From IMG/VR virus record IMGVR_UViG_3300024177_000002: a DNA stretch of 64,000 nt; one strand, written 5' to 3'. Under the pieces are notes generated by a model. That model did not search any database, was not told the origin of the DNA, and worked only from the letters and a program-made list of their open reading frames with translations. Of the stretch, positions 1 to 64,000 are shown one piece after another (positions within the stretch are counted from its first letter, which is position 1; each line of letters opens with the position of its first letter). The translations under genes and the position numbers were made by a program. This stretch comes from an uncultured virus (IMG/VR IMGVR_UViG_3300024177_000002). Its lineage: Duplodnaviria > Heunggongvirae > Uroviricota > Caudoviricetes.

Positions 1-1640
1 CATAGAGCAATTAAATCGTCCTGAACGTCCTTGGCGTCGTATGGGTCTGAAAGCGTTATGTCCCACGATCCATGGAATATCGCTTCCGAGATATTGACCT
101 GAAAATCAATGTCCACATGGAAGTGGCTTTCTGAATAGGCCGTGATTGTCCAAGTAAAAAGCTGTGACGGATTCGGCCCGGTTCCGCATCCAGTTGGACA
201 AATACCGCAACCGGGCGATGTGCAATTTAATGCTTGAGTGTACGCATCGCCAATCCATTGACCAAGGTGAGTTTCAGTAACAGATGGTTGAGGGTGTCCG
301 GGAGTGTTTTCGCAATTATAGCGATTAAAACGATAGATGTAGGTATCATCAACGCCCGGAACCGTTCCTGGTCCCGGATCATCATGAAGGTAGGCATTAT
401 CCCATACTTGATGAAGCGTCATGGTTAGCCATCGTTTGTTGCACTGAACGGATGCTGGCGGAACCGGGCACTGAGCGTCATTGCCATCGCAATTCGTATT
501 GGAATAAGTATTCCGAAGGTCTGAGAATCCGCACCATCGTTTCCAAGCATTGATTCGCTTCCCAGAATAACTGAAACAGGACAAATGAAAAACTTTGGAA
601 CAAGTGTGAGTCCCATCTGTAACCTGAATGGTTGCAGTAAAATCACCTATTGTTGTCGGCAACCCGCTGATTTCACCTGTGGCACTGTTGAGAGAAAGTC
701 CGCTTGGAAATGAGCCGGAAACAAAACTCCAAACGAGTGTTCCAGTGAATCCAGTTGACGCCAATGTCTGTGAATACGCCTCATTTGGGGATGCGTCATC
801 AAGTCTGCTATCTGTTGTGATGCCGCGAACGACGATTGTGTAAGCTTTGGATTTGGCGCAGTTTTGAGAAACGCGAACTGTGACGGTAAAAGTGTATGAT
901 CCAGCCGTTGTTGGCGTTCCGTCCAGCAATGCGTTTCCGGGAATGTCGCCACCGTGAAAAACCATACCCGGAGGAAGCGATCCGGTGAGCGACCAATCAT
1001 TTGTTGCTGGCGGAACAGCCACCGTGTCTCCAGTTGCTACAACATTCAGGCTGTAGGCATTGCTGAGGCATAGCGATGTTGGTAGTGAGGAAAGTGAAAT
1101 AGTTCTGCACGGTGGGCATTTGCTGAGATTCACTTGCTGACAGGCAAATTGAAAAGCGCGGTCGTTTGCCTGTTCCTGAGTTTGAGCCAGATACAAACCC
1201 GCTGGCGTGGTGTAATTGAACACGCTGCTATCGGGACACACCTTTGTGCATGTTTGGGGCGTGCTGTAAAAAAGCTGAGTCTTGGCAGGCGGAATTGCTG
1301 GGCCGTCTTCGTGTCCCGGAGGGTCGTCAGGCGGGTTTCCGGTTCTTGCAGGAGATGAAGCCGGCAATCCAGCGCAGAAGTCTAAAAGCACCGCACATTG
1401 CTGCCAAAGTCGAGAAACCACCGACAGGCGTTGTGCGTAGGTTGCTCCTGGAGGGTACGAAGCAACCAATTCCTGTCCGCAACAAATCATGCGAAGCTCG
1501 TTGGCTCCGGTGCAGTTGTAGCTACTTGGGCAGTTTGTAAGGAAGGGGAAGTTTTCGCTTTGAAGCGAATACAAATCTGAAGGGTCCAAGTTGCTACAGT
1601 CTAAACTTGCACCACACCCCGAACATGGAAGTATATTCAC
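1..1640 (-). CDS. Cys-rich virion protein with two putative Ig (He_PIG-like) domains; 3' end runs off the window
   Basis: Not in the ORF track because it has no stop inside the window. Manual translation from GTG at 1640 (overlapping the stop of the 591-aa gene): MNILPCSGCGASLDC...YTTPAGLYLAQTQEQANDRA...GSLPPGM...GTPTTAGSYTFTVTV...GSFPSGLSLNSATGEISGLPTTIGDFTATIQVTDG; open to position 1. Confidence 0.8.
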   Translation of the reverse strand, partial: MNILPCSGCGASLDCSNLDPSDLYSLQSENFPFLTNCPSSYNCTGANELRMICCGQELVASYPPGATYAQRLSVVSRLWQQCAVLLDFCAGLPASSPARTGNPPDDPPGHEDGPAIPPAKTQLFYSTPQTCTKVCPDSSVFNYTTPAGLYLAQTQEQANDRAFQFACQQVNLSKCPPCRTISLSSLPTSLCLSNAYSLNVVATGDTVAVPPATNDWSLTGSLPPGMVFHGGDIPGNALLDGTPTTAGSYTFTVTVRVSQNCAKSKAYTIVVRGITTDSRLDDASPNEAYSQTLASTGFTGTLVWSFVSGSFPSGLSLNSATGEISGLPTTIGDFTATIQVTDGTHTCSKVFHLSCFSYSGKRINAWKRWCGFSDLRNTYSNTNCDGNDAQCPVPPASVQCNKRWLTMTLHQVWDNAYLHDDPGPGTVPGVDDTYIYRFNRYNCENTPGHPQPSVTETHLGQWIGDAYTQALNCTSPGCGICPTGCGTGPNPSQLFTWTITAYSESHFHVDIDFQVNISEAIFHGSWDITLSDPYDAKDVQDDLIAL

Positions 1641-3412
1641 GGGCATTGGGGCGTGCAGTTTTGAGGTGCGTAACTTGGTTCTGGGCACGTAATCGCCCTT
1701 ACTCTACCGCCAAGGAATCGACAGTGCCCAGTGATAATCCACTTAATTTGAAAATTGTAACCTTCCCTAAAAGGGCGATTAGTGGTTTCGTCGCAAGGGG
1801 CTGGTGAGGGTTCTCCAAGACCCATTCTTGGCCGGAATTGAGGCTTTGCGTACGGGTTGGTTTCTGAAACTTCGGGAGCGCATTCTTGCCATTTGAACCA
1901 CGGAATCCAGCACCGTGACTCCTCTGGCTTATACCAAACCTGGAAATCAACTTTGCCAATCAAATCATCCACGTAAATCTCGCCATCCTGTAACCGCTTC
2001 AACTGATGCTTACGCGGATCACCATCAGGATAATTGAACAGAACCGGAGATTCACCTTCCCAAATGATTCGTTGATTTCCGAAATCATCAACATCATAAA
2101 TCGCCTTTCCGCTTTTCAGGATTTCGTAAAGGTCAATCGTGTTGGTAATCGTGTTCAAACAAAAAGCGAAGCAGCGCTCAACGCGATTGAACTGCCCCGT
2201 AACAAGCTGAAGCACATTTAGTCCAACCCAAACATCGTCATAAACCGATGGGGCCTTGCCGCGTAGCGAGCTAATCGTGTCGAAATTGAGCGCAATCAGT
2301 TTCTTGTGATATACACCTTGGTCGGATGGCGTTGGCAAAGCGGTTATCAGGTAGCGATTATCAAAAACGACTGCCGAACTGTAGCGCAGCAAATCGGGCG
2401 AGTCTTGATCCAGAACGGGGCGGACTTCATTGCTTTGCGGCACATTACCCCACGTATTGAAATCGCGCCGCCCAAGGATTTCGGAGCGTATTCCGTCCAA
2501 TGAGCGAAAGATAACATCGCTGTTGGCAATCACGGTCGAGTTTTGGGCAAGTGCTCCATTGGAAATCAAAGTCTCCGTGAGAATCGGGTTGGTGATGTCT
2601 TGCCATGTCAAATTATCAACAGGTGCATTGCAGCTAAAAATTGTGCTGTATGTGAAAACGTGTAATGGGCCTTGGCCGAGTGATGCATCTAGGTTAGCCA
2701 CGAATTTCATGGCTGTGATTTCGCCCATTGTGCCAGGCACTGTGAATTTACCCCCGCCTGCCAAGAATGTGTTTTGTGTGACTTTCAGGACTGCATCCCG
2801 AAAGTTATTCCCTATTGTTCCGCTGCTGGAATTGACAATATCGCTTCCTTCAAATTGTTTGCCATCAACTAAAGAAAACCAGTTCCGGCCCATGCCGTAA
2901 GCTCCCATGCGTCCCGGAGGCAATTCGCCAGCGCCAACATTTGATCGCCGAGCCGTTGTGCCGTCGAAGAAAATTGGAATACTCAGTCCATCGTTTATGA
3001 TCGTCCATTTTTCAGACTGCCAAAGCCATGCTTGAGTTCTATCGGCTGGATTTGGGCCTCCAGCAATCGGTATCTCCCACGCAGTTGAATCCGGCGTTAA
3101 GATGGCCGGCGTAAATTGGAAAAGTCGCCCTGAAATCATCGCCACCAAACTTTCGCTTCCGTTGTCCGGTTGATAACGGTCCGCCCCTTGCCATAATCCA
3201 GATTCAATGGCTGTTTGAACTCCAACATTGCTAAAGCTGACATTGATCTTTCGGACTGTGGCTCGATGGGTTGCAAAACTTCCGCGAACGGTTGTGTTGA
3301 TTGCTGCCGCCAACTGGTTCTTTGGCAGAAGCAATGGAGCTATGCCGCGATTAGAGCCGGCCTCGAATGTGAATAGCGAGTCCTCTAATGTCGCTGGCTT
3401 AAAATCGTTCAC
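1637..3412 (-). CDS. virion stabilisation / tail tubular B-like beta-propeller protein
   Basis: 591-aa beta-rich ORF among virion genes; size and context match P22 gp10 / T7 gp12-type proteins. Confidence 0.6.
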   Translation of the reverse strand: MNDFKPATLEDSLFTFEAGSNRGIAPLLLPKNQLAAAINTTVRGSFATHRATVRKINVSFSNVGVQTAIESGLWQGADRYQPDNGSESLVAMISGRLFQFTPAILTPDSTAWEIPIAGGPNPADRTQAWLWQSEKWTIINDGLSIPIFFDGTTARRSNVGAGELPPGRMGAYGMGRNWFSLVDGKQFEGSDIVNSSSGTIGNNFRDAVLKVTQNTFLAGGGKFTVPGTMGEITAMKFVANLDASLGQGPLHVFTYSTIFSCNAPVDNLTWQDITNPILTETLISNGALAQNSTVIANSDVIFRSLDGIRSEILGRRDFNTWGNVPQSNEVRPVLDQDSPDLLRYSSAVVFDNRYLITALPTPSDQGVYHKKLIALNFDTISSLRGKAPSVYDDVWVGLNVLQLVTGQFNRVERCFAFCLNTITNTIDLYEILKSGKAIYDVDDFGNQRIIWEGESPVLFNYPDGDPRKHQLKRLQDGEIYVDDLIGKVDFQVWYKPEESRCWIPWFKWQECAPEVSETNPYAKPQFRPRMGLGEPSPAPCDETTNRPFREGYNFQIKWIITGHCRFLGGRVRAITCPEPSYAPQNCTPQCP

Positions 3413-3792
3413 AATGGCCCAGTCCTTCCCGTTTCATTCCACTTGGTGCCGTCGCTCTGAAATGAGATAGTGTAAACCTTCCCGCTTGTTACACCTGTAT
3501 TCAAAGGACCAGACGAACGAAAATTTGTCGCCCAACTTAAAACAAAAATAACGACCCCAGATGTGGTGACGATGAATGTCACTTGCTGAGTTGGCTTGCC
3601 AGTGATTGCAGCATTGAATGTGATATTCCCGGTTGGCGTCACCGTCACAACTGATGAAGTCATTGGCACCGATACCGCCCCCGTAGTTGCTGCGGCAGCC
3701 GATGATCCTGTTAAACTCGCATCCAACGAAATCGCCTTGTTGAATCGGAGTGCGGTATAAAGCTCAATGATCTTGGCAGCCGTGAGGGTCAT
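3409..3792 (-). CDS. small fibre/decoration beta-domain protein (paralogue of the C-terminus of 25374-26033)
   Basis: ATG at 3792 overlaps the upstream stop; VTVTPTGNITFNA...TNFRSSGPLNTGVTSGKVYTISF...WNETGRT. Confidence 0.7.
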   Translation of the reverse strand: MTLTAAKIIELYTALRFNKAISLDASLTGSSAAAATTGAVSVPMTSSVVTVTPTGNITFNAAITGKPTQQVTFIVTTSGVVIFVLSWATNFRSSGPLNTGVTSGKVYTISFQSDGTKWNETGRTGPL

Positions 3793-4604
3793 TAGGAGAT
3801 TCTGACGGCGATGATTTGAGCGGCGGTAATTTGTAAATCTCCGGGAGTTGCAATAGCTGAACAGTTTGCCCAAAGCTGAACAATATCGTTAGCAGCCGAT
3901 GTCGTGTACGGAACCGCGCACAAGACGATCTCAAATACGTTGGCATCTGTTACGGCGGTGGACTCTGGAACCGATTGGTAAGCTACCGCGTTAACCGTAG
4001 AACCAGGATAAACTTTAACGGTGCCTGGGGTGTTATTAGTGCGTTGTAGTTGGATTCCTACGGTAGAAACTGGCGCAATTCCATAAGTTGCTGCCGTCAT
4101 TCCTACGCGAGCGCTGGCGAAAAGAAGATAAGTTCCGTCCGGGAGGGTGATTGACGGGTCTGTGCTGCCGCCTCCCTGGAAATCAATAAAGGCAAATCCA
4201 GTATCTAGCAAATCATACGGTGTTCCGGTGGCAATAGCCGCCAATGTCGTAAGAGCCGGTTGTGCTCCACTCGGAGAGACTTGAGTGCCGATAATGCTGT
4301 TGCCTCCAAGATCGCCTGCGTATCCTAAATATTCGAGAGTGGCAGAAATTGAACTGCCAATGGAGACTACGCGATAAGTTTCTGGCCCCGCAAAGACAAC
4401 GATTTGGCCTACGACCATCCATGCAGTCGTGTCCAAAAACACTTGCACCTGATTTCCGGGGCCGGGGTTTGTAACAAGATCGGTTGTTACTGAGAAGGCG
4501 TTGACTCCGTTTGTGCCGGCTGTGCCGTTTGGACCTTCGGGGCCTGGCACCGCTACGGACAATGGGGTATCACAGCACGGAACGCATGGACTTGAAGATG
4601 GCAC
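3792..4604 (-). CDS. collagen-like fibre protein
   Basis: N-terminal CxxCC, then GPEGPNGTAGTNG G-X-Y repeat, then a beta-rich body. Confidence 0.7.
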   Translation of the reverse strand: MPSSSPCVPCCDTPLSVAVPGPEGPNGTAGTNGVNAFSVTTDLVTNPGPGNQVQVFLDTTAWMVVGQIVVFAGPETYRVVSIGSSISATLEYLGYAGDLGGNSIIGTQVSPSGAQPALTTLAAIATGTPYDLLDTGFAFIDFQGGGSTDPSITLPDGTYLLFASARVGMTAATYGIAPVSTVGIQLQRTNNTPGTVKVYPGSTVNAVAYQSVPESTAVTDANVFEIVLCAVPYTTSAANDIVQLWANCSAIATPGDLQITAAQIIAVRIS

Positions 4605-4665
4605 GGTAAGCCTTTCGCTTTAGAAGTTTGCTTTTTGTCGGCATTTATCTTTCTCTTACGTCGGA

Positions 4666-6495
4666 ATGGCAAAAACTTCAATCTCTAAATATGGATGCCG
4701 CTGGAATGGGAGTTGGTCATCGCTTGACATTGAATTCGACATGATCCGAATTTTGTCTGACCCGGATAGGATAAAGCGCCTAAAAAATTACACGCCGACA
4801 ACCGAGTTATTCGATCATTACAAGGCGGCACAGACTTTGATTTGGCCTGCTGATTACCATAACCGATGGTCTGATTTGATTCTCAAAGAGGTTTTGAAAA
4901 ACACTCATACGGCTGTTCTTGGTCCAAAGGATGCCGGCAAAACTTACACCATAGCCAAATTTGCATTGGTTGATTATTGGGTTTTTCCTCAAGAAACTTT
5001 GATCCTTATGACAACCGATAGCGTTCGAGGATTGGAGCTTCGAGTTTGGGGAGCCATCAAAGACCTGTGGCGACGCGGTAAAGAACTGCATCCAGAATTG
5101 TGCGGCTTTCCTGTGGATCATAAACATTCCCTCTGCACGGACAGCTTAGGTCCCGACATGGACCCGGTTCGAGACATGAGGAAAGGCATAATAGGAATCC
5201 CGTGTCGATCAAGTACGGGAGCGGAAATTTCTTTGAATAATTACGTCGGGTTAAAGCAGAAGCGAAGGCGGTTGCTTTCGGATGAAGTGCAATTTCTTGG
5301 CAACGTGTTTTTGGAAGCGCCAGCCGCCCTTGGCGGAACTGGATTCAAGGGGGTTTATATGGGGCACCCGCTTGGCCAAGGTGATGCATTGGATAAACTT
5401 TCCGAGCCTAAAAACGGATGGGGAAGTGAGGGGGAAATTACCAAGACAACTTGCTGGCAGAATAAATTTAAGGACGGCAGAACCGTAAATCTCGTTGGAA
5501 CGGATTCGCCTAATTTCGATTATCCTTCAGATCAACCGCCGCATTTTGACCGGATGATTCATCAGAAGGATATTGATGAAATTATTTCCTTCTACGGTAA
5601 AGACTCAACTCAGTATTGGTCAAAATGCTTGGCAATCCGCAAGCCTGGACTGATGGCTCGGAGGGTGATTACCATAAAATTGTGCGAAGAACACAAAGCG
5701 TTTGATCCGGTTATTTGGATGGGAAAGCCGCGAACAAAGGTTTACTATATTGATGCGGCTTATGGCTCTATTGGAGGCGACCGATGTATTGGTGGATGGC
5801 TTGAATTCGGAGAGGATCACGAAGGAACAATCGTAATTTTCATCCATCCTCAAACACTCATTCCGGTCACTGTTAATTCTCCATTCATCCCAGAGGATCA
5901 GATTGCCATGTTTGTTAAAAGCGAGTGTGAAGGCATTGGAAGCCTTAATATTCCGCCTCAAAATGTTTTCTACGATTCTACTGGCCGTGGCTCACTTGGA
6001 ACGTCATTTGGAAGAATTTGGAGTTCGCTTGTAAATCCTGTTGAGTTTGGCGGGGCTGCCACAGACAGGCCGGTGTCCGACGATCTTTACATAAGCGACC
6101 CATTAATACATCAACGAAGATTGAAGTTGTGCTATGAAGAATTTTCCAAGCGCGTCACCGAATTTTGGTTCATGTTTCGATATGCCGTTGAGGCGAATCA
6201 AATTCGCGGATTGCCAAGAGATGTTGCCGAAGAAGGGAGCCAGCGTGAATGGAAAACTGTCAGCGGAGGACGAGTCGAGATTGAAACTAAGTCCGATATG
6301 CGCGAACGAACCGGAGAAAGCCCCGACAAATTTGACGGATTAGTAACTGGCCTCGAAGGTGCAAGACGGCTAGGATTTAAGATCAAACGCATGGTTTCAA
6401 AGCATGATGCGGATAATTCTGGCGAAGATTGGTTTGACTTGGAGGCCGAGAAATATGACAACATCATTAAAAGCAAGTTGATTCAGCATTCGTAA
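4666..6495 (+). CDS. terL: terminase large subunit
   Basis: 609 aa; Walker A-like GPKDAGKT, Walker B LLSDE, RNase H-like YYIDAAYG, C-terminal SPDKFD. Confidence 0.88.
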   Translation: MAKTSISKYGCRWNGSWSSLDIEFDMIRILSDPDRIKRLKNYTPTTELFDHYKAAQTLIWPADYHNRWSDLILKEVLKNTHTAVLGPKDAGKTYTIAKFALVDYWVFPQETLILMTTDSVRGLELRVWGAIKDLWRRGKELHPELCGFPVDHKHSLCTDSLGPDMDPVRDMRKGIIGIPCRSSTGAEISLNNYVGLKQKRRRLLSDEVQFLGNVFLEAPAALGGTGFKGVYMGHPLGQGDALDKLSEPKNGWGSEGEITKTTCWQNKFKDGRTVNLVGTDSPNFDYPSDQPPHFDRMIHQKDIDEIISFYGKDSTQYWSKCLAIRKPGLMARRVITIKLCEEHKAFDPVIWMGKPRTKVYYIDAAYGSIGGDRCIGGWLEFGEDHEGTIVIFIHPQTLIPVTVNSPFIPEDQIAMFVKSECEGIGSLNIPPQNVFYDSTGRGSLGTSFGRIWSSLVNPVEFGGAATDRPVSDDLYISDPLIHQRRLKLCYEEFSKRVTEFWFMFRYAVEANQIRGLPRDVAEEGSQREWKTVSGGRVEIETKSDMRERTGESPDKFDGLVTGLEGARRLGFKIKRMVSKHDADNSGEDWFDLEAEKYDNIIKSKLIQHS

Positions 6496-6496
6496 C

Positions 6497-6805
6497 ATGT
6501 GGACGCTCAAACGATACGACAAGACGCCGCCAGGAGGATACCCATTTACTCAGACACAAGGCATTCACCACGAATGGGGTTTCTCCGTTGATTTTGATGG
6601 ACGCTCCAAAGAAATCAGTGAGTTCAGGACAGCGAACAACCTTCTTCGATCCGGCATCGAGGAAAGCACTGTCGATCTCGTGCAGTTTACTTGCCAGAGA
6701 CTTGGCGGCATGGGGTGCATTAATACCGAGAAAACTTATGCCGAGACGGTGCCGAAGATTGCTAAGCTGACAAGGGGATGCAGGGGCTGCGGCGCTCGCG
6801 TATGA
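6497..6805 (+). CDS. Cys-rich hypothetical protein
   Basis: 102-aa ORF directly after terL, ending GCRGCG. Confidence 0.7.
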   Translation: MWTLKRYDKTPPGGYPFTQTQGIHHEWGFSVDFDGRSKEISEFRTANNLLRSGIEESTVDLVQFTCQRLGGMGCINTEKTYAETVPKIAKLTRGCRGCGARV

Positions 6806-7194
6806 ATCCTATCAGTGAATTGGCTTCAGGTGGTTGGATACTTTCTGACTGGCTTGGAAAAGGCGCTCGCGTAGTCGATCAAAAGACCGCCGATGACAGA
6901 GCTTCGATTTGTGTTACCTGCCCAGAGAATCGCGGGGAACTTTGGTGGGAAAGGATGCTGAAAGACCCAATTGCGGACATGATGCGGAAGCAGCTTGAGT
7001 TAAAAAACCACATGGCGTTGCGAGTTTCCGTTGAGGATAAAATTCACGTCTGCGCTGCGTGCGGGTGTCTAACTCGATTAAAAGTGTGGGCGGATATTCA
7101 GCACATCAAAGATCACACACCGCCTGAGACAATGGAGAAATTTGTTCCTAATTGCTGGATTCGTAAAGAGATTGCCACACCTAATTTACCGTGA
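6802..7194 (+). CDS. CxxC-containing hypothetical protein
   Basis: ATGA overlap at 6802; CVTCP, CAACGC and CW motifs. Confidence 0.7.
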   Translation: MNPISELASGGWILSDWLGKGARVVDQKTADDRASICVTCPENRGELWWERMLKDPIADMMRKQLELKNHMALRVSVEDKIHVCAACGCLTRLKVWADIQHIKDHTPPETMEKFVPNCWIRKEIATPNLP

Positions 7195-7209
7195 TAGCAT
7201 GGAGGCACT

Positions 7210-9573
7210 ATTCAATTTAAAGATGCCAAATCTGTCTTAGACGTTCTCTACGCCGGTAGGGATGTAGCGCGTATCCGCGCCGATAATCGCGTCAAAATTA
7301 ATAATGCCGCGAATGGCTTTCCTCCTTTGACTGAAGCTGAAGCCAAGGCCCAAAATCTCAAGGTCAATGTCAACTTCCTTCAGCAACCACTTCTGCACGC
7401 CACGGCTCGCCGTCAATATACACACAATTTCAACGGCACAGAACATTACTTCAAAATCACTATTCCGACCGCCCCCAGCGAGAAAGAAACGGATTGGTCA
7501 ACTTTCATCACGAACTACATCAATGGAATTCTGAAGGATTCGAGAGCATATTTCTTTTTGGGTCAGAATAAATGGACAGCCATCGTTGCTCACGGCATTG
7601 CGCCTCAAATGTGGTGGGATAGTGAAGATTGGCTTCCAAAATTTGTTCCTATCGAGGACTGGCGAGTTCCAACGGACACGTTAACCAGCTTTGAAAACTT
7701 ACCATGGACGGCAGTTAGGCTTCCAACGACTGAGGGTGAATTAGCGGAGAGGGTTTTTGGTGAGAATGCCGACCCGCATTGGGATAAACCCGCGATAGCG
7801 AAAATCCTAGATGCCTATCGAAAGCAAAATTATCAGGATGTTGGTTACAATTGCAATTGGCTCGATCAACCCGAAAAAATGGCGGAGTTGGTTAAACAGA
7901 ATCTCGGATATTACATGAGCGATGCGGTTCCAACAATTCCGCTTTGGCATTTCTTCTTCAATGATCGAAAAAAATCCAGAGACAGATGGATGTTGCGAGT
8001 GGTTCCTGACTGGAATGTTCAAGGGGACGTTTCGCAGGTTAATAATGAGTTCTTGTATGACTCTGACAAGCCGTTCGCCGCTGATTTGGCTAATTTCCTG
8101 CACGTTCAGTTTGGAGATTTGAGCAATGTCACGCCTCAGACAGTTTGGGGTGTTCGCTCACTTGGCTTTGAGCTTCTTGATCTTTGCTTTTGGGATAACA
8201 TCACATTCTGCCGCACCATTCAGCATCTCATGGAGAGCATGAATGTTTGGTTGCGCGTGGTCGATCCAGCCGCTAAGGCCCGCGCTCAGAAGATTGATTT
8301 GTTCGATAAGGCCATTATCCCGGATGGTGTTGAAATTGTTCCTCAGAATGAGCGTCATCAATTGAACCAACAGCTAATTGAATACGTCATGGCGCAGGTA
8401 AAGCAGCGCATTGGCGAGGCGTCGGCCAGTTACACACAGCAATCCGATACCGGGACAGCCAAGGAGCAGACAGCTTACGAGACGGCGGTAAAAATGAGCA
8501 TGGTAAACGCCATGATGGAAGGACTGTTGCTTGTGGCGTCGGAACAGGAAAAGTTTTCAGGCAAAGAAATATGCCGCCGATTTTGTATCCGAAGAAGCTC
8601 GAATCGTGATGTTCAAAAGTTTCAAGCCGCTTGTGCTAATCACGGAATCCCGAAGGTTTTTGTCAATTCCGAACTTTGGAAAGTTACAGTGGAATTGCCG
8701 CTTGGTTCCGGGAATCCAGCAATGGCGATTGCTCAAGCTCAACAGTTGATCCAGATGCGGCCAATGTACGGGCCACAAGCGCAAATGGAGATTCTGCATG
8801 ATGCAACATCTGTCATTACCGGAAACTCAAACAAGGCTGCGAGATGGGTTCCGTTGGACGGCCAGACGAAGGCAACACCTGCCCAGAAGGTTGCTGAGGC
8901 CGATTTCGCCACCCTTATTCGCGGGCTGCCGGCCAACGTGCTAGAAGGTGTGAGCCTGACCGATCAAATTGAAACTCTGACCGGATTGCTGGCCGGCGAG
9001 ATTTCTATAATTTCCAAGACGGGAGGTGGAGACGCCAGGACGATGATGGGCTTGGGGAATACGGCGCAACATATCGACGCCTTGATTGAGCAGTTGTCCC
9101 AGAATCCACCTGACAAGGAAAGGGCCAACACCTACAAGAAGCAGATGGGCGAATTGGAGAAGGAAATTCAGCAACTCGGTCAAGCCTTGGCTCAGAAACA
9201 AGCCAAGAGCAATGGGCAAGTCGATCCCGCTGCGCTAGCCAAGGCTCAGGCGACCATGCTGCAAGCCCAAGTCAAAGGCCAAGTAACGGAACAAAATGCG
9301 GCTCAGAAACGCGAACACAAGGACGCCGCCTTTATCGCAGAACAACAGCGCAAAGGTGTTGCCTTGCTCGAGGATGAAAAGCGCAAAGCAGCCCAAACCG
9401 GGGCGCAGATTGGACGCGACCAAGCCGTAGCTGGAAGTCAAATCGGCATGGATCATGTCGAAGCTGGCGCTGAGATTGCGCGCGATCATGTTCGCACTCA
9501 GGCTGAGATTATGCAGGCCGAAGCAAAAGCCAAGGCAGAACGAGAGTCAAAAATAAGTCAGGAGGGAAAATAA
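7210..9573 (+). CDS. portal protein (P22-like), start uncertain (possibly ATT at 7210; first canonical start TTG 7327)
   Basis: Large ORF two genes after terL with a long Q/A-rich C-terminal coiled coil; frame is open upstream to 7198. Confidence 0.78.
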   Translation: MQFKDAKSVLDVLYAGRDVARIRADNRVKINNAANGFPPLTEAEAKAQNLKVNVNFLQQPLLHATARRQYTHNFNGTEHYFKITIPTAPSEKETDWSTFITNYINGILKDSRAYFFLGQNKWTAIVAHGIAPQMWWDSEDWLPKFVPIEDWRVPTDTLTSFENLPWTAVRLPTTEGELAERVFGENADPHWDKPAIAKILDAYRKQNYQDVGYNCNWLDQPEKMAELVKQNLGYYMSDAVPTIPLWHFFFNDRKKSRDRWMLRVVPDWNVQGDVSQVNNEFLYDSDKPFAADLANFLHVQFGDLSNVTPQTVWGVRSLGFELLDLCFWDNITFCRTIQHLMESMNVWLRVVDPAAKARAQKIDLFDKAIIPDGVEIVPQNERHQLNQQLIEYVMAQVKQRIGEASASYTQQSDTGTAKEQTAYETAVKMSMVNAMMEGLLLVASEQEKFSGKEICRRFCIRRSSNRDVQKFQAACANHGIPKVFVNSELWKVTVELPLGSGNPAMAIAQAQQLIQMRPMYGPQAQMEILHDATSVITGNSNKAARWVPLDGQTKATPAQKVAEADFATLIRGLPANVLEGVSLTDQIETLTGLLAGEISIISKTGGGDARTMMGLGNTAQHIDALIEQLSQNPPDKERANTYKKQMGELEKEIQQLGQALAQKQAKSNGQVDPAALAKAQATMLQAQVKGQVTEQNAAQKREHKDAAFIAEQQRKGVALLEDEKRKAAQTGAQIGRDQAVAGSQIGMDHVEAGAEIARDHVRTQAEIMQAEAKAKAERESKISQEGK

Positions 9574-9580
9574 TTAACCG

Positions 9581-9609
9581 TTGACGGCAAGCTTCTAACG
9601 GCTTTTAAT
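9581..9609 (+). promoter_or_regulatory. sigma70-like promoter, leaderless for the HNH gene
   Basis: TTGACG-17 bp-TTTAAT with ATG 7 nt downstream. Confidence 0.6.
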
Positions 9610-9616
9610 ATCCACA

Positions 9617-10297
9617 ATGAAAGTGGATAGAACCTGTCCCGTTTGTCATCGGTTATTCCAAACTCATCCATGCAGGTTGCTGGGCGAAAGGAGAGGTATA
9701 TTTTGTAGCAGGAAATGCAAATCTATAGGTCGGATCAAACGTCAAAAAAGGTTTTCTGAATACACGTGCAAAGAATGCGGAGTCCATTTTACTAGGCGAT
9801 TAGGATACGGTGGGACTGGAGACTGCTGTTCAATGAAATGTAGGCATGTTTATTTCGGAAGAAAACGTCGCGGTGCTAATCATCCTTTCTGGAAAGGTGG
9901 CCGAGCGCGTAGGACATGGAGAGTCAGAACCATTATTGATGCGAGAATAAAAGAGTCTGGAAAATGCGAACGGTGCGGCTCCACTGAATATCTGTGCGGA
10001 CACCATAAGAAGAAACATGCTGATTTTCCAGAGTGGCGTGAAAGCCCGGAAAACATTGAGGTTTTGTGTCGCCAATGCCACGCCAAGGAGCATCCAGAAA
10101 TGTCGTGGGCTATTTTAAGGCCGCTTCAGAGAAGCGGAAAGTCCATCAAGTGCATTGTTTGCGGAAAAGAAAGGTATGTGACGCCTCATTTGTTAAAAAC
10201 AGCTAAATTTTGCAGCAAGATATGCCAGAGATTTATTCTACATCAAAATCTAAGACTTAAGCATCTTAATAAAAAAATATGCAAAATCACTTCATAA
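9617..10297 (+). CDS. HNH endonuclease with multiple Zn-finger repeats
   Basis: CERCG...HHKK...NIEVLCRQCHAKEH; repeated CxxC...FCSxxC motifs. Confidence 0.85.
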   Translation: MKVDRTCPVCHRLFQTHPCRLLGERRGIFCSRKCKSIGRIKRQKRFSEYTCKECGVHFTRRLGYGGTGDCCSMKCRHVYFGRKRRGANHPFWKGGRARRTWRVRTIIDARIKESGKCERCGSTEYLCGHHKKKHADFPEWRESPENIEVLCRQCHAKEHPEMSWAILRPLQRSGKSIKCIVCGKERYVTPHLLKTAKFCSKICQRFILHQNLRLKHLNKKICKITS

Positions 10298-10458
10298 AAA
10301 CAGCTATCCGTCACATTGGTGGGCTTCACAAGAGCTTAGGCATTAAACCGTCTCAAAAAATTCCAGACAGCACCCTGAGAAAAGCCGCAAGCAAGCCCGG
10401 TTTACTTGGCCGGCAGGCTCGGCTCGCTATCACTCTGCGCTCATTTCACCACAAGTAA
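10279..10458 (+). CDS. small basic phage protein (GGLHKSLGI..KIP..L.KAA..PG.LG..ARLA.TL family)
   Basis: 59-aa ORF below the track cutoff: MQNHFIKTAIRHIGGLHKSLGIKPSQKIPDSTLRKAASKPGLLGRQARLAITLRSFHHK. Confidence 0.7.
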   Translation: MQNHFIKTAIRHIGGLHKSLGIKPSQKIPDSTLRKAASKPGLLGRQARLAITLRSFHHK

Positions 10459-10462
10459 TCGG

Positions 10463-11731
10463 TTACTTGTTGAACGCTTCTTCCAGACCGTCAAACGAAT
10501 CTTCCGTTTCGACTGGCTTAGTTTCTCCTGTTGATGATTTTTTGCCGGGGCCTGGTTTTGTCTCCTTGAATTCAGCGAGCTTTGCTTCCAGTTCAGCTAT
10601 TTTATCGCGCAGAAGACGGTTGCGGTAACGCTCTCTTGGCGCTGATTCAGCATTAAGCCGATTGCGTGTATTCAGGATAACGGCTTGCTCGAAAGTCTTC
10701 GGCTGTTCCGTCATCATCCGGCGACCTTCTTGCAGGATTTTGTTGCCTTCCGGGTCTTCCGGGTCTTCGTCATACCATTCAGGATTTTTCTCAATGAATC
10801 CTGCACGCGCCTTGTTCAGTCCTGCCTCGTAAGCCTCGCGTTGCTCTTTTTCCTGCTTCTGCTGCTCGATTTCGGCCTGAACTGCCTTTGCGCGTTCTGC
10901 CGTATCTTTTTCCTTCCATTGTGCCTTTTCTTCGACCTTGGCGGCTTCACGTTCTTGATCCAAGCGATACAAGGATTCGATATGGCCCATGACAATGCGG
11001 CCACCTTTTCCAAATTTCTCTGTGACTTTTTCCTCAGTTCCAACCGGGTCGGCGGCATATTCTTGGTAGAGCTTTGGGAAGTCAGTTTCCCATACAGCTT
11101 GGCGCTCTGCTTTCCATGCTGATTCTCCGGTTGCCTCATCGGTCGCGACCTTTCCAACGGCAAGCCTGGAAATGACTTTTCGAGCCAATTCTGCCTGACG
11201 CTCAAAAGGCTTATCCCACTTGGATTTGAACTCATCGGACATTTCCGCTTTGGCGGCACGGGCCTCGGCCTTGGCTTCATCGCGCTCTTTTTCGACTTGC
11301 GAGAGCTTTTCGGCCAGCGCGGTGGTGTCCTTGCCTTTGGCCTCGAATTCAGCAATGCGTGCCTCATATTTTGCCACAGCTTCATTCTTGGCCTCCAATT
11401 CGGCCTTGGTGCGTTCGTATTGCTCCCGAAGTTGCTTATTCTCGGATGGTGCAGGTTTGGCTCCAGGCTTAATCTCGGTGGTCGATTTTGCTTCCGGTTT
11501 GGCTTCAGGTTCTTTTTCGGGTTGCTTTGCTTCGGGTTTAACTTCAGGTTTTACCTCTGGTTTCTTGCCTGCAATCTGTTCATCCAGACCCTGCCACGGA
11601 TCATCGTCAGCAACGGTTTCAACTGGCGCTGCCTTGATTTCTGTTTTTGGAGATGGCGAAGGAGTTGGCTTCGGTGCTGGTGATGGCGTGGGCGTTGGCT
11701 TAACAGGTGGTTCTGCGATTGCGGCTGGCAT
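10463..11731 (-). CDS. capsid scaffolding protein (putative)
   Basis: Pro-rich N-terminus, E/K/A coiled coil, acidic C-terminal tail; lies between portal and capsid genes. Confidence 0.65.
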   Translation of the reverse strand: MPAAIAEPPVKPTPTPSPAPKPTPSPSPKTEIKAAPVETVADDDPWQGLDEQIAGKKPEVKPEVKPEAKQPEKEPEAKPEAKSTTEIKPGAKPAPSENKQLREQYERTKAELEAKNEAVAKYEARIAEFEAKGKDTTALAEKLSQVEKERDEAKAEARAAKAEMSDEFKSKWDKPFERQAELARKVISRLAVGKVATDEATGESAWKAERQAVWETDFPKLYQEYAADPVGTEEKVTEKFGKGGRIVMGHIESLYRLDQEREAAKVEEKAQWKEKDTAERAKAVQAEIEQQKQEKEQREAYEAGLNKARAGFIEKNPEWYDEDPEDPEGNKILQEGRRMMTEQPKTFEQAVILNTRNRLNAESAPRERYRNRLLRDKIAELEAKLAEFKETKPGPGKKSSTGETKPVETEDSFDGLEEAFNK

Positions 11732-11733
11732 AA

Positions 11734-12036
11734 TTACGATTTTGGTTTAGTTGCTGCGGTTTGAGTGTGAACGAATGCGGTTCGGACGGGAATACTTAGA
11801 TCGTGATGGAGGCCGGATGTCAGAGGTGGATTTGACGGTTCCGCAATAGGGGCAAGCGCGATCAAAGCCTCGCGGAATTTCTTAGCGCCAGCAAGCTCCT
11901 CGGTGGTTGGCGAATTGTCCAGCATGACAGCACGGGCATAGACAAGGCATTCCGCGAACCAGTTGGAGTGAATAACGGCGGCAAGTTGAGTTGAAAGCTC
12001 CTTGTTTTCCTGGAAAAGCTCTTGCGGCGTTGTCAT
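11734..12036 (-). CDS. hypothetical protein
   Basis: ORF from ATG 12036 (MTTPQELF), tightly packed with its neighbours. Confidence 0.6.
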   Translation of the reverse strand: MTTPQELFQENKELSTQLAAVIHSNWFAECLVYARAVMLDNSPTTEELAGAKKFREALIALAPIAEPSNPPLTSGLHHDLSIPVRTAFVHTQTAATKPKS

Positions 12037-12040
12037 AGGG

Positions 12041-12697
12041 TTATAGCTTAGGAAGTAACATAACGTCGTATGTGTCGATTGGCCAGTGAGGCTGAACAAC
12101 GTTCCACATGGTGGCTTTGAATTTTCCATCCATCGACCAAATATCGTATCCTAAATCAAAGATGAATTCAACGAATGTTTTTGGATCGTCTCCGACAGCG
12201 GCCAGATACTTCCCAAACTCACAAAGAATTGGAGGATGCCATTTGCGGAGAGTCTTTTCAGCGCCTAGCAGAACTTTGAACTCATATCCGTCAACGTCGA
12301 GTTTGAAAAGGCCGATTGGATCACCATCCAAGTACGAATCCAGCGTGATGGTCTGCATATCAAATGGTTTCGCGTCCTTCATCTCAGGTTTGATGTTTAA
12401 ACCACCCATGCCAACTTGCCCGATTGTCCACGCTTCAAGCACGGTTACGTCTCGCAAAACTTCAGCCTTGTCCGAAAGTCCAAGCATGTTCAGGTGTGCC
12501 TTCGGATTTTCGCCGTGAGCCACTTTCATTTCAGCAAACATGGCAGGCACAGGCTCGAATGCGTGAACTTCAAAGCCATGGCTTAAGAGGGTTTTGGTGT
12601 AGCCACCGTCGTTGGCACCAGCATCTACGGCGACTTTAACCATGACTTCCTGCATAGCCTTTTCATACAAATACCATGAATCAACGTGGAGATTCAT
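12041..12697 (-). CDS. FkbM-family SAM methyltransferase
   Basis: VDAGANDG, AFEP, KLDVDGYEFKVLLGA. Confidence 0.9.
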   Translation of the reverse strand: MNLHVDSWYLYEKAMQEVMVKVAVDAGANDGGYTKTLLSHGFEVHAFEPVPAMFAEMKVAHGENPKAHLNMLGLSDKAEVLRDVTVLEAWTIGQVGMGGLNIKPEMKDAKPFDMQTITLDSYLDGDPIGLFKLDVDGYEFKVLLGAEKTLRKWHPPILCEFGKYLAAVGDDPKTFVEFIFDLGYDIWSMDGKFKATMWNVVQPHWPIDTYDVMLLPKL

Positions 12698-12703
12698 TCT
12701 AAT

Positions 12704-13330
12704 TTAAGGAGCAATCACCGTATCAAATTGGCTCACAATTCTTGGCAAAACAGTGTAGCACTTGAGCAATGGCAGGGAATGGAACCCCATACTTAAATCA
12801 ACCGGGGCATATACTTTCCGCTGCGTTTGAAGCAGCATCGACAGGGCTTTCTTGGCTACAATATATGCGTGCGTGCAGGCTGGATATTTCAAATCCCAAA
12901 CTTCACCAGCGATTAACGTCTTAGGTTTCCCTTCGCAACAGCATGATCCAACGTAAAGCAGATCAAAATCCTTCGGAACGTCCTGTAATACTTTTACCAT
13001 GCGAGCGTGCCAATCTGTGGGAAATTCAGCATCGTCCTCCAGAATCAAATAATAATCATCATGGAGCAAAGACAGGGCTGCCCAAAGCATGTAATGAGAA
13101 AGAACATTGCCGACTGATTTTGCCTGCATGACATAGCCTGACCCTGGATTGTCAACGTCGTATGGATGCACAGTGCGTAAGCCAGCCTTCTCGGCATGAA
13201 TGCCGTTGAAAAAACTAAAATCAACCCCGCGTTCACGCAAATGCAGTCGCATTCTTTCGGTGCGCTCTGGAGTCTCCGGTAGATTCAGAACAAAAGCTCG
13301 CATTGGTATCATAAATGGGATTTGGTTCAC
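12704..13330 (-). CDS. glycosyltransferase family 25
   Basis: VLNL...ER, LSHYMLW, LILEDDA, THAYIV. Confidence 0.88.
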   Translation of the reverse strand: MNQIPFMIPMRAFVLNLPETPERTERMRLHLRERGVDFSFFNGIHAEKAGLRTVHPYDVDNPGSGYVMQAKSVGNVLSHYMLWAALSLLHDDYYLILEDDAEFPTDWHARMVKVLQDVPKDFDLLYVGSCCCEGKPKTLIAGEVWDLKYPACTHAYIVAKKALSMLLQTQRKVYAPVDLSMGFHSLPLLKCYTVLPRIVSQFDTVIAP

Positions 13331-13427
13331 GGCGAGCGTTCAAAAAACATCAATGTCTTACGACCATATGGACCTTTTGTTCCGTCTGTGCTGCGCAGGA
13401 TTTTTGTTTCTCCAAGGTGAGGTTGAT

Positions 13428-14039
13428 TCATGGTGAAATTACTGTATCAAATTGATCGACGGTTCTTGGAAGGAGCGCCAAGACTTTCATGCGAGGATAA
13501 GCTTCCCACACAGGCTGAATGTCAACCGGGGCAAAAATTCTCCGCATGGATAACATGATAGGCAATGCCTTCTTAGCGATCACATAGGCATGAAAGCAGG
13601 CTGGATATTTTACTTCCCAGATTTCGCCTTTGATATGCTTCTTTGGAGCATCTTTACAACAGCAAGAACCAAGAAATAACATGTCAAAATCTGAAGGAGC
13701 ATCGCGTAAGGCCGCATCAGTTCTTAAATGCCAATCTGGGTGAAACTTCGCGTCAATTTCCAGAATCATAAAGTGTTCATCTGGTTGCAAAGTGAGCGCC
13801 GACCATAAAGCCCAATGGCTCAGGAAAATTCCAGTTGGGTGATAACCGATTTTGAATCCGCTTCCCGGATTGTCCACTTCATAAAGGTGTTCAGTTTGGA
13901 GTCCAGCAACTTCAGCATTAATTCCATTAAAAAACGTCACCTGTACAGAACGCTCTTTGAAATGTGCCGTCGCCTTTGCGGTGCGCTCAGGGGTCTCTGG
14001 AAGGGTGATGCAAAAAGCGCGCATGAAGTTTAGGGCCAA
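13428..14039 (-). CDS. glycosyltransferase family 25 (paralogue; LEID in place of LEDD)
   Basis: Colinear with 12704-13330: LPETPERT, YEVDNPGSG, GSCCC, KYPAC.HAY, QFDTVI.P. Confidence 0.85.
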   Translation of the reverse strand: MALNFMRAFCITLPETPERTAKATAHFKERSVQVTFFNGINAEVAGLQTEHLYEVDNPGSGFKIGYHPTGIFLSHWALWSALTLQPDEHFMILEIDAKFHPDWHLRTDAALRDAPSDFDMLFLGSCCCKDAPKKHIKGEIWEVKYPACFHAYVIAKKALPIMLSMRRIFAPVDIQPVWEAYPRMKVLALLPRTVDQFDTVISP

Positions 14040-14278
14040 TCACGGTAAAGGACCTCGCCTTGAAAATTTTTATCCAAAACCTCGACCGCATTCACTCGAT
14101 CAAACCCGATGATCTGATTAGCCAATACCAATGGATTATACGGCTTGCTTACAATTTTCTTGATCTTCTCCATAATGTCGCGGTTGTCAGGTTGCGCATT
14201 TAGCGGTTCTTCTCGCCAGATGCGAATGGTGATATGCTCAAGGGCAATGCGGGTCATTGATTCGCGTAGAATGTTCAT
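14030..14278 (-). CDS. hypothetical protein
   Basis: 82-aa ORF overlapping both neighbours. Confidence 0.55.
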   Translation of the reverse strand: MNILRESMTRIALEHITIRIWREEPLNAQPDNRDIMEKIKKIVSKPYNPLVLANQIIGFDRVNAVEVLDKNFQGEVLYRDWP

Positions 14279-14883
14279 TTTGCTTTTTCGTAAACCGCAC
14301 CTGTGTCAATGCGGTCAATTTCTTTCCAGCCGTTATTTTGGAGCCATGCATCAGAACCATTTGCGCGAGCGCCGTCGGCCCAGTCTGCATCGTCGAGATG
14401 CAGGATGCCGCCAGGAATCACATTTGGGCAGAATCGCTTCACATCGCGCATGGCTGTTTTACCATGGTTGCCGTCCAGGCGTAAGAAACCTATTCCGGCA
14501 GCCGGAACAACTTCATCTGATTTCTTGCGAATCAAAGTCACGATTCTATCTAAGCCGTATTTGGTCACATTGGCCACGCACTTTTCATAAATGGATTCGT
14601 GATTGAGATTGGCCCACCAATTCTTATGAACCGGATCAACCTGGCCTTCGATTGATGCTCCTGACGACCACGGATCAATGCCGATCACATGGCCTTTTCT
14701 GATATAGGCGTGAGCCATACCCATACAGATAATTCCCTTACCGGCGAACACTCCAACCTCGATTGAAAGTTCCGGTTGTAACTTGATGATAGCCTCGGCG
14801 ATTTGATGACCCTGTTTGGGCGAAGTCCAGCCATCAGCTATTTCTTCCAAGGCAGTGTCAATGTCTTTGAAAAGCGGGATCAT
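14275..14883 (-). CDS. class I SAM methyltransferase (Methyltransf_24-like)
   Basis: IEVGVFAGKG, GIDPW, LRLDGNH, PGGILHLDD. Confidence 0.85.
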   Translation of the reverse strand: MIPLFKDIDTALEEIADGWTSPKQGHQIAEAIIKLQPELSIEVGVFAGKGIICMGMAHAYIRKGHVIGIDPWSSGASIEGQVDPVHKNWWANLNHESIYEKCVANVTKYGLDRIVTLIRKKSDEVVPAAGIGFLRLDGNHGKTAMRDVKRFCPNVIPGGILHLDDADWADGARANGSDAWLQNNGWKEIDRIDTGAVYEKAK

Positions 14884-17192
14884 AATTTTAGCGATTTTTC
14901 ATCAAGTTTAAGAATGGCTGATTCCGCATCATTTAGCCCGACAGAAAGCAGCCAGTTATCTCCCTGCCTTACGACACCACCTGGAAAAATTACTTGCGGC
15001 TTGTAATGCGTACAGGTTCCAAGTTCAGCTTGTGTCAGGTCGCAGGTTTCGCTGCCGCGTGCGATTGGTTCAGAACTCAATGCAATAGTTTCAAATGGCG
15101 GCTTCGGTTCCATGAGTGCGGCGCCAATATAATATCGTCTTCGATCAGGTGAAGCCTCATTATCAAGCGTGCTGTGAAAAAAGCGAAGCAGCTTTCCTTT
15201 GTGAAATCCAGCCATGACGCCGCCTTTGACTTCGCCCCATTTCCAGTGAGGAAATTCGGATTTGTATTCAGCGGTTCGCTTGTAGCCCTCCACATCAAGC
15301 ACAATTTGCTCAGGGATGCTTTGATAGATGCAGAACAAGCGGTTGTCGTTTTCCCAGAAGCACCAATTTTTTTCCATTGCGCTTCCGTCATTTTTTCCGA
15401 ACTGCACCTGCCATTGACCACTGATCGTCCAGCCGCGCTCGGTCTTTTCCAGCTTTCCGTATCGGACAATGCTGGTTGGTTTCGTTGGCCAGTTCGATTC
15501 GATATAAGAACACCAAATTTCGCCTTTATATTTGAAAAACTTCATGTCCTCGAAAGAGTTTGCGCCGGATAATGCAACTGGTTTTGTGACTTTGGCATTA
15601 AACCTGTCGTCCATTTCCGTTATCGCTAACGATGTTCCGGCATGGCCTAAAGAGTGCCATCGGTGGCTCAAAAGATACCCGTTTTGATACTCAACCAACG
15701 ACGGGTTGTATCCAAATGGCGAGATGGCACGCCGATTTATCTGGATGGTCGGAACCTGCTCGGAGACTTTTGGCACGATAGCTGTTGATACCCTATACGT
15801 GAACCATTGCTTGGCAATCTCATCGTTATGAGCACCACTCAGAGCGGTGGTTTTTGTTGGCTTTGTGGGCGCTCGATAAACGACAAAGTCAATTCGTTTT
15901 CCGCCATACAAGGCAATCCATTCACGCATGATCCGATGCCATGTCGCATCGGGTCCAAGTAGCAAATCAGGCAAATCCCTGTGATGCTCCAACCAGAATT
16001 TCTTCGTGAATGCGAAAAGGTCGGTTGCTGGATGGTAACTGAGCTTGCCATTTTCCAGAATTGATCGGTGGGCATAACATGGCGCATTGGCAAGGATTGT
16101 TTCGGTAAGTTCCACATGGAATCCTATGTCCGAGCGCGTCAGGCAAATGATGTCGCTCATCTCGGCCCGCATTGCGGCCATGCGTAAAATGTCTTTGATA
16201 TATGGAATTCGTTGAGAATCGCGCCCAAATGCTCCCGGCTCCGCTCGGCACATAATCCATCGCCCGCTATCGTAGGCTTTGTGCCATGAATCCAGAAAAG
16301 GAATTGGCGGCGAGTCGTAGCCGTTGAAGGCGTGAACGATTCTTGGCTGTGGCGCTGGTACAAAAAAATATGATCCGCATGTGTCGATGTTATCAATGGC
16401 GGTTAGCATCTCGCAAGCGCGACTCTGCCAGTCGGAATAGCGGCAATGGAAAATGTGATTCGGACGCCAGGCGGAGCCAGCCCAAAGCGTCGGCTTATCG
16501 TTGACGATGGCGCAGACAGGCAATTTTGGAATTGCTGGCGCAAGATGAAGTGCGGCGGTGTCAATCGAGATTAAGCACCGGGCGCGTTCGTAAAATGTTA
16601 GAAGATCGTAAAACCGCTCTGCCTTGATAACGCTGAGATTAACGATTTTGTAGAACTGGCGGTAACGAAGCCGCAACAATTCTTGAAGCAAATCACCAGC
16701 AGGAAATGGAGATGATACGCCATGTGTGGCAATTAGAATCAGCTTGCGCTTGTCACCGCCGAGAACTGACTTGCGCAATTCCGCCTCACGCCCTTTATCG
16801 CGCCTGTCGAAAACCAATGGAGGTTGATCTTTCCAAAGCGGAAAATGTCCAGCGAGTTTCCATGTTTCTTTAATGAAGCTGTCCGTCGTTGCGTGAGGCT
16901 TCCCGGCGGGCGTAAATGAATATTTCTTAATGTCCTCTGGCGGCCCAGCAACTTGAACACATTTCACATCGCCTGAAAGTTTGCTGGCTTCATCAAAGGC
17001 GCGGGAGAGTTCCTGAACGCCGCCGTCGAAAATCACTGGCTCGATGTAGGAAACGCCGTCGAGGACGGCTGCGCATTCTTTGGCCACCATTAGCATTGGC
17101 TTGGGGCCGTGTTGGGCTTCGTGGTGAAGGACTGGGAGAAAGGAAATCAAATCGCCTGTTCGACCAAGGAGCAAATAAAGACGGTTGCTCAT
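14880..17192 (-). CDS. multidomain glyco-enzyme: GT9/heptosyltransferase-like N-terminus, central GT-like region, C-terminal GH130/beta-mannosyltransferase-like five-bladed propeller
   Basis: LGRTGDLISFLP and ISIDTAALHLA (GT9-like); YNPSL, FEDMKFF, EKNW, VIFPGG..LSVGLND (propeller). Confidence 0.72.
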   Translation of the reverse strand: MSNRLYLLLGRTGDLISFLPVLHHEAQHGPKPMLMVAKECAAVLDGVSYIEPVIFDGGVQELSRAFDEASKLSGDVKCVQVAGPPEDIKKYSFTPAGKPHATTDSFIKETWKLAGHFPLWKDQPPLVFDRRDKGREAELRKSVLGGDKRKLILIATHGVSSPFPAGDLLQELLRLRYRQFYKIVNLSVIKAERFYDLLTFYERARCLISIDTAALHLAPAIPKLPVCAIVNDKPTLWAGSAWRPNHIFHCRYSDWQSRACEMLTAIDNIDTCGSYFFVPAPQPRIVHAFNGYDSPPIPFLDSWHKAYDSGRWIMCRAEPGAFGRDSQRIPYIKDILRMAAMRAEMSDIICLTRSDIGFHVELTETILANAPCYAHRSILENGKLSYHPATDLFAFTKKFWLEHHRDLPDLLLGPDATWHRIMREWIALYGGKRIDFVVYRAPTKPTKTTALSGAHNDEIAKQWFTYRVSTAIVPKVSEQVPTIQINRRAISPFGYNPSLVEYQNGYLLSHRWHSLGHAGTSLAITEMDDRFNAKVTKPVALSGANSFEDMKFFKYKGEIWCSYIESNWPTKPTSIVRYGKLEKTERGWTISGQWQVQFGKNDGSAMEKNWCFWENDNRLFCIYQSIPEQIVLDVEGYKRTAEYKSEFPHWKWGEVKGGVMAGFHKGKLLRFFHSTLDNEASPDRRRYYIGAALMEPKPPFETIALSSEPIARGSETCDLTQAELGTCTHYKPQVIFPGGVVRQGDNWLLSVGLNDAESAILKLDEKSLKL

Positions 17193-18126
17193 GCCTTCCA
17201 AATTTCAGGCTCACCATTGTCATTAACAATGATAAGGCCACTGGGATATTCGTCATTTCGGCTCAATAATGATCCCGTCTTGAAAATTCGGTATTGAGGA
17301 TTTGGATGCCATGGCGCAAATGTGACGGTCAAGCCGTTGGCTTTGCCGTAAGCGTCCATTTCGGCGTGAGTTGTGTTTGTGACAGACAGGCAGCCGCCTG
17401 ATGCAAGGATTGGGTTCATTTCACAGACAGGGGAAGCAGTGATAAAACTTTTCTTGCAAACTCGATTCGCATAACGAGTTCAGAATCTCGAATCGGATCA
17501 ATTGACTTTGGAGCATCGAATGCCGATAAGCTTGCCAGTCTTTCGAGAGCGCATTTCAGCCGTATTATTTCTGAAGCGCCTGTATCAAGCGCGCGCTGTT
17601 CCAGTTCTGATGTGAGGATTGGGTTCATTTAATGGGAGTTCCTAAATCTTCCAATTTGCAGGAGTCAATCTGAGCGCCGGGATATTTACGCTCAAACATT
17701 TCTACGACAGCTTTCAATTCTTTAAAATCCTGAATGCGGTCAGAATTAACTTCTTTGTGAACAAGGGCGTCACCGATAAAAAATTCGGCTGTGAATTTGT
17801 AGCGATAGTTCATTGCTTCATCCCGCTTAAAACTTAAAGTTGGTTTTCCGTATCTGGCCAGCTACCGATGCCGCTACAGCGCGTATTCCTTGATTAACAA
17901 CATCAGCCAGCGACTCATCGCTTGACTTAAGTTCCCAAGATGTCCGCTCATCGCCAACGCGAAGCTCAAGAATGATACCTGACATTTCAGAACCAGTATA
18001 AAGCGCAGCGATTTCAATTGATATATCTCGCTTGCGAAATAGCATCGGGCTAGTGTTCAAAGCTCGGAGAAGACTCAGCGATTCTTCGGCGAGTTCGCGG
18101 TCAGTCATTTTGCTGATTTGTGTGTT
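17189..18126 (-). CDS. run of four short hypothetical genes (17189-17419, 17416-17628, 17625-17813, ~17827-18129)
   Basis: Tandem ORFs with ATGA overlaps. Confidence 0.55.
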
Positions 18127-18797
18127 CATGAAAGTTTCTCCAATGCGGATTTTACGGCGGTGAAATCTTTGATCGACCATTGATTATGACAATGTTCGAG
18201 TCTGGATAATTTATCTTGGGTAATTCCGCTGGCCAATGCCAAAGCTGTTTGAGAAACATTAAGAGATTTTCGAGTCGCGATAATCCATTCGGAAGCTTTT
18301 ATGCTGTCAACAATATGGCAAGGATTTTGTTCGATGGCGGAGGGTGGAAGGTGGTTCCATGATTCACGTTTAAGTACATGGCCGATTCCTGTGTGGGTCA
18401 TGTTAAATTCAGAAGTTAATTCCATTTGGGTTTTTCGACCGCTAAAATATTCATCTCGAATATAAATCACCCGTTCAACATCAAGAACAGCGGCTCTTGC
18501 GCGTTCACCAATTGGCGGGTTGTGGCGATTCTTTGCCTGCATGTCGTGCATGTTGTCGGTCTGAGTTCCAAGGAAAAGACGATCTGGTTTAACACACAAA
18601 CCAACATCGCAACGATGAAGCACAAACAAGCCATTTGGAATTTCCCCGCGTTCCAACGTCCATGATACCCGATGAGCCGGTATCATTTTACGTCCAATTC
18701 TGAATGAACCGTATCGCGTTCCAGCGCCAGTCCATAACCAGCAATCGTCTCCGGTTTGAACATGACGCATAAATCTTTCCTTGGTTGTAAGATTCAC
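18126..18797 (-). CDS. HNH endonuclease with C-terminal HTH domains
   Basis: CWLWTG, AHRVSW, VLHRCD...CV.PDRLFLGTQTDN; XRE-like C-terminus. Confidence 0.85.
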   Translation of the reverse strand: MNLTTKERFMRHVQTGDDCWLWTGAGTRYGSFRIGRKMIPAHRVSWTLERGEIPNGLFVLHRCDVGLCVKPDRLFLGTQTDNMHDMQAKNRHNPPIGERARAAVLDVERVIYIRDEYFSGRKTQMELTSEFNMTHTGIGHVLKRESWNHLPPSAIEQNPCHIVDSIKASEWIIATRKSLNVSQTALALASGITQDKLSRLEHCHNQWSIKDFTAVKSALEKLS

Positions 18798-18970
18798 GAT
18801 GCATGCTCCATTCTTCGTTCAAGTTCTGCGCGGGCAAGTTTTCCCGGTGTTTGTTTTCCAATTTCCCATTTTCTATACGTGGATAGCGGAACTTTGAGTT
18901 TATCAGCGCCCTCTTTCTGTCTGAGCTTTCCACGCCACACCTTCAATCTATCTTTGAATAAGTCGGTCAC
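18794..18970 (-). CDS. XRE-family HTH regulator
   Basis: LRQKEGADKLKVPLSTYRKWEIGKQTP; GTG start at 18970 downstream of the promoter. Confidence 0.8.
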   Translation of the reverse strand: MTDLFKDRLKVWRGKLRQKEGADKLKVPLSTYRKWEIGKQTPGKLARAELERRMEHAS

Positions 18971-18980
18971 GTTCTTAAAC

Positions 18981-19009
18981 CAACTATCCGACTCGGATAC
19001 ATTTGTCAA
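18981..19009 (-). promoter_or_regulatory. promoter with palindromic operator in the spacer
   Basis: TTGACA-17 bp-TAGTTG; palindrome TATCCGA-C-TCGGATA at 18985-18999. Confidence 0.65.
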
Positions 19010-19235
19010 TAGAACTCTTTATCATATCGGCGTATAAGTTTTTTGGATTCAGACAGCAGGCCATCGAATCCTGGCCAACACGACTGATGCGGCTGTGTCA
19101 GTTCGTGAAAAAAGTTGAGTTGGCATCTTCAGCTAACTTGGGGGTCGCTCCCCGATAAAGCAGCCAAATCCATAAACGACGCCTGAATTGTTTTCAGGCA
19201 AACACTCAAACTTTACCCGAAAGGAAAAAAATACC

Positions 19236-20552
19236 GTGGCCCTCTCAAATGATGCCTGCACAGCCTTCAACAGTTGGCTTTTCCAAAGGTCACCCCAATG
19301 GTTTCCGAAAGAAATGGCGAAAGACCGATTCCCGCAAGCTGCCGGGTATCTGAATCTTTGGCCCCAGGAGAAATTTCCAAACTTCCTCGGCACCGAACTG
19401 AATTGGAACACGATTCACGTCACGCGCCCGAATGACAATGGATGCTGGGAAGCGATGGACGCGACCGCCTGTATGCAGGCCATCTGCGATCCTGAGCGCG
19501 TTTACACAGGATGGGGCGTCACCAATGCCGTTTTTGGCAAATACCACCGCGACTATCAGACGCCGGTATTTTGCTTCGACCAGTTGCGGCATATCACCGA
19601 TGCTAAAATGCAGCTTGCCGCCATCGTGGACGGTCATAAGCAGATGTCCAAGGGCATCATGTCGGATTTCCTGCGCCTTCTGGCCCTGCGTCAAAGCGAT
19701 GTGATCCACATTGCCGGCAGCGACAATACGACCGTGGACGTAACGGCAGGCATGTTCCTGGCTAATTGCACCAAGATTGATCTTGGTAGCGCGGCCAATC
19801 TGCCCACGAGTGAATTGACGTTGGATTACTTGGATAACCATGTTGACGACCTGCAATTCAACGGATACTTCGCCAACGAGTTCATGCCGACTGGCCTGTA
19901 TCAGATCATGTCGGACACAACCACATGGAGGCGTCTGGCCAACAAGAATCCGAATCTGTACTCGATGTACACCGGGGCCGATTTCGCCAAAGGCGGAAAA
20001 CTTTACGCCTTCGGGGTGATGCCGAACGTCGGCCAGTGGGCGATGAAGGTGGACGACGAGCCAATGCGGTTCAACCATCTTGGCAATGGCGTGCTTCAGC
20101 GTATTTGGCCCTTCGACAATGTGGCCACGACAGTTGGCAAGATGCCCCAGTTCTCACAGGGTTACAAAAATGCCCATTATCAGCTTTATCACGTTTACAA
20201 CCGCGCCGCCCGCGAGGTGTATGTCGGCGACGTAAGCCCGGTTGGTAGCGGGATGGAATTCAACCTTGCCCGCGACATGATGGGGCGATGGCAATGGAAG
20301 TATCCTGATTTCTTCAAGGCCCGTGATCCAAACACAGGCGAAATCTGCGAATACAACAACGACAAGAAAAACAAAGGCTACTGGCTCGCGGAGTTTGAGG
20401 CCGGAATGCGGACAATCTATCCGAAGATTGAGATGTGGATTCTCGCGTTGCGCGAACCGACGCCGATCTTCAACCAGAAGCTCTGCCGCGACCTGCCGAT
20501 TACTTACAACACGGGCACCCCGTACAATCCGTGGTGCGGTGACGAAGATTAA
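19236..20552 (+). CDS. major capsid protein
   Basis: About 438 aa from GTG after AAGGA; strong C/G third-position bias; long 5' leader and 3' hairpin; no other capsid candidate in the window. Confidence 0.78.
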   Translation: MALSNDACTAFNSWLFQRSPQWFPKEMAKDRFPQAAGYLNLWPQEKFPNFLGTELNWNTIHVTRPNDNGCWEAMDATACMQAICDPERVYTGWGVTNAVFGKYHRDYQTPVFCFDQLRHITDAKMQLAAIVDGHKQMSKGIMSDFLRLLALRQSDVIHIAGSDNTTVDVTAGMFLANCTKIDLGSAANLPTSELTLDYLDNHVDDLQFNGYFANEFMPTGLYQIMSDTTTWRRLANKNPNLYSMYTGADFAKGGKLYAFGVMPNVGQWAMKVDDEPMRFNHLGNGVLQRIWPFDNVATTVGKMPQFSQGYKNAHYQLYHVYNRAAREVYVGDVSPVGSGMEFNLARDMMGRWQWKYPDFFKARDPNTGEICEYNNDKKNKGYWLAEFEAGMRTIYPKIEMWILALREPTPIFNQKLCRDLPITYNTGTPYNPWCGDED

Positions 20553-20565
20553 GCCGATTAACTTT

Positions 20566-20593
20566 GGGATGCTCCGGTTAGTCGGGGCATCCC
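20566..20593 (+). terminator. stem-loop after the capsid gene (attenuator or stabiliser; no U tract)
   Basis: GGGATGCTCCG...CGGGGCATCCC. Confidence 0.55.
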
Positions 20594-20603
20594 TAACTAA
20601 CAA

Positions 20604-20909
20604 ATGGCTTATTCAGATACACCAGCCGCACCGGATGCGGCAAATGCGTTGGATGATTCAGGCGAAACCCCGCCAGAAACTTCTGAACCGACAACTGGCA
20701 AATCGTTTTTCATTCCACCCGAATATCAGGATGATGCCATAGCCAATGCCAAACCTGGGGATGTGGTTAAGATTCGGATTGTAGGCAAAGATGCTGACGG
20801 TGCGGTGGAGGCTGAATGCGATAACGAAACATCTGAGGGTGCGGGCAATGAACTGGACACTTTGGATAACGCTATGCCGGAAAGTTTCGGTGGAAAAATG
20901 AAAGGCTGA
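20604..20909 (+). CDS. acidic hypothetical protein
   Basis: 101-aa ORF after the capsid gene. Confidence 0.65.
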   Translation: MAYSDTPAAPDAANALDDSGETPPETSEPTTGKSFFIPPEYQDDAIANAKPGDVVKIRIVGKDADGAVEAECDNETSEGAGNELDTLDNAMPESFGGKMKG

Positions 20910-20913
20910 CAAA

Positions 20914-21351
20914 ATGACAATTTTACTGATTTGTTTAGCAGCGGCGGCGGTTGCGGCTTTGGTAGGCGTAGCCGTTGATCCGTGTTCTGTTGATTCCATG
21001 GTGGATGGGTCGGTATGCATTGATAATCTTTCCGACAGGGAAAAACTGGCAGCAGACGTTTTTTACCTTTGCCAAGAAGTTGCGGCATGTTCGAGCGCAG
21101 ACTGCACCATAGATGGTCTGGAAGAAGATGCGAAATGTTTGAAGCATCTTTCCAATGAGAAGCTATCCAGCATTTTGGTTTATTCTGATTTGGTGGCGGC
21201 TCAATCTGCTGGAGCTGACTTGGATGGCTCCATGGACGAACTCCAAAATGGAATCAAATGCCTGAAACTGCTTGATGACACCCAACTGATGGCGATGCAA
21301 GTTGTTCTTCGATGCCGCCTTCAAAACTGTGTCGAGCCATTGATCCTGTGA
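20914..21351 (+). CDS. Cys-repeat helical protein (3 repeats) with hydrophobic N-terminus
   Basis: C-x10-C[LI]...L.C repeats; MTILLICLAAAAVAALVG. Confidence 0.7.
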   Translation: MTILLICLAAAAVAALVGVAVDPCSVDSMVDGSVCIDNLSDREKLAADVFYLCQEVAACSSADCTIDGLEEDAKCLKHLSNEKLSSILVYSDLVAAQSAGADLDGSMDELQNGIKCLKLLDDTQLMAMQVVLRCRLQNCVEPLIL

Positions 21352-21360
21352 GGCTAGCCA

Positions 21361-21921
21361 ATGGCAATATCATGTTTGCCGGATGATCTCGCTGAGAGCG
21401 TAAAATGTCTTGATAAGCAAGATTCTCAGGCGTTGCTCTCACAGATTGTTTGGTTGCTTTGCCAACTGAATTCTATGGAATGCACGCCTGAAACATTAGC
21501 CGAAAGCACGGCCTGCCTCCAAAATGTAGATCAGCAGACTCTTTTGGCCTATTCGGTCTTCCTACTGTGCCAGATTGCCAATGGAGGCGGAGGTTCCTCA
21601 CCCAAAGTCTATCGCGCATTGCTTACGCAATCAGGAACGGATGCGCCAGTTGCTACAGTTTTGGAAAACACGCTAGGTTTTGTTCCGACATACGAATATA
21701 GCTTAGTTGGGCAATACAATGTAGTTTCGCCTGTTGGATTTCCAGCCGGAAAGACCTTTATTTTGTTCAACTATAATTTTGAGAATGGATCATCCACTGT
21801 TGGGGCAGCGTCGTGGCAAAATCCATCTTTAATTTTGCTCGATACATGGACAGAAATTGACCCATTTACACGGCACGAGATGGGTACAGGACCGCATAGT
21901 ATTGAAATTTTGGTCTATTGA
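21361..21921 (+). CDS. Cys-repeat adaptor (2 repeats) + Gly linker + beta domain
   Basis: CLPDDLAESVKCL...LLCQ twice, GGGGSS, then KVYRALLTQSGTDAPVATVLENTLG. Confidence 0.72.
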   Translation: MAISCLPDDLAESVKCLDKQDSQALLSQIVWLLCQLNSMECTPETLAESTACLQNVDQQTLLAYSVFLLCQIANGGGGSSPKVYRALLTQSGTDAPVATVLENTLGFVPTYEYSLVGQYNVVSPVGFPAGKTFILFNYNFENGSSTVGAASWQNPSLILLDTWTEIDPFTRHEMGTGPHSIEILVY

Positions 21922-22101
21922 ACATGGCCCCAATCCGTTTTATGAACAACGCACCAAATATTACTAACACTTCTCCCGATTTTCTTGGCTATTTCGGTTT
22001 GCGTCAATCCTTCACGCAGTGTATGCTTAAAACCAAACTGTGTCTATCCTTAATCTGAAAATGACGTGAACCATGGCAACTCCAAATAACGACTGAATAA
22101 T

Positions 22102-22473
22102 GTGGCTACAGAATGCGCACCAGATGAACTCGCTGAAGGCGTCAAGTGCCTGCAAAATCAGGACCAGCAAACACTTCTTGCCCAAATTCTGTACCAGCTT
22201 TGCATCTTAAATGGTATGGCTTGTGATCCAGATACGCTTTCGGACATTGACGAGGTAAAATGCCTTCAGAACTGGGATATTCAATCGCTTCTGGCCGTGA
22301 TTGCCTATGAATTGTGTCAGATAAACGCAGGTGGCGGAGGCGGAAACTTGATACAAGTTTACGAGGGGCGTGATCCTTTGCCGCCCAATGACCCCACAAA
22401 AGCGGCGCTAAATTACCCAACTGGCGGCGGCATCGTTACAAATTGGGTAGTTGGAACTCAATCCTGGGTCTGA
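22102..22473 (+). CDS. Cys-repeat adaptor (2 repeats) + Gly linker + short domain
   Basis: CAPDELAEGVKCL...LC twice, then GGGGG. Confidence 0.72.
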   Translation: MATECAPDELAEGVKCLQNQDQQTLLAQILYQLCILNGMACDPDTLSDIDEVKCLQNWDIQSLLAVIAYELCQINAGGGGGNLIQVYEGRDPLPPNDPTKAALNYPTGGGIVTNWVVGTQSWV

Positions 22474-22477
22474 TTTT

Positions 22478-25366
22478 ATGAGAGTTTTTCTTTTACTATT
22501 GTTTCTGTTAATAGTCTCAACCCTTCACGCTGCTAACCTTGACCAGAACAGCATCATTGGCACGAATGGTATTAAAGTCACCGTGACCGGAACCGGAAAC
22601 GCTACGAAGCTATTTGTTGGTAGGTCTAATCCAATTCCTCCTCCAGAGGAATTGCTGTCTGGCAATGGAACTCCAAATGTCATGGCAATGTGGACTCAAA
22701 CGAATGCACTCGGAGACGCGCACGACGCCTATGCCACCAACATTACATTTAAGACCAGATTTCTTTCCGATGGATCGTTATCTTTTGGAGAATCTTCTCC
22801 ATCACTCGTTCTCGGAACCAACGCGATTGCCGTTGCGGGACGTTCCAGCCTTCGCCTTATCTCTCCCACGAATGATGCATCTCAAGTTTTGGTTAAACTT
22901 ACAGCCCCAATAACGCCCGGAGAACAGATTTTGTTTCTTCAAAACTACAGCACAAATACAAGTGCATGGACGTTGAAAAACGGTCAAGCCTTGGCAGGCG
23001 GCGGAACCACAATCCTCAATGGAGACTTTGTTGGCAGCACTTCAGGACAGGGGATTCTTTTGAAATGGAATGCGTTGAATAATGGCTCATGGGAAGAGGT
23101 TCAGAGATTCTCGCCGAACACGAACGGAACCATATCGGATGTTCTCTGGCAACTTAACGCTGGAATTTTGTCTCCGATTGGACCTACTGCCGGAGTGCTG
23201 ACTACGAACTTGGAAAATTTCGGGTACGCTTATTTCTTTAATGCAGTTGTAGAGGTCGCCAATAAGCAAATTGTTACCACTGGGACCAACCTGATTGATA
23301 TGCTCAATTCGAGCCACATTAAAGTTCTTTCTGATACGAATGCTGTATCTGGAGTGATCCTTCAGCTCACAGGGGGAACCAATACTGGCCATCGCGCCTC
23401 AATCGTAAATGCCAGCACCAATTCGGGTTTTACGCTTCCCAATGGCAGCACAAATACGGCTGGAGGTCATGTTTACTTAAACGGGCAACGAGACTGGGTA
23501 ACTTCCAATAATTTCGACGCAATTCAATTACTTTATGAATTTCCTGATTGGATTGAGCTAGGAAGGTCGTCTCCAACGAATGGAGATACTGGTTCAATCG
23601 TTATAAATCCTACGGACAATTACATGCCTTATCGCAGCAGCTTTGACACGTTCGGTAATAGTCCTTGGGAGAGAACGGGGGCCAAAACGCTGACTGCCCA
23701 TCTGGATACCAGCGGCCAGATTCTTTACCAACTCGATAATTCCATTGCGCTGATGCAGGACAAACTTTTCGCCGTCCAACCTAATAGCACAGGGCAGGCT
23801 GATCCTAATAACGGGGCAACCGGAGTTTCCGTGGTTACGGCGGCGGCGGCGACAGCGGCGATTCAGCAATGGTCTCCTGGAGTGTCTTGGCGTGCTCGTG
23901 GATGGTCAACAAACAATGCCGAAAGCGAGGATGTTCTGTTCCAATCTTTCGTTGCATCTCACGCGGGATCAACAAACCCCTATGGAAGCTTAATAATTGA
24001 ATCCATAACGCACACGAATTCAGCGGTAACGAATTTTTCCGTTTCCTCAGCCAGCGGATATACGGGGTCAGGCACCAATTATTTATCGGATGACGGGACT
24101 TACAAAACAGTCACGACAACCACAATCAACTCAACCGATGGATTCCTTCCTGTTAGGGGAAGTTCCTCTACATTCTCAAATTCTGTGCTGGAAATGATTG
24201 GGGGCTCGCTTTATGTAACCAATCTAACGGGCGGTGCCGTGGGGGATGTGGTTAATTTTCAGAATACTCTTGGAACTTTGAATATCGGAGTGAACTCCTC
24301 TGGTAATGGAACATCAACCGCTTCGGCTAATTATGCGCTTAGTGCGCTTACCGGAGTCATGTCTATTTACTCCGCTGGAAGCACATGGACTTTTAACACA
24401 AGCACATTGCAACCGGATACATCGAACACTTTTTCTATTGGAACTGTTCAAGCTCCATTCTTTGAAGTTGATGTTGGGAGGGTTAAGTTTTTGGATGGGA
24501 CAATTCAAACTACTGCTTCTTCTCCAGGATCATACCAACCATCCTCCTCGACTCTCACAAATTTATCCCTAACGGGAGCATTAACCAATATCACGAGTGG
24601 CAACGCCTCTTTCACTTCCCTCTTGAAACAAACCAATCAGCCAGTAGTGAAAACAATCAGCGCCGGGAGCGCAAATCTTAGCGTGACAGATAACACAACA
24701 AATATCGCTCTTGATGTTGTGTCGGTTCCAGGCGGAATTTTCACCAACTCAACAACAGGCGGAACAATCATGGTTTCGGGTAGTTCAACTCAATCAACCA
24801 ATTCTCCTTTGACCGTTGTGAGTTCGAGCAGCCTGAAATCCACGGCCCATTTGGATATGAACGGGAATAGTATCACGAATGCGTCCTTTACCACGGCAGC
24901 AAGCGGCACATTCACCGGAAATGGGGCCGGAATTACAAATGTTCCACAAGCACCTGCAATATTTGCCGCCAGCGTGACCGCTCAGTCTGTTACCACTACT
25001 GGGAAAATATCGGGGTTGAATGGTTCGTTCGTGACAGGCATCCTTTATGCTTACTCTGTTTTGAATGATAACATAGTAGGAACGCCACTTGTGAGGCCAA
25101 TGACGTTCACAAATTTAGTAATCAAAGCAAGACAGAATTCTTCTGGAGGTGCGTTCGGAACTGGCACTAACTTCACTTTTATTGTTTACACGAATACCGT
25201 TGCTTCTGGTCTTTTGGCCACGTTGACAACAGACGGAACTACTACCGTCGCAAATAGCGGAACAACCTCAGTCAAAGTTCCCGCGAACGCCAGCGTCAGT
25301 ATAAGGATGACCAACATTGTTTCCGCCGCCTCGGCAGATATAGGGTGGTCGCTTGAGGCTTTCTGA
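22478..25366 (+). CDS. large fibre/adhesin-like protein with a Sec-type signal peptide, Thr-Asn rich
   Basis: MRVFLLLLFLLIVSTLHA-A; S/T/N/G-rich beta protein with internally duplicated domains. Confidence 0.75.
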   Translation: MRVFLLLLFLLIVSTLHAANLDQNSIIGTNGIKVTVTGTGNATKLFVGRSNPIPPPEELLSGNGTPNVMAMWTQTNALGDAHDAYATNITFKTRFLSDGSLSFGESSPSLVLGTNAIAVAGRSSLRLISPTNDASQVLVKLTAPITPGEQILFLQNYSTNTSAWTLKNGQALAGGGTTILNGDFVGSTSGQGILLKWNALNNGSWEEVQRFSPNTNGTISDVLWQLNAGILSPIGPTAGVLTTNLENFGYAYFFNAVVEVANKQIVTTGTNLIDMLNSSHIKVLSDTNAVSGVILQLTGGTNTGHRASIVNASTNSGFTLPNGSTNTAGGHVYLNGQRDWVTSNNFDAIQLLYEFPDWIELGRSSPTNGDTGSIVINPTDNYMPYRSSFDTFGNSPWERTGAKTLTAHLDTSGQILYQLDNSIALMQDKLFAVQPNSTGQADPNNGATGVSVVTAAAATAAIQQWSPGVSWRARGWSTNNAESEDVLFQSFVASHAGSTNPYGSLIIESITHTNSAVTNFSVSSASGYTGSGTNYLSDDGTYKTVTTTTINSTDGFLPVRGSSSTFSNSVLEMIGGSLYVTNLTGGAVGDVVNFQNTLGTLNIGVNSSGNGTSTASANYALSALTGVMSIYSAGSTWTFNTSTLQPDTSNTFSIGTVQAPFFEVDVGRVKFLDGTIQTTASSPGSYQPSSSTLTNLSLTGALTNITSGNASFTSLLKQTNQPVVKTISAGSANLSVTDNTTNIALDVVSVPGGIFTNSTTGGTIMVSGSSTQSTNSPLTVVSSSSLKSTAHLDMNGNSITNASFTTAASGTFTGNGAGITNVPQAPAIFAASVTAQSVTTTGKISGLNGSFVTGILYAYSVLNDNIVGTPLVRPMTFTNLVIKARQNSSGGAFGTGTNFTFIVYTNTVASGLLATLTTDGTTTVANSGTTSVKVPANASVSIRMTNIVSAASADIGWSLEAF

Positions 25367-25373
25367 AATTTCT

Positions 25374-26033
25374 ATGCGAAGCGCTATTTGCTTTTTATCA
25401 GTCCTTGTATCTCTGAACACATCTTTCGGTGACGGATTCCAGTTAAGCTATTCAACGGAGAGTGTCAATGGACGGGCGTATGTTGTAAATATTGACGAAC
25501 CATCATCAACCAATCTCAGGAATTGGTCGCTTCTTTCAACGAACGATTTTCACAGCGGCACAAATGGCGTGAACGGGACAAGCGGCACCAACGGTGTGAA
25601 CGGCTCTCAAGGAATTCAGGGCGTGGCCGGCACTAACGGAGTGAATGGAACGAACGGGGTTAACGGTGCGTCCGGAATCAACGGGACCAATGGCGTTAAT
25701 GCCGTTACCACCTTTGCAAATGGAGCCAATGTCGGTTCAGGAGCCACAACGAATACGACCGGGACAATGACGGTGGCTATGACGAATTCCATGGTCACGA
25801 TCACGCCAACCGGGGCCTGCACTTTCAATGCGAGTGGCGGAACAGCGGGTCAGTTGACGACCTTCATCATAACTACGAGCGGAACGTCGAGCTTCGTTCT
25901 GACGTGGGGCACAAATTTTAAGTCAACAGCCACGCTGGCGACCGGAACCACAAGCGGGAAGGTGTTTTGCGTGACATTCCGGTGTCTTAACGGCACTGCA
26001 TGGTATGAAACATCCCGCACAACGGCTATGTAG
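25374..26033 (+). CDS. collagen-like (GTNGVN repeat) fibre protein with signal peptide
   Basis: MRSAICFLSVLVSLNTSFG; G-X-Y repeats; C-terminal domain paralogous to 3409-3792. Confidence 0.78.
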   Translation: MRSAICFLSVLVSLNTSFGDGFQLSYSTESVNGRAYVVNIDEPSSTNLRNWSLLSTNDFHSGTNGVNGTSGTNGVNGSQGIQGVAGTNGVNGTNGVNGASGINGTNGVNAVTTFANGANVGSGATTNTTGTMTVAMTNSMVTITPTGACTFNASGGTAGQLTTFIITTSGTSSFVLTWGTNFKSTATLATGTTSGKVFCVTFRCLNGTAWYETSRTTAM

Positions 26034-26075
26034 TTTTGGCTTTACAGGCCAAGACGGATTTTGTAAAAAGCTCGC

Positions 26076-26417
26076 ATGAGAATACTCCTGGCCCTTTTCC
26101 TTTCCGCATTCACCGTCTCGGCCCAGCAGTCGTTTCCTCTTTCGATAAAACTGCTCTCGCTCAACTCATTCCCAAGAACAAATTTACAGGCAACGCTAGA
26201 AATCAAGGACGTGAAGGGGAATGTATTCACGCAGCTTGAGGTTGTGACGACGACTGTAGCGACCTGCGTCCTGAGTTTCACATTCGAGGGCAAAGAGGAA
26301 ATCTTGGGCGAGAAGTTTCCGCGACTGATGAGCGTGGTGACGAACGTGGTGAAGTTTCCAAAGACGAACGATCCACCGCTCGAATCAATAGAACCGCCAA
26401 AGCCAAGTCCGAAATGA
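26076..26417 (+). CDS. exported hypothetical protein
   Basis: Signal peptide MRILLALFLSAFTVSA-QQ. Confidence 0.65.
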   Translation: MRILLALFLSAFTVSAQQSFPLSIKLLSLNSFPRTNLQATLEIKDVKGNVFTQLEVVTTTVATCVLSFTFEGKEEILGEKFPRLMSVVTNVVKFPKTNDPPLESIEPPKPSPK

Positions 26418-26526
26418 AACTCAACCAAGATGATATTGCGTTCGGCGTGATGTTTTTCATTGCTCTTATCCTTGGGGGATCAGCCGGAGCGTTCGTGATG
26501 TTTTGCATTGTTCACATGCTAGCCTT

Positions 26527-26730
26527 ATGAGCGAAGTCGAATCTGCCGAGCAAGATGAAAAGGAATGGTGCGAATATTGCGGGGATTATCATATCGGAGA
26601 TCACTTGCTCTCGCCTGAAATAATTGAACAAGAGCGCAGGAGAGTTGATAGGAAACAAACACGACTTGCTTGGATAGTTTTCTTGACCAGCGCAGCGATG
26701 ATTGCTTACTTTCTGCACCGAGCCTTATGA
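26527..26730 (+). CDS. small membrane protein with CxxC
   Basis: MSEVES...CEYCG...C-terminal TM segment. Confidence 0.5.
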   Translation: MSEVESAEQDEKEWCEYCGDYHIGDHLLSPEIIEQERRRVDRKQTRLAWIVFLTSAAMIAYFLHRAL

Positions 26731-28091
26731 ACCTACCCGCCCCAACCAATCTCAATGCCGTTTTGGATTCCAGCAACGTCGTCAACCTGACATGGGCCGA
26801 CAACAGTAAAAAGGAAACTGGCTTCGAGATTCAGCAAAAGGTTGACGCCGGGACGTTCACAACTTTCGCCAAAGCTCCCGCCAACGCCACCTCGCTGAAT
26901 GGATTTGTGGTAGCGGTTGGGCACACCTACGCCTACCGCATTCGTGCGTTGCAAGGAGGCCATCTTTCCCCGTGGTCGAATGTGGCTATCGTTCAGGCTT
27001 TGGAACCGGCCATCACGTATGGATGGGTTACAACGCCTATCGTGAATGTGGGTTTCGTTTTTCCAACAAAGATTGCTTCTAGCGGCGCGCTGAACTGCGC
27101 GATTCTTCGCAACGTGAATTGGTCAGACAAATTGACGGTGTTCTGGTTCACCGACGCCGGCGCGTGGACGACGATGGACGTTCCTTTTCCTGGCGACACG
27201 GGCCGGATTGGAACGGCTCACTGCGCTCTGGCCGGGAATGTTCTTTACCTGCTCACCCAGGGCGCATCGCCGGAATTGTTCAAGGTGACGGAGTATTCGG
27301 TCGGAACACTCAATGCAAACGGGATTCCGATGAGCTTGAGTTTCTTCGCTGAGTTCTCATTTGGAGACGCTGATTCACGCAACGGACAAATGCTGATCCG
27401 CAGCGATGGTTCTCCTGTGGCAATCGTGGACAACCAGGGCGGTGCAGGAATCGTTTACGTTGCCAGCAAACCTGTCGGCGGCATCTGGAAAGCCAATTCT
27501 GCCGCAATGGGCGCATGGTTGGGTGGCGACAGGGCGCACTTGTCATCGGCCATTGTCAATCCATCAACCGGCTTCGTGGAATTCTATCAGTCCGGTGATG
27601 GTGAGCACAAAATCATGTGCTCCATCATAACGTCGGTTGATCCGTTGGTGTTCACCGTTACCTATCTTGGCCCTTCCGATGGGTTTCTGGCTCCGGGTGG
27701 TGAGAATGTGTTTTCGGAAACTGCATCGCAACCAAACGGGGCAACCATCCTGGCTTACTGCAACGACAACTGGACTCAGGTTGGTAATGTGGCCTTCGCG
27801 CCCATGATCGGCATTGACGTTGCGGCGAAACAACTTCTTGGCCAGACCGAGCCGATGATTCACAGTCTGCCGGTGGGCTTGTGCGCCAATCCGTCGCTGG
27901 CGCTTTTCTATTTCTCCGGGACTGCATTGCGAGAGAATTTCAACGGTGCCGATGTTCAGATCGCGGACGATTGCGGCAGCTACGGTTTCAACCCTCAAAG
28001 GCGCCAATTGGCGATTCAAACATCCACGAACGCGGTGAACCTAGTTCAGTGGAAAGCGTCGAAGCCAAGCCCGTCGGTTCTGGATACGTGA
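26727..28091 (+). CDS. fibronectin type III domain protein with a beta-propeller-like C-terminus
   Basis: PAPTNLNA...VNLTWADNSKKETGFEIQ...YAYRIRA...SPWSN. Confidence 0.8.
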   Translation: MNLPAPTNLNAVLDSSNVVNLTWADNSKKETGFEIQQKVDAGTFTTFAKAPANATSLNGFVVAVGHTYAYRIRALQGGHLSPWSNVAIVQALEPAITYGWVTTPIVNVGFVFPTKIASSGALNCAILRNVNWSDKLTVFWFTDAGAWTTMDVPFPGDTGRIGTAHCALAGNVLYLLTQGASPELFKVTEYSVGTLNANGIPMSLSFFAEFSFGDADSRNGQMLIRSDGSPVAIVDNQGGAGIVYVASKPVGGIWKANSAAMGAWLGGDRAHLSSAIVNPSTGFVEFYQSGDGEHKIMCSIITSVDPLVFTVTYLGPSDGFLAPGGENVFSETASQPNGATILAYCNDNWTQVGNVAFAPMIGIDVAAKQLLGQTEPMIHSLPVGLCANPSLALFYFSGTALRENFNGADVQIADDCGSYGFNPQRRQLAIQTSTNAVNLVQWKASKPSPSVLDT

Positions 28092-28347
28092 AATGAACGA
28101 CAAAGAGCCAAATCCATACATGGTCATTTCAGGAATCATCGTCGGGGTCTTTGGCGTCATGTATTTGGTGGGGGTAATTGGAAATCTGTTTTTGAGATTG
28201 ATCGGAAAGCAATGAACTGGATTTACGAACTGTTCAAAGCCCATGGCGCAGATGCTTGGTGGTTCTGCAAGGTGTTTTCTGGTATTATGGGAGCCGGGTT
28301 TATTGCGTGGGCCGCTGGCTGGATCATCCTTTACGTTTTCTTTGACT

Positions 28348-29136
28348 ATGGACATTGAACAGCTCAGAAGCCGCCTTCAGTCGATTGCGAATTGGTTGCT
28401 TCTGTCCCGATGCGGACTGGCCTTCAAATGGCTCTGGCGGCATGTCGCGCCGCCGATTGTTTTCAGTCGCGTGATTTTCGGGAACAAGGTTTTCTTCAAT
28501 CTCCGCGACAACCTGTTTTTCCTCTATTCGACCCGGAAGCATTTGGAAACGCATGAGGGAATTGATGCGATCCTTGCTGGGCTACCCCCGGGAAGCAGAG
28601 TTTGGGACGTGGGTTGCAACGTCGGAATCTACGCGCTTCATGCCGCGCGCCTTGGCCACAATGTCGTTGCCTTCGACCTGTCACCAAAGGCGATTCAGAT
28701 GGTTCAGAAGTCAGCTTCCGAAAACAATCTGAGGATCACTTGCATTCCAAGGGCGTTGCATGTCTGGCCGGAGGTTTATTATGCTCCGAGGACTGCCTAC
28801 GCTGGCAACAAACTAACCTCAATGGGTCATTCTTCACGGCTTTCCACGAGCATAACTTGGATGCTGGCAGCGGAACAATTCGGAATTCCTGACTTTATAA
28901 AGCTGGACATCGAAGGTCTGGAAACCGAATTCCTCAAAAACCCGTCTTTCTGCCGGTGGATTAGGAACAATGGGATTTTGCTCGAAGTGGAGGTTCACAA
29001 TACCGATGCGAGAATCGCTTTAGAGAAATCTTTCAGCAATTTCCGAATGCTTAGTAATAACAACTTCCTCATCGTGCCGTTACCATTTGGTCGGCAAAAC
29101 AAGTCTAGCAATCTGGAATCGGTCAATGTAAGGTAA
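28348..29136 (+). CDS. FkbM-family methyltransferase
   Basis: VWDVGCNVGIY, AFD, PDFIKLDIEGLE. Confidence 0.85.
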   Translation: MDIEQLRSRLQSIANWLLLSRCGLAFKWLWRHVAPPIVFSRVIFGNKVFFNLRDNLFFLYSTRKHLETHEGIDAILAGLPPGSRVWDVGCNVGIYALHAARLGHNVVAFDLSPKAIQMVQKSASENNLRITCIPRALHVWPEVYYAPRTAYAGNKLTSMGHSSRLSTSITWMLAAEQFGIPDFIKLDIEGLETEFLKNPSFCRWIRNNGILLEVEVHNTDARIALEKSFSNFRMLSNNNFLIVPLPFGRQNKSSNLESVNVR

Positions 29137-29663
29137 TGGCCATGGACGACAGACACGCAGAGCACCTCACACACGCCATCGAAAGTTTAACGGCGGCGGT
29201 CATAGCTAAGACAAGTTCTGCGGCTACCAGCGAACAACTGGCCGATGTTTTTCACAAGATCAAAACCGAGATCGACGTGCTCAAGTCAGCGTCGGAATTG
29301 CTCGCAACCAAACAGGACTTGGAGAAAGCACTTAATACCATTATGGCATCACAAGCAGAAATCGACGCCGCGCTCGCTAAAATAGACACGGCAACCAACG
29401 GTATCGCGGCGAATGTTCAAACTATTGCCGACACGGATCAGACCATCAGCGACGAAATTGACAAGTTCCTGGCAGCGGTGCCGGTCGGCTCTGTCATCAC
29501 AGACGCTCAGGTGGCGCAACTTCAGGCCCTTGGCGACCGCGCCCAGGCTGCCTCAGACGCTTCGGACGCTCAAGTGGCTGTCCTGAAGGCTATCGCGGCC
29601 AAAGGCGCCGGCAATCCGGTGCCCGTGCCGGTTCCTCCGACGCCCGCGCTTGCTCGCCGTTAA
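29136..29663 (+). CDS. Ala-rich helical hypothetical protein
   Basis: 175-aa ORF, TAATG-coupled to the upstream gene. Confidence 0.65.
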   Translation: MAMDDRHAEHLTHAIESLTAAVIAKTSSAATSEQLADVFHKIKTEIDVLKSASELLATKQDLEKALNTIMASQAEIDAALAKIDTATNGIAANVQTIADTDQTISDEIDKFLAAVPVGSVITDAQVAQLQALGDRAQAASDASDAQVAVLKAIAAKGAGNPVPVPVPPTPALARR

Positions 29664-29689
29664 TCCAATCCCCTCACGGCTGCCGGGCC

Positions 29690-30259
29690 TTGCAGCTCGG
29701 CGGCCTCTTGAAAGTTAGTGATGACGTGAGCGAACACAAAAGCGTGAGTACGACGACTGAGGGTAGCGATGAGGTAAAGTTGGCCACGTTGAGCCTTGAG
29801 GTTAAGGCTTTGCGTGAAAGTTTTAAGGAAAGCACTCAGAGCCGTGATGCTTCGTTCAAGGAGATCAAAGATTCCATTGAGAAGCTGAAGTCCAAGCCCG
29901 CGAACAACTGGTTTCAAATGTTCGTGATGGTTGGTTTCTTGTCACTCGTTTTCGGCGCTTATGTTTACCCGATTAAGACGGACATTGACAATAATCGGAA
30001 GGATATCGTTAAGAATCAGGAGTTGGCTCAAAAGGATTTGGCCCTTGCGAAGCGCGACATTGACGACGTTTCCAAGGTCGTCGCCAACAATCGGGAAATT
30101 ACTTTGAAAGACTTGGCTCTGATTCACGCAGACTTTGAGGCGGTGAAACGCGAGAACATCTGGAACTGGGACGGCATGAAAACCAGGCTGGACAACCTCA
30201 CCAAACAGCTTGACCTGATGTGGAAAAGGGTATTTGGTGGCGAGGATAAACTCAAATGA
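29690..30259 (+). CDS. membrane-anchored coiled-coil protein (lysis region); start uncertain
   Basis: One TM segment (WFQMFVMVGFLSLVFGAYVY) flanked by coiled coils. Confidence 0.55.
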   Translation: MQLGGLLKVSDDVSEHKSVSTTTEGSDEVKLATLSLEVKALRESFKESTQSRDASFKEIKDSIEKLKSKPANNWFQMFVMVGFLSLVFGAYVYPIKTDIDNNRKDIVKNQELAQKDLALAKRDIDDVSKVVANNREITLKDLALIHADFEAVKRENIWNWDGMKTRLDNLTKQLDLMWKRVFGGEDKLK

Positions 30260-30405
30260 GCGCAAAACGATTTAGCCCACAAGCTCGCCCAAAGACGTTC
30301 GACGATCCGAATCCGCCACCGAATCAATCGCCTAACCCATCGCCCAATCCTGACCCGAATCCGCCGCCGCACGCACCAATTCGCAAACGGAAGAAACGAA
30401 AGTAA
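30256..30405 (+). CDS. 49-aa Pro-Asn repeat peptide with basic tail
   Basis: MSAKRFSPQARPKTFDDPNPPPNQSPNPSPNPDPNPPPHAPIRKRKKRK; coupled at both ends (ATGA, TAATG). Confidence 0.55.
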   Translation: MSAKRFSPQARPKTFDDPNPPPNQSPNPSPNPDPNPPPHAPIRKRKKRK

Positions 30406-30914
30406 TGGAAGAAAAATGTTCAGGCGGTCGAACCCACGAACCAAGTTTGAGGGAATTGTGCGCGGACTTGGACGGGTTCAAGCGGTTGATGGATGAGCGG
30501 GACAAGCGGTATGAACAGAGTTTCACGCAGTCCAAGGAATCGGTGGCCTCGGCGTTAGCGGCGGCCAAGGAGCAAACCTCGGCGTCCTTCAACGCGTCGG
30601 AGAAGGCCATTGCCAAGGCGGAGTCGAGCCAGTTGCAGTATAATGCAACGCATAACGACCTGACTCGGAAGATGGACGCGCAATACAAGGAAATGTTGCC
30701 GCGCCTGGAGTCGGAAGGGAAGTTCAATGCGATTGCCGAGAAGATCGAGGATGTGAAAAGGGAACTGAACGCGCTGCGTGACTTTCGGAGCGAGACGGTG
30801 GGGCAGCGGGTGCAACAAACCTCGGACAAAGGTCAATCAAACTGGGTGATTGGAATCGCCATTGGGTTGATCCTGGCAGTGGTGGAAGTAATTTTGAAAC
30901 TGGTGAAAGCATGA
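30405..30914 (+). CDS. coiled-coil protein with C-terminal TM
   Basis: ERDKRYEQ.F...AKEQ...SEKAIAKAE; C-terminal WVIGIAIGLILAVV. Confidence 0.7.
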   Translation: MEEKCSGGRTHEPSLRELCADLDGFKRLMDERDKRYEQSFTQSKESVASALAAAKEQTSASFNASEKAIAKAESSQLQYNATHNDLTRKMDAQYKEMLPRLESEGKFNAIAEKIEDVKRELNALRDFRSETVGQRVQQTSDKGQSNWVIGIAIGLILAVVEVILKLVKA

Positions 30915-31120
30915 ACAAAGACAAACAGAGAATCAAAGAGTTAGAGGCGCAGATCAGCGTCTTGAGTCTTAACCCGAATCAATCTGGCTGGCTCCTGGTT
31001 CAGTCCATGCAGTCGGCAGACTTTCCCCTTGACCCTGTGAATCGCGGAAAGACCGCAGAAGATTTTCCCAAATGGCCGGCTGCGAAAGTTGCCAAGGTCC
31101 CAAACTGGAAAGATTTATGA
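30911..31120 (+). CDS. hypothetical protein
   Basis: 69-aa ORF with ATGA overlap. Confidence 0.5.
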   Translation: MNKDKQRIKELEAQISVLSLNPNQSGWLLVQSMQSADFPLDPVNRGKTAEDFPKWPAAKVAKVPNWKDL

Positions 31121-31242
31121 ATTTTACACTTTGCAGGTGGGCGTGCATTCTCGCCTCGCAAAAAGCCGGGAGTGCCGCAACCGTAAGGCCGGCAGGAGTT
31201 TCAGTGAGTTTCTCCTCATAAGCTCCCGGCGCACAGTTTAAT

Positions 31243-31545
31243 ATGAAACTAAGCAATGGAACGAACATCTCCGGGATTGCTGGAATCGTGGCGACGATAG
31301 CTAATGCCATCCGGTTGCTCACCGACGGCGATCCAAGCACAAACCCTGATTGGGTGGCTACGATAGCCGCAATTTCGACGGCCATCGGGTTGCTCTATGC
31401 CAAGAACCACAATGTGAGTAATAGCCCGACGCCGACGGCAGCGGCTGAAGTGGTCAAAACTATGGTGCCATCGACTGAAATCATTCCGTCTGCTCCAGTG
31501 GTAACGACGGGCGAAACGGCGGTTTACACGAGAAAAGAACCGTGA
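31243..31545 (+). CDS. holin-like two-TM membrane protein
   Basis: TNISGIAGIVATIA...DGDPST.PDW...AIGLLYAK; two hydrophobic segments. Confidence 0.6.
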   Translation: MKLSNGTNISGIAGIVATIANAIRLLTDGDPSTNPDWVATIAAISTAIGLLYAKNHNVSNSPTPTAAAEVVKTMVPSTEIIPSAPVVTTGETAVYTRKEP

Positions 31546-31789
31546 AAACCGAGCCAGCGAAAGTTGTTGAAGTCAAGGTTGAGCCGGAAGCGCATTAATA
31601 AGATTGGCCGCAGGGCTATCTCCAGAAGAAACGCACGGCTTTCTTTTTGAATCACAATGAGGTTCTACCATTGGCTTTGCGTAACCGTCTTTTTCTGAGT
31701 ATTGAGACGGACTGTAATAACGAATGATCTTCACTAATTGGCGACACGACGGACACCAAATTGATCCAAAGTAGCCGAATCCTTTCGCA

Positions 31790-32068
31790 GCGATTGCGAG
31801 ACAGGCGAGCCAGCTTTGAGAAAACCAAGCCGGTAATATGGCCGCGCTCAATGTCCTTCATCATACGCTTGGCTTCGGCATGTTGCATGACGGCCTTGCC
31901 GCTTTGTCCGGCAAGGTCGTAAAGTTCTTTGACCTGCCAGCCTCGGCTTTTAGCATAACTTCGGGCACGTTCCTCGTGATGATCGGGGCTTTCGCCTTCG
32001 GCTTGGTCTTCGGTGGAAACACGAATCCAGATGCCAACCGGTTTGTTCAAGTCACTATTTTCCTTCAT
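31790..32068 (-). pseudogene. serine recombinase, C-terminally truncated (about 90 aa of the catalytic domain)
   Basis: VGIWIRVSTEDQ...SGK...FSKLARLSRNR, then abrupt loss of similarity; recombinase and Zn-ribbon domains absent. Confidence 0.85.
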
Positions 32069-32151
32069 ACCACGAGTTCCTATCAAAAATCACCCGTGCA
32101 CTGCAAGAAAAAAGTGTATGCAAACCACATTTATTTGCTAAAACTGTCTGC

Positions 32152-32382
32152 ATGTCAAAAGCACTCCGAGAAAGAGATTTGGTCGCACTGGCTAAACGGT
32201 TCCGAATGCAGGCGGGGATAACGCGGGCGCAAGCCGCGCGGGAAATGAAAGTTTCGCAGACCTCCATCTTTAGCGCAGAAGAAACGCCGGAACAAGCTCT
32301 GGTCAAATTGCGGATGCGGATGATTGAAACGTATTCGCCTTTCAAGGTCGTGGGCGCGGTCTATTTCCTCCAACGGAAATAA
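32152..32382 (+). CDS. XRE-family HTH protein
   Basis: RMQAGITRAQAAREMKVSQTSIFSAE; divergent from the recombinase. Confidence 0.75.
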   Translation: MSKALRERDLVALAKRFRMQAGITRAQAAREMKVSQTSIFSAEETPEQALVKLRMRMIETYSPFKVVGAVYFLQRK

Positions 32383-32464
32383 TTACCGCGCGCACTGCGA
32401 ATTCTGGGCCAAGACTGCCGGAAATGGCTCGGCCCAATCGTTCTTCGTTCAAGCCTAATCAAAG

Positions 32465-34513
32465 TCAGGCGGCAAGGATTGCGGTCTTAGGTAGCGGAAA
32501 AATCGGCTTTGTATCTGTGACTCGCACCCCTTGCTCAGGTTGATAATCCAATGTGATCAATACTCCTTCTTCGTTTTCAAGGCTTCTTAATCGACGGCAT
32601 AGCAATTTCGCCAATTCAGGGTCTTCGATTGTGCAAATAATCTGACGTCCCGTTTGTCGGATCGCCGACAAAACCTCGACAAGATGGAGAGCTCGAAAAT
32701 CATCAATGTGTTGCACAGGGTCATCCAATACTAATGCGTTTAAATGACACCATGAACGTGAAAGATGAACCGCAAGTAGGAAAGCTAAACCGGCAGCCCT
32801 GCGTTGCCCGTTGCTGAACATAAACCGGGGATTCAGGTCTTCCCCGATTCTCAAGCTTAGGAAACGGCGGACATCGCCTCGAGTGATATAAGAAACCGTT
32901 GGCCAATCGACGTGAGGTTTAAGACGAGTATAAAGCTCCGTTAATAAGGGAGAGAGTTCAGCAAGCCGCTCGTCAACCAGTTCCCCCGCAACTCGCTTTA
33001 CCGTAGCCGCCGCTTCCTTAAACCTTTCCTCAGCACTTTTGGCTCTCGAAACCACTTTGGCTAGGGCTTCTGAATCCTTCTGACACTGGGTGAGTCCTTT
33101 CTCAAGTTCTGCAACGCGTTCCAACGCCTTAGAGCCGTCGAGGACGCCGAGATGCTTTTCAAGTGTCGATAACTGAGCTTTAACTCGGTCAGCGTATTCA
33201 GTGACGTTTGTAGGGCTGATTGTTTCAGATGGGATATCAGGAAGGCCCAAAGAGTTCACTTTTTGAAGCAATGCCGAGCGTTCTAATTTCAATATCTCAG
33301 TGAGAGTCGAGAGGTCTTTATATTGTCGTTCCATAGAATCACACTCACTGACTAAACGCCTAAAGTCGTCGCTCGCCTTAGTCCTTTCCCGAATCAAATC
33401 AGCTGATGCCTTGTTTTGCAATTCTACGCGAGCTTTGATTGATTGCAGTCGCTTCTCAAAAGTATCCTGCGACAACTCGAGCCCGCAAAGCGGACAAGAG
33501 CCATTTTGCAATCCCAACGCAGATCCATGCTGGTGGAGGCCAGCCCACTCAGCAATATCCGCAGAGTTAAGAGTACCGCTTTTTATCTGCGCCTCTAATG
33601 CTTGAGCATCAGCCTGACGCTGGTCTCGCTTGGCCTTAGCAGCTAGTAATGAGGCTTCCATTGCATCTTTGTGTGCTGTGAATTCGGGCGTGGTGGCTTC
33701 AGCGAGACGCTTCTCGACCGTCGAAAGTTGTCTCGCATAGTTTAGGAGAGCGTCTAGCGTACTTTTCAGCGCAACCGCATTAGATTTCGCGACGCGAATG
33801 ACCTCAGACATTTCGCCCGCAGGGCGATTGGAGGACTGACGAACGTACCTTTCGGCTTCACCAACGTCCTCGGCCTTCAGGGCCTGCGACTTTACCGAAC
33901 TGATCCTACTCGTGAACTCGGTTATCCTGAAACGGCCCTTTTCATATTCCGACTCAAGACGCTCAACCCGAGTCTTAAAAGTTTTTGTGAGGACATTTGC
34001 GGCTGATTCCAGTTCTGAATGGTCCCGTGCTCCCAAGCAAGCCTTAACGAAGCTGAAACGCTCCGTCTCGGCCAAATCTAGGCTCAATTCTGAAATCTGT
34101 TCACCTCTTAACAGGGAGGTTCTACATAGATAATTAAGACTGTCTAATGGGCGCGAAAGTTTTTCACACAGCAAATCGAGCAATTCTTGTTCAGAAATTC
34201 CGTGCAATCCTTGGGAATTACGTTCGATCAAAACGCGAGTGCCGTCCTTTCTCTGAATTTCAATTTGAACAAAGCGACTTTGGGGTCTTTCCTTACCTCG
34301 CCACCAAACGTATTCAGCAATTCCTTCTCCACTTTCCTTTGCTGGGTTGAATTTCGAGAGAGTTCCGCAAATTGCATATTCAATCGCGTCGCACACCGTG
34401 CTTTTTCCCGCTCCGTTCGAGCCGGTGATGACTGCGAAGCCGTTCGGAAAGGTTAAATTAAGCTCTCCTTTTACTCCTCGAAATCCAGCGGCCTTAATGC
34501 TTACAATGTTCAT
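32465..34513 (-). CDS. lmuB: SMC/Rad50-like ABC ATPase (Lamassu LmuB / ABC-3C ATPase)
   Basis: Walker A GSNGAGKS, coiled coils with CPLC Zn hook, signature FSNGQRR, Walker B LVLDDP. Confidence 0.82.
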   Translation of the reverse strand: MNIVSIKAAGFRGVKGELNLTFPNGFAVITGSNGAGKSTVCDAIEYAICGTLSKFNPAKESGEGIAEYVWWRGKERPQSRFVQIEIQRKDGTRVLIERNSQGLHGISEQELLDLLCEKLSRPLDSLNYLCRTSLLRGEQISELSLDLAETERFSFVKACLGARDHSELESAANVLTKTFKTRVERLESEYEKGRFRITEFTSRISSVKSQALKAEDVGEAERYVRQSSNRPAGEMSEVIRVAKSNAVALKSTLDALLNYARQLSTVEKRLAEATTPEFTAHKDAMEASLLAAKAKRDQRQADAQALEAQIKSGTLNSADIAEWAGLHQHGSALGLQNGSCPLCGLELSQDTFEKRLQSIKARVELQNKASADLIRERTKASDDFRRLVSECDSMERQYKDLSTLTEILKLERSALLQKVNSLGLPDIPSETISPTNVTEYADRVKAQLSTLEKHLGVLDGSKALERVAELEKGLTQCQKDSEALAKVVSRAKSAEERFKEAAATVKRVAGELVDERLAELSPLLTELYTRLKPHVDWPTVSYITRGDVRRFLSLRIGEDLNPRFMFSNGQRRAAGLAFLLAVHLSRSWCHLNALVLDDPVQHIDDFRALHLVEVLSAIRQTGRQIICTIEDPELAKLLCRRLRSLENEEGVLITLDYQPEQGVRVTDTKPIFPLPKTAILAA

Positions 34514-35037
34514 TGTTCTTCCAGCAGTATGTCAATGACTGAGGTTGTTGCATCCCCTTTACGAAGGGCAGCGAGTTCGTTAGCATTCAAAAAAGAAAGT
34601 CTGCTTTCGAGTCTAGGGAGAGAATCGTAATCCTTCAGTGTCACAAGATTCTTTATCGGTAGTAATGGGAAGAGAGCTGCATAAAGTTCGTCGGACGAAG
34701 CTATTTCGGCCTCCACAATTTTTCTCGTTCCCCGGAAATCCTCTTCGATTTTCAGAATGTCCGTCTTGCGTGCCGGAGGGCATTCCGCATCGGTTATGAA
34801 AATTGAATATGCGTTCCACGCCTTTGCTGGGAATGAACGAAGCCGTATCGAATTGCGGGCAAGAAATGAATCTTGTGACTGCTCCCATGTAGCGATTATA
34901 TCTTCTACAGTAAGCGCGGTACTGATGAATCCGAAAAGGGTCTCATCCTCAAACAGAAGCCATTCCTTCTCGGCGAGTCGGGCAGTGTGGTAACCCGCTT
35001 CATCCAAAATCTTCTGAGCTTCGTAATTCAGATCCAT
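34510..35037 (-). CDS. lmuC: ABC-3C middle component / LmuC-like protein
   Basis: 175 aa between effector and SMC ATPase, coupled to both; KAWNAYSIF...IEEDFRGTRKIV. Confidence 0.65.
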   Translation of the reverse strand: MDLNYEAQKILDEAGYHTARLAEKEWLLFEDETLFGFISTALTVEDIIATWEQSQDSFLARNSIRLRSFPAKAWNAYSIFITDAECPPARKTDILKIEEDFRGTRKIVEAEIASSDELYAALFPLLPIKNLVTLKDYDSLPRLESRLSFLNANELAALRKGDATTSVIDILLEEQ

Positions 35038-36042
35038 TTAGATTCCCAATTGTGCAATTGCCATTTCACTGGTGAGCCAGCGGGCACCGCCGCCTGACGC
35101 TCGAACAACCGAAGGCGGTGAGCCGCCGCGAACGAGGTGAGCTGGAACCCCGCCGTCGTCAGCAGCGCCGGCACAAATTACAAATTGATCTGGTTGCGAC
35201 GGAGGTGTTTCACCAGCAAACAGCTTTTGCACAAGACTCAGTGCCTGTCCCGCACCTTGCACTACCCTGAGGCGATCAACGCCCAAGACAAAACGGGGTT
35301 CATCCAACGTCGCGCCTTTTGCAAGCAATCTCAAGTGGATCGCACCTATTTGGGCGGAAGAGTTGGAAGGGTGTTTTTCCCGAACAATCTGAGTATCCGG
35401 AATTCCAACGTAGTCGCGTCTCATGGCATAGAAATCGATTGAGGTCTTACTCCTGTCGAACGACGTAGGCGGCACAGCTTTTCCGGTCATGGTGATAAAC
35501 GTCGTTTCGGCCTGCGCCAATAGCTGCTCGAAAAACTTGATTGTGAATTCTTTCCGAAGTTCGTCTAAAACGTCAGCGCCGCTTTCCCTTTCGTGCAGGA
35601 ATAGAAATTTTCCACTGTTCGCCCAATTCCAAAGATTGGGAGCCTTTGCCTTAAGGCCAGCTGCGTCCATCGGATCAACCAAAACAACAAGGGAGGGCTC
35701 GGTTGCGACGATACAGTCTTCAATGATGGTGTTCAGGTAATCCCAATCGGACCAAAAGCCGACAAACATCAAGTCTTTCGACTTCAATTGACCATTCAAC
35801 CAGGTTTTGGAAGAATCTATTCTTGTCTTGATAGTGTTTTCTGTTAGCTGTTGACGGCACCACAAGGTTTCATCCTTGTCTCGCCGACAACATCCATGAA
35901 TTTTCAAGAAAGGCTGATGCGGAAGCGCTTTAACGGCTTCTGAGCCATCCAACGCCGCCTCAAACAGAGGTTCACCAAGACCTTCGGCCGCCATTTCGAC
36001 AAGAGTGTCAAAATTTGTGCTGATTCCGAATTGCACAATTTT
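35038..36042 (-). pseudogene. Sir2-like effector (LmuA-Sir2), N-terminally truncated
   Basis: STNFDTLVE, LKIHGC and FVGFWSDWDY are present; the N-terminal GAGxS loop is missing; an in-frame ATG at 36078 adds unrelated residues. Confidence 0.72.
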
Positions 36043-36164
36043 CAAGTCCAGGCAACCGCGAAGTGGCCTCAGACACATGCAATTTGACCTATCCCTATTC
36101 CATTGTCAAGCCCCATCGAAACATTTTTCTTTCCAAATGCGAGCGGAGCCTTTAGAGTGGACAA

Positions 36165-36587
36165 ATGACCTATCCAAATCGTCGGACTGTATTCACCGTC
36201 GTCATGCTCGCAATCGGCGTGGTCATTGTGCTGCTTGGAAGCGGGTGCGCAATCGAGAAATTTAATCGCCCGCCAGAATGGGCGAGCATTATTACGACGC
36301 ACGGAAGGTTCTTTGGCCTCAATGCCACCATTCCGACCGGAAGCGCGGAAACCATTGGAGTCAAGCTTGGGTGGGGCAGCACAACTTGGACGGTTTTGCC
36401 CGTCGCAACTAACGTGACCTACGCTCCAAAAGTTTCTGACACGTTTTCAGTCGGTCAGAGCCTGAATCCCTTCGACACCACGATCAGGGAGTACCTGCAA
36501 ACCGGGTGGGAAGGGAGCACCACGCCAACGCCAGCCATGCGGTTACTGGAGCCTAGGAACTCAACAAATACGGTCAACAAACCATGA
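36165..36587 (+). CDS. lipoprotein
   Basis: Hydrophobic signal followed by lipobox-like LLGSGC. Confidence 0.72.
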   Translation: MTYPNRRTVFTVVMLAIGVVIVLLGSGCAIEKFNRPPEWASIITTHGRFFGLNATIPTGSAETIGVKLGWGSTTWTVLPVATNVTYAPKVSDTFSVGQSLNPFDTTIREYLQTGWEGSTTPTPAMRLLEPRNSTNTVNKP

Positions 36588-37081
36588 ACAAAAAACTAAC
36601 ATCCATCCTCGCCGTCCTGGCGATTGTCGTCCTGTCGGGATGCGCAACAGGAAGTAAACCACTCATCAGCCCAAGCGTCGTCCAGCAAGGCGTCACTGCT
36701 GGCGTCAAAGCCGGAACGCTGAAATGGCCAACTGCAATTCCATACGTCGAAGCTTCAGTCGCCGTGATTTGTTCGGAGGCGGCAGGGACAAACCTTTCCC
36801 CGGCTCAAGTTGTGGCGGACTTGGAAAAATCGGGCGCTGCCGCGTTTAAGACAGTCGAGGGCGTTCTGATCGTCCAAGGCGGTTTGTTGCTCTACACGAC
36901 CATCTGGAATGCCTTTGGGGCCGATGCGGTGAACAATGCGCCGGTATTCAAAGGTTACCTCCAAGCGGTTTGCCAAGGCATGCACGATGGTTTGCCGCCT
37001 TCTGGCGACACAGCCGGAGCGCGTGCAAGGCGTAATGCGCCAGACACGTCTAAGGCGTGGCCGCAGCTTAAATTTCCGTGA
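36584..37081 (+). CDS. lipoprotein
   Basis: MNKKLTSILAVLAIVVLSGC. Confidence 0.8.
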   Translation: MNKKLTSILAVLAIVVLSGCATGSKPLISPSVVQQGVTAGVKAGTLKWPTAIPYVEASVAVICSEAAGTNLSPAQVVADLEKSGAAAFKTVEGVLIVQGGLLLYTTIWNAFGADAVNNAPVFKGYLQAVCQGMHDGLPPSGDTAGARARRNAPDTSKAWPQLKFP

Positions 37082-37083
37082 TT

Positions 37084-37828
37084 TTATTGAACATGCCGCC
37101 AAGTTTTGCCAGTAACTGCTCGTTTTACGGTTGATCCATCAATGCCGTAATGTCGCCCAATGGAATTGTAACTTTCGCCACTTGCAAAACGCAACCTAAT
37201 GTCACGAACTTTTACTTCGTCTAGTTTTGCTTTGCTGTTATCAACGCCGCGCTTAAGTTTTTCAGGATATAAACGCGACCCGTTATTGTCTCCCACGGCC
37301 TGCCTTTTCTTCGCGCACATATCGTTAGAATTGTCGGCGTTTGTTCCTAGCCAAAGATGGTCTGGGTTTACGCACAATGGATTATCCCCATCAGGACAGT
37401 TACGAAGAACGCAAAGTCCATTAGGAATACTTCCGTTGTGGATAATCCAAGATGCGCGATGGGCGGATACGGTCTTGCGTCCCATGTTAAAACCGCCGTA
37501 TTTGTTGCCTTTGAACACCCACCCTGTCCACAACCAGCAACTTGTGGTTTTAAGGACATTAGAGAAAAACCTTTCTGGAACAGGCCGAGTTTTGGCCTTA
37601 TCTGCGCACGATTTGCTACAGAATTTACCACATCCTTTATCCAAAACGCATTGGTGAATTATGAATTTGGCATCGCAAAATTCGCACAGTTTTTCAACCG
37701 GAAGCCTGCGATGTGGATTTTTGATTGGACGGGATTCTTGAATTACTGGTATTGTGTTTTCAGCGGCATTCATAAGTTGCTTTATTTTGCTGTCAGCGAT
37801 GGGCGCTCGGCTCGAACCGGCGCTCATT
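37084..37828 (-). CDS. HNH endonuclease, possibly inactive (catalytic His replaced by Arg)
   Basis: CWLWTG, AHRASW, LCVL[R]NCPDGDNPLCVNPDHLWLGTNADN; own TTGACC-17-TACGTT promoter. Confidence 0.8.
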
Positions 37829-37883
37829 GCGTTTAACGTATGAAAAATTTTGCTGACGGTCAACCTCAAACCAAAGGAACAAA

Positions 37884-38048
37884 ATGAGTGCTGGATTACT
37901 GTTTTGGGTAATAATGATCATCGGCCTGTTGTTTGGGCTTTACACCAATCGCGCAACGCTCGGCCCATGGGTTAGCGGCAATCTCGTTCTGTGGGTTTTG
38001 CTCGCGTTGCTCGGCTGGAAAGTTTTCGGACCGGCAATTCATCAGTGA
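37884..38048 (+). CDS. 54-aa two-TM membrane protein
   Basis: AAGGA RBS; MSAGLLFWVIMIIGLLFG...LLALLGWKVFGPAIHQ. Confidence 0.7.
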   Translation: MSAGLLFWVIMIIGLLFGLYTNRATLGPWVSGNLVLWVLLALLGWKVFGPAIHQ

Positions 38049-38537
38049 GCAACCAGGTTCACCATCGCCAAGTGCTCGCACACCTGCGGGCGCTTGAATT
38101 GAGCCTGCGCGAGCTAATCAAATTCGTGAAATTACTCCGGCCAAAGGCAAAGGCAAATCCGAAGTGGCGCAAGAAATGATCGACGGCACGCAACTCAAAT
38201 TCAGCACGGAGGCCATCGTGCGCGAGTTGAGGTTGATTCGTAAGGGCGTTACTGAGCTTTTACACCGCACGGATTATGTCAGGCCGCGTGGCAAAGTTTC
38301 AAAACAACCTCGGCGCAAATACGAGCCAGATGACGGCTTTCCGGGAAGGGAGTGATGACAAAGAAAGCCATCGCCGATGTTCTCGCGGAAGCCATTGTTG
38401 TATTCGGGCCGGTGGCTACTGAGAATCAGCGTGACAGTATTTGGAGCCTGATGCGCCAAAATCCAAAAAGGACGATGAAGAAAATGTGTCGAGCAGCGTA
38501 TTCGGCTCTTACAAAATTGAATCTTCTGAATTGACTT

Positions 38538-39356
38538 ATGAGCGACCCATTCAACCCTGTAATTCAAAAGCTGGGCGATGTGCTGACCACCGAGGAAAAC
38601 ATCTTGGCCAACGAGCAAGAGGTGTGGAAAAGGATCAATCAGCAACGCGGGCCAACGATTGCGGTTATCAATGCCAGCACGGTCGTGACGGATGCGGATG
38701 CGGCGAAAGTAACGGCGGCGCTCCAGATTCAGGTTTCGCGTGATCTTTATCCCGCTTGGGGATTTGACGCTAAACTTCTTTTCATTCCAAAGGGCGCCGT
38801 TGCTCCGTCAGGATCATGGCAAGTCGCTATTTTAGATGATAGCCCACAAGCTGATATTCTCGGATTTCACGATTGGAGCAAAGACGGGCTTCCGCTTGCA
38901 AAAGTTTTCGCAAAAACAGATATTGATGCAGGTTCACCTTGGTCAATTTCGGCATCACACGAAATAGCCGAAATGGGGGCTGACCCAGATATTTCCAGAT
39001 GTGTATTTCGGGAGCAGTTTGGACAGATTGTAGCTCTTGAGAATTCAGATGCCCCGGAATCAGACCAATACGCGTACTTGATCAATGGCGTGATGGTGAG
39101 CGACTTTGTATTTCCAAGTTGGTTCGAGGATTTCTGGTCTCCAGGTCAAACACAATTCGATTACGGAAAGCATATTGACCGACCGTTCCAGCTTTTACCC
39201 GGAGGATATATTGGAGTTTTCGATATAAAGGGATCAGGCGGATGGACACAACTTACGCACAACCGGGAATCCAATCGAAAATCCCGCGCTCCCATCGGCA
39301 GCCGCCGCGAACGCCGGCGAACTCCAAGGGATCAGTGGCAGCGCAGTTCAATATGA
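38538..39356 (+). CDS. zincin-like metallopeptidase-domain protein (HExxE)
   Basis: LGFHD...WSISASHEIAEMGADP...E.SDAPE...VSDFVFPSWF. Confidence 0.6.
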   Translation: MSDPFNPVIQKLGDVLTTEENILANEQEVWKRINQQRGPTIAVINASTVVTDADAAKVTAALQIQVSRDLYPAWGFDAKLLFIPKGAVAPSGSWQVAILDDSPQADILGFHDWSKDGLPLAKVFAKTDIDAGSPWSISASHEIAEMGADPDISRCVFREQFGQIVALENSDAPESDQYAYLINGVMVSDFVFPSWFEDFWSPGQTQFDYGKHIDRPFQLLPGGYIGVFDIKGSGGWTQLTHNRESNRKSRAPIGSRRERRRTPRDQWQRSSI

Positions 39357-39518
39357 TTTTGCGGGGCTGGTTTGGTTATGTGCATTTCCGGGCTGGCTCT
39401 GCTTTTCAATTTTGCCGGGGCGCGGGCACGCTGCCAATGGATGCGGACTCTCTCCCACCGTGTTCATCTTTCATCGCGCTCCGGCGATTTTCACTGCAAA
39501 AGATTTTTGAAAAACTTA

Positions 39519-39546
39519 TTGACTTCAATTCAAAAGCTATTATGAT
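39519..39546 (+). promoter_or_regulatory. sigma70-like promoter for the rightward recombination operon
   Basis: TTGACT-16 bp-TATGAT, ATG 8 nt downstream. Confidence 0.55.
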
Positions 39547-39554
39547 AATCCGAA

Positions 39555-39686
39555 ATGAAATGGGTCACTAATCAAATTAGATGCCTTCAATGTGGGCATA
39601 AATGGACTCCGAGAACGCGCAAGCCGATTGAATGTCCAGATTGCAAATCTCGTAAATGGGCAGAGCCAAAAAGGAAAGCGACATGA
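39555..39686 (+). CDS. 43-aa Zn-ribbon protein
   Basis: MKWVTNQIRCLQCGHKWTPRTRKPIECPDCKSRKW. Confidence 0.7.
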   Translation: MKWVTNQIRCLQCGHKWTPRTRKPIECPDCKSRKWAEPKRKAT

Positions 39687-40552
39687 AATCTACGCCAACA
39701 GACATAATGACCGAAAAAGAGCTTGTTGAAGAATCTGATTCATTGACGAAGTTCGTAATGGCCGGCGATGCCACGCCAAAGGACGCACAGCGACTCACGG
39801 CCCTTCGTTTGGCTCTCAAGGAAATCCAAACATCGAAAAAAATCTGGAAATGAAACTCAACCCTGACTCACCCGCATTTCCTACTGGAAGCTCAATGGAC
39901 AAGGGCCTCACAATCCGAGCCGAGTTTGCCAAGTCGGCGATGATGGGGTTGATGGCGAATGTTCCTTTTACAGATAGAACTTGCAAAGAAATTGCAGATT
40001 GGTCCGTCGAACAAGCCGACGCCTTAATCGCCAGACTCAATGAGGACGAGAAATGACAACCACTGAAGAAACATTCGAGACCGAACCAGATGCACAGACC
40101 CCGCCAGTTCCAAAGACACGCAAGAAGCGCACGCCGACCCCAAGAGCGCCCCGCACAATCGACCCTGAGATTGCCAGGATAAAAGCCGAGACTGCCGAGA
40201 AGGTGGCTGAGTATCGCAAGAGCCTGAAATCGGGCGGCGTCTTGAAAACCATTGTCGAGAGGTTGCTGCCGAAACTCACCATCAACGATCACAATAAGCT
40301 CATGGACTACGGCAAGATTGTGCCAACAGCATCGTTACGGGTGGAGGCAAGCAAATGATTATCGACCACCTACCCGGAATCAGGGCCTTCGCTGAACAGC
40401 GAAAGCTTCAGCTTGAAAGTCGTTTCACTGTGGACAGAGAAGCCGCTGCCCGCATTGACGAACTCAATATGATTATCGTTTTGTGTGACGGACTTGAAAA
40501 ACAAAATGAGCTTTTTAGCGCAGCAATGAACAAAGGCAGCGTTGAGGCATGA
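39683..40552 (+). CDS. four short coupled hypothetical genes (39683-39853, 39850-40056, 40053-40358, 40355-40552)
   Basis: ATGA overlaps; 39850 has the common phage motif PAFP...GLTIRAEFAKSAMMG...ADALI. Confidence 0.6.
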
Positions 40553-41295
40553 ACAAAGAACTTGAATTAACGGCCAAAAACGAAACGAACATTGCCCTTT
40601 CTCCATCGCCATCGGAAATGATGCAGGCGATGATTAAAAGTGGAGTCACCGCTGAAAATGCTGCTGCATTTACGGAATTGGTTCGTCTCTCAGAGCACAT
40701 GGAGGATCGGGCGGCGCAAAAGGAATTTGCCGCTGCATTTGTCGCCCTTCAATCGGAAATGCCAACCATAGTCGCTAAGACGATCATTCCGAATCGCGGC
40801 AAATATGAGCGATATGAGGATTTGATGGAGGTCATCGGTCCACTATTGAGCAGGCACAATTTCACCGTATCATTCTCAATGGATTTCAAAGACAATCGGA
40901 TTCTTGAAACTTGCCATCTAAGGCACAATGGGCATCACGGTTCGCACACTCAATCGAACAGTTTTGCCGTGCGGGCTGGGCGCGCTGACAGTGACACTCA
41001 ATCCGATTGCAAAGCGGCCACTACGGCGAAGCGAAACGCATTCTGCAATGCCCTGAATATCGTCATCAGGCAGGACATTTTGAACGAGGAACACGACGCT
41101 GGTATGGAAGGCGATCCGAATGCCAAACTGAGTCCGCAGCAAGCCGAAGAATTGGAGCATCGAGTTCAAATGAGCAATTCTAACATCGCGGCCTTTTTGA
41201 AGTTCGCCGGGGCAACGAAATTTTCGGAGATTCGAGCCGCCAAGTATGATGAACTAGACGCAATGCTAAGGCGCAAGGAAAACCCAAAAGGATGA
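40549..41295 (+). CDS. ERF-family ssDNA annealing protein
   Basis: F..LQSEMPTI, KY..YEDL...I.PLL, ATTAKRNAF..ALNI; adjacent to an exonuclease. Confidence 0.8.
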   Translation: MNKELELTAKNETNIALSPSPSEMMQAMIKSGVTAENAAAFTELVRLSEHMEDRAAQKEFAAAFVALQSEMPTIVAKTIIPNRGKYERYEDLMEVIGPLLSRHNFTVSFSMDFKDNRILETCHLRHNGHHGSHTQSNSFAVRAGRADSDTQSDCKAATTAKRNAFCNALNIVIRQDILNEEHDAGMEGDPNAKLSPQQAEELEHRVQMSNSNIAAFLKFAGATKFSEIRAAKYDELDAMLRRKENPKG

Positions 41296-41488
41296 AAAAA
41301 GAACCAATCAACACCGGAAATTTACCCTTGGTATATAATCTCTCGCTGAAAGAAGCTGAATCATTCAGCGATGCGCTTTCTGATGTTGTTTGCTGGCTCA
41401 GTGGCTTCAAATCCGCCGGCGGTGTGTATGCTCCCGAAAGCATGGAGGTGCTGCGTGATTTGAATATCAAGTTGAAATCTTTGCTTCC

Positions 41489-42175
41489 GTGAAAATTCAT
41501 CAAGACATCGAGCAAGGATCAGTTGATTGGCAAATTTTAAGGAGCGGCAAAATCACCGCCTCTGAAATGGACGCACTTGTTTCTCCGACCGGGAAAATCC
41601 GTGAAGGAGATGGCGTAACAACCTATCTGAACCAGAAACTTTGCGAGATGTGGACGGGAGGGCCGTTGATTTCGCTTCAAGGCATTTTCGACGTGGATCA
41701 AGGCGTGATCCTGGAAGAAAGAGCTAAGCCAGCTTTCACGCTTCACACCGGCATTGAAATTCACAATGTCTCTTTTATCGAAACTAACGATGGGCGCACG
41801 GGGTGCTCGCCGGATGCTCTAATTGGCGCTGAATCTGGCGTTGAAATAAAGTGCCCGCGCCTGGATACGCACGTTGGATACCTACTCAACGGAACTTTGC
41901 CGAAACAATACGTAGCCCAAGTGCAAGGGTCAATGTTCGTCACAGGATTCAAGACCTGGCATTTTTTCAGTTTTCAAAGAGCCTTACCACCGTTGCATGT
42001 GATCGTAGAACGTGACGCAGAATTTCAGGACGCGCTCAGAACGGCTATTGATGGGTTCATTAAAAGACTTGATGCGGCTATGAAGAAGTTGGTTTCAATC
42101 AATGGAGGCCCTCCACGTCGATATGCACAGGCGGCAGAATCCATTCCCGTATGCGCCGACGATATAACGCCATGA
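41489..42175 (+). CDS. YqaJ / lambda-exonuclease family recombination nuclease
   Basis: EQGSVDW..LRSGKITASE, GCSPDALI, EIKCP, Y.AQVQG.M.VTG. Confidence 0.9.
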   Translation: MKIHQDIEQGSVDWQILRSGKITASEMDALVSPTGKIREGDGVTTYLNQKLCEMWTGGPLISLQGIFDVDQGVILEERAKPAFTLHTGIEIHNVSFIETNDGRTGCSPDALIGAESGVEIKCPRLDTHVGYLLNGTLPKQYVAQVQGSMFVTGFKTWHFFSFQRALPPLHVIVERDAEFQDALRTAIDGFIKRLDAAMKKLVSINGGPPRRYAQAAESIPVCADDITP

Positions 42176-43206
42176 ATCTTTGCCCATCCTGCCACAAACC
42201 GCTTGAACTTGAAAACTGTGAAGGTTTTGTGATCATCTGGTGCGGCAACGGCAAATGTCCAGCCGGGTCAACATCGAATGATGGAGCATCGGCGCAGACC
42301 GTCGAGCAGGCTTACAGGGAATTGGAAAAGCTGATTGAGGCGAAGGAATGAAAGTCTGGATCACCAAACACGCTTTGACGGAGGGAATTCAGGAGGCGAG
42401 CGACGCGGAGATTGCGGAGTGTGCTTCAACCATGATTTCGGTCCCATCATTAGGCACATTTGCTGACTTTCACGGCGAAGGCCGGGAGTGGCACCGCAAC
42501 AAAGCATCAGCGATTGCCAAGGCCGAACAAATGCGCGTCGCTAAAATCGCCGCCTTGGAAAAGGCCATCAAGAAACTGAAGGCCATGAGGTTTGAATGAA
42601 TTTCGGTTCCGCAGCGTGTCGGAGCCGCGCATAAGCCATGAGTGTGCGAAAGCAGGAGGGGTATCATATTCCCCGGAACTCCTTGGTGAGCCGTCCGCTG
42701 GGCCTGCAACAACCATTGGCGACGGCACTTGATTTATGATGCCAGCTAACAGCATATCCATGCACGCGATTGAGAGGTTTCGTGAACGAAATAACGGAGG
42801 CTCTTATGCTACAATTCGCAGGAAAATCACCGGACTTCTTTATTCGTCCAAAGAAGTTCGACGCATTAGCGGATCGCAGCCATCGGACACATCAAAATAC
42901 TTTGCTGTAGATGGACTTGTATTCGTCGTTAAAGATGGCGTGGTTGTGACGGCGCTATTTGAAAAGAACGACTGGAGGCCGGTATAATTTATGTCGATTG
43001 ATACCGAAAAGATTAGAGCACAAGGACTTGCGTTTAACCATACGCCAAGACAGGCATGGCAACATCATCTCATGGGACCGGCTGAACTCAGGAACCTGCT
43101 GGGCGAGCTTAAGCGGCTTCAGGAGCGCGTTGCCGCCTTGGATGGTGCTAAGACACCATCTGAGGCTGAAAACAAGTCTGGTGAGGCTGTTGGGAAGGAG
43201 AAATAG
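42172..43206 (+). CDS. short hypothetical genes (42172-42351 Zn ribbon, 42348-42599, 42736-42987, 42991-43206)
   Basis: Tandem ORFs; 42736 has a HAIERFRER...VVVT toxin/RNase-like pattern. Confidence 0.55.
42603..42730 (+). ncRNA. candidate multi-hairpin non-coding RNA
   Basis: Four consecutive stems in a gene-free gap: CGGTTCCG/CGGAGCCG, CGCAT/GTGCG, AGGAG-GGG..CCC-CTCCT, GCCGTC/GACGGC. Confidence 0.4.
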
Positions 43207-43207
43207 G

Positions 43208-43234
43208 CACTTGACAATGGCGTCAAGTCAAGTG
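43208..43234. terminator. inverted repeat between convergent operons
   Basis: CACTTGAC...GTCAAGTG. Confidence 0.4.
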
Positions 43235-43929
43235 CTCTGCTCAATCTTTGAAATTTCTGCCTGAAGCTTTTCCCGCTTCCGTTTTAAGCGTTCAAAATCA
43301 GCCAGTGTTTTTGTAACTTTAGCCGCTCGATCAATCATGCCCAAGGTGTGCCTGACGCGATCCAAACCTGCAACATGAGTTTTATCGGCAAGAATCATAT
43401 AGACATTGCTCACGCTGGTCTTAAATCTTGCGGCCAGTTGTTCCGCAGTAATTCCATCTTGATAAAGCTTCCGCATCAAATCTGCATTCTCGTTTGTGAC
43501 TCTACGCCGCCGATTATTGATAATCTGATTGCGCTTTGCCTCAACTTCTTCCTCTGTCCATTCTTTGGTTGATTTGTGCGAGTATTTGGACAGTTGATTG
43601 CGAACGTAGCTATCAGTGCAAAGTTCAGATTCAAGCTGCGCCCTGGCTCTGAGTTCAAGGCGTTTTGCCTTTCGCATTTTGGCGGAATTGGCAAGCCACT
43701 TCTCCCGGTTGTTCGCAATCCATTCTTTGGTTTTCTGACGCCAATGCTCTGGATTATTCCAGTAGGTAAATTGACGTCTTCGTTTTAATCTTAAAGCCTT
43801 GGATGGTATCTTTCGATACGCCAGGGCTAGGTGTTTAGCCTTTTCTCTGAAAACTGGATCAGTGCGATACCTTATGCGCATTCTTTTACGCCGAAGTATG
43901 GCATCTCGTGTGTTAAGCAGTTTTTTCAC
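43228..43929 (-). CDS. basic DNA-binding protein with HTH
   Basis: K/R-rich; LYQDGITAEQLAARFKTSVSNVYMIL. Confidence 0.6.
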   Translation of the reverse strand: MKKLLNTRDAILRRKRMRIRYRTDPVFREKAKHLALAYRKIPSKALRLKRRRQFTYWNNPEHWRQKTKEWIANNREKWLANSAKMRKAKRLELRARAQLESELCTDSYVRNQLSKYSHKSTKEWTEEEVEAKRNQIINNRRRRVTNENADLMRKLYQDGITAEQLAARFKTSVSNVYMILADKTHVAGLDRVRHTLGMIDRAAKVTKTLADFERLKRKREKLQAEISKIEQST

Positions 43930-44097
43930 TGGCTCAAAACTTTCTTCGACAGTTGTTGCAGTAAAAATACAGTCCGTGGTCCGGCACGCAGTCCTGCGAC
44001 GCACAGTAAGGACACTTCATATTAAATGTTTTCCACAGCCAATAGATGGCAATAGGCAATCCAGCTATCAAAATCACTATCAAGCCAATTACGGGTA

Positions 44098-44766
44098 TCA
44101 TACATTCTCCACAATCTGAACCACGCATTGTTTCACGCCGTCTTTCAGGAACAGCATCAACTTTGGACTGGATGGCTTGGCTGACGTTTTCTCAACGGTC
44201 ACCGCACCGGATGGTGAGATTTTCAGAACAAATGTGCCAATCAATTTTTCGGTTGGCTCAACGATCTTGCGCTTGCGACCGCGCTTTGCATGTTCGGCCA
44301 TGTAATCGCGTTGCGCTTCGACAGTGCGAACGCCGGTATCCGAAAATACTACGTCCGCCTCATAGCGATTCAACTCCTTGAGATATTTCTTTTCTGTGGT
44401 GACAGAGCCGTTGTTTGCCGGGAGAAATAATTCTATTGGCTCCTTGGAAAACCTTTCCTGAACATCATAAGGCAAGTCCAAGAGCTTTTTGGCTCCGAAT
44501 GATGTGTCCATGAGTAACGGCGGATAGATTTGCTTCCGGCCCATCTTCTCAAAGGCCAGGAGCATTTCAAAAGTGATGGACGGATTGCGGACGATGATCT
44601 CAGAATAAATGTTTGGGTTTTCTGAAACGAGCTTTACAAGCATTTCTCCGGCTCGCATCCACATTTCCATGCCACACTGAACAAGTGTGACGAATGTTTC
44701 AACGCTGGTGGTTTGGATTGCGGTAGAACTGGTTGTTTTAGTCATGTGCATTTCTGGTTTTTTCAT
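44098..44766 (-). CDS. hypothetical protein
   Basis: 222-aa ORF. Confidence 0.65.
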   Translation of the reverse strand: MKKPEMHMTKTTSSTAIQTTSVETFVTLVQCGMEMWMRAGEMLVKLVSENPNIYSEIIVRNPSITFEMLLAFEKMGRKQIYPPLLMDTSFGAKKLLDLPYDVQERFSKEPIELFLPANNGSVTTEKKYLKELNRYEADVVFSDTGVRTVEAQRDYMAEHAKRGRKRKIVEPTEKLIGTFVLKISPSGAVTVEKTSAKPSSPKLMLFLKDGVKQCVVQIVENV

Positions 44767-45376
44767 TGTTCGTTTTGGTTGAGGTTTTACGGCATCAAAC
44801 TCTGAATCAAATGCACCGCGATCAGGGCCGCGACCGCACCGGCGAAGGCCACGAACCAGATCAGGGCAAAGAGGGTGGTGTCAGTTTTCATTGGTGTTCA
44901 TTTCGTTGTTAACCGGGCGCGAGGCGCAACGACTGCTGATCGACGGCTTTCGCCCTCAGCTTCCGCCGTATCGCAATACGATACCTTGGGTGCGCCCCGT
45001 GCTCGGCTAACTTTGAGTTTCATTTTTTAACTCTGTTTCCGTCCTTGTTGTGATATTGCCACCAGAGATTTTCCAGTTCAGGCATTGAATCATCTGGCCA
45101 TCCTAGCTTTTTGCACTCGTCAAGCCAGTGCAAGCATAGGCGAAGTGAATCTAAAGTTGCATCAGATGGTCTGCCTGTAAGGGTTTCAGTTTTTGGTTTC
45201 ATGTTTAAGCTCCGCGAGTTTGGTTTTCTCTTTGTTGAGGCACAGAGGGCATATTCCGTGGCTCGTATTCGCTGGATCAAACGCCGCCGCTAATCCTTCA
45301 GGCACCCACCAAACGCTTTCATCGGCGCGGACGATTTTGACTTTCTTGCACCAAGCGCAGATCGCGGTTAGATTGT

Positions 45377-45610
45377 TCATCGTTTCAGTATCTCCCAGTA
45401 ATCCCCGTCATCTAATTGCAAATCAATCTGCTGTAAATCGCCCTCGACAGCCTTGGCAATCCTCGAATTGTGAAAGCTGGCGATGAAATTGCATTTCCAG
45501 GCCAGCCGTTGATACAGCTTTTTGCTGGCGATGCCGACTGCGCTGGCCAGGATGGTGAGGATTGCGAGAACGCACAGGAGCTCGATCAGGGTGAAGGCGC
45601 GGCGGGTCAT
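45377..45610 (-). CDS. prepilin-type N-terminal cleavage/methylation domain miniprotein (77 aa)
   Basis: MTRRA-FTLIELLCVLAILTILAS: class III signal peptide with E+5. Confidence 0.82.
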   Translation of the reverse strand: MTRRAFTLIELLCVLAILTILASAVGIASKKLYQRLAWKCNFIASFHNSRIAKAVEGDLQQIDLQLDDGDYWEILKR

Positions 45611-45989
45611 ACCAAAATCGCAATCATTACCCCGATGCCGACCACTAGGATAGCGGCGACAACGGGCCAGTGGTAGCGCGAGAGTAGCAGGTGGGTCATT
45701 GTGAATTCCTTTCCCATGTTTCAACAGCCTTCCATTCGCTGTTACCGTCGGAACCGTTTGCCCAAATTTCCCAAGCTTTCCATCCGTAACCATCTCGGTT
45801 ATCGGTGCAGGCGTTTCCGTCCTTGCGAGCATTATCTATTGAATCTGCCACGCCTCGCGTGAATCTCCTTCGTAATCAGTGCCGACAAGCAGCACTGGAT
45901 AACCAAAACCCCGTTTCATAAATTCGCCCTTCGTTTAATTGTTAATCCCCGCTTGCCCGCGCCGAATCTCAGCGCGGGACGGCGAGGAT

Positions 45990-46904
45990 TTAGGCGGCGG
46001 TTGCCTCAATAGTTTTGGCTTTGTGATCCTGGACTTCCGCCCAAACGTGCTTAAGTGGCCACGGAAAGACGCCAGATGAAGAAGCAACGGTTTTGGTGTT
46101 GGCCTTGACTACCACCTCCCAACGTCCGCGAATCTTAACGGCGTCTCCCGGCTTCACATTTTCACGGTTGAACTGAACGCCGCCTAGTGCGGTCATTGCC
46201 GACGTGAAGTAGTCAAGTTTTTCCTGATATTCGACGCGAACCGTTTTTAGCTTTTCCAGCCAATCAGTATATTGCTGGTTTTCTGGATTGGCCAGCTTGC
46301 GGTCAATGTCTCGCACGTGTGCCTGATTTTCGTCAATTCGGTTTTGAAGATAACGACGATCTTGCAAATTGTCTTGGCTTGCAGTGAAAGCAGCCGACGC
46401 AGCGCGGCCAGCAAAGTATTTCGCTTTGTCGCTTTCCTCGATACCTTTCCGCATGGCATTGTCGGCGCGTTCAATCGCTCGCCGGTGACGGCCTTCGGAA
46501 TGATGCCCGACAAGAATCGGTTGCCCTAATGGAATGCCGCTTTTTTCCTCACGTAGGTCAGCACGATCAAAGGCTTGCGCGGCTCGTTTCTCGGCATTCT
46601 CAGCATGAGCTTCCATCCGTTCAGCGCGCTCTTTGGCCTGCTCAACTGCGCGCTCCTGTTGTTCGGCAAAGGTTAACCTATCGCCAGTTTCGCCAGAGTC
46701 GGTCAATCCAAGCGCCGTTGCCACTTGGACGGCTCGCCAGTCGCTTCGCGTGGCTCGACTCGCCCAACAGCCTTGACGACCAGAAAACAGACAGGCTGAT
46801 TTGATGGTGGATTTTTCGGAGTCTGTCAGAGCCATGTAATCGGCGTTGCTGAAATGCAACTCAACTTTGCCGGTTTCGAGGTTGCGAATAAACGTTCCGT
46901 TCAT
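45990..46904 (-). CDS. DUF3560 domain protein
   Basis: IPLGQPILVGHHSEGRHRRAIERADNAMRKGIE. Confidence 0.85.
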   Translation of the reverse strand: MNGTFIRNLETGKVELHFSNADYMALTDSEKSTIKSACLFSGRQGCWASRATRSDWRAVQVATALGLTDSGETGDRLTFAEQQERAVEQAKERAERMEAHAENAEKRAAQAFDRADLREEKSGIPLGQPILVGHHSEGRHRRAIERADNAMRKGIEESDKAKYFAGRAASAAFTASQDNLQDRRYLQNRIDENQAHVRDIDRKLANPENQQYTDWLEKLKTVRVEYQEKLDYFTSAMTALGGVQFNRENVKPGDAVKIRGRWEVVVKANTKTVASSSGVFPWPLKHVWAEVQDHKAKTIEATAA

Positions 46905-46906
46905 AA

Positions 46907-49297
46907 TCAATCCCAGTAAGGTTTTGCAATCTCGCTCGGCGTTCTGCCTTCAGCGCGGTCAACATATTCACGGCGATAGTCAGACGAGGCCGCGATGCTG
47001 ATTCCTTGGAAATGAACCGGCTTATCGAAGCCAAACAGCTTTCCAAGCTCGGCGCGGTCATCCGGCGACATGTGGCCAGCGTCAGCCTTCTCGGTGTCAT
47101 ATTCCTCGTAATCTTCCGGCCTGCCAGCGAAGGTTCCTGGCTTCTCGCGATTGCTCCATGTTCTGCGGCTCGGCGGCGCGTCAATGGTAATCCAACCCCA
47201 GCCTGTTCCGCGCCCGCCTGTGACACTCCATGATTTGTTACTTCGCTTTTTCAAAGCGGCTTTGATTCTGGCGATAGCTTGATCGCGGTCGATACTTGTA
47301 TCTGTTTCTGTCAATGTGTGCATTTTTAACCCTTGGTTGATTGTTATTTGCGGTAATCACCGCGCAGTCGCCCCTCGGTGAAGGACGACGGCGCAAGAGG
47401 ATCACATCAATACACAGCGATCAAAACCAGAGGCAGGCTTAGTGATTTCTGCCCTTAATTTTTCAGTTTGCGCCATGAAATAGTCCCGGCTCTGAGCCAG
47501 TTGTCTAATACGTTCAGAGGCGGAATAGCAATGTCGATCCGTGCAGGTGCCGGTAGCGCAACCAGCCTTGTCAAGCTGTCGTTGAATGGCCGCGTGATAG
47601 CCTTCCCAAGCGGTAATAATCTTTCCTCTAATTGCGTCATTGGCCAGCCACCGCTCGGCTTTAAAGTTGGCTTCGTGTTTTGCTCTCAGTTTCGCTATCT
47701 CGATCAAATAAGCTTCGGGTGTTTTCATAATTTTCTGCATTTCCATGTTTTGCGAATGTTCATGTGAAAAATCAGTCTGAATAAGTTGATAACTGGGCGC
47801 TTGTGTAGCAGTTCAACCGGCCAGCCATTGCGATCACGCCATACAATTCGCATTCTCATAAATCGGGGTGTTGTTTTTGAAATTTGCGGCCTTCGTTAAA
47901 AGCTTCCTGTGCGATTTCAGATAAATACTCGTTAAACTTTGTTTCCAGCAATGGATTGCGATCCGGATTTTTAGGGTTGTAAGACTCTCGGCAAAAAAGA
48001 CTGCGAATGCTTATTGCCGCTTTTTCATCTGGCGGGCAGTTAACATTGATCGAAATCATACTTCTGTTTCAGGAATGTCTGACCTCCAAACCAGAACTTT
48101 ATTTTCGCCCATGTAGCTTAAGGCCCCAGAAAGACTGCTTTGATTGGCTCGCAAAATAGCAGCGTGATTCTGGCCGTCAGTTGCCCAATCGTAAGTGTCT
48201 GGTAATACTTCCCAAACTTGATAGGCAAGTTTGGCCGGGATGAAATCTTTTGAATTGAGCAGTTTACCCGCTAATGCCCCGCGCCATTCGCGCATCCGGC
48301 CCCTATTCCACTCAATATAGTTTTGTTCAGCTTGATCTATGTCTTGGTTCATCATCTCGCCTTTCTCGCTTCGTGCCGCGCCAAGAGGATTTGACGGCCC
48401 CACAGCGCGCACAGGATGTAAATGGTTAAGGTCATTTGTCAGATGCGTTGACTGCTCGCTTTAGCTGGCTTTGAAGCGCGCCCGCTAATTGCAACAGGTT
48501 AAAGACCACAATCTCAGCGAATTGATTCTTGTCCTGAATCGCATCAGAGTGCGCCGAGCGTAGGTCATACATCATAGCCTCAAACGACTTCTCGGCTTTC
48601 AGTAGGTTTTCAGTTTTCATAATTTTTGAACCGCGCAGTCCCGCCGACAACCGCCGGCAGGACGTGCGCGAGGGTTAGGTGCAGCAACCGCAGCAAGGCG
48701 CGTCCTCGCAACGTCCGCGTGAGTTTTGAGCCATCACCGCGCCAGAACTGAAGCGCACCACCGACAGGCCGCGCCGAGCCAAACGCCGGTCATTGGCCAG
48801 CGTGCCAGGTTCAAGGCCAGCGGCTTCATCTTCAAAGCCGCCTGTTTGTCCATCCTCACCAGTGCAACCAGACTCGCAATTATTATGTTCTGCGCGGCCT
48901 TTTCCGAAAAAGTTAATCAGGTCACCTCGCTTGATTGGTTGCCCGCAGTAATTGCACGTTCCCGAATATTTCGCTGTCATTGTTTTCATGGCTTCCTCTC
49001 GCTTCGGGGTTAGGCAAGAAGTGGGTTCTTGTGTAAATCTTGGGCAAACGATTCCGAGAACGGCGCGCTGTCGAAGTCATCAAACTTCCACTTCCGCTCT
49101 TGAATGTTCCCCGCCTCATTGCACCACGCAACTTGAGTCAGTCCTCCACAAGCGCGCCAGCCACGAATGAAATTCTCGCAAGCACGAAAATCCGATTGCA
49201 TCAAGCGCGTTGTCTTTCCCGTCTCTGGCGTGAATCTGAACACGTTTGCAATTCCAGCCTGATAAACCAAAATAGCGGTGTCATTGAATATTTTCAT
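46907..49297 (-). CDS. early leftward operon of small hypothetical genes (46907-47323, 47402-47728, 47856-48059, 48056-48354, 48432-48620, 48675-48989, 49010-49297)
   Basis: Short ORFs separated by GC-rich hairpins; 48675 ends in GRCEDAPCCGCCT. Confidence 0.6.
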
Positions 49298-49423
49298 TTT
49301 TCAACCTCTCAAAAATCCCGCCAAGCTGACCGGGTGAAAGCGCGCGATTGAGACAGCGCGGACTCGGCCAGCCGGCGGGAAATTGTTTTGATTTGCTTTG
49401 TTACTTTTCACGTTAACAAGAGG

Positions 49424-49671
49424 ACAATACCGGAAGCGTTTCCGAAGTGCAAGAATTATTTCGATTTATTTTTCAGCCGGGCAATTAGCGCCAGTTTTGC
49501 GGCAGACTGCCGTTGCGCCAGTGCCGCCGGTGTCATTGTCTTTTTTACGCCATCGCCAAGCTTGCCAAGTGCAACCGCTGCGGGATTTTTTCGTTTCATT
49601 CGCACCATCGTAAACGCTTCCGAAAATAGTTCAAGATTTTTCTTGTGTTACGAAAACGCTTCCGGTAGATT
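49424..49671. promoter_or_regulatory. three promoters sharing the operator CGGAAGCGTTT
   Basis: (-) TTGCAC-17-TATTGT 49452-49424; (-) TTGAAC-16-TACGAT 49634-49607; (+) TTGTGT-17-TAGATT 49643-49671; the 11-mer lies within or almost entirely within each spacer. Confidence 0.72.
49456..49599 (-). CDS. 47-aa basic protein (KNPAAVALG family)
   Basis: MKRKNPAAVALGKLGDGVKKTMTPAALAQRQSAAK... Confidence 0.7.
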   Translation of the reverse strand: MKRKNPAAVALGKLGDGVKKTMTPAALAQRQSAAKLALIARLKNKSK

Positions 49672-49707
49672 GCTCGCACAGTTAAACAATCAACCAAGTT
49701 CAAAAAT

Positions 49708-50181
49708 ATGAAAAAAGACCTGACCCCAGAAATGATTGCCAAGCGTGATGCTCGCCGGGCAAAGTTTAGAACTCTTTGCAAAACCGTTGCGGACTTGCAA
49801 CCGCTACAGCGTGACGCGCTCGCCGCCAAGATGCTCGGCGCGATAACTTGTGAAGGCCGGCAACTGTCAATTCACAATCTTTGCCTGATTGCGTACCAAA
49901 TGCCAACAGCAACCATTGTCGGCGGGTTTCGTCAGTGGATTAAAGTTGGCCGTGCTGTCAAAAAAGGCGAGCATGGTCTAATGATCTGGGTGCCGAAAAT
50001 GATCGGCAAGACGACCACTGTTGAAAATGACGGCAGCGAGACGAAAGACGGCGAGAAATGCGGTTTCCTGATTGGAACTGTCTTTGACATTTCGCAAACT
50101 CAAGAAATCGAAACGGCGCAACCGATTGTCGACTTGCCTGCAATTCAAGTTTCACCCGCAATGGAATTGGAGGTCGCGTGA
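49708..50181 (+). CDS. ArdC-like N-terminal ssDNA-binding (antirestriction) domain protein
   Basis: SIHNLCLIAYQMPTAT.VGGFRQW..VGRAVKKGEHG..IWVP...VFDISQT. Confidence 0.85.
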   Translation: MKKDLTPEMIAKRDARRAKFRTLCKTVADLQPLQRDALAAKMLGAITCEGRQLSIHNLCLIAYQMPTATIVGGFRQWIKVGRAVKKGEHGLMIWVPKMIGKTTTVENDGSETKDGEKCGFLIGTVFDISQTQEIETAQPIVDLPAIQVSPAMELEVA

Positions 50182-50378
50182 AATACAAAATCGAAGTTCA
50201 TGCGCAAGGTTATGACGATTTAGCGGTGATCGTCGAAGTGCCGTCACTGGCTAAAGCCAAGCAACAGGAACGCGCTGCAAAAGTCGCTTGGTGCGATCAC
50301 AACGCCATTGACGTTGACACTGATTTTGAAATGCCGTTTACACGGATCACCAAAGTCTAAATCACCGCTTCCTTTCAC

Positions 50379-50402
50379 GCCCGGCCTAACTGCCGGGCTT
50401 TT
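50379..50402 (+). terminator. rho-independent terminator
   Basis: GCCCGGC-CTAACT-GCCGGGC-TTTT. Confidence 0.8.
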
Positions 50403-50660
50403 CATTTCCACCCCATGTCACGGTGCCGGCCACGTCCTGAAAGCTCGCCATAAACCAACGTCGTAACAAATTTCCAGCCGCAAACCACCGTAAAAGGCGA
50501 TTTAAGCCGTTCTGACAGTTTTCAGCCTCAACACCGAGCCAGCCGATCAAAGCGGCTTAAATCCTATCCCGGCGAAGCCTGCTGCCCATCGCGGTTCAAG
50601 GGCTGATTCACTTTCCGCTTGACGAATCATAAGTAACTTGCTTATGTTAATCACCATTGA

Positions 50661-51014
50661 ATGAATACCGTTCGCCTCGTGAACAATTATATCCCTGGCA
50701 GGAAACCGCCTGGACCAATCTCAAAAACCTTTCAAATTGCCCAAACGCTTGAATTGCAAGCCAACATGAGGGAACGCGCTCTTGACCCAGCAACGAAGCC
50801 GATTCAAGCCGCTGCTTGTGCGCGTATGGTCAAGGAACTAGCCTTGGCATTGCTTATCCTGCGCGGAATCGGCGTTCCTGCGCCAGTTCAGCCCGAATCC
50901 AAGTCTCGTCAATCCAGCCGCAGCGCACGCCTAAGCCGATCCGAGCCTGAGGTTGAAAGGGTGGTTGAGGCGGTGGTTAAGTCTGGTCCTGAGACGGCGA
51001 AGCCTCAAAGTTGA
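50661..51014 (+). CDS. hypothetical protein (possible small terminase-like protein)
   Basis: Isolated 117-aa ORF with its own TTGACG promoter next to the putative genome end; function inferred from position only. Confidence 0.5.
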   Translation: MNTVRLVNNYIPGRKPPGPISKTFQIAQTLELQANMRERALDPATKPIQAAACARMVKELALALLILRGIGVPAPVQPESKSRQSSRSARLSRSEPEVERVVEAVVKSGPETAKPQS

Positions 51015-51435
51015 TTCTCAGTCAACTGCCCTGCCTGATTTCATTCAATAGAATCAAGGGTTTTGTGACTGCGCCTTAGCCATTGCATACTCGAATGACA
51101 TACCCAAGGGGTATAATCAATTTCTTTCCACGATTGATCCAGCGCCACGCTCCCGGCCTGGCTGGCGTCCTGAGATGGTGCTCGCCGGGCTAATCCGCAG
51201 CCGAGACGAGGCAAGAATTCTTTTTTCTCAGGGCCAGCCAGCGCAGACGGGGGTGGAGGGCCTTCCTGACGGCACGGCTGTTCGTAGATAGGGGCCTTGT
51301 GAGAAAACCCATTTTTTGGGAAACTTTTTCCTTATCCAGGAATTAGCCAAACCCAGCCTCAAGGCAGAAAGCCTCAGTCTAAGCCTCAAGTTTATTTATT
51401 CCTTTGATTTCGCAATACTCTCAGAACAAAGAAGC

Positions 51436-51753
51436 CTATTCCTGTGCGTCGTCAGGTTCATTGGATTGGTAGGGGCGAACAAGCCAGAGTGGGCAAGTGA
51501 GGACGGTGCAGTTGGTGATTTCAATTCTTTGCCAGCAGGAGCAGTCGAGGCATTTCGCTTTGATACAGGCTGTCTTGGAAGTTCCCAGGTAAGCTTTTCG
51601 GGTGACGTTGAGATATTGCGGGGTGTTAGCCTGGATTTTGTTGAGGCGTTGCTGGACGCGAGGATGGAAGGATTCATCGGGATCGGCGACGGGTTTGATT
51701 TGCTTGGAGGCTTTGCGGCCAGCTTGAAGTTTGGCAATGTGTTCCGGGGTCAT
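51436..51753 (-). CDS. Cys-motif phage protein
   Basis: IKAKCLDCSC...CTVLTCPLW..RP. Confidence 0.65.
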   Translation of the reverse strand: MTPEHIAKLQAGRKASKQIKPVADPDESFHPRVQQRLNKIQANTPQYLNVTRKAYLGTSKTACIKAKCLDCSCWQRIEITNCTVLTCPLWLVRPYQSNEPDDAQE

Positions 51754-51757
51754 AGGA

Positions 51758-51970
51758 TTAAGCAATTTTTTGAAACTGAGTGTTGAAATCTGAGACTGGT
51801 CCGAGCCATGAGTAGCCTCCGAATTTAGGATTGATTGGATCGTCTTTGCCCTGAGGAATGGACCAGGTGGTAACGATTTTTTCTTCAAAGGAAGTGATGA
51901 AGTGGACGTGGCCATAGCCCGGACCTTGGCCGACGTAACGGAAACGAGAACGGGAGTGATCTTGAGACAT
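51758..51970 (-). CDS. hypothetical protein
   Basis: MSQDHSRSRF..., first gene after the structured leader. Confidence 0.5.
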   Translation of the reverse strand: MSQDHSRSRFRYVGQGPGYGHVHFITSFEEKIVTTWSIPQGKDDPINPKFGGYSWLGPVSDFNTQFQKIA

Positions 51971-52252
51971 AATGGTTTTAATCAAAGCCCACTGTCCGTG
52001 ATGAACCCGAAGCCTTGGTTAAGGCAATGGCACGGACAGGGGCAAAAGTGAGAGACGGGTTCATGGCTCAAACCATACCTCAACCCGATTTGGATGGCAA
52101 GGGATTTTCTTTATGGGTGACCTTGGTGTGCTGAAATTGGGAAGAAACAACATAGCCCAAGCCGGACAGGAAATGTGAAAGACGATCATCAAAGATAATA
52201 GTTCTTCTCTACGGGTTATTGGGCTTTTTGGCAATTTTTGGATTTTTGGATA

Positions 52253-52321
52253 GAACCTGGGGTTCATCTCAAGAGAACCTGGGGTTCAACCTGGGGTTCT
52301 ATGCGATAGAACCTGGGGTTC
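52253..52321. repeat. four direct repeats of quasi-palindromic (G)AACCTGGGGTTC
   Basis: Copies at 52253, 52275, 52288 and 52309. Confidence 0.9.
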
Positions 52322-52566
52322 TCGAATTTGAATAAATGCCAATGAATCCATGGTTTTAAGTTGTAAATCGTAGTCGAGGACTCAAGTTACAAACAAAGTA
52401 GTTTTTCGTATCAACGACTTACGAATGTTGTTGACAGCGAAAATGGGATGATTTAGGGTTGGATTGTGAACAGTGCAGTCCAATTTACCGCCCTCTTATT
52501 CGCCGGTCTATGCGCTGTTCACACTTCGTTTGGCTGCGGGTTTGAGGGTGGTTTCTTTGGATTGCC

Positions 52567-52899
52567 ATGACTGGCCGAGAATCGCCAATGCCGCTCTTTG
52601 TGAAAAAGTATCTGAGCGCCACGGTGGGGCTGGATAATTCGGAGCATGGTGCCTACATGCTGTCTCTGATGAAATATTGGGTTAAAGGCGGCGCATTGAC
52701 GACAGAGGAATTGAAAGAGGCTTGCGGTCGAGAATTTGATCAGGTTAAGCGATTCTTTGTTTTCGACAGCGGCCTTTGGAATAACGAGCAATCAGACAAA
52801 CAATTGAAGCTGGCTTGGGCGAGAGAAAAATCAGCGAGAGAAAAAGCGATGAAGGGCGTGGAAGCTAGAAGGCGAAATGGATCGTTGCCGCCAAAATGA
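52567..52899 (+). CDS. DUF1376/YdaU-family protein (short form)
   Basis: MPLFVKKYLSATVGLDNSEHGAYMLSLMKYW..GG.L. Confidence 0.78.
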   Translation: MTGRESPMPLFVKKYLSATVGLDNSEHGAYMLSLMKYWVKGGALTTEELKEACGREFDQVKRFFVFDSGLWNNEQSDKQLKLAWAREKSAREKAMKGVEARRRNGSLPPK

Positions 52900-53541
52900 A
52901 AACCTGGAACATCCAACCCGCATTCAAGATTCCGCGTGGCTACCGGAAAACCTTCATTCTTGGCTGCGGCGGGATGATGCATCGGATTCGGGTTGCTCGA
53001 AAACATGGATTGAGAATGGACTGTGCCGGCCCGACCGATTCTGATGATGGAACCTCAATGTCGCGCAGTCTTGATTGGATTCAGGAAACGATTGAAGGTG
53101 TGCGATGGGAATGCGAACAAATTACCGTGGAAACTGAATGACCATCACCGAAAAACTCGCCAAGCTCGATGCTGATGAAACAGCCGTCCGCGCCAAGTTC
53201 AATCCCGACCTGGACTCGGACAAGGTTAACTACGTTTATCCTGCTGGTGTGAGCGCCAGCGAAATTATCACCCGCCGCGTAAATGCCGACCCGATCACGC
53301 AACGCGACAAGCGAACCGTGTATGACAAGTGGAAAGTGATTTTGAAATGAACCGCAGCACTGCGTTTGTTCTGGACAAATTCCCGTGGGACAAAGGATAC
53401 ACAATCCGAATTGTCATTCCAGGAATTGACGACGGAAGCGCGGTTTGGCTGGAGCATGTCACAGACCTAAAAACGAAATACGAAGCTGAAAGATTACTGG
53501 ATCGAATTATGGCTGAACTTCGTAATGTTGAACGTGAATAA
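52896..53541 (+). CDS. three short hypothetical genes (52896-53141, 53138-53350, 53347-53541)
   Basis: ATGA-coupled ORFs. Confidence 0.55.
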
Positions 53542-53719
53542 ATATGGACTGGCTGTTTGAATCGCTTGAAACGGCAAGTAAAGAATGCGCTCAGATCGCC
53601 GGAGAGGGGGAATGATTTTCACTGCCGATTCAGCCACGGTCTGACGACGAACCAGAAGATAATGGCGCCGAGACTGGCTCCGACCAGGTTGGCCAGCAGG
53701 AAGGTTTCGAGAGTGGCGA

Positions 53720-54547
53720 TCATTTAGGCGACGGCTTGCTTCCGTAATCAATACAACGCTCATGCCAGAGTTGATTTCCGCTCCAATTCCCAACAGCAGA
53801 TTCATTGTAACGAAATCGTTTGCCGCATTTCTGACAACGCACGGCAATTAATCGCCACAGTCTTTGAAAGGCTGGAACCTTGATTTGCCAATGATGAATA
53901 TGCCAACGCGGATGCTTCCACCAAGGCCGTTCCTTGCGCAGAATCCATCCGTAGATGCAAGACGCAGTTGATTGAATGCGCTCGTCTCTGGCGCGTTTCG
54001 TGTATGGCTCATTGCATCCGATGGCAAACTTGCGCGTAAGTCCGTCGAATAGCGAGTCAGTCGGATTCTCAGCAAACAGCATTATGTCCAGCAGATGCCT
54101 CTTGAGGAATTTCTTAGCGCGCCTCCAGTTGGTTCGTCCATCGGATTTGAAAACCTCAATAGCGGCGATGAAGAACAGGTTCAGGACGACGGCTTGAACT
54201 GAAAAATGAGGCTGCCCGTCAGGTTTGAATAAGCCACAATGATAAACCTTAACCTCGTAAGGGCCGTCATCAGGATCGTGTTCTTCTTGGCTGGGAATGA
54301 ACACGCGATCCCAATCTTCCTCGAATCGTTTGGCAATCTTTGCAAGAACAGCCTTGTTGCCATGATGTGCCCGCATAAACCAGCCGCAGGAATCGTCCCT
54401 ACCCGGACCTTTGCACGGGTCAACGTGCCAGATGTAAGCGAGCGCATAGGACGCCCATTCAAGGTCTGGATGTGATGGGCCGAAACGTAGTCGTTTCCAC
54501 GGCAGCGGTATTTTGATTTCCCAGGCTAAGGTTTCAGGACTGTGCAT
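53720..54547 (-). CDS. hypothetical phage protein
   Basis: 275 aa; IWHVDP...DDSCGW, RPWWKHPRWHIHHW, CQKCGK. Confidence 0.7.
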   Translation of the reverse strand: MHSPETLAWEIKIPLPWKRLRFGPSHPDLEWASYALAYIWHVDPCKGPGRDDSCGWFMRAHHGNKAVLAKIAKRFEEDWDRVFIPSQEEHDPDDGPYEVKVYHCGLFKPDGQPHFSVQAVVLNLFFIAAIEVFKSDGRTNWRRAKKFLKRHLLDIMLFAENPTDSLFDGLTRKFAIGCNEPYTKRARDERIQSTASCIYGWILRKERPWWKHPRWHIHHWQIKVPAFQRLWRLIAVRCQKCGKRFRYNESAVGNWSGNQLWHERCIDYGSKPSPK

Positions 54548-54550
54548 AGG

Positions 54551-56251
54551 TTATATTTCCTTTTGATATCCGCGTCTTTGCAACTCAAATTCCTTTCGCT
54601 CATGTTCCGGGTCTGAAAAGCTCTGGCCTTCATTGTAAAATCCGTCGCCCATGTAATCGTATTGAACGTTTGTGCAAGCACCCATCCATTTCGGATATTC
54701 ATCAATGCACTCAGGCGGCGGCGGAAAGAATTTAAGATGGCCGATTCTGCACTTAGGACATTTCATACAGGCATTCCATTATCATCCACGTAAAGTATGA
54801 AGTGGCGCTTCGCTTTAACCCGCGCGATTGGCCCAAGATCAATTCTAGGAGCTTCGGCATGTTCAGGCCACCATGCGTAATGCAGATCGCGATTTTTGTC
54901 AGAACAGGGAATTAATTCGCACGGTCTGAATTCGCACTTGAATGGATTTGAGCCTGAGATTCGCAGAAAGCTGTGACCGGTCCAGCCGTATCCCATGCGC
55001 AAGCCGCGAATCATCATGCCTAAAGTTGGGCCGTTGTTTCTCAAGGCGAGCATAATTAAGACACGGAGGCAGCGCGTCGTAATGTTTCTTTGACGGCAGA
55101 ATCTTTGTCGGTGATTTTGATTGGAGGAGATTCGTCTGCGCGCTCAAATGGACGTTTGGATTCAAACATTCTCATGGACGCCCCGCCGGGAGATTGAGAG
55201 TTATCGCATTTAGGGCATCCAGCTATGAACTGATTCTGGAAAAAGTCATTGCTTTTAGGGAATTCCGAATCAGGTCCGATGTAACCGCATTTGTTGCATT
55301 TGATGTTCATAACCCGGCGCTTGCCGTTGAATTTGAATCAACTTTTGTCACGGTTCAACCAAGTCGCTTTCCATTTTCAGATTTGGATTCTGAGCGTGCC
55401 ATTTCTGTCCGTGTTCCTCGCAAGCGAATTGGAATGTGAGCGGCCCAGTAAAACATTTATACGCGACGGCTTTCTTGCAAGATTTAGGCTTCTTCCATCG
55501 ACTCGCAATCGGGAATATTTTCCACTGGCATTTTGGTTTCATAAATTAGCGAGCGCAACGGGAGTCGAACCCGCTTTCAATTTACCAAGGTTATGAGCCA
55601 AGGGTTTGCGACCCTGTTTTTGAATTACCATGGCTTCAAAAAATGATCGGTGACTGTCCATTCACTATTGCGCTCAAATCGAGGCTGGTGGGCACGCCGG
55701 CCCTTGTTTCTGAGAATTCGCACGCCGTATGATTTCACGCCCGATAAGATGGGCAGATTCTTGCCCCTTGTCCGAATCATCGGATTTTGCGAGTCGATAT
55801 GCTGCCTCAAGTTCCGGCGTCGGCAGGCATCGCAGCAACGCGATTGCTCCCGCGTGAGCGCGATTACCAATCCAGTCCATCCCTTCGGTATCGTCATTAG
55901 CCACCTGCCGCTCACCTGTTGCCACCGCTCTAATATCATTCAGAGTTGTCACCGCCGAACAAATTGGCGCAGCTAACGAAGATAAGTCGCGGGGTTTTGG
56001 TTTAGTGTTCATCACTTCGCCTCACACACCGTCGCCGTTTTCGCTTCGGTGTCGATTTCGCGGTTCTTTAAAGACAGAGACACTTCCTTAAAACCTTCAG
56101 TTATTTTTGACATGCGTTTGGCGTTGTGTTCCCAGCACCAAAAAGGACTCCACCATGTCCCGGCGGGTTTATCACAATCGCGCTCAACGCATACTTTCCC
56201 GGTGTGATAAAGCGAGCTATTAAATGGGCTATCAGGATTTTCGTATTGCAT
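54551..56251 (-). CDS. leftward run of small, mostly Cys-rich hypothetical genes (54551-54766, 54763-55053, 55056-55310, 55348-55542, 55674-56015, 56012-56251)
   Basis: Tandem ORFs with CxxC motifs. Confidence 0.55.
55548..55620 (-). pseudogene. degenerate tRNA-like element with CAT anticodon loop
   Basis: Loop CTCATAA and T-arm GCGGG-TTCGACT-CCCGT; anticodon stem has mismatches and no acceptor stem can be formed. Confidence 0.4.
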
Positions 56252-56318
56252 CATTTCGCCGCCATCAAACCACGCCTCGAAAACTTTTGCAACAAAAATG
56301 TTGCATTATTTATTTTCC

Positions 56319-56492
56319 ATGCCAGAATTCAAATTCATGGCACAGCCAAGAACCTTTCGAGATGGCAAGCGGATTCCGGTTATGATCTATCTTCGCCCCG
56401 AATTTGACCGCAAGGCCAGGTCGATTTCCAAATCAGAATGCGTTTCCAAAAGCGAAGTTGTGAGGCGCATTGTGGAGAAGGCTTTGAAGTGA
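56319..56492 (+). CDS. ribbon-helix-helix DNA-binding protein
   Basis: PVMIYLRPEFDRKARSISKSECVSKSEVVRRIVEKAL. Confidence 0.65.
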   Translation: MPEFKFMAQPRTFRDGKRIPVMIYLRPEFDRKARSISKSECVSKSEVVRRIVEKALK

Positions 56493-56901
56493 AAGCTTCA
56501 ATCGAGATGATATTGCGTGAATTCATACGCCAATATTTTTGCAAACATAATTGGACGCTGGCTCAATCTTACAGGCATGGCATAATCAGGGAACGTGACG
56601 GCGTAAAAGATGGTGAAGTAACCCTGTTTATTTTTGTTTGCAAGAAGTGCGGGTCAGACAAAATCGTTCCTTGCGACAGAACCAAAGAGTCTAATTTGAA
56701 AATTTTGCCATGATCTACGATCAACTCTACGACGGCGAATGGATTCAGCCAATAATGCGCGGATACAAAATGTGCTGTTGTGGGTGCCGACTAATTCATC
56801 GTCTCCAATTCCGCATCGTCAAAGGCCGTGTCCAGTTCCGAGCCTGGCGCGACAATCGGGCGACGGCGGCGGCGAGACGAAGGAAGGGTTTGGAAAGGCG
56901 A

Positions 56902-57284
56902 TGAACGCTGAACAAACTCAGCGCGCTCGCTTTGAAGCGTGGGTAAGCAGCCCACCGCTTGGATACGACATTAACCGATGGCCGGCTGATCCGCCGCCGT
57001 TCGCAATATCTGGAAATTACGCGGACAATAAAACCCAGCGTGCGTGGGAAATCTGGCAAGAGGCGTCGAAACGCTGGCTCCCAATCTCGACCGCTCCGAA
57101 AGATTCGACCGTGATCGACATTTGGAGCCGACAGCGCGGCAGGCTTGTGAATTACGTGCGCCTGGAGAACAGCTACGGACAGGTCTATTATGGGCCGGTT
57201 GAATACGGCGTGACTGTGGTGAGGGATGCGACGCATTGGATGAGCATACCGGAAGCGCCGGAAGATGAACCGATTTCCAAATAA
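56902..57284 (+). CDS. DUF551-like phage protein
   Basis: WLPISTAPKD...THWMSIPEAP. Confidence 0.7.
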
Positions 57285-57479
57285 AACTGTTGACAGGTGG
57301 ATGGGGTTTGGGCAGGATTGAGGCATTGAAACGGTTGGCGATCAACCGAGAATAATGAAACCAGTCACGATAAACCGAATATCCAGAGAACCTCATCGCT
57401 GCGGCTTTTTCACGCTCTCCCAGAGCGCCTGTTTCGCCGGATCGACAGAAGGTGAGGTTCTTTGGATTTTTGGTGTTTC

Positions 57480-58358
57480 TTGAAATCCCCTGCCTTCCAG
57501 TTCTACCCCACTGATTACCTTGCAAGTCAGAGGGTTCAAATGATGACCCTTGAAGAAGAAGGCGCGTATTGCCGGTTGCTTTGGTCGTGTTGGCAACATG
57601 GCTCCATACCATCTGACCCAGAACTTGCCGCTCGCCTTGTTGGTAAGGGTTGTTCAGCCACCGTTGCAAGGGTGGTTCTGCCAATGTTCGAGGTTCCATG
57701 CGGCGAAGGTAGACTGACCCATGACAGACTTGAACGCGAAAGGGAGAAACAAGCTGAATGGAGGAAAAAATCTTCCGAAGGCGGTAAAAAATCCGCTGAA
57801 ATGAGATCAATTTCCAAGGGTGGTTCAAGGGTGGTTCAAGCACCGTATCAACCAAAGGGCAACATTCCAGTCTCCGTACTCCAGTCTCCTATTCCTGTAC
57901 GTACCAACATAAACGGCGAATCTTCGATTGAAGAAGTCGGCCAACTCATCGAACAACTGGGGTTTACAATTTACAACCGAAATGAAGGACAACATCCAAC
58001 CTACGATGAAGAACACGCCGCACTTGAAATTACCAAACGACCAGATTGGCAATCCGAGAAAGATCAAATACTTGCCTTCGGGAGAATTATTGATCCAAAG
58101 GATCGCAGGTTTGATATGCCTAAAACACTTCTGAAATTACTCACAAATTGGTCATCGGCTCTCGATTCAGCCAGAAATTACAAACCCCATGCAAACAGCC
58201 AAACCTCTAAACCAAATCCTAGAAACATTGGTGTCTGTCGCGCCGGCCCTTCATATGGCGAGGCCGCAAAGCTTAAACAGCAACGGCAAAGCGAAAGAAT
58301 GGGCAACCAAGTGGCTCAGGATTCAAATCAAAAACCACCCGAAGTTGCTGGAACTTGA
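57480..58358 (+). CDS. DUF1376/YdaU-family replication initiator with internal iterons
   Basis: KSPAFQFYPTDYL...MTLEEEGAYCRLL..CW..GSIP; followed by a DnaC-like gene. Confidence 0.85.
   Translation: MKSPAFQFYPTDYLASQRVQMMTLEEEGAYCRLLWSCWQHGSIPSDPELAARLVGKGCSATVARVVLPMFEVPCGEGRLTHDRLEREREKQAEWRKKSSEGGKKSAEMRSISKGGSRVVQAPYQPKGNIPVSVLQSPIPVRTNINGESSIEEVGQLIEQLGFTIYNRNEGQHPTYDEEHAALEITKRPDWQSEKDQILAFGRIIDPKDRRFDMPKTLLKLLTNWSSALDSARNYKPHANSQTSKPNPRNIGVCRAGPSYGEAAKLKQQRQSERMGNQVAQDSNQKPPEVAGT
57645..57840 (+). repeat. iteron-like repeats CAAGGGTGGTTC inside the initiator gene
   Basis: Copies at about 57667, 57815 and 57826, plus variant AAGGGTTGTTC at 57645. Confidence 0.75.
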
Positions 58359-58863
58359 GGCGGCGGGGTGGTGGTTCTGCAATGGCTACATGAAAAATCC
58401 AGCGCGAGGGTTAATGCTTGTCATTATCGGCAATAACGGAGCGGGGAAAAGCTACGTTGCGGACAATATTCATCGCTGGGCCTGCAAGGTTGCATCAGGA
58501 TTAAAAACGGTTCCAATTCCAGATGATGACGGAATAGGTTTCAAGTCGCCCGATGCTTTAATGATTCACTGGCCGACGTTCCTTGATGATTTGAAAGGTG
58601 GGGCCTGGAATAGCATTGTCGATTTGGAACGTGCCTCAATGCTGATTCTGGACGATGTAGGCGCGGCTCACGATCCTACGAAAGTTGGCCTGGATAAGCT
58701 GTGCCGAATTTTGTCGAAGCGGGAACATCGCTGGACGATTGCGACGACAAACCTTATGCCAGAGGCATGGGAGGAAGCTTTTGATAGGCGGGTTGCCAGC
58801 CGGCTTTTCCGAAATGCGGAGCATGTTGATTTTTCGGACGTTCCTGATTTTTGGGTGACATAG
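58189..58863 (+). CDS. DnaC/IstB-like AAA+ helicase loader
   Basis: GNNGAGKS, LILDDVG, TTNL, DRRVASRL. Confidence 0.85.
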   Translation: MQTAKPLNQILETLVSVAPALHMARPQSLNSNGKAKEWATKWLRIQIKNHPKLLELEAAGWWFCNGYMKNPARGLMLVIIGNNGAGKSYVADNIHRWACKVASGLKTVPIPDDDGIGFKSPDALMIHWPTFLDDLKGGAWNSIVDLERASMLILDDVGAAHDPTKVGLDKLCRILSKREHRWTIATTNLMPEAWEEAFDRRVASRLFRNAEHVDFSDVPDFWVT

Positions 58864-59206
58864 AAAGTAATTATGGACTCATCTGCATTCTCAGGCATAG
58901 CGAAAGTTTGGACTTTTATGCTTGCAGTTCTTTTGCTGGCATTGCCGCTTGGAATTTGGAAGCTGATTGAAATCATAGTTTGGTTATTTCGCCACCTGAA
59001 GGTTAATTGGATATGACCGCTAAAAAACACAGAGCCATCGTATCAGGCGCACTGCTGAACATCTGGCATAGGAAACTTCAGAATGCGGCCAGAAAGAAGG
59101 GATATGCATGGCTCATTCAAGGCGCGGAAGATCACCGTTCGGGATTTGAGGAAGGGTTGACGGTATATGAAGAACTTGAATCACAAATTGATTCTGCAAG
59201 GAGAAC

Positions 59207-59811
59207 ATGACCGCTGAACTTTTTGAATCGAAACCGCGCTTCAAAGGCTGCCTTCCGATTTGTCTTGAGGCAAATCTCCCATCAGCAAAAACGAAGGACG
59301 AGCTTCGGGAATTTCTGAAAAAGAACGGGCCAAGTTGCCATGTTCTGAAGGTTTGGGCCTGTAGTTTTTGTGGATGCTTTCATGCGGAGACTGCGCCTCC
59401 CGACCCCAGCGGCGCGAGTTCCGGCACAGGCCGTCACGGTCGAAAACGAATTGAGCTTTCCGAGTTATGAAAACTAAACACAACAAAGACTGTGAACTTG
59501 GTGATAACTGGCGAGATTGTCCTGGCTGTAATCCGCTGCGCACGGATTTCCCTCCAGCAGTAAAAGCTCGAATCAAATCTGATTTCGAGGCACGGATCAA
59601 AGCGAAGCACGAGCTTACCAGACCCTCAAACGGATGCTGCCCATCGTGCGGCGATCCATGGACTGACCACACTGGTAAAATTCCGCTCTGCGTGGCGCTG
59701 AGGACGGCTTTGGAGACGTTAAGGCAGATTTCTGCGCTCCCGCGAGGCGGACGCGCAAAAAGGCTTGCGGCGAGCACTCTGAGGTTCCTGGAAAGCCAGA
59801 TGGAGTTATGA
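59207..59811 (+). CDS. two Cys-rich hypothetical genes (59207-59470, 59467-59811)
   Basis: ATGA-coupled ORFs. Confidence 0.55.
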
Positions 59812-60719
59812 GCGAACCTATTCATATCATATCACTGGGAGCAGGCGTGCAATCAAGTTGCATGGCGCTCATGGCTGCTGCCGGCAAAATTACACCGATG
59901 CCTAAATGCGCCATATTCGCGGATACTCAGGATGAACCTGAATCGGTTTACAGGTGGCTGGACTGGCTTGAAAAGCAGTTGCCGTTTCCGGTTCACCGCG
60001 TCACTAAAGGCAGTTTGAGTGAGCAGGCTTTGAAGATGCGAACCACCAAAGACGGGCGTAGTTTCACGGTGACAAGCATTCCGTATCACACGCTCTCCGA
60101 TGGTGAAGAAACTCGGTGTGTGAATTGCGCCACTCACACCCATCGCCAATTTAAGGGAATGAAGTGCGATGAATGCGGAGGTAGTCGGTTTGAAATAAAG
60201 TCGGTAAATCGAGTCGGTATGATTCCGCACAGAACTTGCACGGCGGATTTCAAAATTAAACCGCTTCTGAAAGAAGCACGTAAACAAGGCGGAATAAAGC
60301 GCGGGCAAAAAACAATCGGAGTCGTTCAGTGGATCGGTATTTCGCTGGACGAAATTACACGCATGAAGCCAAGTCGGGAGCCGTGGTGTGAATCTCGATG
60401 GCCGCTGGTTGATGCGCGAATGAATCGACACGATTGCCTTCGGTGGATGGAAAATAATGGATTTCCGAAGCCTCCAAGAAGCGCCTGTGTTTATTGCCCA
60501 TTCCACTCCAATGCAGAATGGTCACGTTTAAAAAGAGATGAGCCAGTTGCCTTTGAGCGAGCAGTTGCCAAGAGTAAAGGTTTGACCAGTAATTTTCATA
60601 GCAAGATTTTTCTTCATAAATCTTGCAAGCCTTTGGACGAGGTGGATTTCTCAACGGAAGAAGAACGCGGCCAAATCAACATGTTTGAAAATGACTGCTC
60701 AGGCATGTGTGGCGTGTGA
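59808..60719 (+). CDS. PAPS-reductase-like (PP-loop) putative DNA-modification protein with inserted Zn ribbon
   Basis: SLGAGVQS, FADT..E, CT.DFKIKP, WIGISLDE..RMK, PRSACVYCPFH, CSGMCGV. Confidence 0.82.
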   Translation: MSEPIHIISLGAGVQSSCMALMAAAGKITPMPKCAIFADTQDEPESVYRWLDWLEKQLPFPVHRVTKGSLSEQALKMRTTKDGRSFTVTSIPYHTLSDGEETRCVNCATHTHRQFKGMKCDECGGSRFEIKSVNRVGMIPHRTCTADFKIKPLLKEARKQGGIKRGQKTIGVVQWIGISLDEITRMKPSREPWCESRWPLVDARMNRHDCLRWMENNGFPKPPRSACVYCPFHSNAEWSRLKRDEPVAFERAVAKSKGLTSNFHSKIFLHKSCKPLDEVDFSTEEERGQINMFENDCSGMCGV

Positions 60720-60923
60720 CCCTATCCAAAATCCATTTCTACTTTTGCCAACTGCCACCGCCTAAATTTGAGGCTGCGCTGTGCTTTGGATTCCTCGGTC
60801 AAGCTGAGGCGGCCTTGGCTAAAATGAAGCCGTTTGAATCACTGATGGTGTCGAGGCGCGATCATTCCATGGACATGCTAGACATGGCTAGGAAACTGCG
60901 AATCAAAATCAGCACGAAGAAGA

Positions 60924-61247
60924 TCAGTGGGAAAGGCTGGTTGGTGACGAAGTTATAATTTGTATATCCGTTCCGTTTTCTTTGAACCACATTTCAACTT
61001 GTCGGGCAGCGTCAGATATTTCCCTCGGAATTTCAGGCATGAAAACTCCCGGCATGAATTGAACCGGCTCCAATCGTTTCACCCAACCAGTCGGCGGCTC
61101 TGCTGATTTCCACTCATTTCCAACTCGTTTCCACCAGGTATTGTCGGCGGCGTGAAACATGCGATCGTCGGGCGAATTGCAACAATTTTCACCGAATTTG
61201 GCCTTCGCGTAAACTATAGCCTCGAAAAAATCGTTCTTAGAACTCAT
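60924..61247 (-). CDS. hypothetical protein
   Basis: 107-aa ORF. Confidence 0.5.
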   Translation of the reverse strand: MSSKNDFFEAIVYAKAKFGENCCNSPDDRMFHAADNTWWKRVGNEWKSAEPPTGWVKRLEPVQFMPGVFMPEIPREISDAARQVEMWFKENGTDIQIITSSPTSLSH

Positions 61248-61416
61248 ATTGAAAGTTTGGCTACGCGCCGTTTCTCTGCGTTCCTGACCTCGTTGATCCG
61301 GCGCTTCAGCCAGATGGGATTATACCATGGATAGCTTGGCATCACCGTATCAAACACTTCCTGCGTTGTTGCATCTGGATTTACGGCCAGAACTTTCTTG
61401 ATGATGGCAGTGATGT

Positions 61417-61494
61417 TCACGGCTCAATAAATTCAATCGGTATTCCAAGTTCTTTGGCGATCTCCATTTCAGCTTTCACGCCGACGGATTGTTG
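61417..61494 (-). pseudogene. C-terminal remnant of a DUF1937/nucleoside 2-deoxyribosyltransferase-like gene
   Basis: Startless frame QQSVGVKAEMEIAKELGIPIEFIEP* overlapping the MTase 3' end. Confidence 0.65.
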
Positions 61495-62024
61495 TTAAAC
61501 GTGATTAGTTTTGCATCGAGTTTAGATTGCCGGATTGCCAAAACTTTGTTCTCTCCATATGCCACAAGGCAGGACGGCGCACCAATGCAGTTGTCACTCA
61601 GCTTACCGGTGACGTGGTGGAAAATGAGTCGGCCACGAAAGAAAAATATCGCGTCAGCCTTATTCCGTACGGTCTTAAAGAACATTCCGGTTTCAGTTCT
61701 GGCGCAGATAAGCGCGATTCCGTTGCCATGATCAGCCAAACGACGCATGAATCGGACACATTCTTTGCCATAAGGCGGATTCATCCAAACGCGACCAGTC
61801 CACGGTTTAATGAGTCCGTTATCAAGAATTGTATAGTGATTCTTGGCGGTAGGCCATGGCCGATTTATGGGAGAACTTGGGTCTAGGTCGAATTCGCCGA
61901 GGGCCTTGATAATTTCAGGTGGTGTAAGCCATTCATCCTTGCCGTCTTTTAGCGACTCAAAAATACCAAACCCAGCAGGAGTAATGTTAGGATCATTCGT
62001 TCCGTCTAAAAGAACCTGATTCAT
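61476..62024 (-). CDS. phage DNA N6-adenine methyltransferase (Dam-like)
   Basis: DEWLTPP, FDLDP, VWMNPPY, ARTET, RGRL.F. Confidence 0.9.
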   Translation of the reverse strand: MNQVLLDGTNDPNITPAGFGIFESLKDGKDEWLTPPEIIKALGEFDLDPSSPINRPWPTAKNHYTILDNGLIKPWTGRVWMNPPYGKECVRFMRRLADHGNGIALICARTETGMFFKTVRNKADAIFFFRGRLIFHHVTGKLSDNCIGAPSCLVAYGENKVLAIRQSKLDAKLITFNNNPSA

Positions 62025-62097
62025 AATCCGTCATGCATTTTCCTCTCCAAAAACGTCTGGTAATCCAATGCGGGTTTTTGATCGGTGATGTTCATGG

Positions 62098-62436
62098 CTA
62101 TGCTTCGATCACGTGCCGCCATCTGGCATAAAATGCGTCCATGGCCTGAACGGCGGCGATGTTGTCGTTAGGGTCTTTGACTAAATCACCGCCAGCGTTT
62201 TTGTGTCCGAAAAATATTGAGCTAACGTAATTTGAGTACATTTCCGGGTGATCCTCAAAACCGAGACGGATAGCAGAATCCGCGCAGACCATTTGCCACG
62301 ATGTTCCAGAAGCATCGCAAATATGTCCCGCAATACAGCCACGAGTTCCACACCACGAGGTATCCCAATCGAAATTCTCCGGTTGCGTCTTAACGCGCTC
62401 ACGAGCCTTATTCCAAAGTTCTTTGTTAAAGTTCAT
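62098..62436 (-). CDS. hypothetical protein
   Basis: PENFD...CGTRGCIAGH, a motif common in phage proteins. Confidence 0.65.
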   Translation of the reverse strand: MNFNKELWNKARERVKTQPENFDWDTSWCGTRGCIAGHICDASGTSWQMVCADSAIRLGFEDHPEMYSNYVSSIFFGHKNAGGDLVKDPNDNIAAVQAMDAFYARWRHVIEA

Positions 62437-62824
62437 TTTGTTTTTTCACAATTTCGAGGAAGCTTTCAAAAGAGTAGCATAAAAACACAGTCCAGTTCTG
62501 CATCCTCATCTTGCACGACCATTCCAATTGCTTTTCGGTTTGCTTCTTTCCGTGGGCTTTGGCTTCAACGCAAATACACAAAGGGAACGGCCCCCAGATG
62601 GTTAGGTCGTGAACGCCAGGCCCAAAAGTTGTGGGCTGATCCATTCTGGCATGAAGATAGGGCCATTGGGGCCATTGTTGGTCGCACCAATCCATGATTT
62701 CTCGATGCAATTTAGCCTCTGAATCACAACCTTTCTCCGGCAACGTGACTTGAACCGGCTCGCGCACTCGATTCCGCTCAAGCCTGCGGAGCATGTTCTC
62801 GGCGTCTATTGGGTTAATGCCCAT
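62426..62824 (-). CDS. VRR-NUC-like PD-(D/E)xK nuclease
   Basis: SEAKLH..I, GVHDL, VEAK...GKQTEKQ. Confidence 0.78.
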   Translation of the reverse strand: MGINPIDAENMLRRLERNRVREPVQVTLPEKGCDSEAKLHREIMDWCDQQWPQWPYLHARMDQPTTFGPGVHDLTIWGPFPLCICVEAKAHGKKQTEKQLEWSCKMRMQNWTVFLCYSFESFLEIVKKQNEL

Positions 62825-63067
62825 ATTCTATTCCGCAAGCGTGATTATCTCCTGCGCCACTTCAACCAATTCAGAATCCTTTGAGTCAAGAAACGCCACG
62901 GGTTGATCCAAAAGCATCGTCAGGATCGAGCGCGCAAGTTCTGCGTAAGGCGAATAATCCTTGCGCTGGACGGGCGTTAAGATGGCGGCAGTATCAATCA
63001 CGGTGAAAATTTATCAAAATAGGTCTTGAAGTCAAGCCATGAATGTGTTTTATTTTTCAGTAGTTGA

Positions 63068-63984
63068 ATGAAAGAGATTCAGGACAAATTTACGAAGCTG
63101 AAAATTTCCAGGCAAATGAAGTGGCAATTACGCAAGATGGCTAATGGTTTGTGCCATATTTGCGGCAAGCCGGCAGAAAATGGCCCTCGGTGCTTGAAGC
63201 ACATGGTTGAGCATCGAGAGTGGCAGGCAAAGCGATTTGGAACAAGGCGAAGGTATAACAGTTTATCCCGCCGCCTTGAAAAACAAACCCAAGGAAAGAA
63301 ACGACCGAGCAAGAATACCAACAAGAGATAGACGCTATCAAGAAAAGGACGATCACACTTTGGAAGATAGCCGGATGCTGTTTCCTTGGCGCATCTTTAC
63401 TTTGGCTGCCTCAAAAAGAATGGATGAAAGCATTGATGTCTGCTACCGAGGCTTGGCTGTGCTGGGTTATTTTAACCGGGAAAGGCCCGATGCCTTAATC
63501 GAATGAACTTTTCCCGCGAAAACGAAATCCTCGACGTGCTGGTTGCACTGGCCTTGCGTCAGGATGAGCTGACAGATGTGGAGATTGAAGAGCGAACCCA
63601 GATGCCGATGGCCTTGACCGATGAGGACAGGACGGCATTGCGCTCGGCTCCGGCACAATTACTGGTTGAGTTGCGATCTGCGCTCAGGCCGCAGGCGAAA
63701 GCGATGGTCGAACGATGAGACGTGTAACAATAAAAGTTTGCGATTCCGAAGCCCAAAACCGACTTAAAAAATATCGAGATGATAACGGATTTGGGCCTTA
63801 TCGTGCTTCTGTTCTGGCTGATGTTATTTGGCCGAAAACTGATTGGGTTGCGGCGCAGGGTGCTGGCGCTGCGGCCAGCCGAGTTCTGAAACGTCTTGGT
63901 TGCCGCTGGACCGCGAATAGGGAAAACTGGGGTTGGATACTGGAATTTCATATTCCGAAAGCGAAAGAGATGGCGGGACAGTGA
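63068..63984 (+). CDS. short hypothetical genes (63068-63331, 63503-63718, 63715-63984)
   Basis: Tandem ORFs downstream of a divergent promoter region. Confidence 0.55.
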
Positions 63985-64000
63985 TAAAAATCATTACACA

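Follow-up and report, generated by a model that had tools for sequence, protein, structure and literature searches.

Why does the plus-strand gene array of a ~77-kb soil phage contain an island of ~4.26 kb of minus-strand genes that look like part of a defence system, and does this island still do anything? In the 64,000-nucleotide stretch that we analysed (the window), the block reads recombinase stump, XRE HTH gene, lmuB, lmuC and lmuA (Table 1), and it is a fragment of a Sir2-type Lamassu system cut inside two genes. We tentatively favour, at a little under an even chance, the explanation that the fragment is genuine, broke off an integrase-linked Lamassu cassette only recently, and was captured by the phage as inert DNA.

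A reading of the sequence alone had placed the start of the block inside a serine recombinase and its end inside a Sir2 gene, and both break points stand with small corrections only. The HTH, LmuC and SMC ATPase (LmuB) reading frames, which that reading had called intact, agree in length with their relatives, and its failure to see terminal repeats is matched by our search at both block ends, where no direct or inverted repeat marks the pair. Plus-strand ORFs flank the block (to 31545 and from 36165), and removing the block would merge them into one array. The spacer on the left could be either phage or donor DNA, and the two small ORFs on the right matched no family.

Table 1. Features of the block and its flanks (window positions).
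Feature	Position	Strand	Remarks
Spacer sequence, 238 bases	31546..31783		45% G+C; between last plus-strand phage ORF and recombinase break
Large serine recombinase, first 95 codons of ~496 aa	31784..32068	-	Resolvase E 8e-12; phrog_95 integrase E 9e-21
XRE-type HTH gene, 76 aa	32152..32382	+	Divergent from recombinase; HTH_31 E 4e-4, below cut-off
lmuB (SMC/Rad50-like ABC ATPase), 682 aa, intact	32465..34513	-	Overlaps lmuC by 4 bases
lmuC (ABC-3C middle component), 175 aa, intact	34510..35037	-	Start codon directly after lmuA stop
Truncated lmuA (Sir2 effector), 346-aa ORF	35038..36078	-	SIR2_2 E 4.1e-9; aligned to 442-aa relatives
Right break point	36042..36051		Last base of DNA identity 36042; relatives' first aligned codon 36051
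Two small ORFs, right flank	36165..37081	+	Signal-peptide or lipobox-like N-termini
HNH homing-endonuclease-like gene	37084..37869	-	phrog_1872 E 8.5e-24; ~1 kb from right break

The Lamassu genes and an intact relative

LmuB is recognised by the PADLOC LmuB model over residues 19-654 (E 3.5e-34) and by SMC_N and AAA_23, both above cut-off, and the Walker A and CxxC zinc-hook motifs are visible in its translation. The matches of LmuC are weaker, to MComp1 at E 4e-5 (23.8 bits, under the 27.3 cut-off) and to the PADLOC LmuC model at E 0.0089, under the curated cut-off; support for its identification comes from its position and from homology to LmuC at 76 syntenic loci. Neither the Sir2 protein of the window nor the LmuA of the intact relative described below was matched by any PADLOC model. 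The order LmuA-LmuC-LmuB is found in 76 of the 80 genome loci retrieved with LmuB. In a structural study (PMC12663957), Sir2-effector Lamassu has the same gene order and coupling as the window, the same SMC/Rad50-like LmuB with a CxxC hook and a similarly small LmuC; the LmuA described there joins an N-terminal Sir2 domain to a C-terminal domain, whereas the window copy is without its first ~105 residues and the upstream region.

An intact operon lies on the soil metagenome contig L082 (Ga0193718_1000623), whose positions 1980-5558 correspond in blastn to window positions 36042-32464 over 3,579 gapless nt at 90.78% DNA identity. The identity stops at both ends, on one side at the lmuB stop. 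LmuC (93.7% amino acid identity) and LmuB (91.2%) have the same lengths in both copies, whereas LmuA is a full 442 aa in L082 and truncated in the window (92.5% identity across the shared part). Upstream of the L082 operon lies a tyrosine integrase gene, and QatD and QatC follow it downstream; an HTH or serine recombinase gene is absent, and judging from these neighbours its setting is a defence island.

The left break

The recombinase stump retains the catalytic-serine motif and is 90.5-93.7% identical to residues 1-95 of four recombinases of 496-497 aa (P0122, P0124, P0133 and P0141). Past the break its frame stays open across unrelated sequence as far as a stop at 31652, and the other ~400 residues (96-496) are absent from the entire window, which shares only the N-terminal 95 residues with phage-integrase-type large serine recombinases (PF00239 + PF07508). 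The stump covers only positions 3-85 of the 145 in the Resolvase profile, and because it has neither the remainder of the catalytic domain nor the Recombinase domain and what follows, it cannot be active.

Homologues of the stump number 2,790, and the top 120 are 86-94% identical to it. For the HTH protein there are 339, most of them 76-78 aa long; the 120 listed match it at 68-88% identity, not counting the copy in the window itself, many are labelled XRE family by their source, and three lie on contigs equal in size to those of recombinase homologues. Verrucomicrobia is the source name in six of the seven named entries for the two proteins, the seventh being Candidatus Angelobacter (Acidobacteriota per NCBI); the host is probably a Verrucomicrobiota-type bacterium.

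The right break and the shortened effector

Residues 14-346 of the truncated LmuA are the counterpart of residues 109-442 in the intact protein of 442 aa, and its first ~13 codons are unrelated sequence. These codons supply the in-frame ATG at 36078 to which the sequence-only reading had drawn attention, and which does open the reading frame. Sir2 relatives are ~440 aa long and the window copy is without residues 1-105: in tblastn, four full-length relatives (442-494 aa) align from their residue 106 (P0003, which is longer, from 157), and their N-termini match nowhere else in the window. Beyond 36042 the residual similarity to L082 is not significant (shuffle test, fraction 0.14).

The lost part holds strand beta1, the GAGLS loop and five helices; in a model of the intact relative (pLDDT 92.9) a helix at 3-14, a strand at 18-22 and helices to residue 107 fall within it. 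The Rossmann strand beta1 and the NAD-binding GAGLS loop are absent both from the ORF and from the window as a whole, and the missing N-terminal loop, already remarked on in the earlier reading, is thereby borne out by alignment and by tblastn of the full-length relatives. The GAGLS motif lies within the first 120 residues in 99 of the 120 listed homologues. Against the solved ThsA, KomC and DSR2 chains, the Sir2 domain extends over profile positions ~4-216, and Foldseek alignments to stand-alone Sir2 domains run to ~290 columns; by these measures, roughly between one third and one half of the domain is missing. The Sir2 domains of ThsA, DSR2, KomC and SPARSA are matched both by the family profile (E 5e-9 to 1e-6) and by the intact-relative model (Foldseek E 4e-9 to 1e-6), but they are joined to other partner domains, and the window copy retains only the second part of the fold. 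The truncated LmuA would be expected to have lost its NADase activity.

It is conceivable that LmuB and LmuC, paired with either the shortened LmuA or some other effector, still protect the infected cell from other phages as a defence or exclusion system. Both partners are intact and conserved, and the catalytic Asn N22 (TNFD) and His H61 (KIHG) of the Sir2 domain, each an invariant alignment column, are kept; component-lacking Lamassu variants are also mentioned in PMC12663957. However, the beta1 strand and GAGLS loop that are missing here are nearly invariant in the family, the operon has lost its native upstream region, and none of the 120 listed homologues naturally begins at this position, which answers a doubt left by the earlier reading. 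Specifically, 98 of the 120 begin within 15 residues of the full-length N-terminus and only three others start beyond residue 100; these look like partial gene calls because their first residue is V or L. We consider a working system very improbable. The loss of ~105 Sir2 residues and of the native upstream region is the reason for which our preferred explanation, an inert captured fragment, assigns the block no immune function.

The phage and the reality of the joins

The surrounding DNA is that of a tailed phage (Caudoviricetes), with genes for Erf, a YqaJ-type exonuclease, a DnaC-like loader, primosomal DUF1376, Dam and HNH proteins, and with collagen-like tail fibre families. A terminase-like protein resembles terminase clusters of viruses (score 0.99), and for a capsid-like protein of the N4-gp56 type the likeness meets the match threshold (TM 0.57/0.72), with no Pfam or PHROG match for either in the window search. 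No relative of this phage turned up when viral contigs were scanned three times with proteins of the flanks.

As the contig is metagenomic, an assembler could have fused reads of a phage with those of a Lamassu-bearing bacterium, an outcome which the sequence-only reading had held to be equally possible. The recombinase family of the stump is very abundant and highly conserved in soils, and the right break is supported solely by the probable source sample. Nevertheless, a Logan contig of 77,096 bases from the probable source run contains 30500-37500 with 0 differences over these 7 kb, and the two assemblers give identical joins in contigs of near-equal size (77,207 and 77,096 bases) whose end points differ, as they should if a single closed circle includes the block. 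Since the coordinates of the Logan contig cannot be collinear with a linear 77,207-base contig holding the window, the two contigs would be permutations of one circle, and the phage genome of ~77 kb probably closes as such. A repeat-driven mis-join inside the recombinase would read on as recombinase, which is not seen here. At the left break, an identical 151-base contig spanning it (31744-31894) was found in run X2 from another study, whose sample also holds an identical piece at 31574-31724. A chimera is now very unlikely.

Capture or erosion in place

In the capture that we favour, non-homologous recombination would have brought the fragment in from a host island or prophage, both cross-overs landing within genes, and the upstream region with the operon promoter would have been lost along with the N-terminus of LmuA. 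The fragment would then be passenger DNA, too young to have decayed. We infer both the acquisition route and the loss of expression. A minus-strand promoter scan upstream of 36078 found no consensus site, the consensus being of the E. coli type, which may not be the host's. The openness of all three ORFs across 3.6 kb, with an in-frame ATG, counts against inertness. The earlier suggestion that host island DNA was captured agrees with a fragment cut inside two genes and with the intact operon on L082; a single capture is indistinguishable from erosion of the phage's own module by two deletions.

Alternatively, the phage may descend from a temperate ancestor with its own large serine integrase, an XRE regulator and an adjoining complete Lamassu moron. 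One deletion would have taken integrase codons 96-496 and the attachment site, a second the 5' end of lmuA and the promoter, and the remainder would be a decaying lysogeny module, the phage itself having become lytic. With virion genes on one side, recombination and replication genes on the other, and transcription running opposite to theirs, the block has the location and direction customary for a lysogeny module, as on lambda-type maps. That it sits where temperate phages carry their integrase, and that no other integrase was found in the 64-kb window, favours such erosion, but 13 kb of the phage genome fall outside the window and could carry another integrase. Composition also counts for erosion and against capture: block and phage both have 49.2% G+C, and the tetranucleotide profile of the block is no more deviant than that of another phage region. 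Because the identity to L082 ends at the lmuB stop, Lamassu, HTH and recombinase are not seen side by side on any donor contig. The terminase-bearing IMG/VR contig L081 carries a complete Sir2-Lamassu with order and strand as in the window, in which LmuA (459 aa), LmuC and LmuB are followed after ~1 kb by a large serine recombinase (578 aa), all genes being full length. The likeness is limited, as its LmuB is only 32% identical and its recombinase is no close relative of the stump (no tblastn match at E 1e-3). Erosion would moreover require two independent deletions that spared all between them, and the module would split a plus-strand array that continues on both sides. We regard erosion in place as possible, if on the unlikely side.

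Evolutionary rates and the decoy hypothesis

Relative to L082, dN/dS is 0.089 for the Sir2 remainder, 0.091 for LmuC and 0.139 for LmuB. LmuC keeps all 14 columns whose conservation across the 47 other sequences is 95% or higher, and LmuB keeps 85 of 87 highly conserved columns, both deviations being present in the intact L082 copy too. With three outgroups, the changes specific to the window and to L082 number 5 v 6, 4 v 6 and 7 v 6. There is no loss of conserved residues specific to the window copy and no rate acceleration on its branch; the retention of these genes without decay fits a recent event.

It could also be that the phage makes an effector-dead LmuA, with or without LmuB and LmuC, as an anti-Lamassu decoy of the kind that the sequence-only reading proposed. 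The C-terminal domain might replace LmuA on the LmuB2-LmuC complex of the host, or co-assemble with host LmuA freed on activation and poison the active oligomer, or an effector-less LmuBC might cap the very DNA ends by which the host system is set off. The idea is plausible in its mechanism, and structural work on Lamassu has predicted an LmuA decoy in print. In the solved Cap4-type complexes, according to PMC12663957, the C-terminal domain of LmuA contacts LmuB and LmuC and mediates tetramerisation, and the effector domain adds little to those contacts. The C-terminal 147 residues of the window LmuA are complete, with 11 differences from L082, the three ORFs are open behind an in-frame ATG with their conserved residues all kept, the 91%-identical intact soil system offers a possible target, and the same sequence occurs in the second study's sample.

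However, dN/dS is equal in the dead Sir2 remnant (0.089) and in the C-terminal domain (0.090), the rate on the window branch is unchanged, and no signal of selection after truncation is seen. The absence of the native upstream region and of any promoter-like site of the E. coli type likewise argues against a decoy, and LmuA is full length in the one further Lamassu found among viral contigs (truncation in 0 of 1). The companion integrase stump also indicates that the block was cut at random and not tailored. The C-terminal domain has a predicted mixed alpha/beta fold (pLDDT 84.2), in contrast to the 5-6-helix bundle given for the short Cap4-type LmuA in PMC12663957. Since comparison of this domain with solved PDB chains gave no significant match (Z at best 4.5, and nothing from Foldseek with E <=0.001), its docking role is assigned by position and analogy. 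A decoy appears decidedly unlikely to us.

Implications

In the literature collection that was searched, no paper mentions inhibition or countering of Lamassu. Used as an anti-Lamassu device, an effector-dead LmuA that is produced along with LmuB and LmuC would titrate or poison the closely related Lamassu of the host, or hide the DNA ends that trigger it, a long shot in our estimation. If expressed and active, the shortened LmuA would be the first natural Lamassu inhibitor and the first natural LmuA decoy, and a ready reagent with which to test the release-and-oligomerise model of activation. As an inert fragment, the block offers a clean and datable case of a defence cassette on the move and broken on the way, with a Sir2-type Lamassu cut arbitrarily and carried in a complete phage genome while a 91%-identical copy stands intact in a bacterial defence island. 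Its recombinase-HTH module, whose named homologues are mostly from Verrucomicrobia, provides a lead to the host of a phage that has no known relatives.

Gene content and break points

The block at window ~31784-36042 holds the remnant of a Sir2-type Lamassu operon, a small HTH gene and the stump of a large serine recombinase. The candidate LmuC is a weak match in the family scans, scoring 23.8 bits against MComp1, for which the cut-off is 27.3, and E 0.0089 against the PADLOC LmuC profile, whereas the PADLOC scan recognises LmuB.

Open reading frames of the truncated Lamassu block
Feature	Length	Window position	Strand	Evidence and remarks
lmuA remnant	346 aa	35038-36078	-	SIR2_2, E 4.1e-9
lmuC	175 aa	34510-35037	-	weak ABC-3C middle component; start directly after lmuA stop
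lmuB	682 aa	32465-34513	-	PADLOC LmuB, E 3.5e-34; SMC_N; AAA_23; 4-base overlap with lmuC
XRE-type HTH	76 aa	32152-32382	+ (opposite to lmu genes)	HTH match sub-threshold
Serine recombinase stump		true start ATG 32068, frame down to 31652	-	Resolvase N-terminal domain, E 8e-12; PHROG 95 integrase, E 9e-21

An intact counterpart is found on the metagenome contig Ga0193718_1000623 (L082; 7,914 bases), which encodes a 442-aa Sir2 LmuA, a 175-aa LmuC and a 682-aa LmuB. L082 positions 1980-5558 align with window 36042-32464 at 90.78% identity over 3,579 bases with zero gaps, and the identity ends within lmuA at one side and exactly past the lmuB stop at the other. LmuC and LmuB have the same sizes in both, in agreement with the sequence-only reading, which had called the middle component and the SMC ATPase intact. 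The L082 operon is flanked upstream by a tyrosine integrase and directly downstream by QatD (E 2e-109) and QatC (E 9e-179), the setting of a defence island. With QatD and QatC at 5656-7912, the island is a compact one on a 7.9-kb contig.

The earlier proposal that the segment is broken at both ends, inside a Sir2 gene and inside a serine recombinase, is borne out. On the right, DNA identity to L082 ends at 36042, and tblastn with four full-length Sir2 relatives gives a match beginning at their residue 106 (157 in P0003, which is longer), equivalent to window 36051; their N-termini have no other match anywhere in the window. The window protein aligns with its relatives (273 in the database search, those listed being mostly 412-453 aa) only from approximately its own residue 14 on. 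On the left, large serine recombinases of 496-497 aa match window 32068-31784 through their residues 1-95, at 90.5-93.7% identity, and their residues 96 onward were not found in the window.

A short effector could in principle be a natural form, as the sequence-only reading had noted. Among the 120 listed Sir2 homologues, however, 98 have the full-length N-terminal start. In a further 18 the start is shifted inward by 16-60 residues, for the most part to a Met just past GAGLS, where a miscalled start is likely. Starts beyond residue 100 occur in only three others, whose first residue is V or L, as in partial gene calls. These positions therefore reveal no natural short form beginning at the truncation point of the window.

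The scan for repeats common to both block ends came out empty, as the earlier reading had it. A 24-nt pair at 31575 and 35910 (83% identity) lies away from both breaks and was rejected as a terminal repeat, being taken as chance. Possible residual homology upstream of 36042, with a 7-nt indel, was also discarded because the similarity is not significant.

Effect of the truncation on LmuA

The Sir2 family profile matches the solved Sir2 domains of ThsA, KomC and DSR2 at profile positions ~4-216, and an AlphaFold model of the intact L082 LmuA (pLDDT 92.9) matches the ThsA, KomC and DSR2 structures in Foldseek with E 4e-9 to 1e-6. In this model the 105 residues missing from the window comprise helix 3-14, strand 18-22, the GAGLS loop and the helices to residue 107. 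The GAGLS loop is nearly invariant in the family, and its absence from the window, already remarked on from the sequence, is confirmed. The catalytic Asn and His are retained in the remnant. From known Sir2 folds, the truncated LmuA would not be expected to bind NAD. The operon's native upstream region is gone too, leaving an 86-base spacer, and a consensus scan of the - strand upstream of 36078, with a consensus that may not suit the host, detected no promoter-like site; promoter and terminator counts were not above those of shuffled sequence.

The LmuA C-terminal domain (window 35041-35481) is mixed alpha/beta, unlike the helical bundle of the short Cap4-type LmuA. No solved structure matches its model (pLDDT 84.2) significantly (best Z 4.5; none in Foldseek at E <=0.001), and the best of the weak matches belong mostly to restriction-endonuclease-like folds (VRR-NUC, Hjc, FokI and Can2, Z 3-4.5).

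Artefact or genuine sequence

The sequence-only reading gave an assembly chimera of phage and Lamassu DNA the same odds as a neutral capture. We consider it very improbable, since two assemblers produced the same joins from one sample and a contig from another soil study (run X2) bridges the left break. Specifically, X2 yielded four short contigs identical to the window, one of which (31744-31894) crosses the left break, reaching 40 bases beyond it on one side and 111 on the other. Moreover, had a repeat within so abundant a recombinase family driven a mis-join, recombinase sequence would be expected past the break, and there is none. In favour of a chimera, the right break was seen in no independent sample: X2 covers 6 of 30 bins, the right break not among them, and its four pieces all fall within 31574-35289, a placement that has a chance of ~0.17 if uniform and does not tell phage from donor.

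The host replicon

The window has the gene content of a phage, including Erf, a YqaJ-type exonuclease, a DnaC-like loader, two DUF1376 primosomal proteins, Dam, an ArdC-like protein, several HNH endonucleases and a collagen-like tail fibre. A 609-aa protein at 4666 resembles viral terminase and a 454-aa protein at 19188 an N4-gp56-type major capsid protein, both calls being leads from language-model and structure look-up and not alignments; PDB sequence searches with two virion candidates gave nothing useful.

The source contig has 77,207 bases, of which only 13.2 kb lie outside the window. Window 30500-37500 is covered with 0 differences by a 77,096-base Logan contig from run X1, the probable source run, and on either reading of its coordinates this contig must reach >25 kb past one window end. 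Because this exceeds the 13.2 kb available, the two contigs are not collinear. Two contigs of nearly equal size with different end points fit a single circular or circularly permuted molecule of ~77.1 kb, which would probably be the complete phage genome.

Several other features of the phage were noted. Three HNH genes and one endonuclease-like gene are scattered through it (9617-10297, 18126-18797, 37084-37869 and 62426-62824), and one of them lies within ~1 kb of the right break. Methyltransferases, FkbM-type ones among them, form a cluster with two family-25 glycosyltransferases at 12041-14883 and 28243-29136. Two adjacent small ORFs without family match (36165-37081) have signal-peptide-like N-termini, the second with a canonical lipobox. 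The DUF1376 paralogues (52567-52899 and 57462-58358) lie ~5 kb apart, the second being followed by the DnaC-like loader, and a 258-aa protein (43228-44004) has a resolvase-type HTH_7 at residues 165-207 with no catalytic domain detected.

Origin of the block

The recombinase stump belongs to a family with 2,790 matches, the best 120 being 86-94% identical over the first 95 residues, and the HTH protein has 339 homologues, of which the 120 listed are 68-88% identical, the window's own copy aside. Three HTH/recombinase homologue pairs have partners on contigs of equal size (23,866, 29,765 and 25,146), probably the same contigs, which argues that the two genes form a module. Recombinase plus XRE partner (window 31784-32382; homologous proteins P0121-P0362) is a very abundant soil module. 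Source names of these homologues are Verrucomicrobia in six of seven cases, the seventh, Candidatus Angelobacter, being Acidobacteriota in the NCBI taxonomy; the donor, and hence the phage host, was probably of the Verrucomicrobia kind.

A scan of genome contigs with LmuB gave 80 loci, with at most 42% identity over full length. The order Sir2, LmuC, LmuB holds in 76 of them, and the HTH or the recombinase adjoins Lamassu in none; the one weak recombinase match (31%, in L047) is 6 kb off on the other strand. No match to 31000-37000 was obtained by near-identity DNA search of the phage collection, and IMG/VR scans with the flank proteins at 36584-37081, 29690-30259 and 38538-39356 returned no phage relatives. 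The full-length recombinase found three IMG/VR loci of uninformative context, the best 64% identical. A small IMG/VR contig (L118:1-5340) encodes a 498-aa recombinase with 64% identity to the stump family; at both contig ends one and the same ~40-residue peptide is encoded, the two copies facing opposite ways.

Two histories fit the data. The fragment may have entered in a single insertion by two non-homologous cross-overs: + strand ORFs run to 31545 and again from 36165, and removal of the block restores one array. Alternatively, two deletions may have eroded the phage's own integrase-plus-Lamassu module in place. In favour of erosion, the block lies between late and early genes, and no second integrase was found within the 64-kb window. 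Pointing the same way, the IMG/VR scan with LmuB gave one distant locus, the viral contig L081, in which a complete Sir2-LmuC-LmuB set is followed on the same strand by a large serine recombinase, an instance of a phage-borne Lamassu beside an integrase. L081:2703-15890 encodes a C5 methylase, Sir2-LmuC-LmuB, the 578-aa recombinase, a ParB-N6 methylase and terminase. G+C and tetranucleotide profiles do not set the block apart from the phage.

Age, selection and possible function

In the comparison with L082, the Sir2 remainder has a dN/dS of 0.089, LmuC one of 0.091 and LmuB one of 0.139, and the ratio is equal in the two parts of LmuA (0.089 in the catalytic remnant, 0.090 in the C-terminal domain). 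Window-specific and L082-specific changes, counted with three outgroups, are 5 v 6, 4 v 6 and 7 v 6. Among columns conserved in >=95% of relatives the window keeps 14/14 in LmuC, 36/38 in LmuA and 85/87 in LmuB; both LmuA misses sit in the unrelated leader and both LmuB misses are common to L082. The genes have thus not decayed, and nothing points to a change in selection. As judged from these comparisons, most of the divergence from L082 arose before the truncation, a recent event; absence of decay neither supports nor excludes function.

The truncated effector had been proposed as a dominant-negative decoy of host Lamassu. The idea is mechanistically sound because the window LmuA retains its whole C-terminal domain, the domain through which, in Cap4-type Lamassu, LmuA chiefly contacts LmuB and LmuC and forms its tetramer on activation (PMC12663957). 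A preprint on the Salmonella system suggests that phages could evolve decoys sequestering liberated LmuA (10.1101/2025.03.14.643221). The literature searched contained no Lamassu inhibitor or anti-Lamassu factor. Against a decoy stand the empty promoter scan, the absence of a selection signal, the lack of a second phage with the same truncated form, and a C-terminal domain that resembles no solved structure significantly. By analogy with those systems the truncated LmuA could act as an anti-Lamassu decoy, which we think unlikely. The Sir2-type Lamassu cassette and integrase stump in this probably complete soil phage genome are real and recently truncated, and the cassette is most likely inert.
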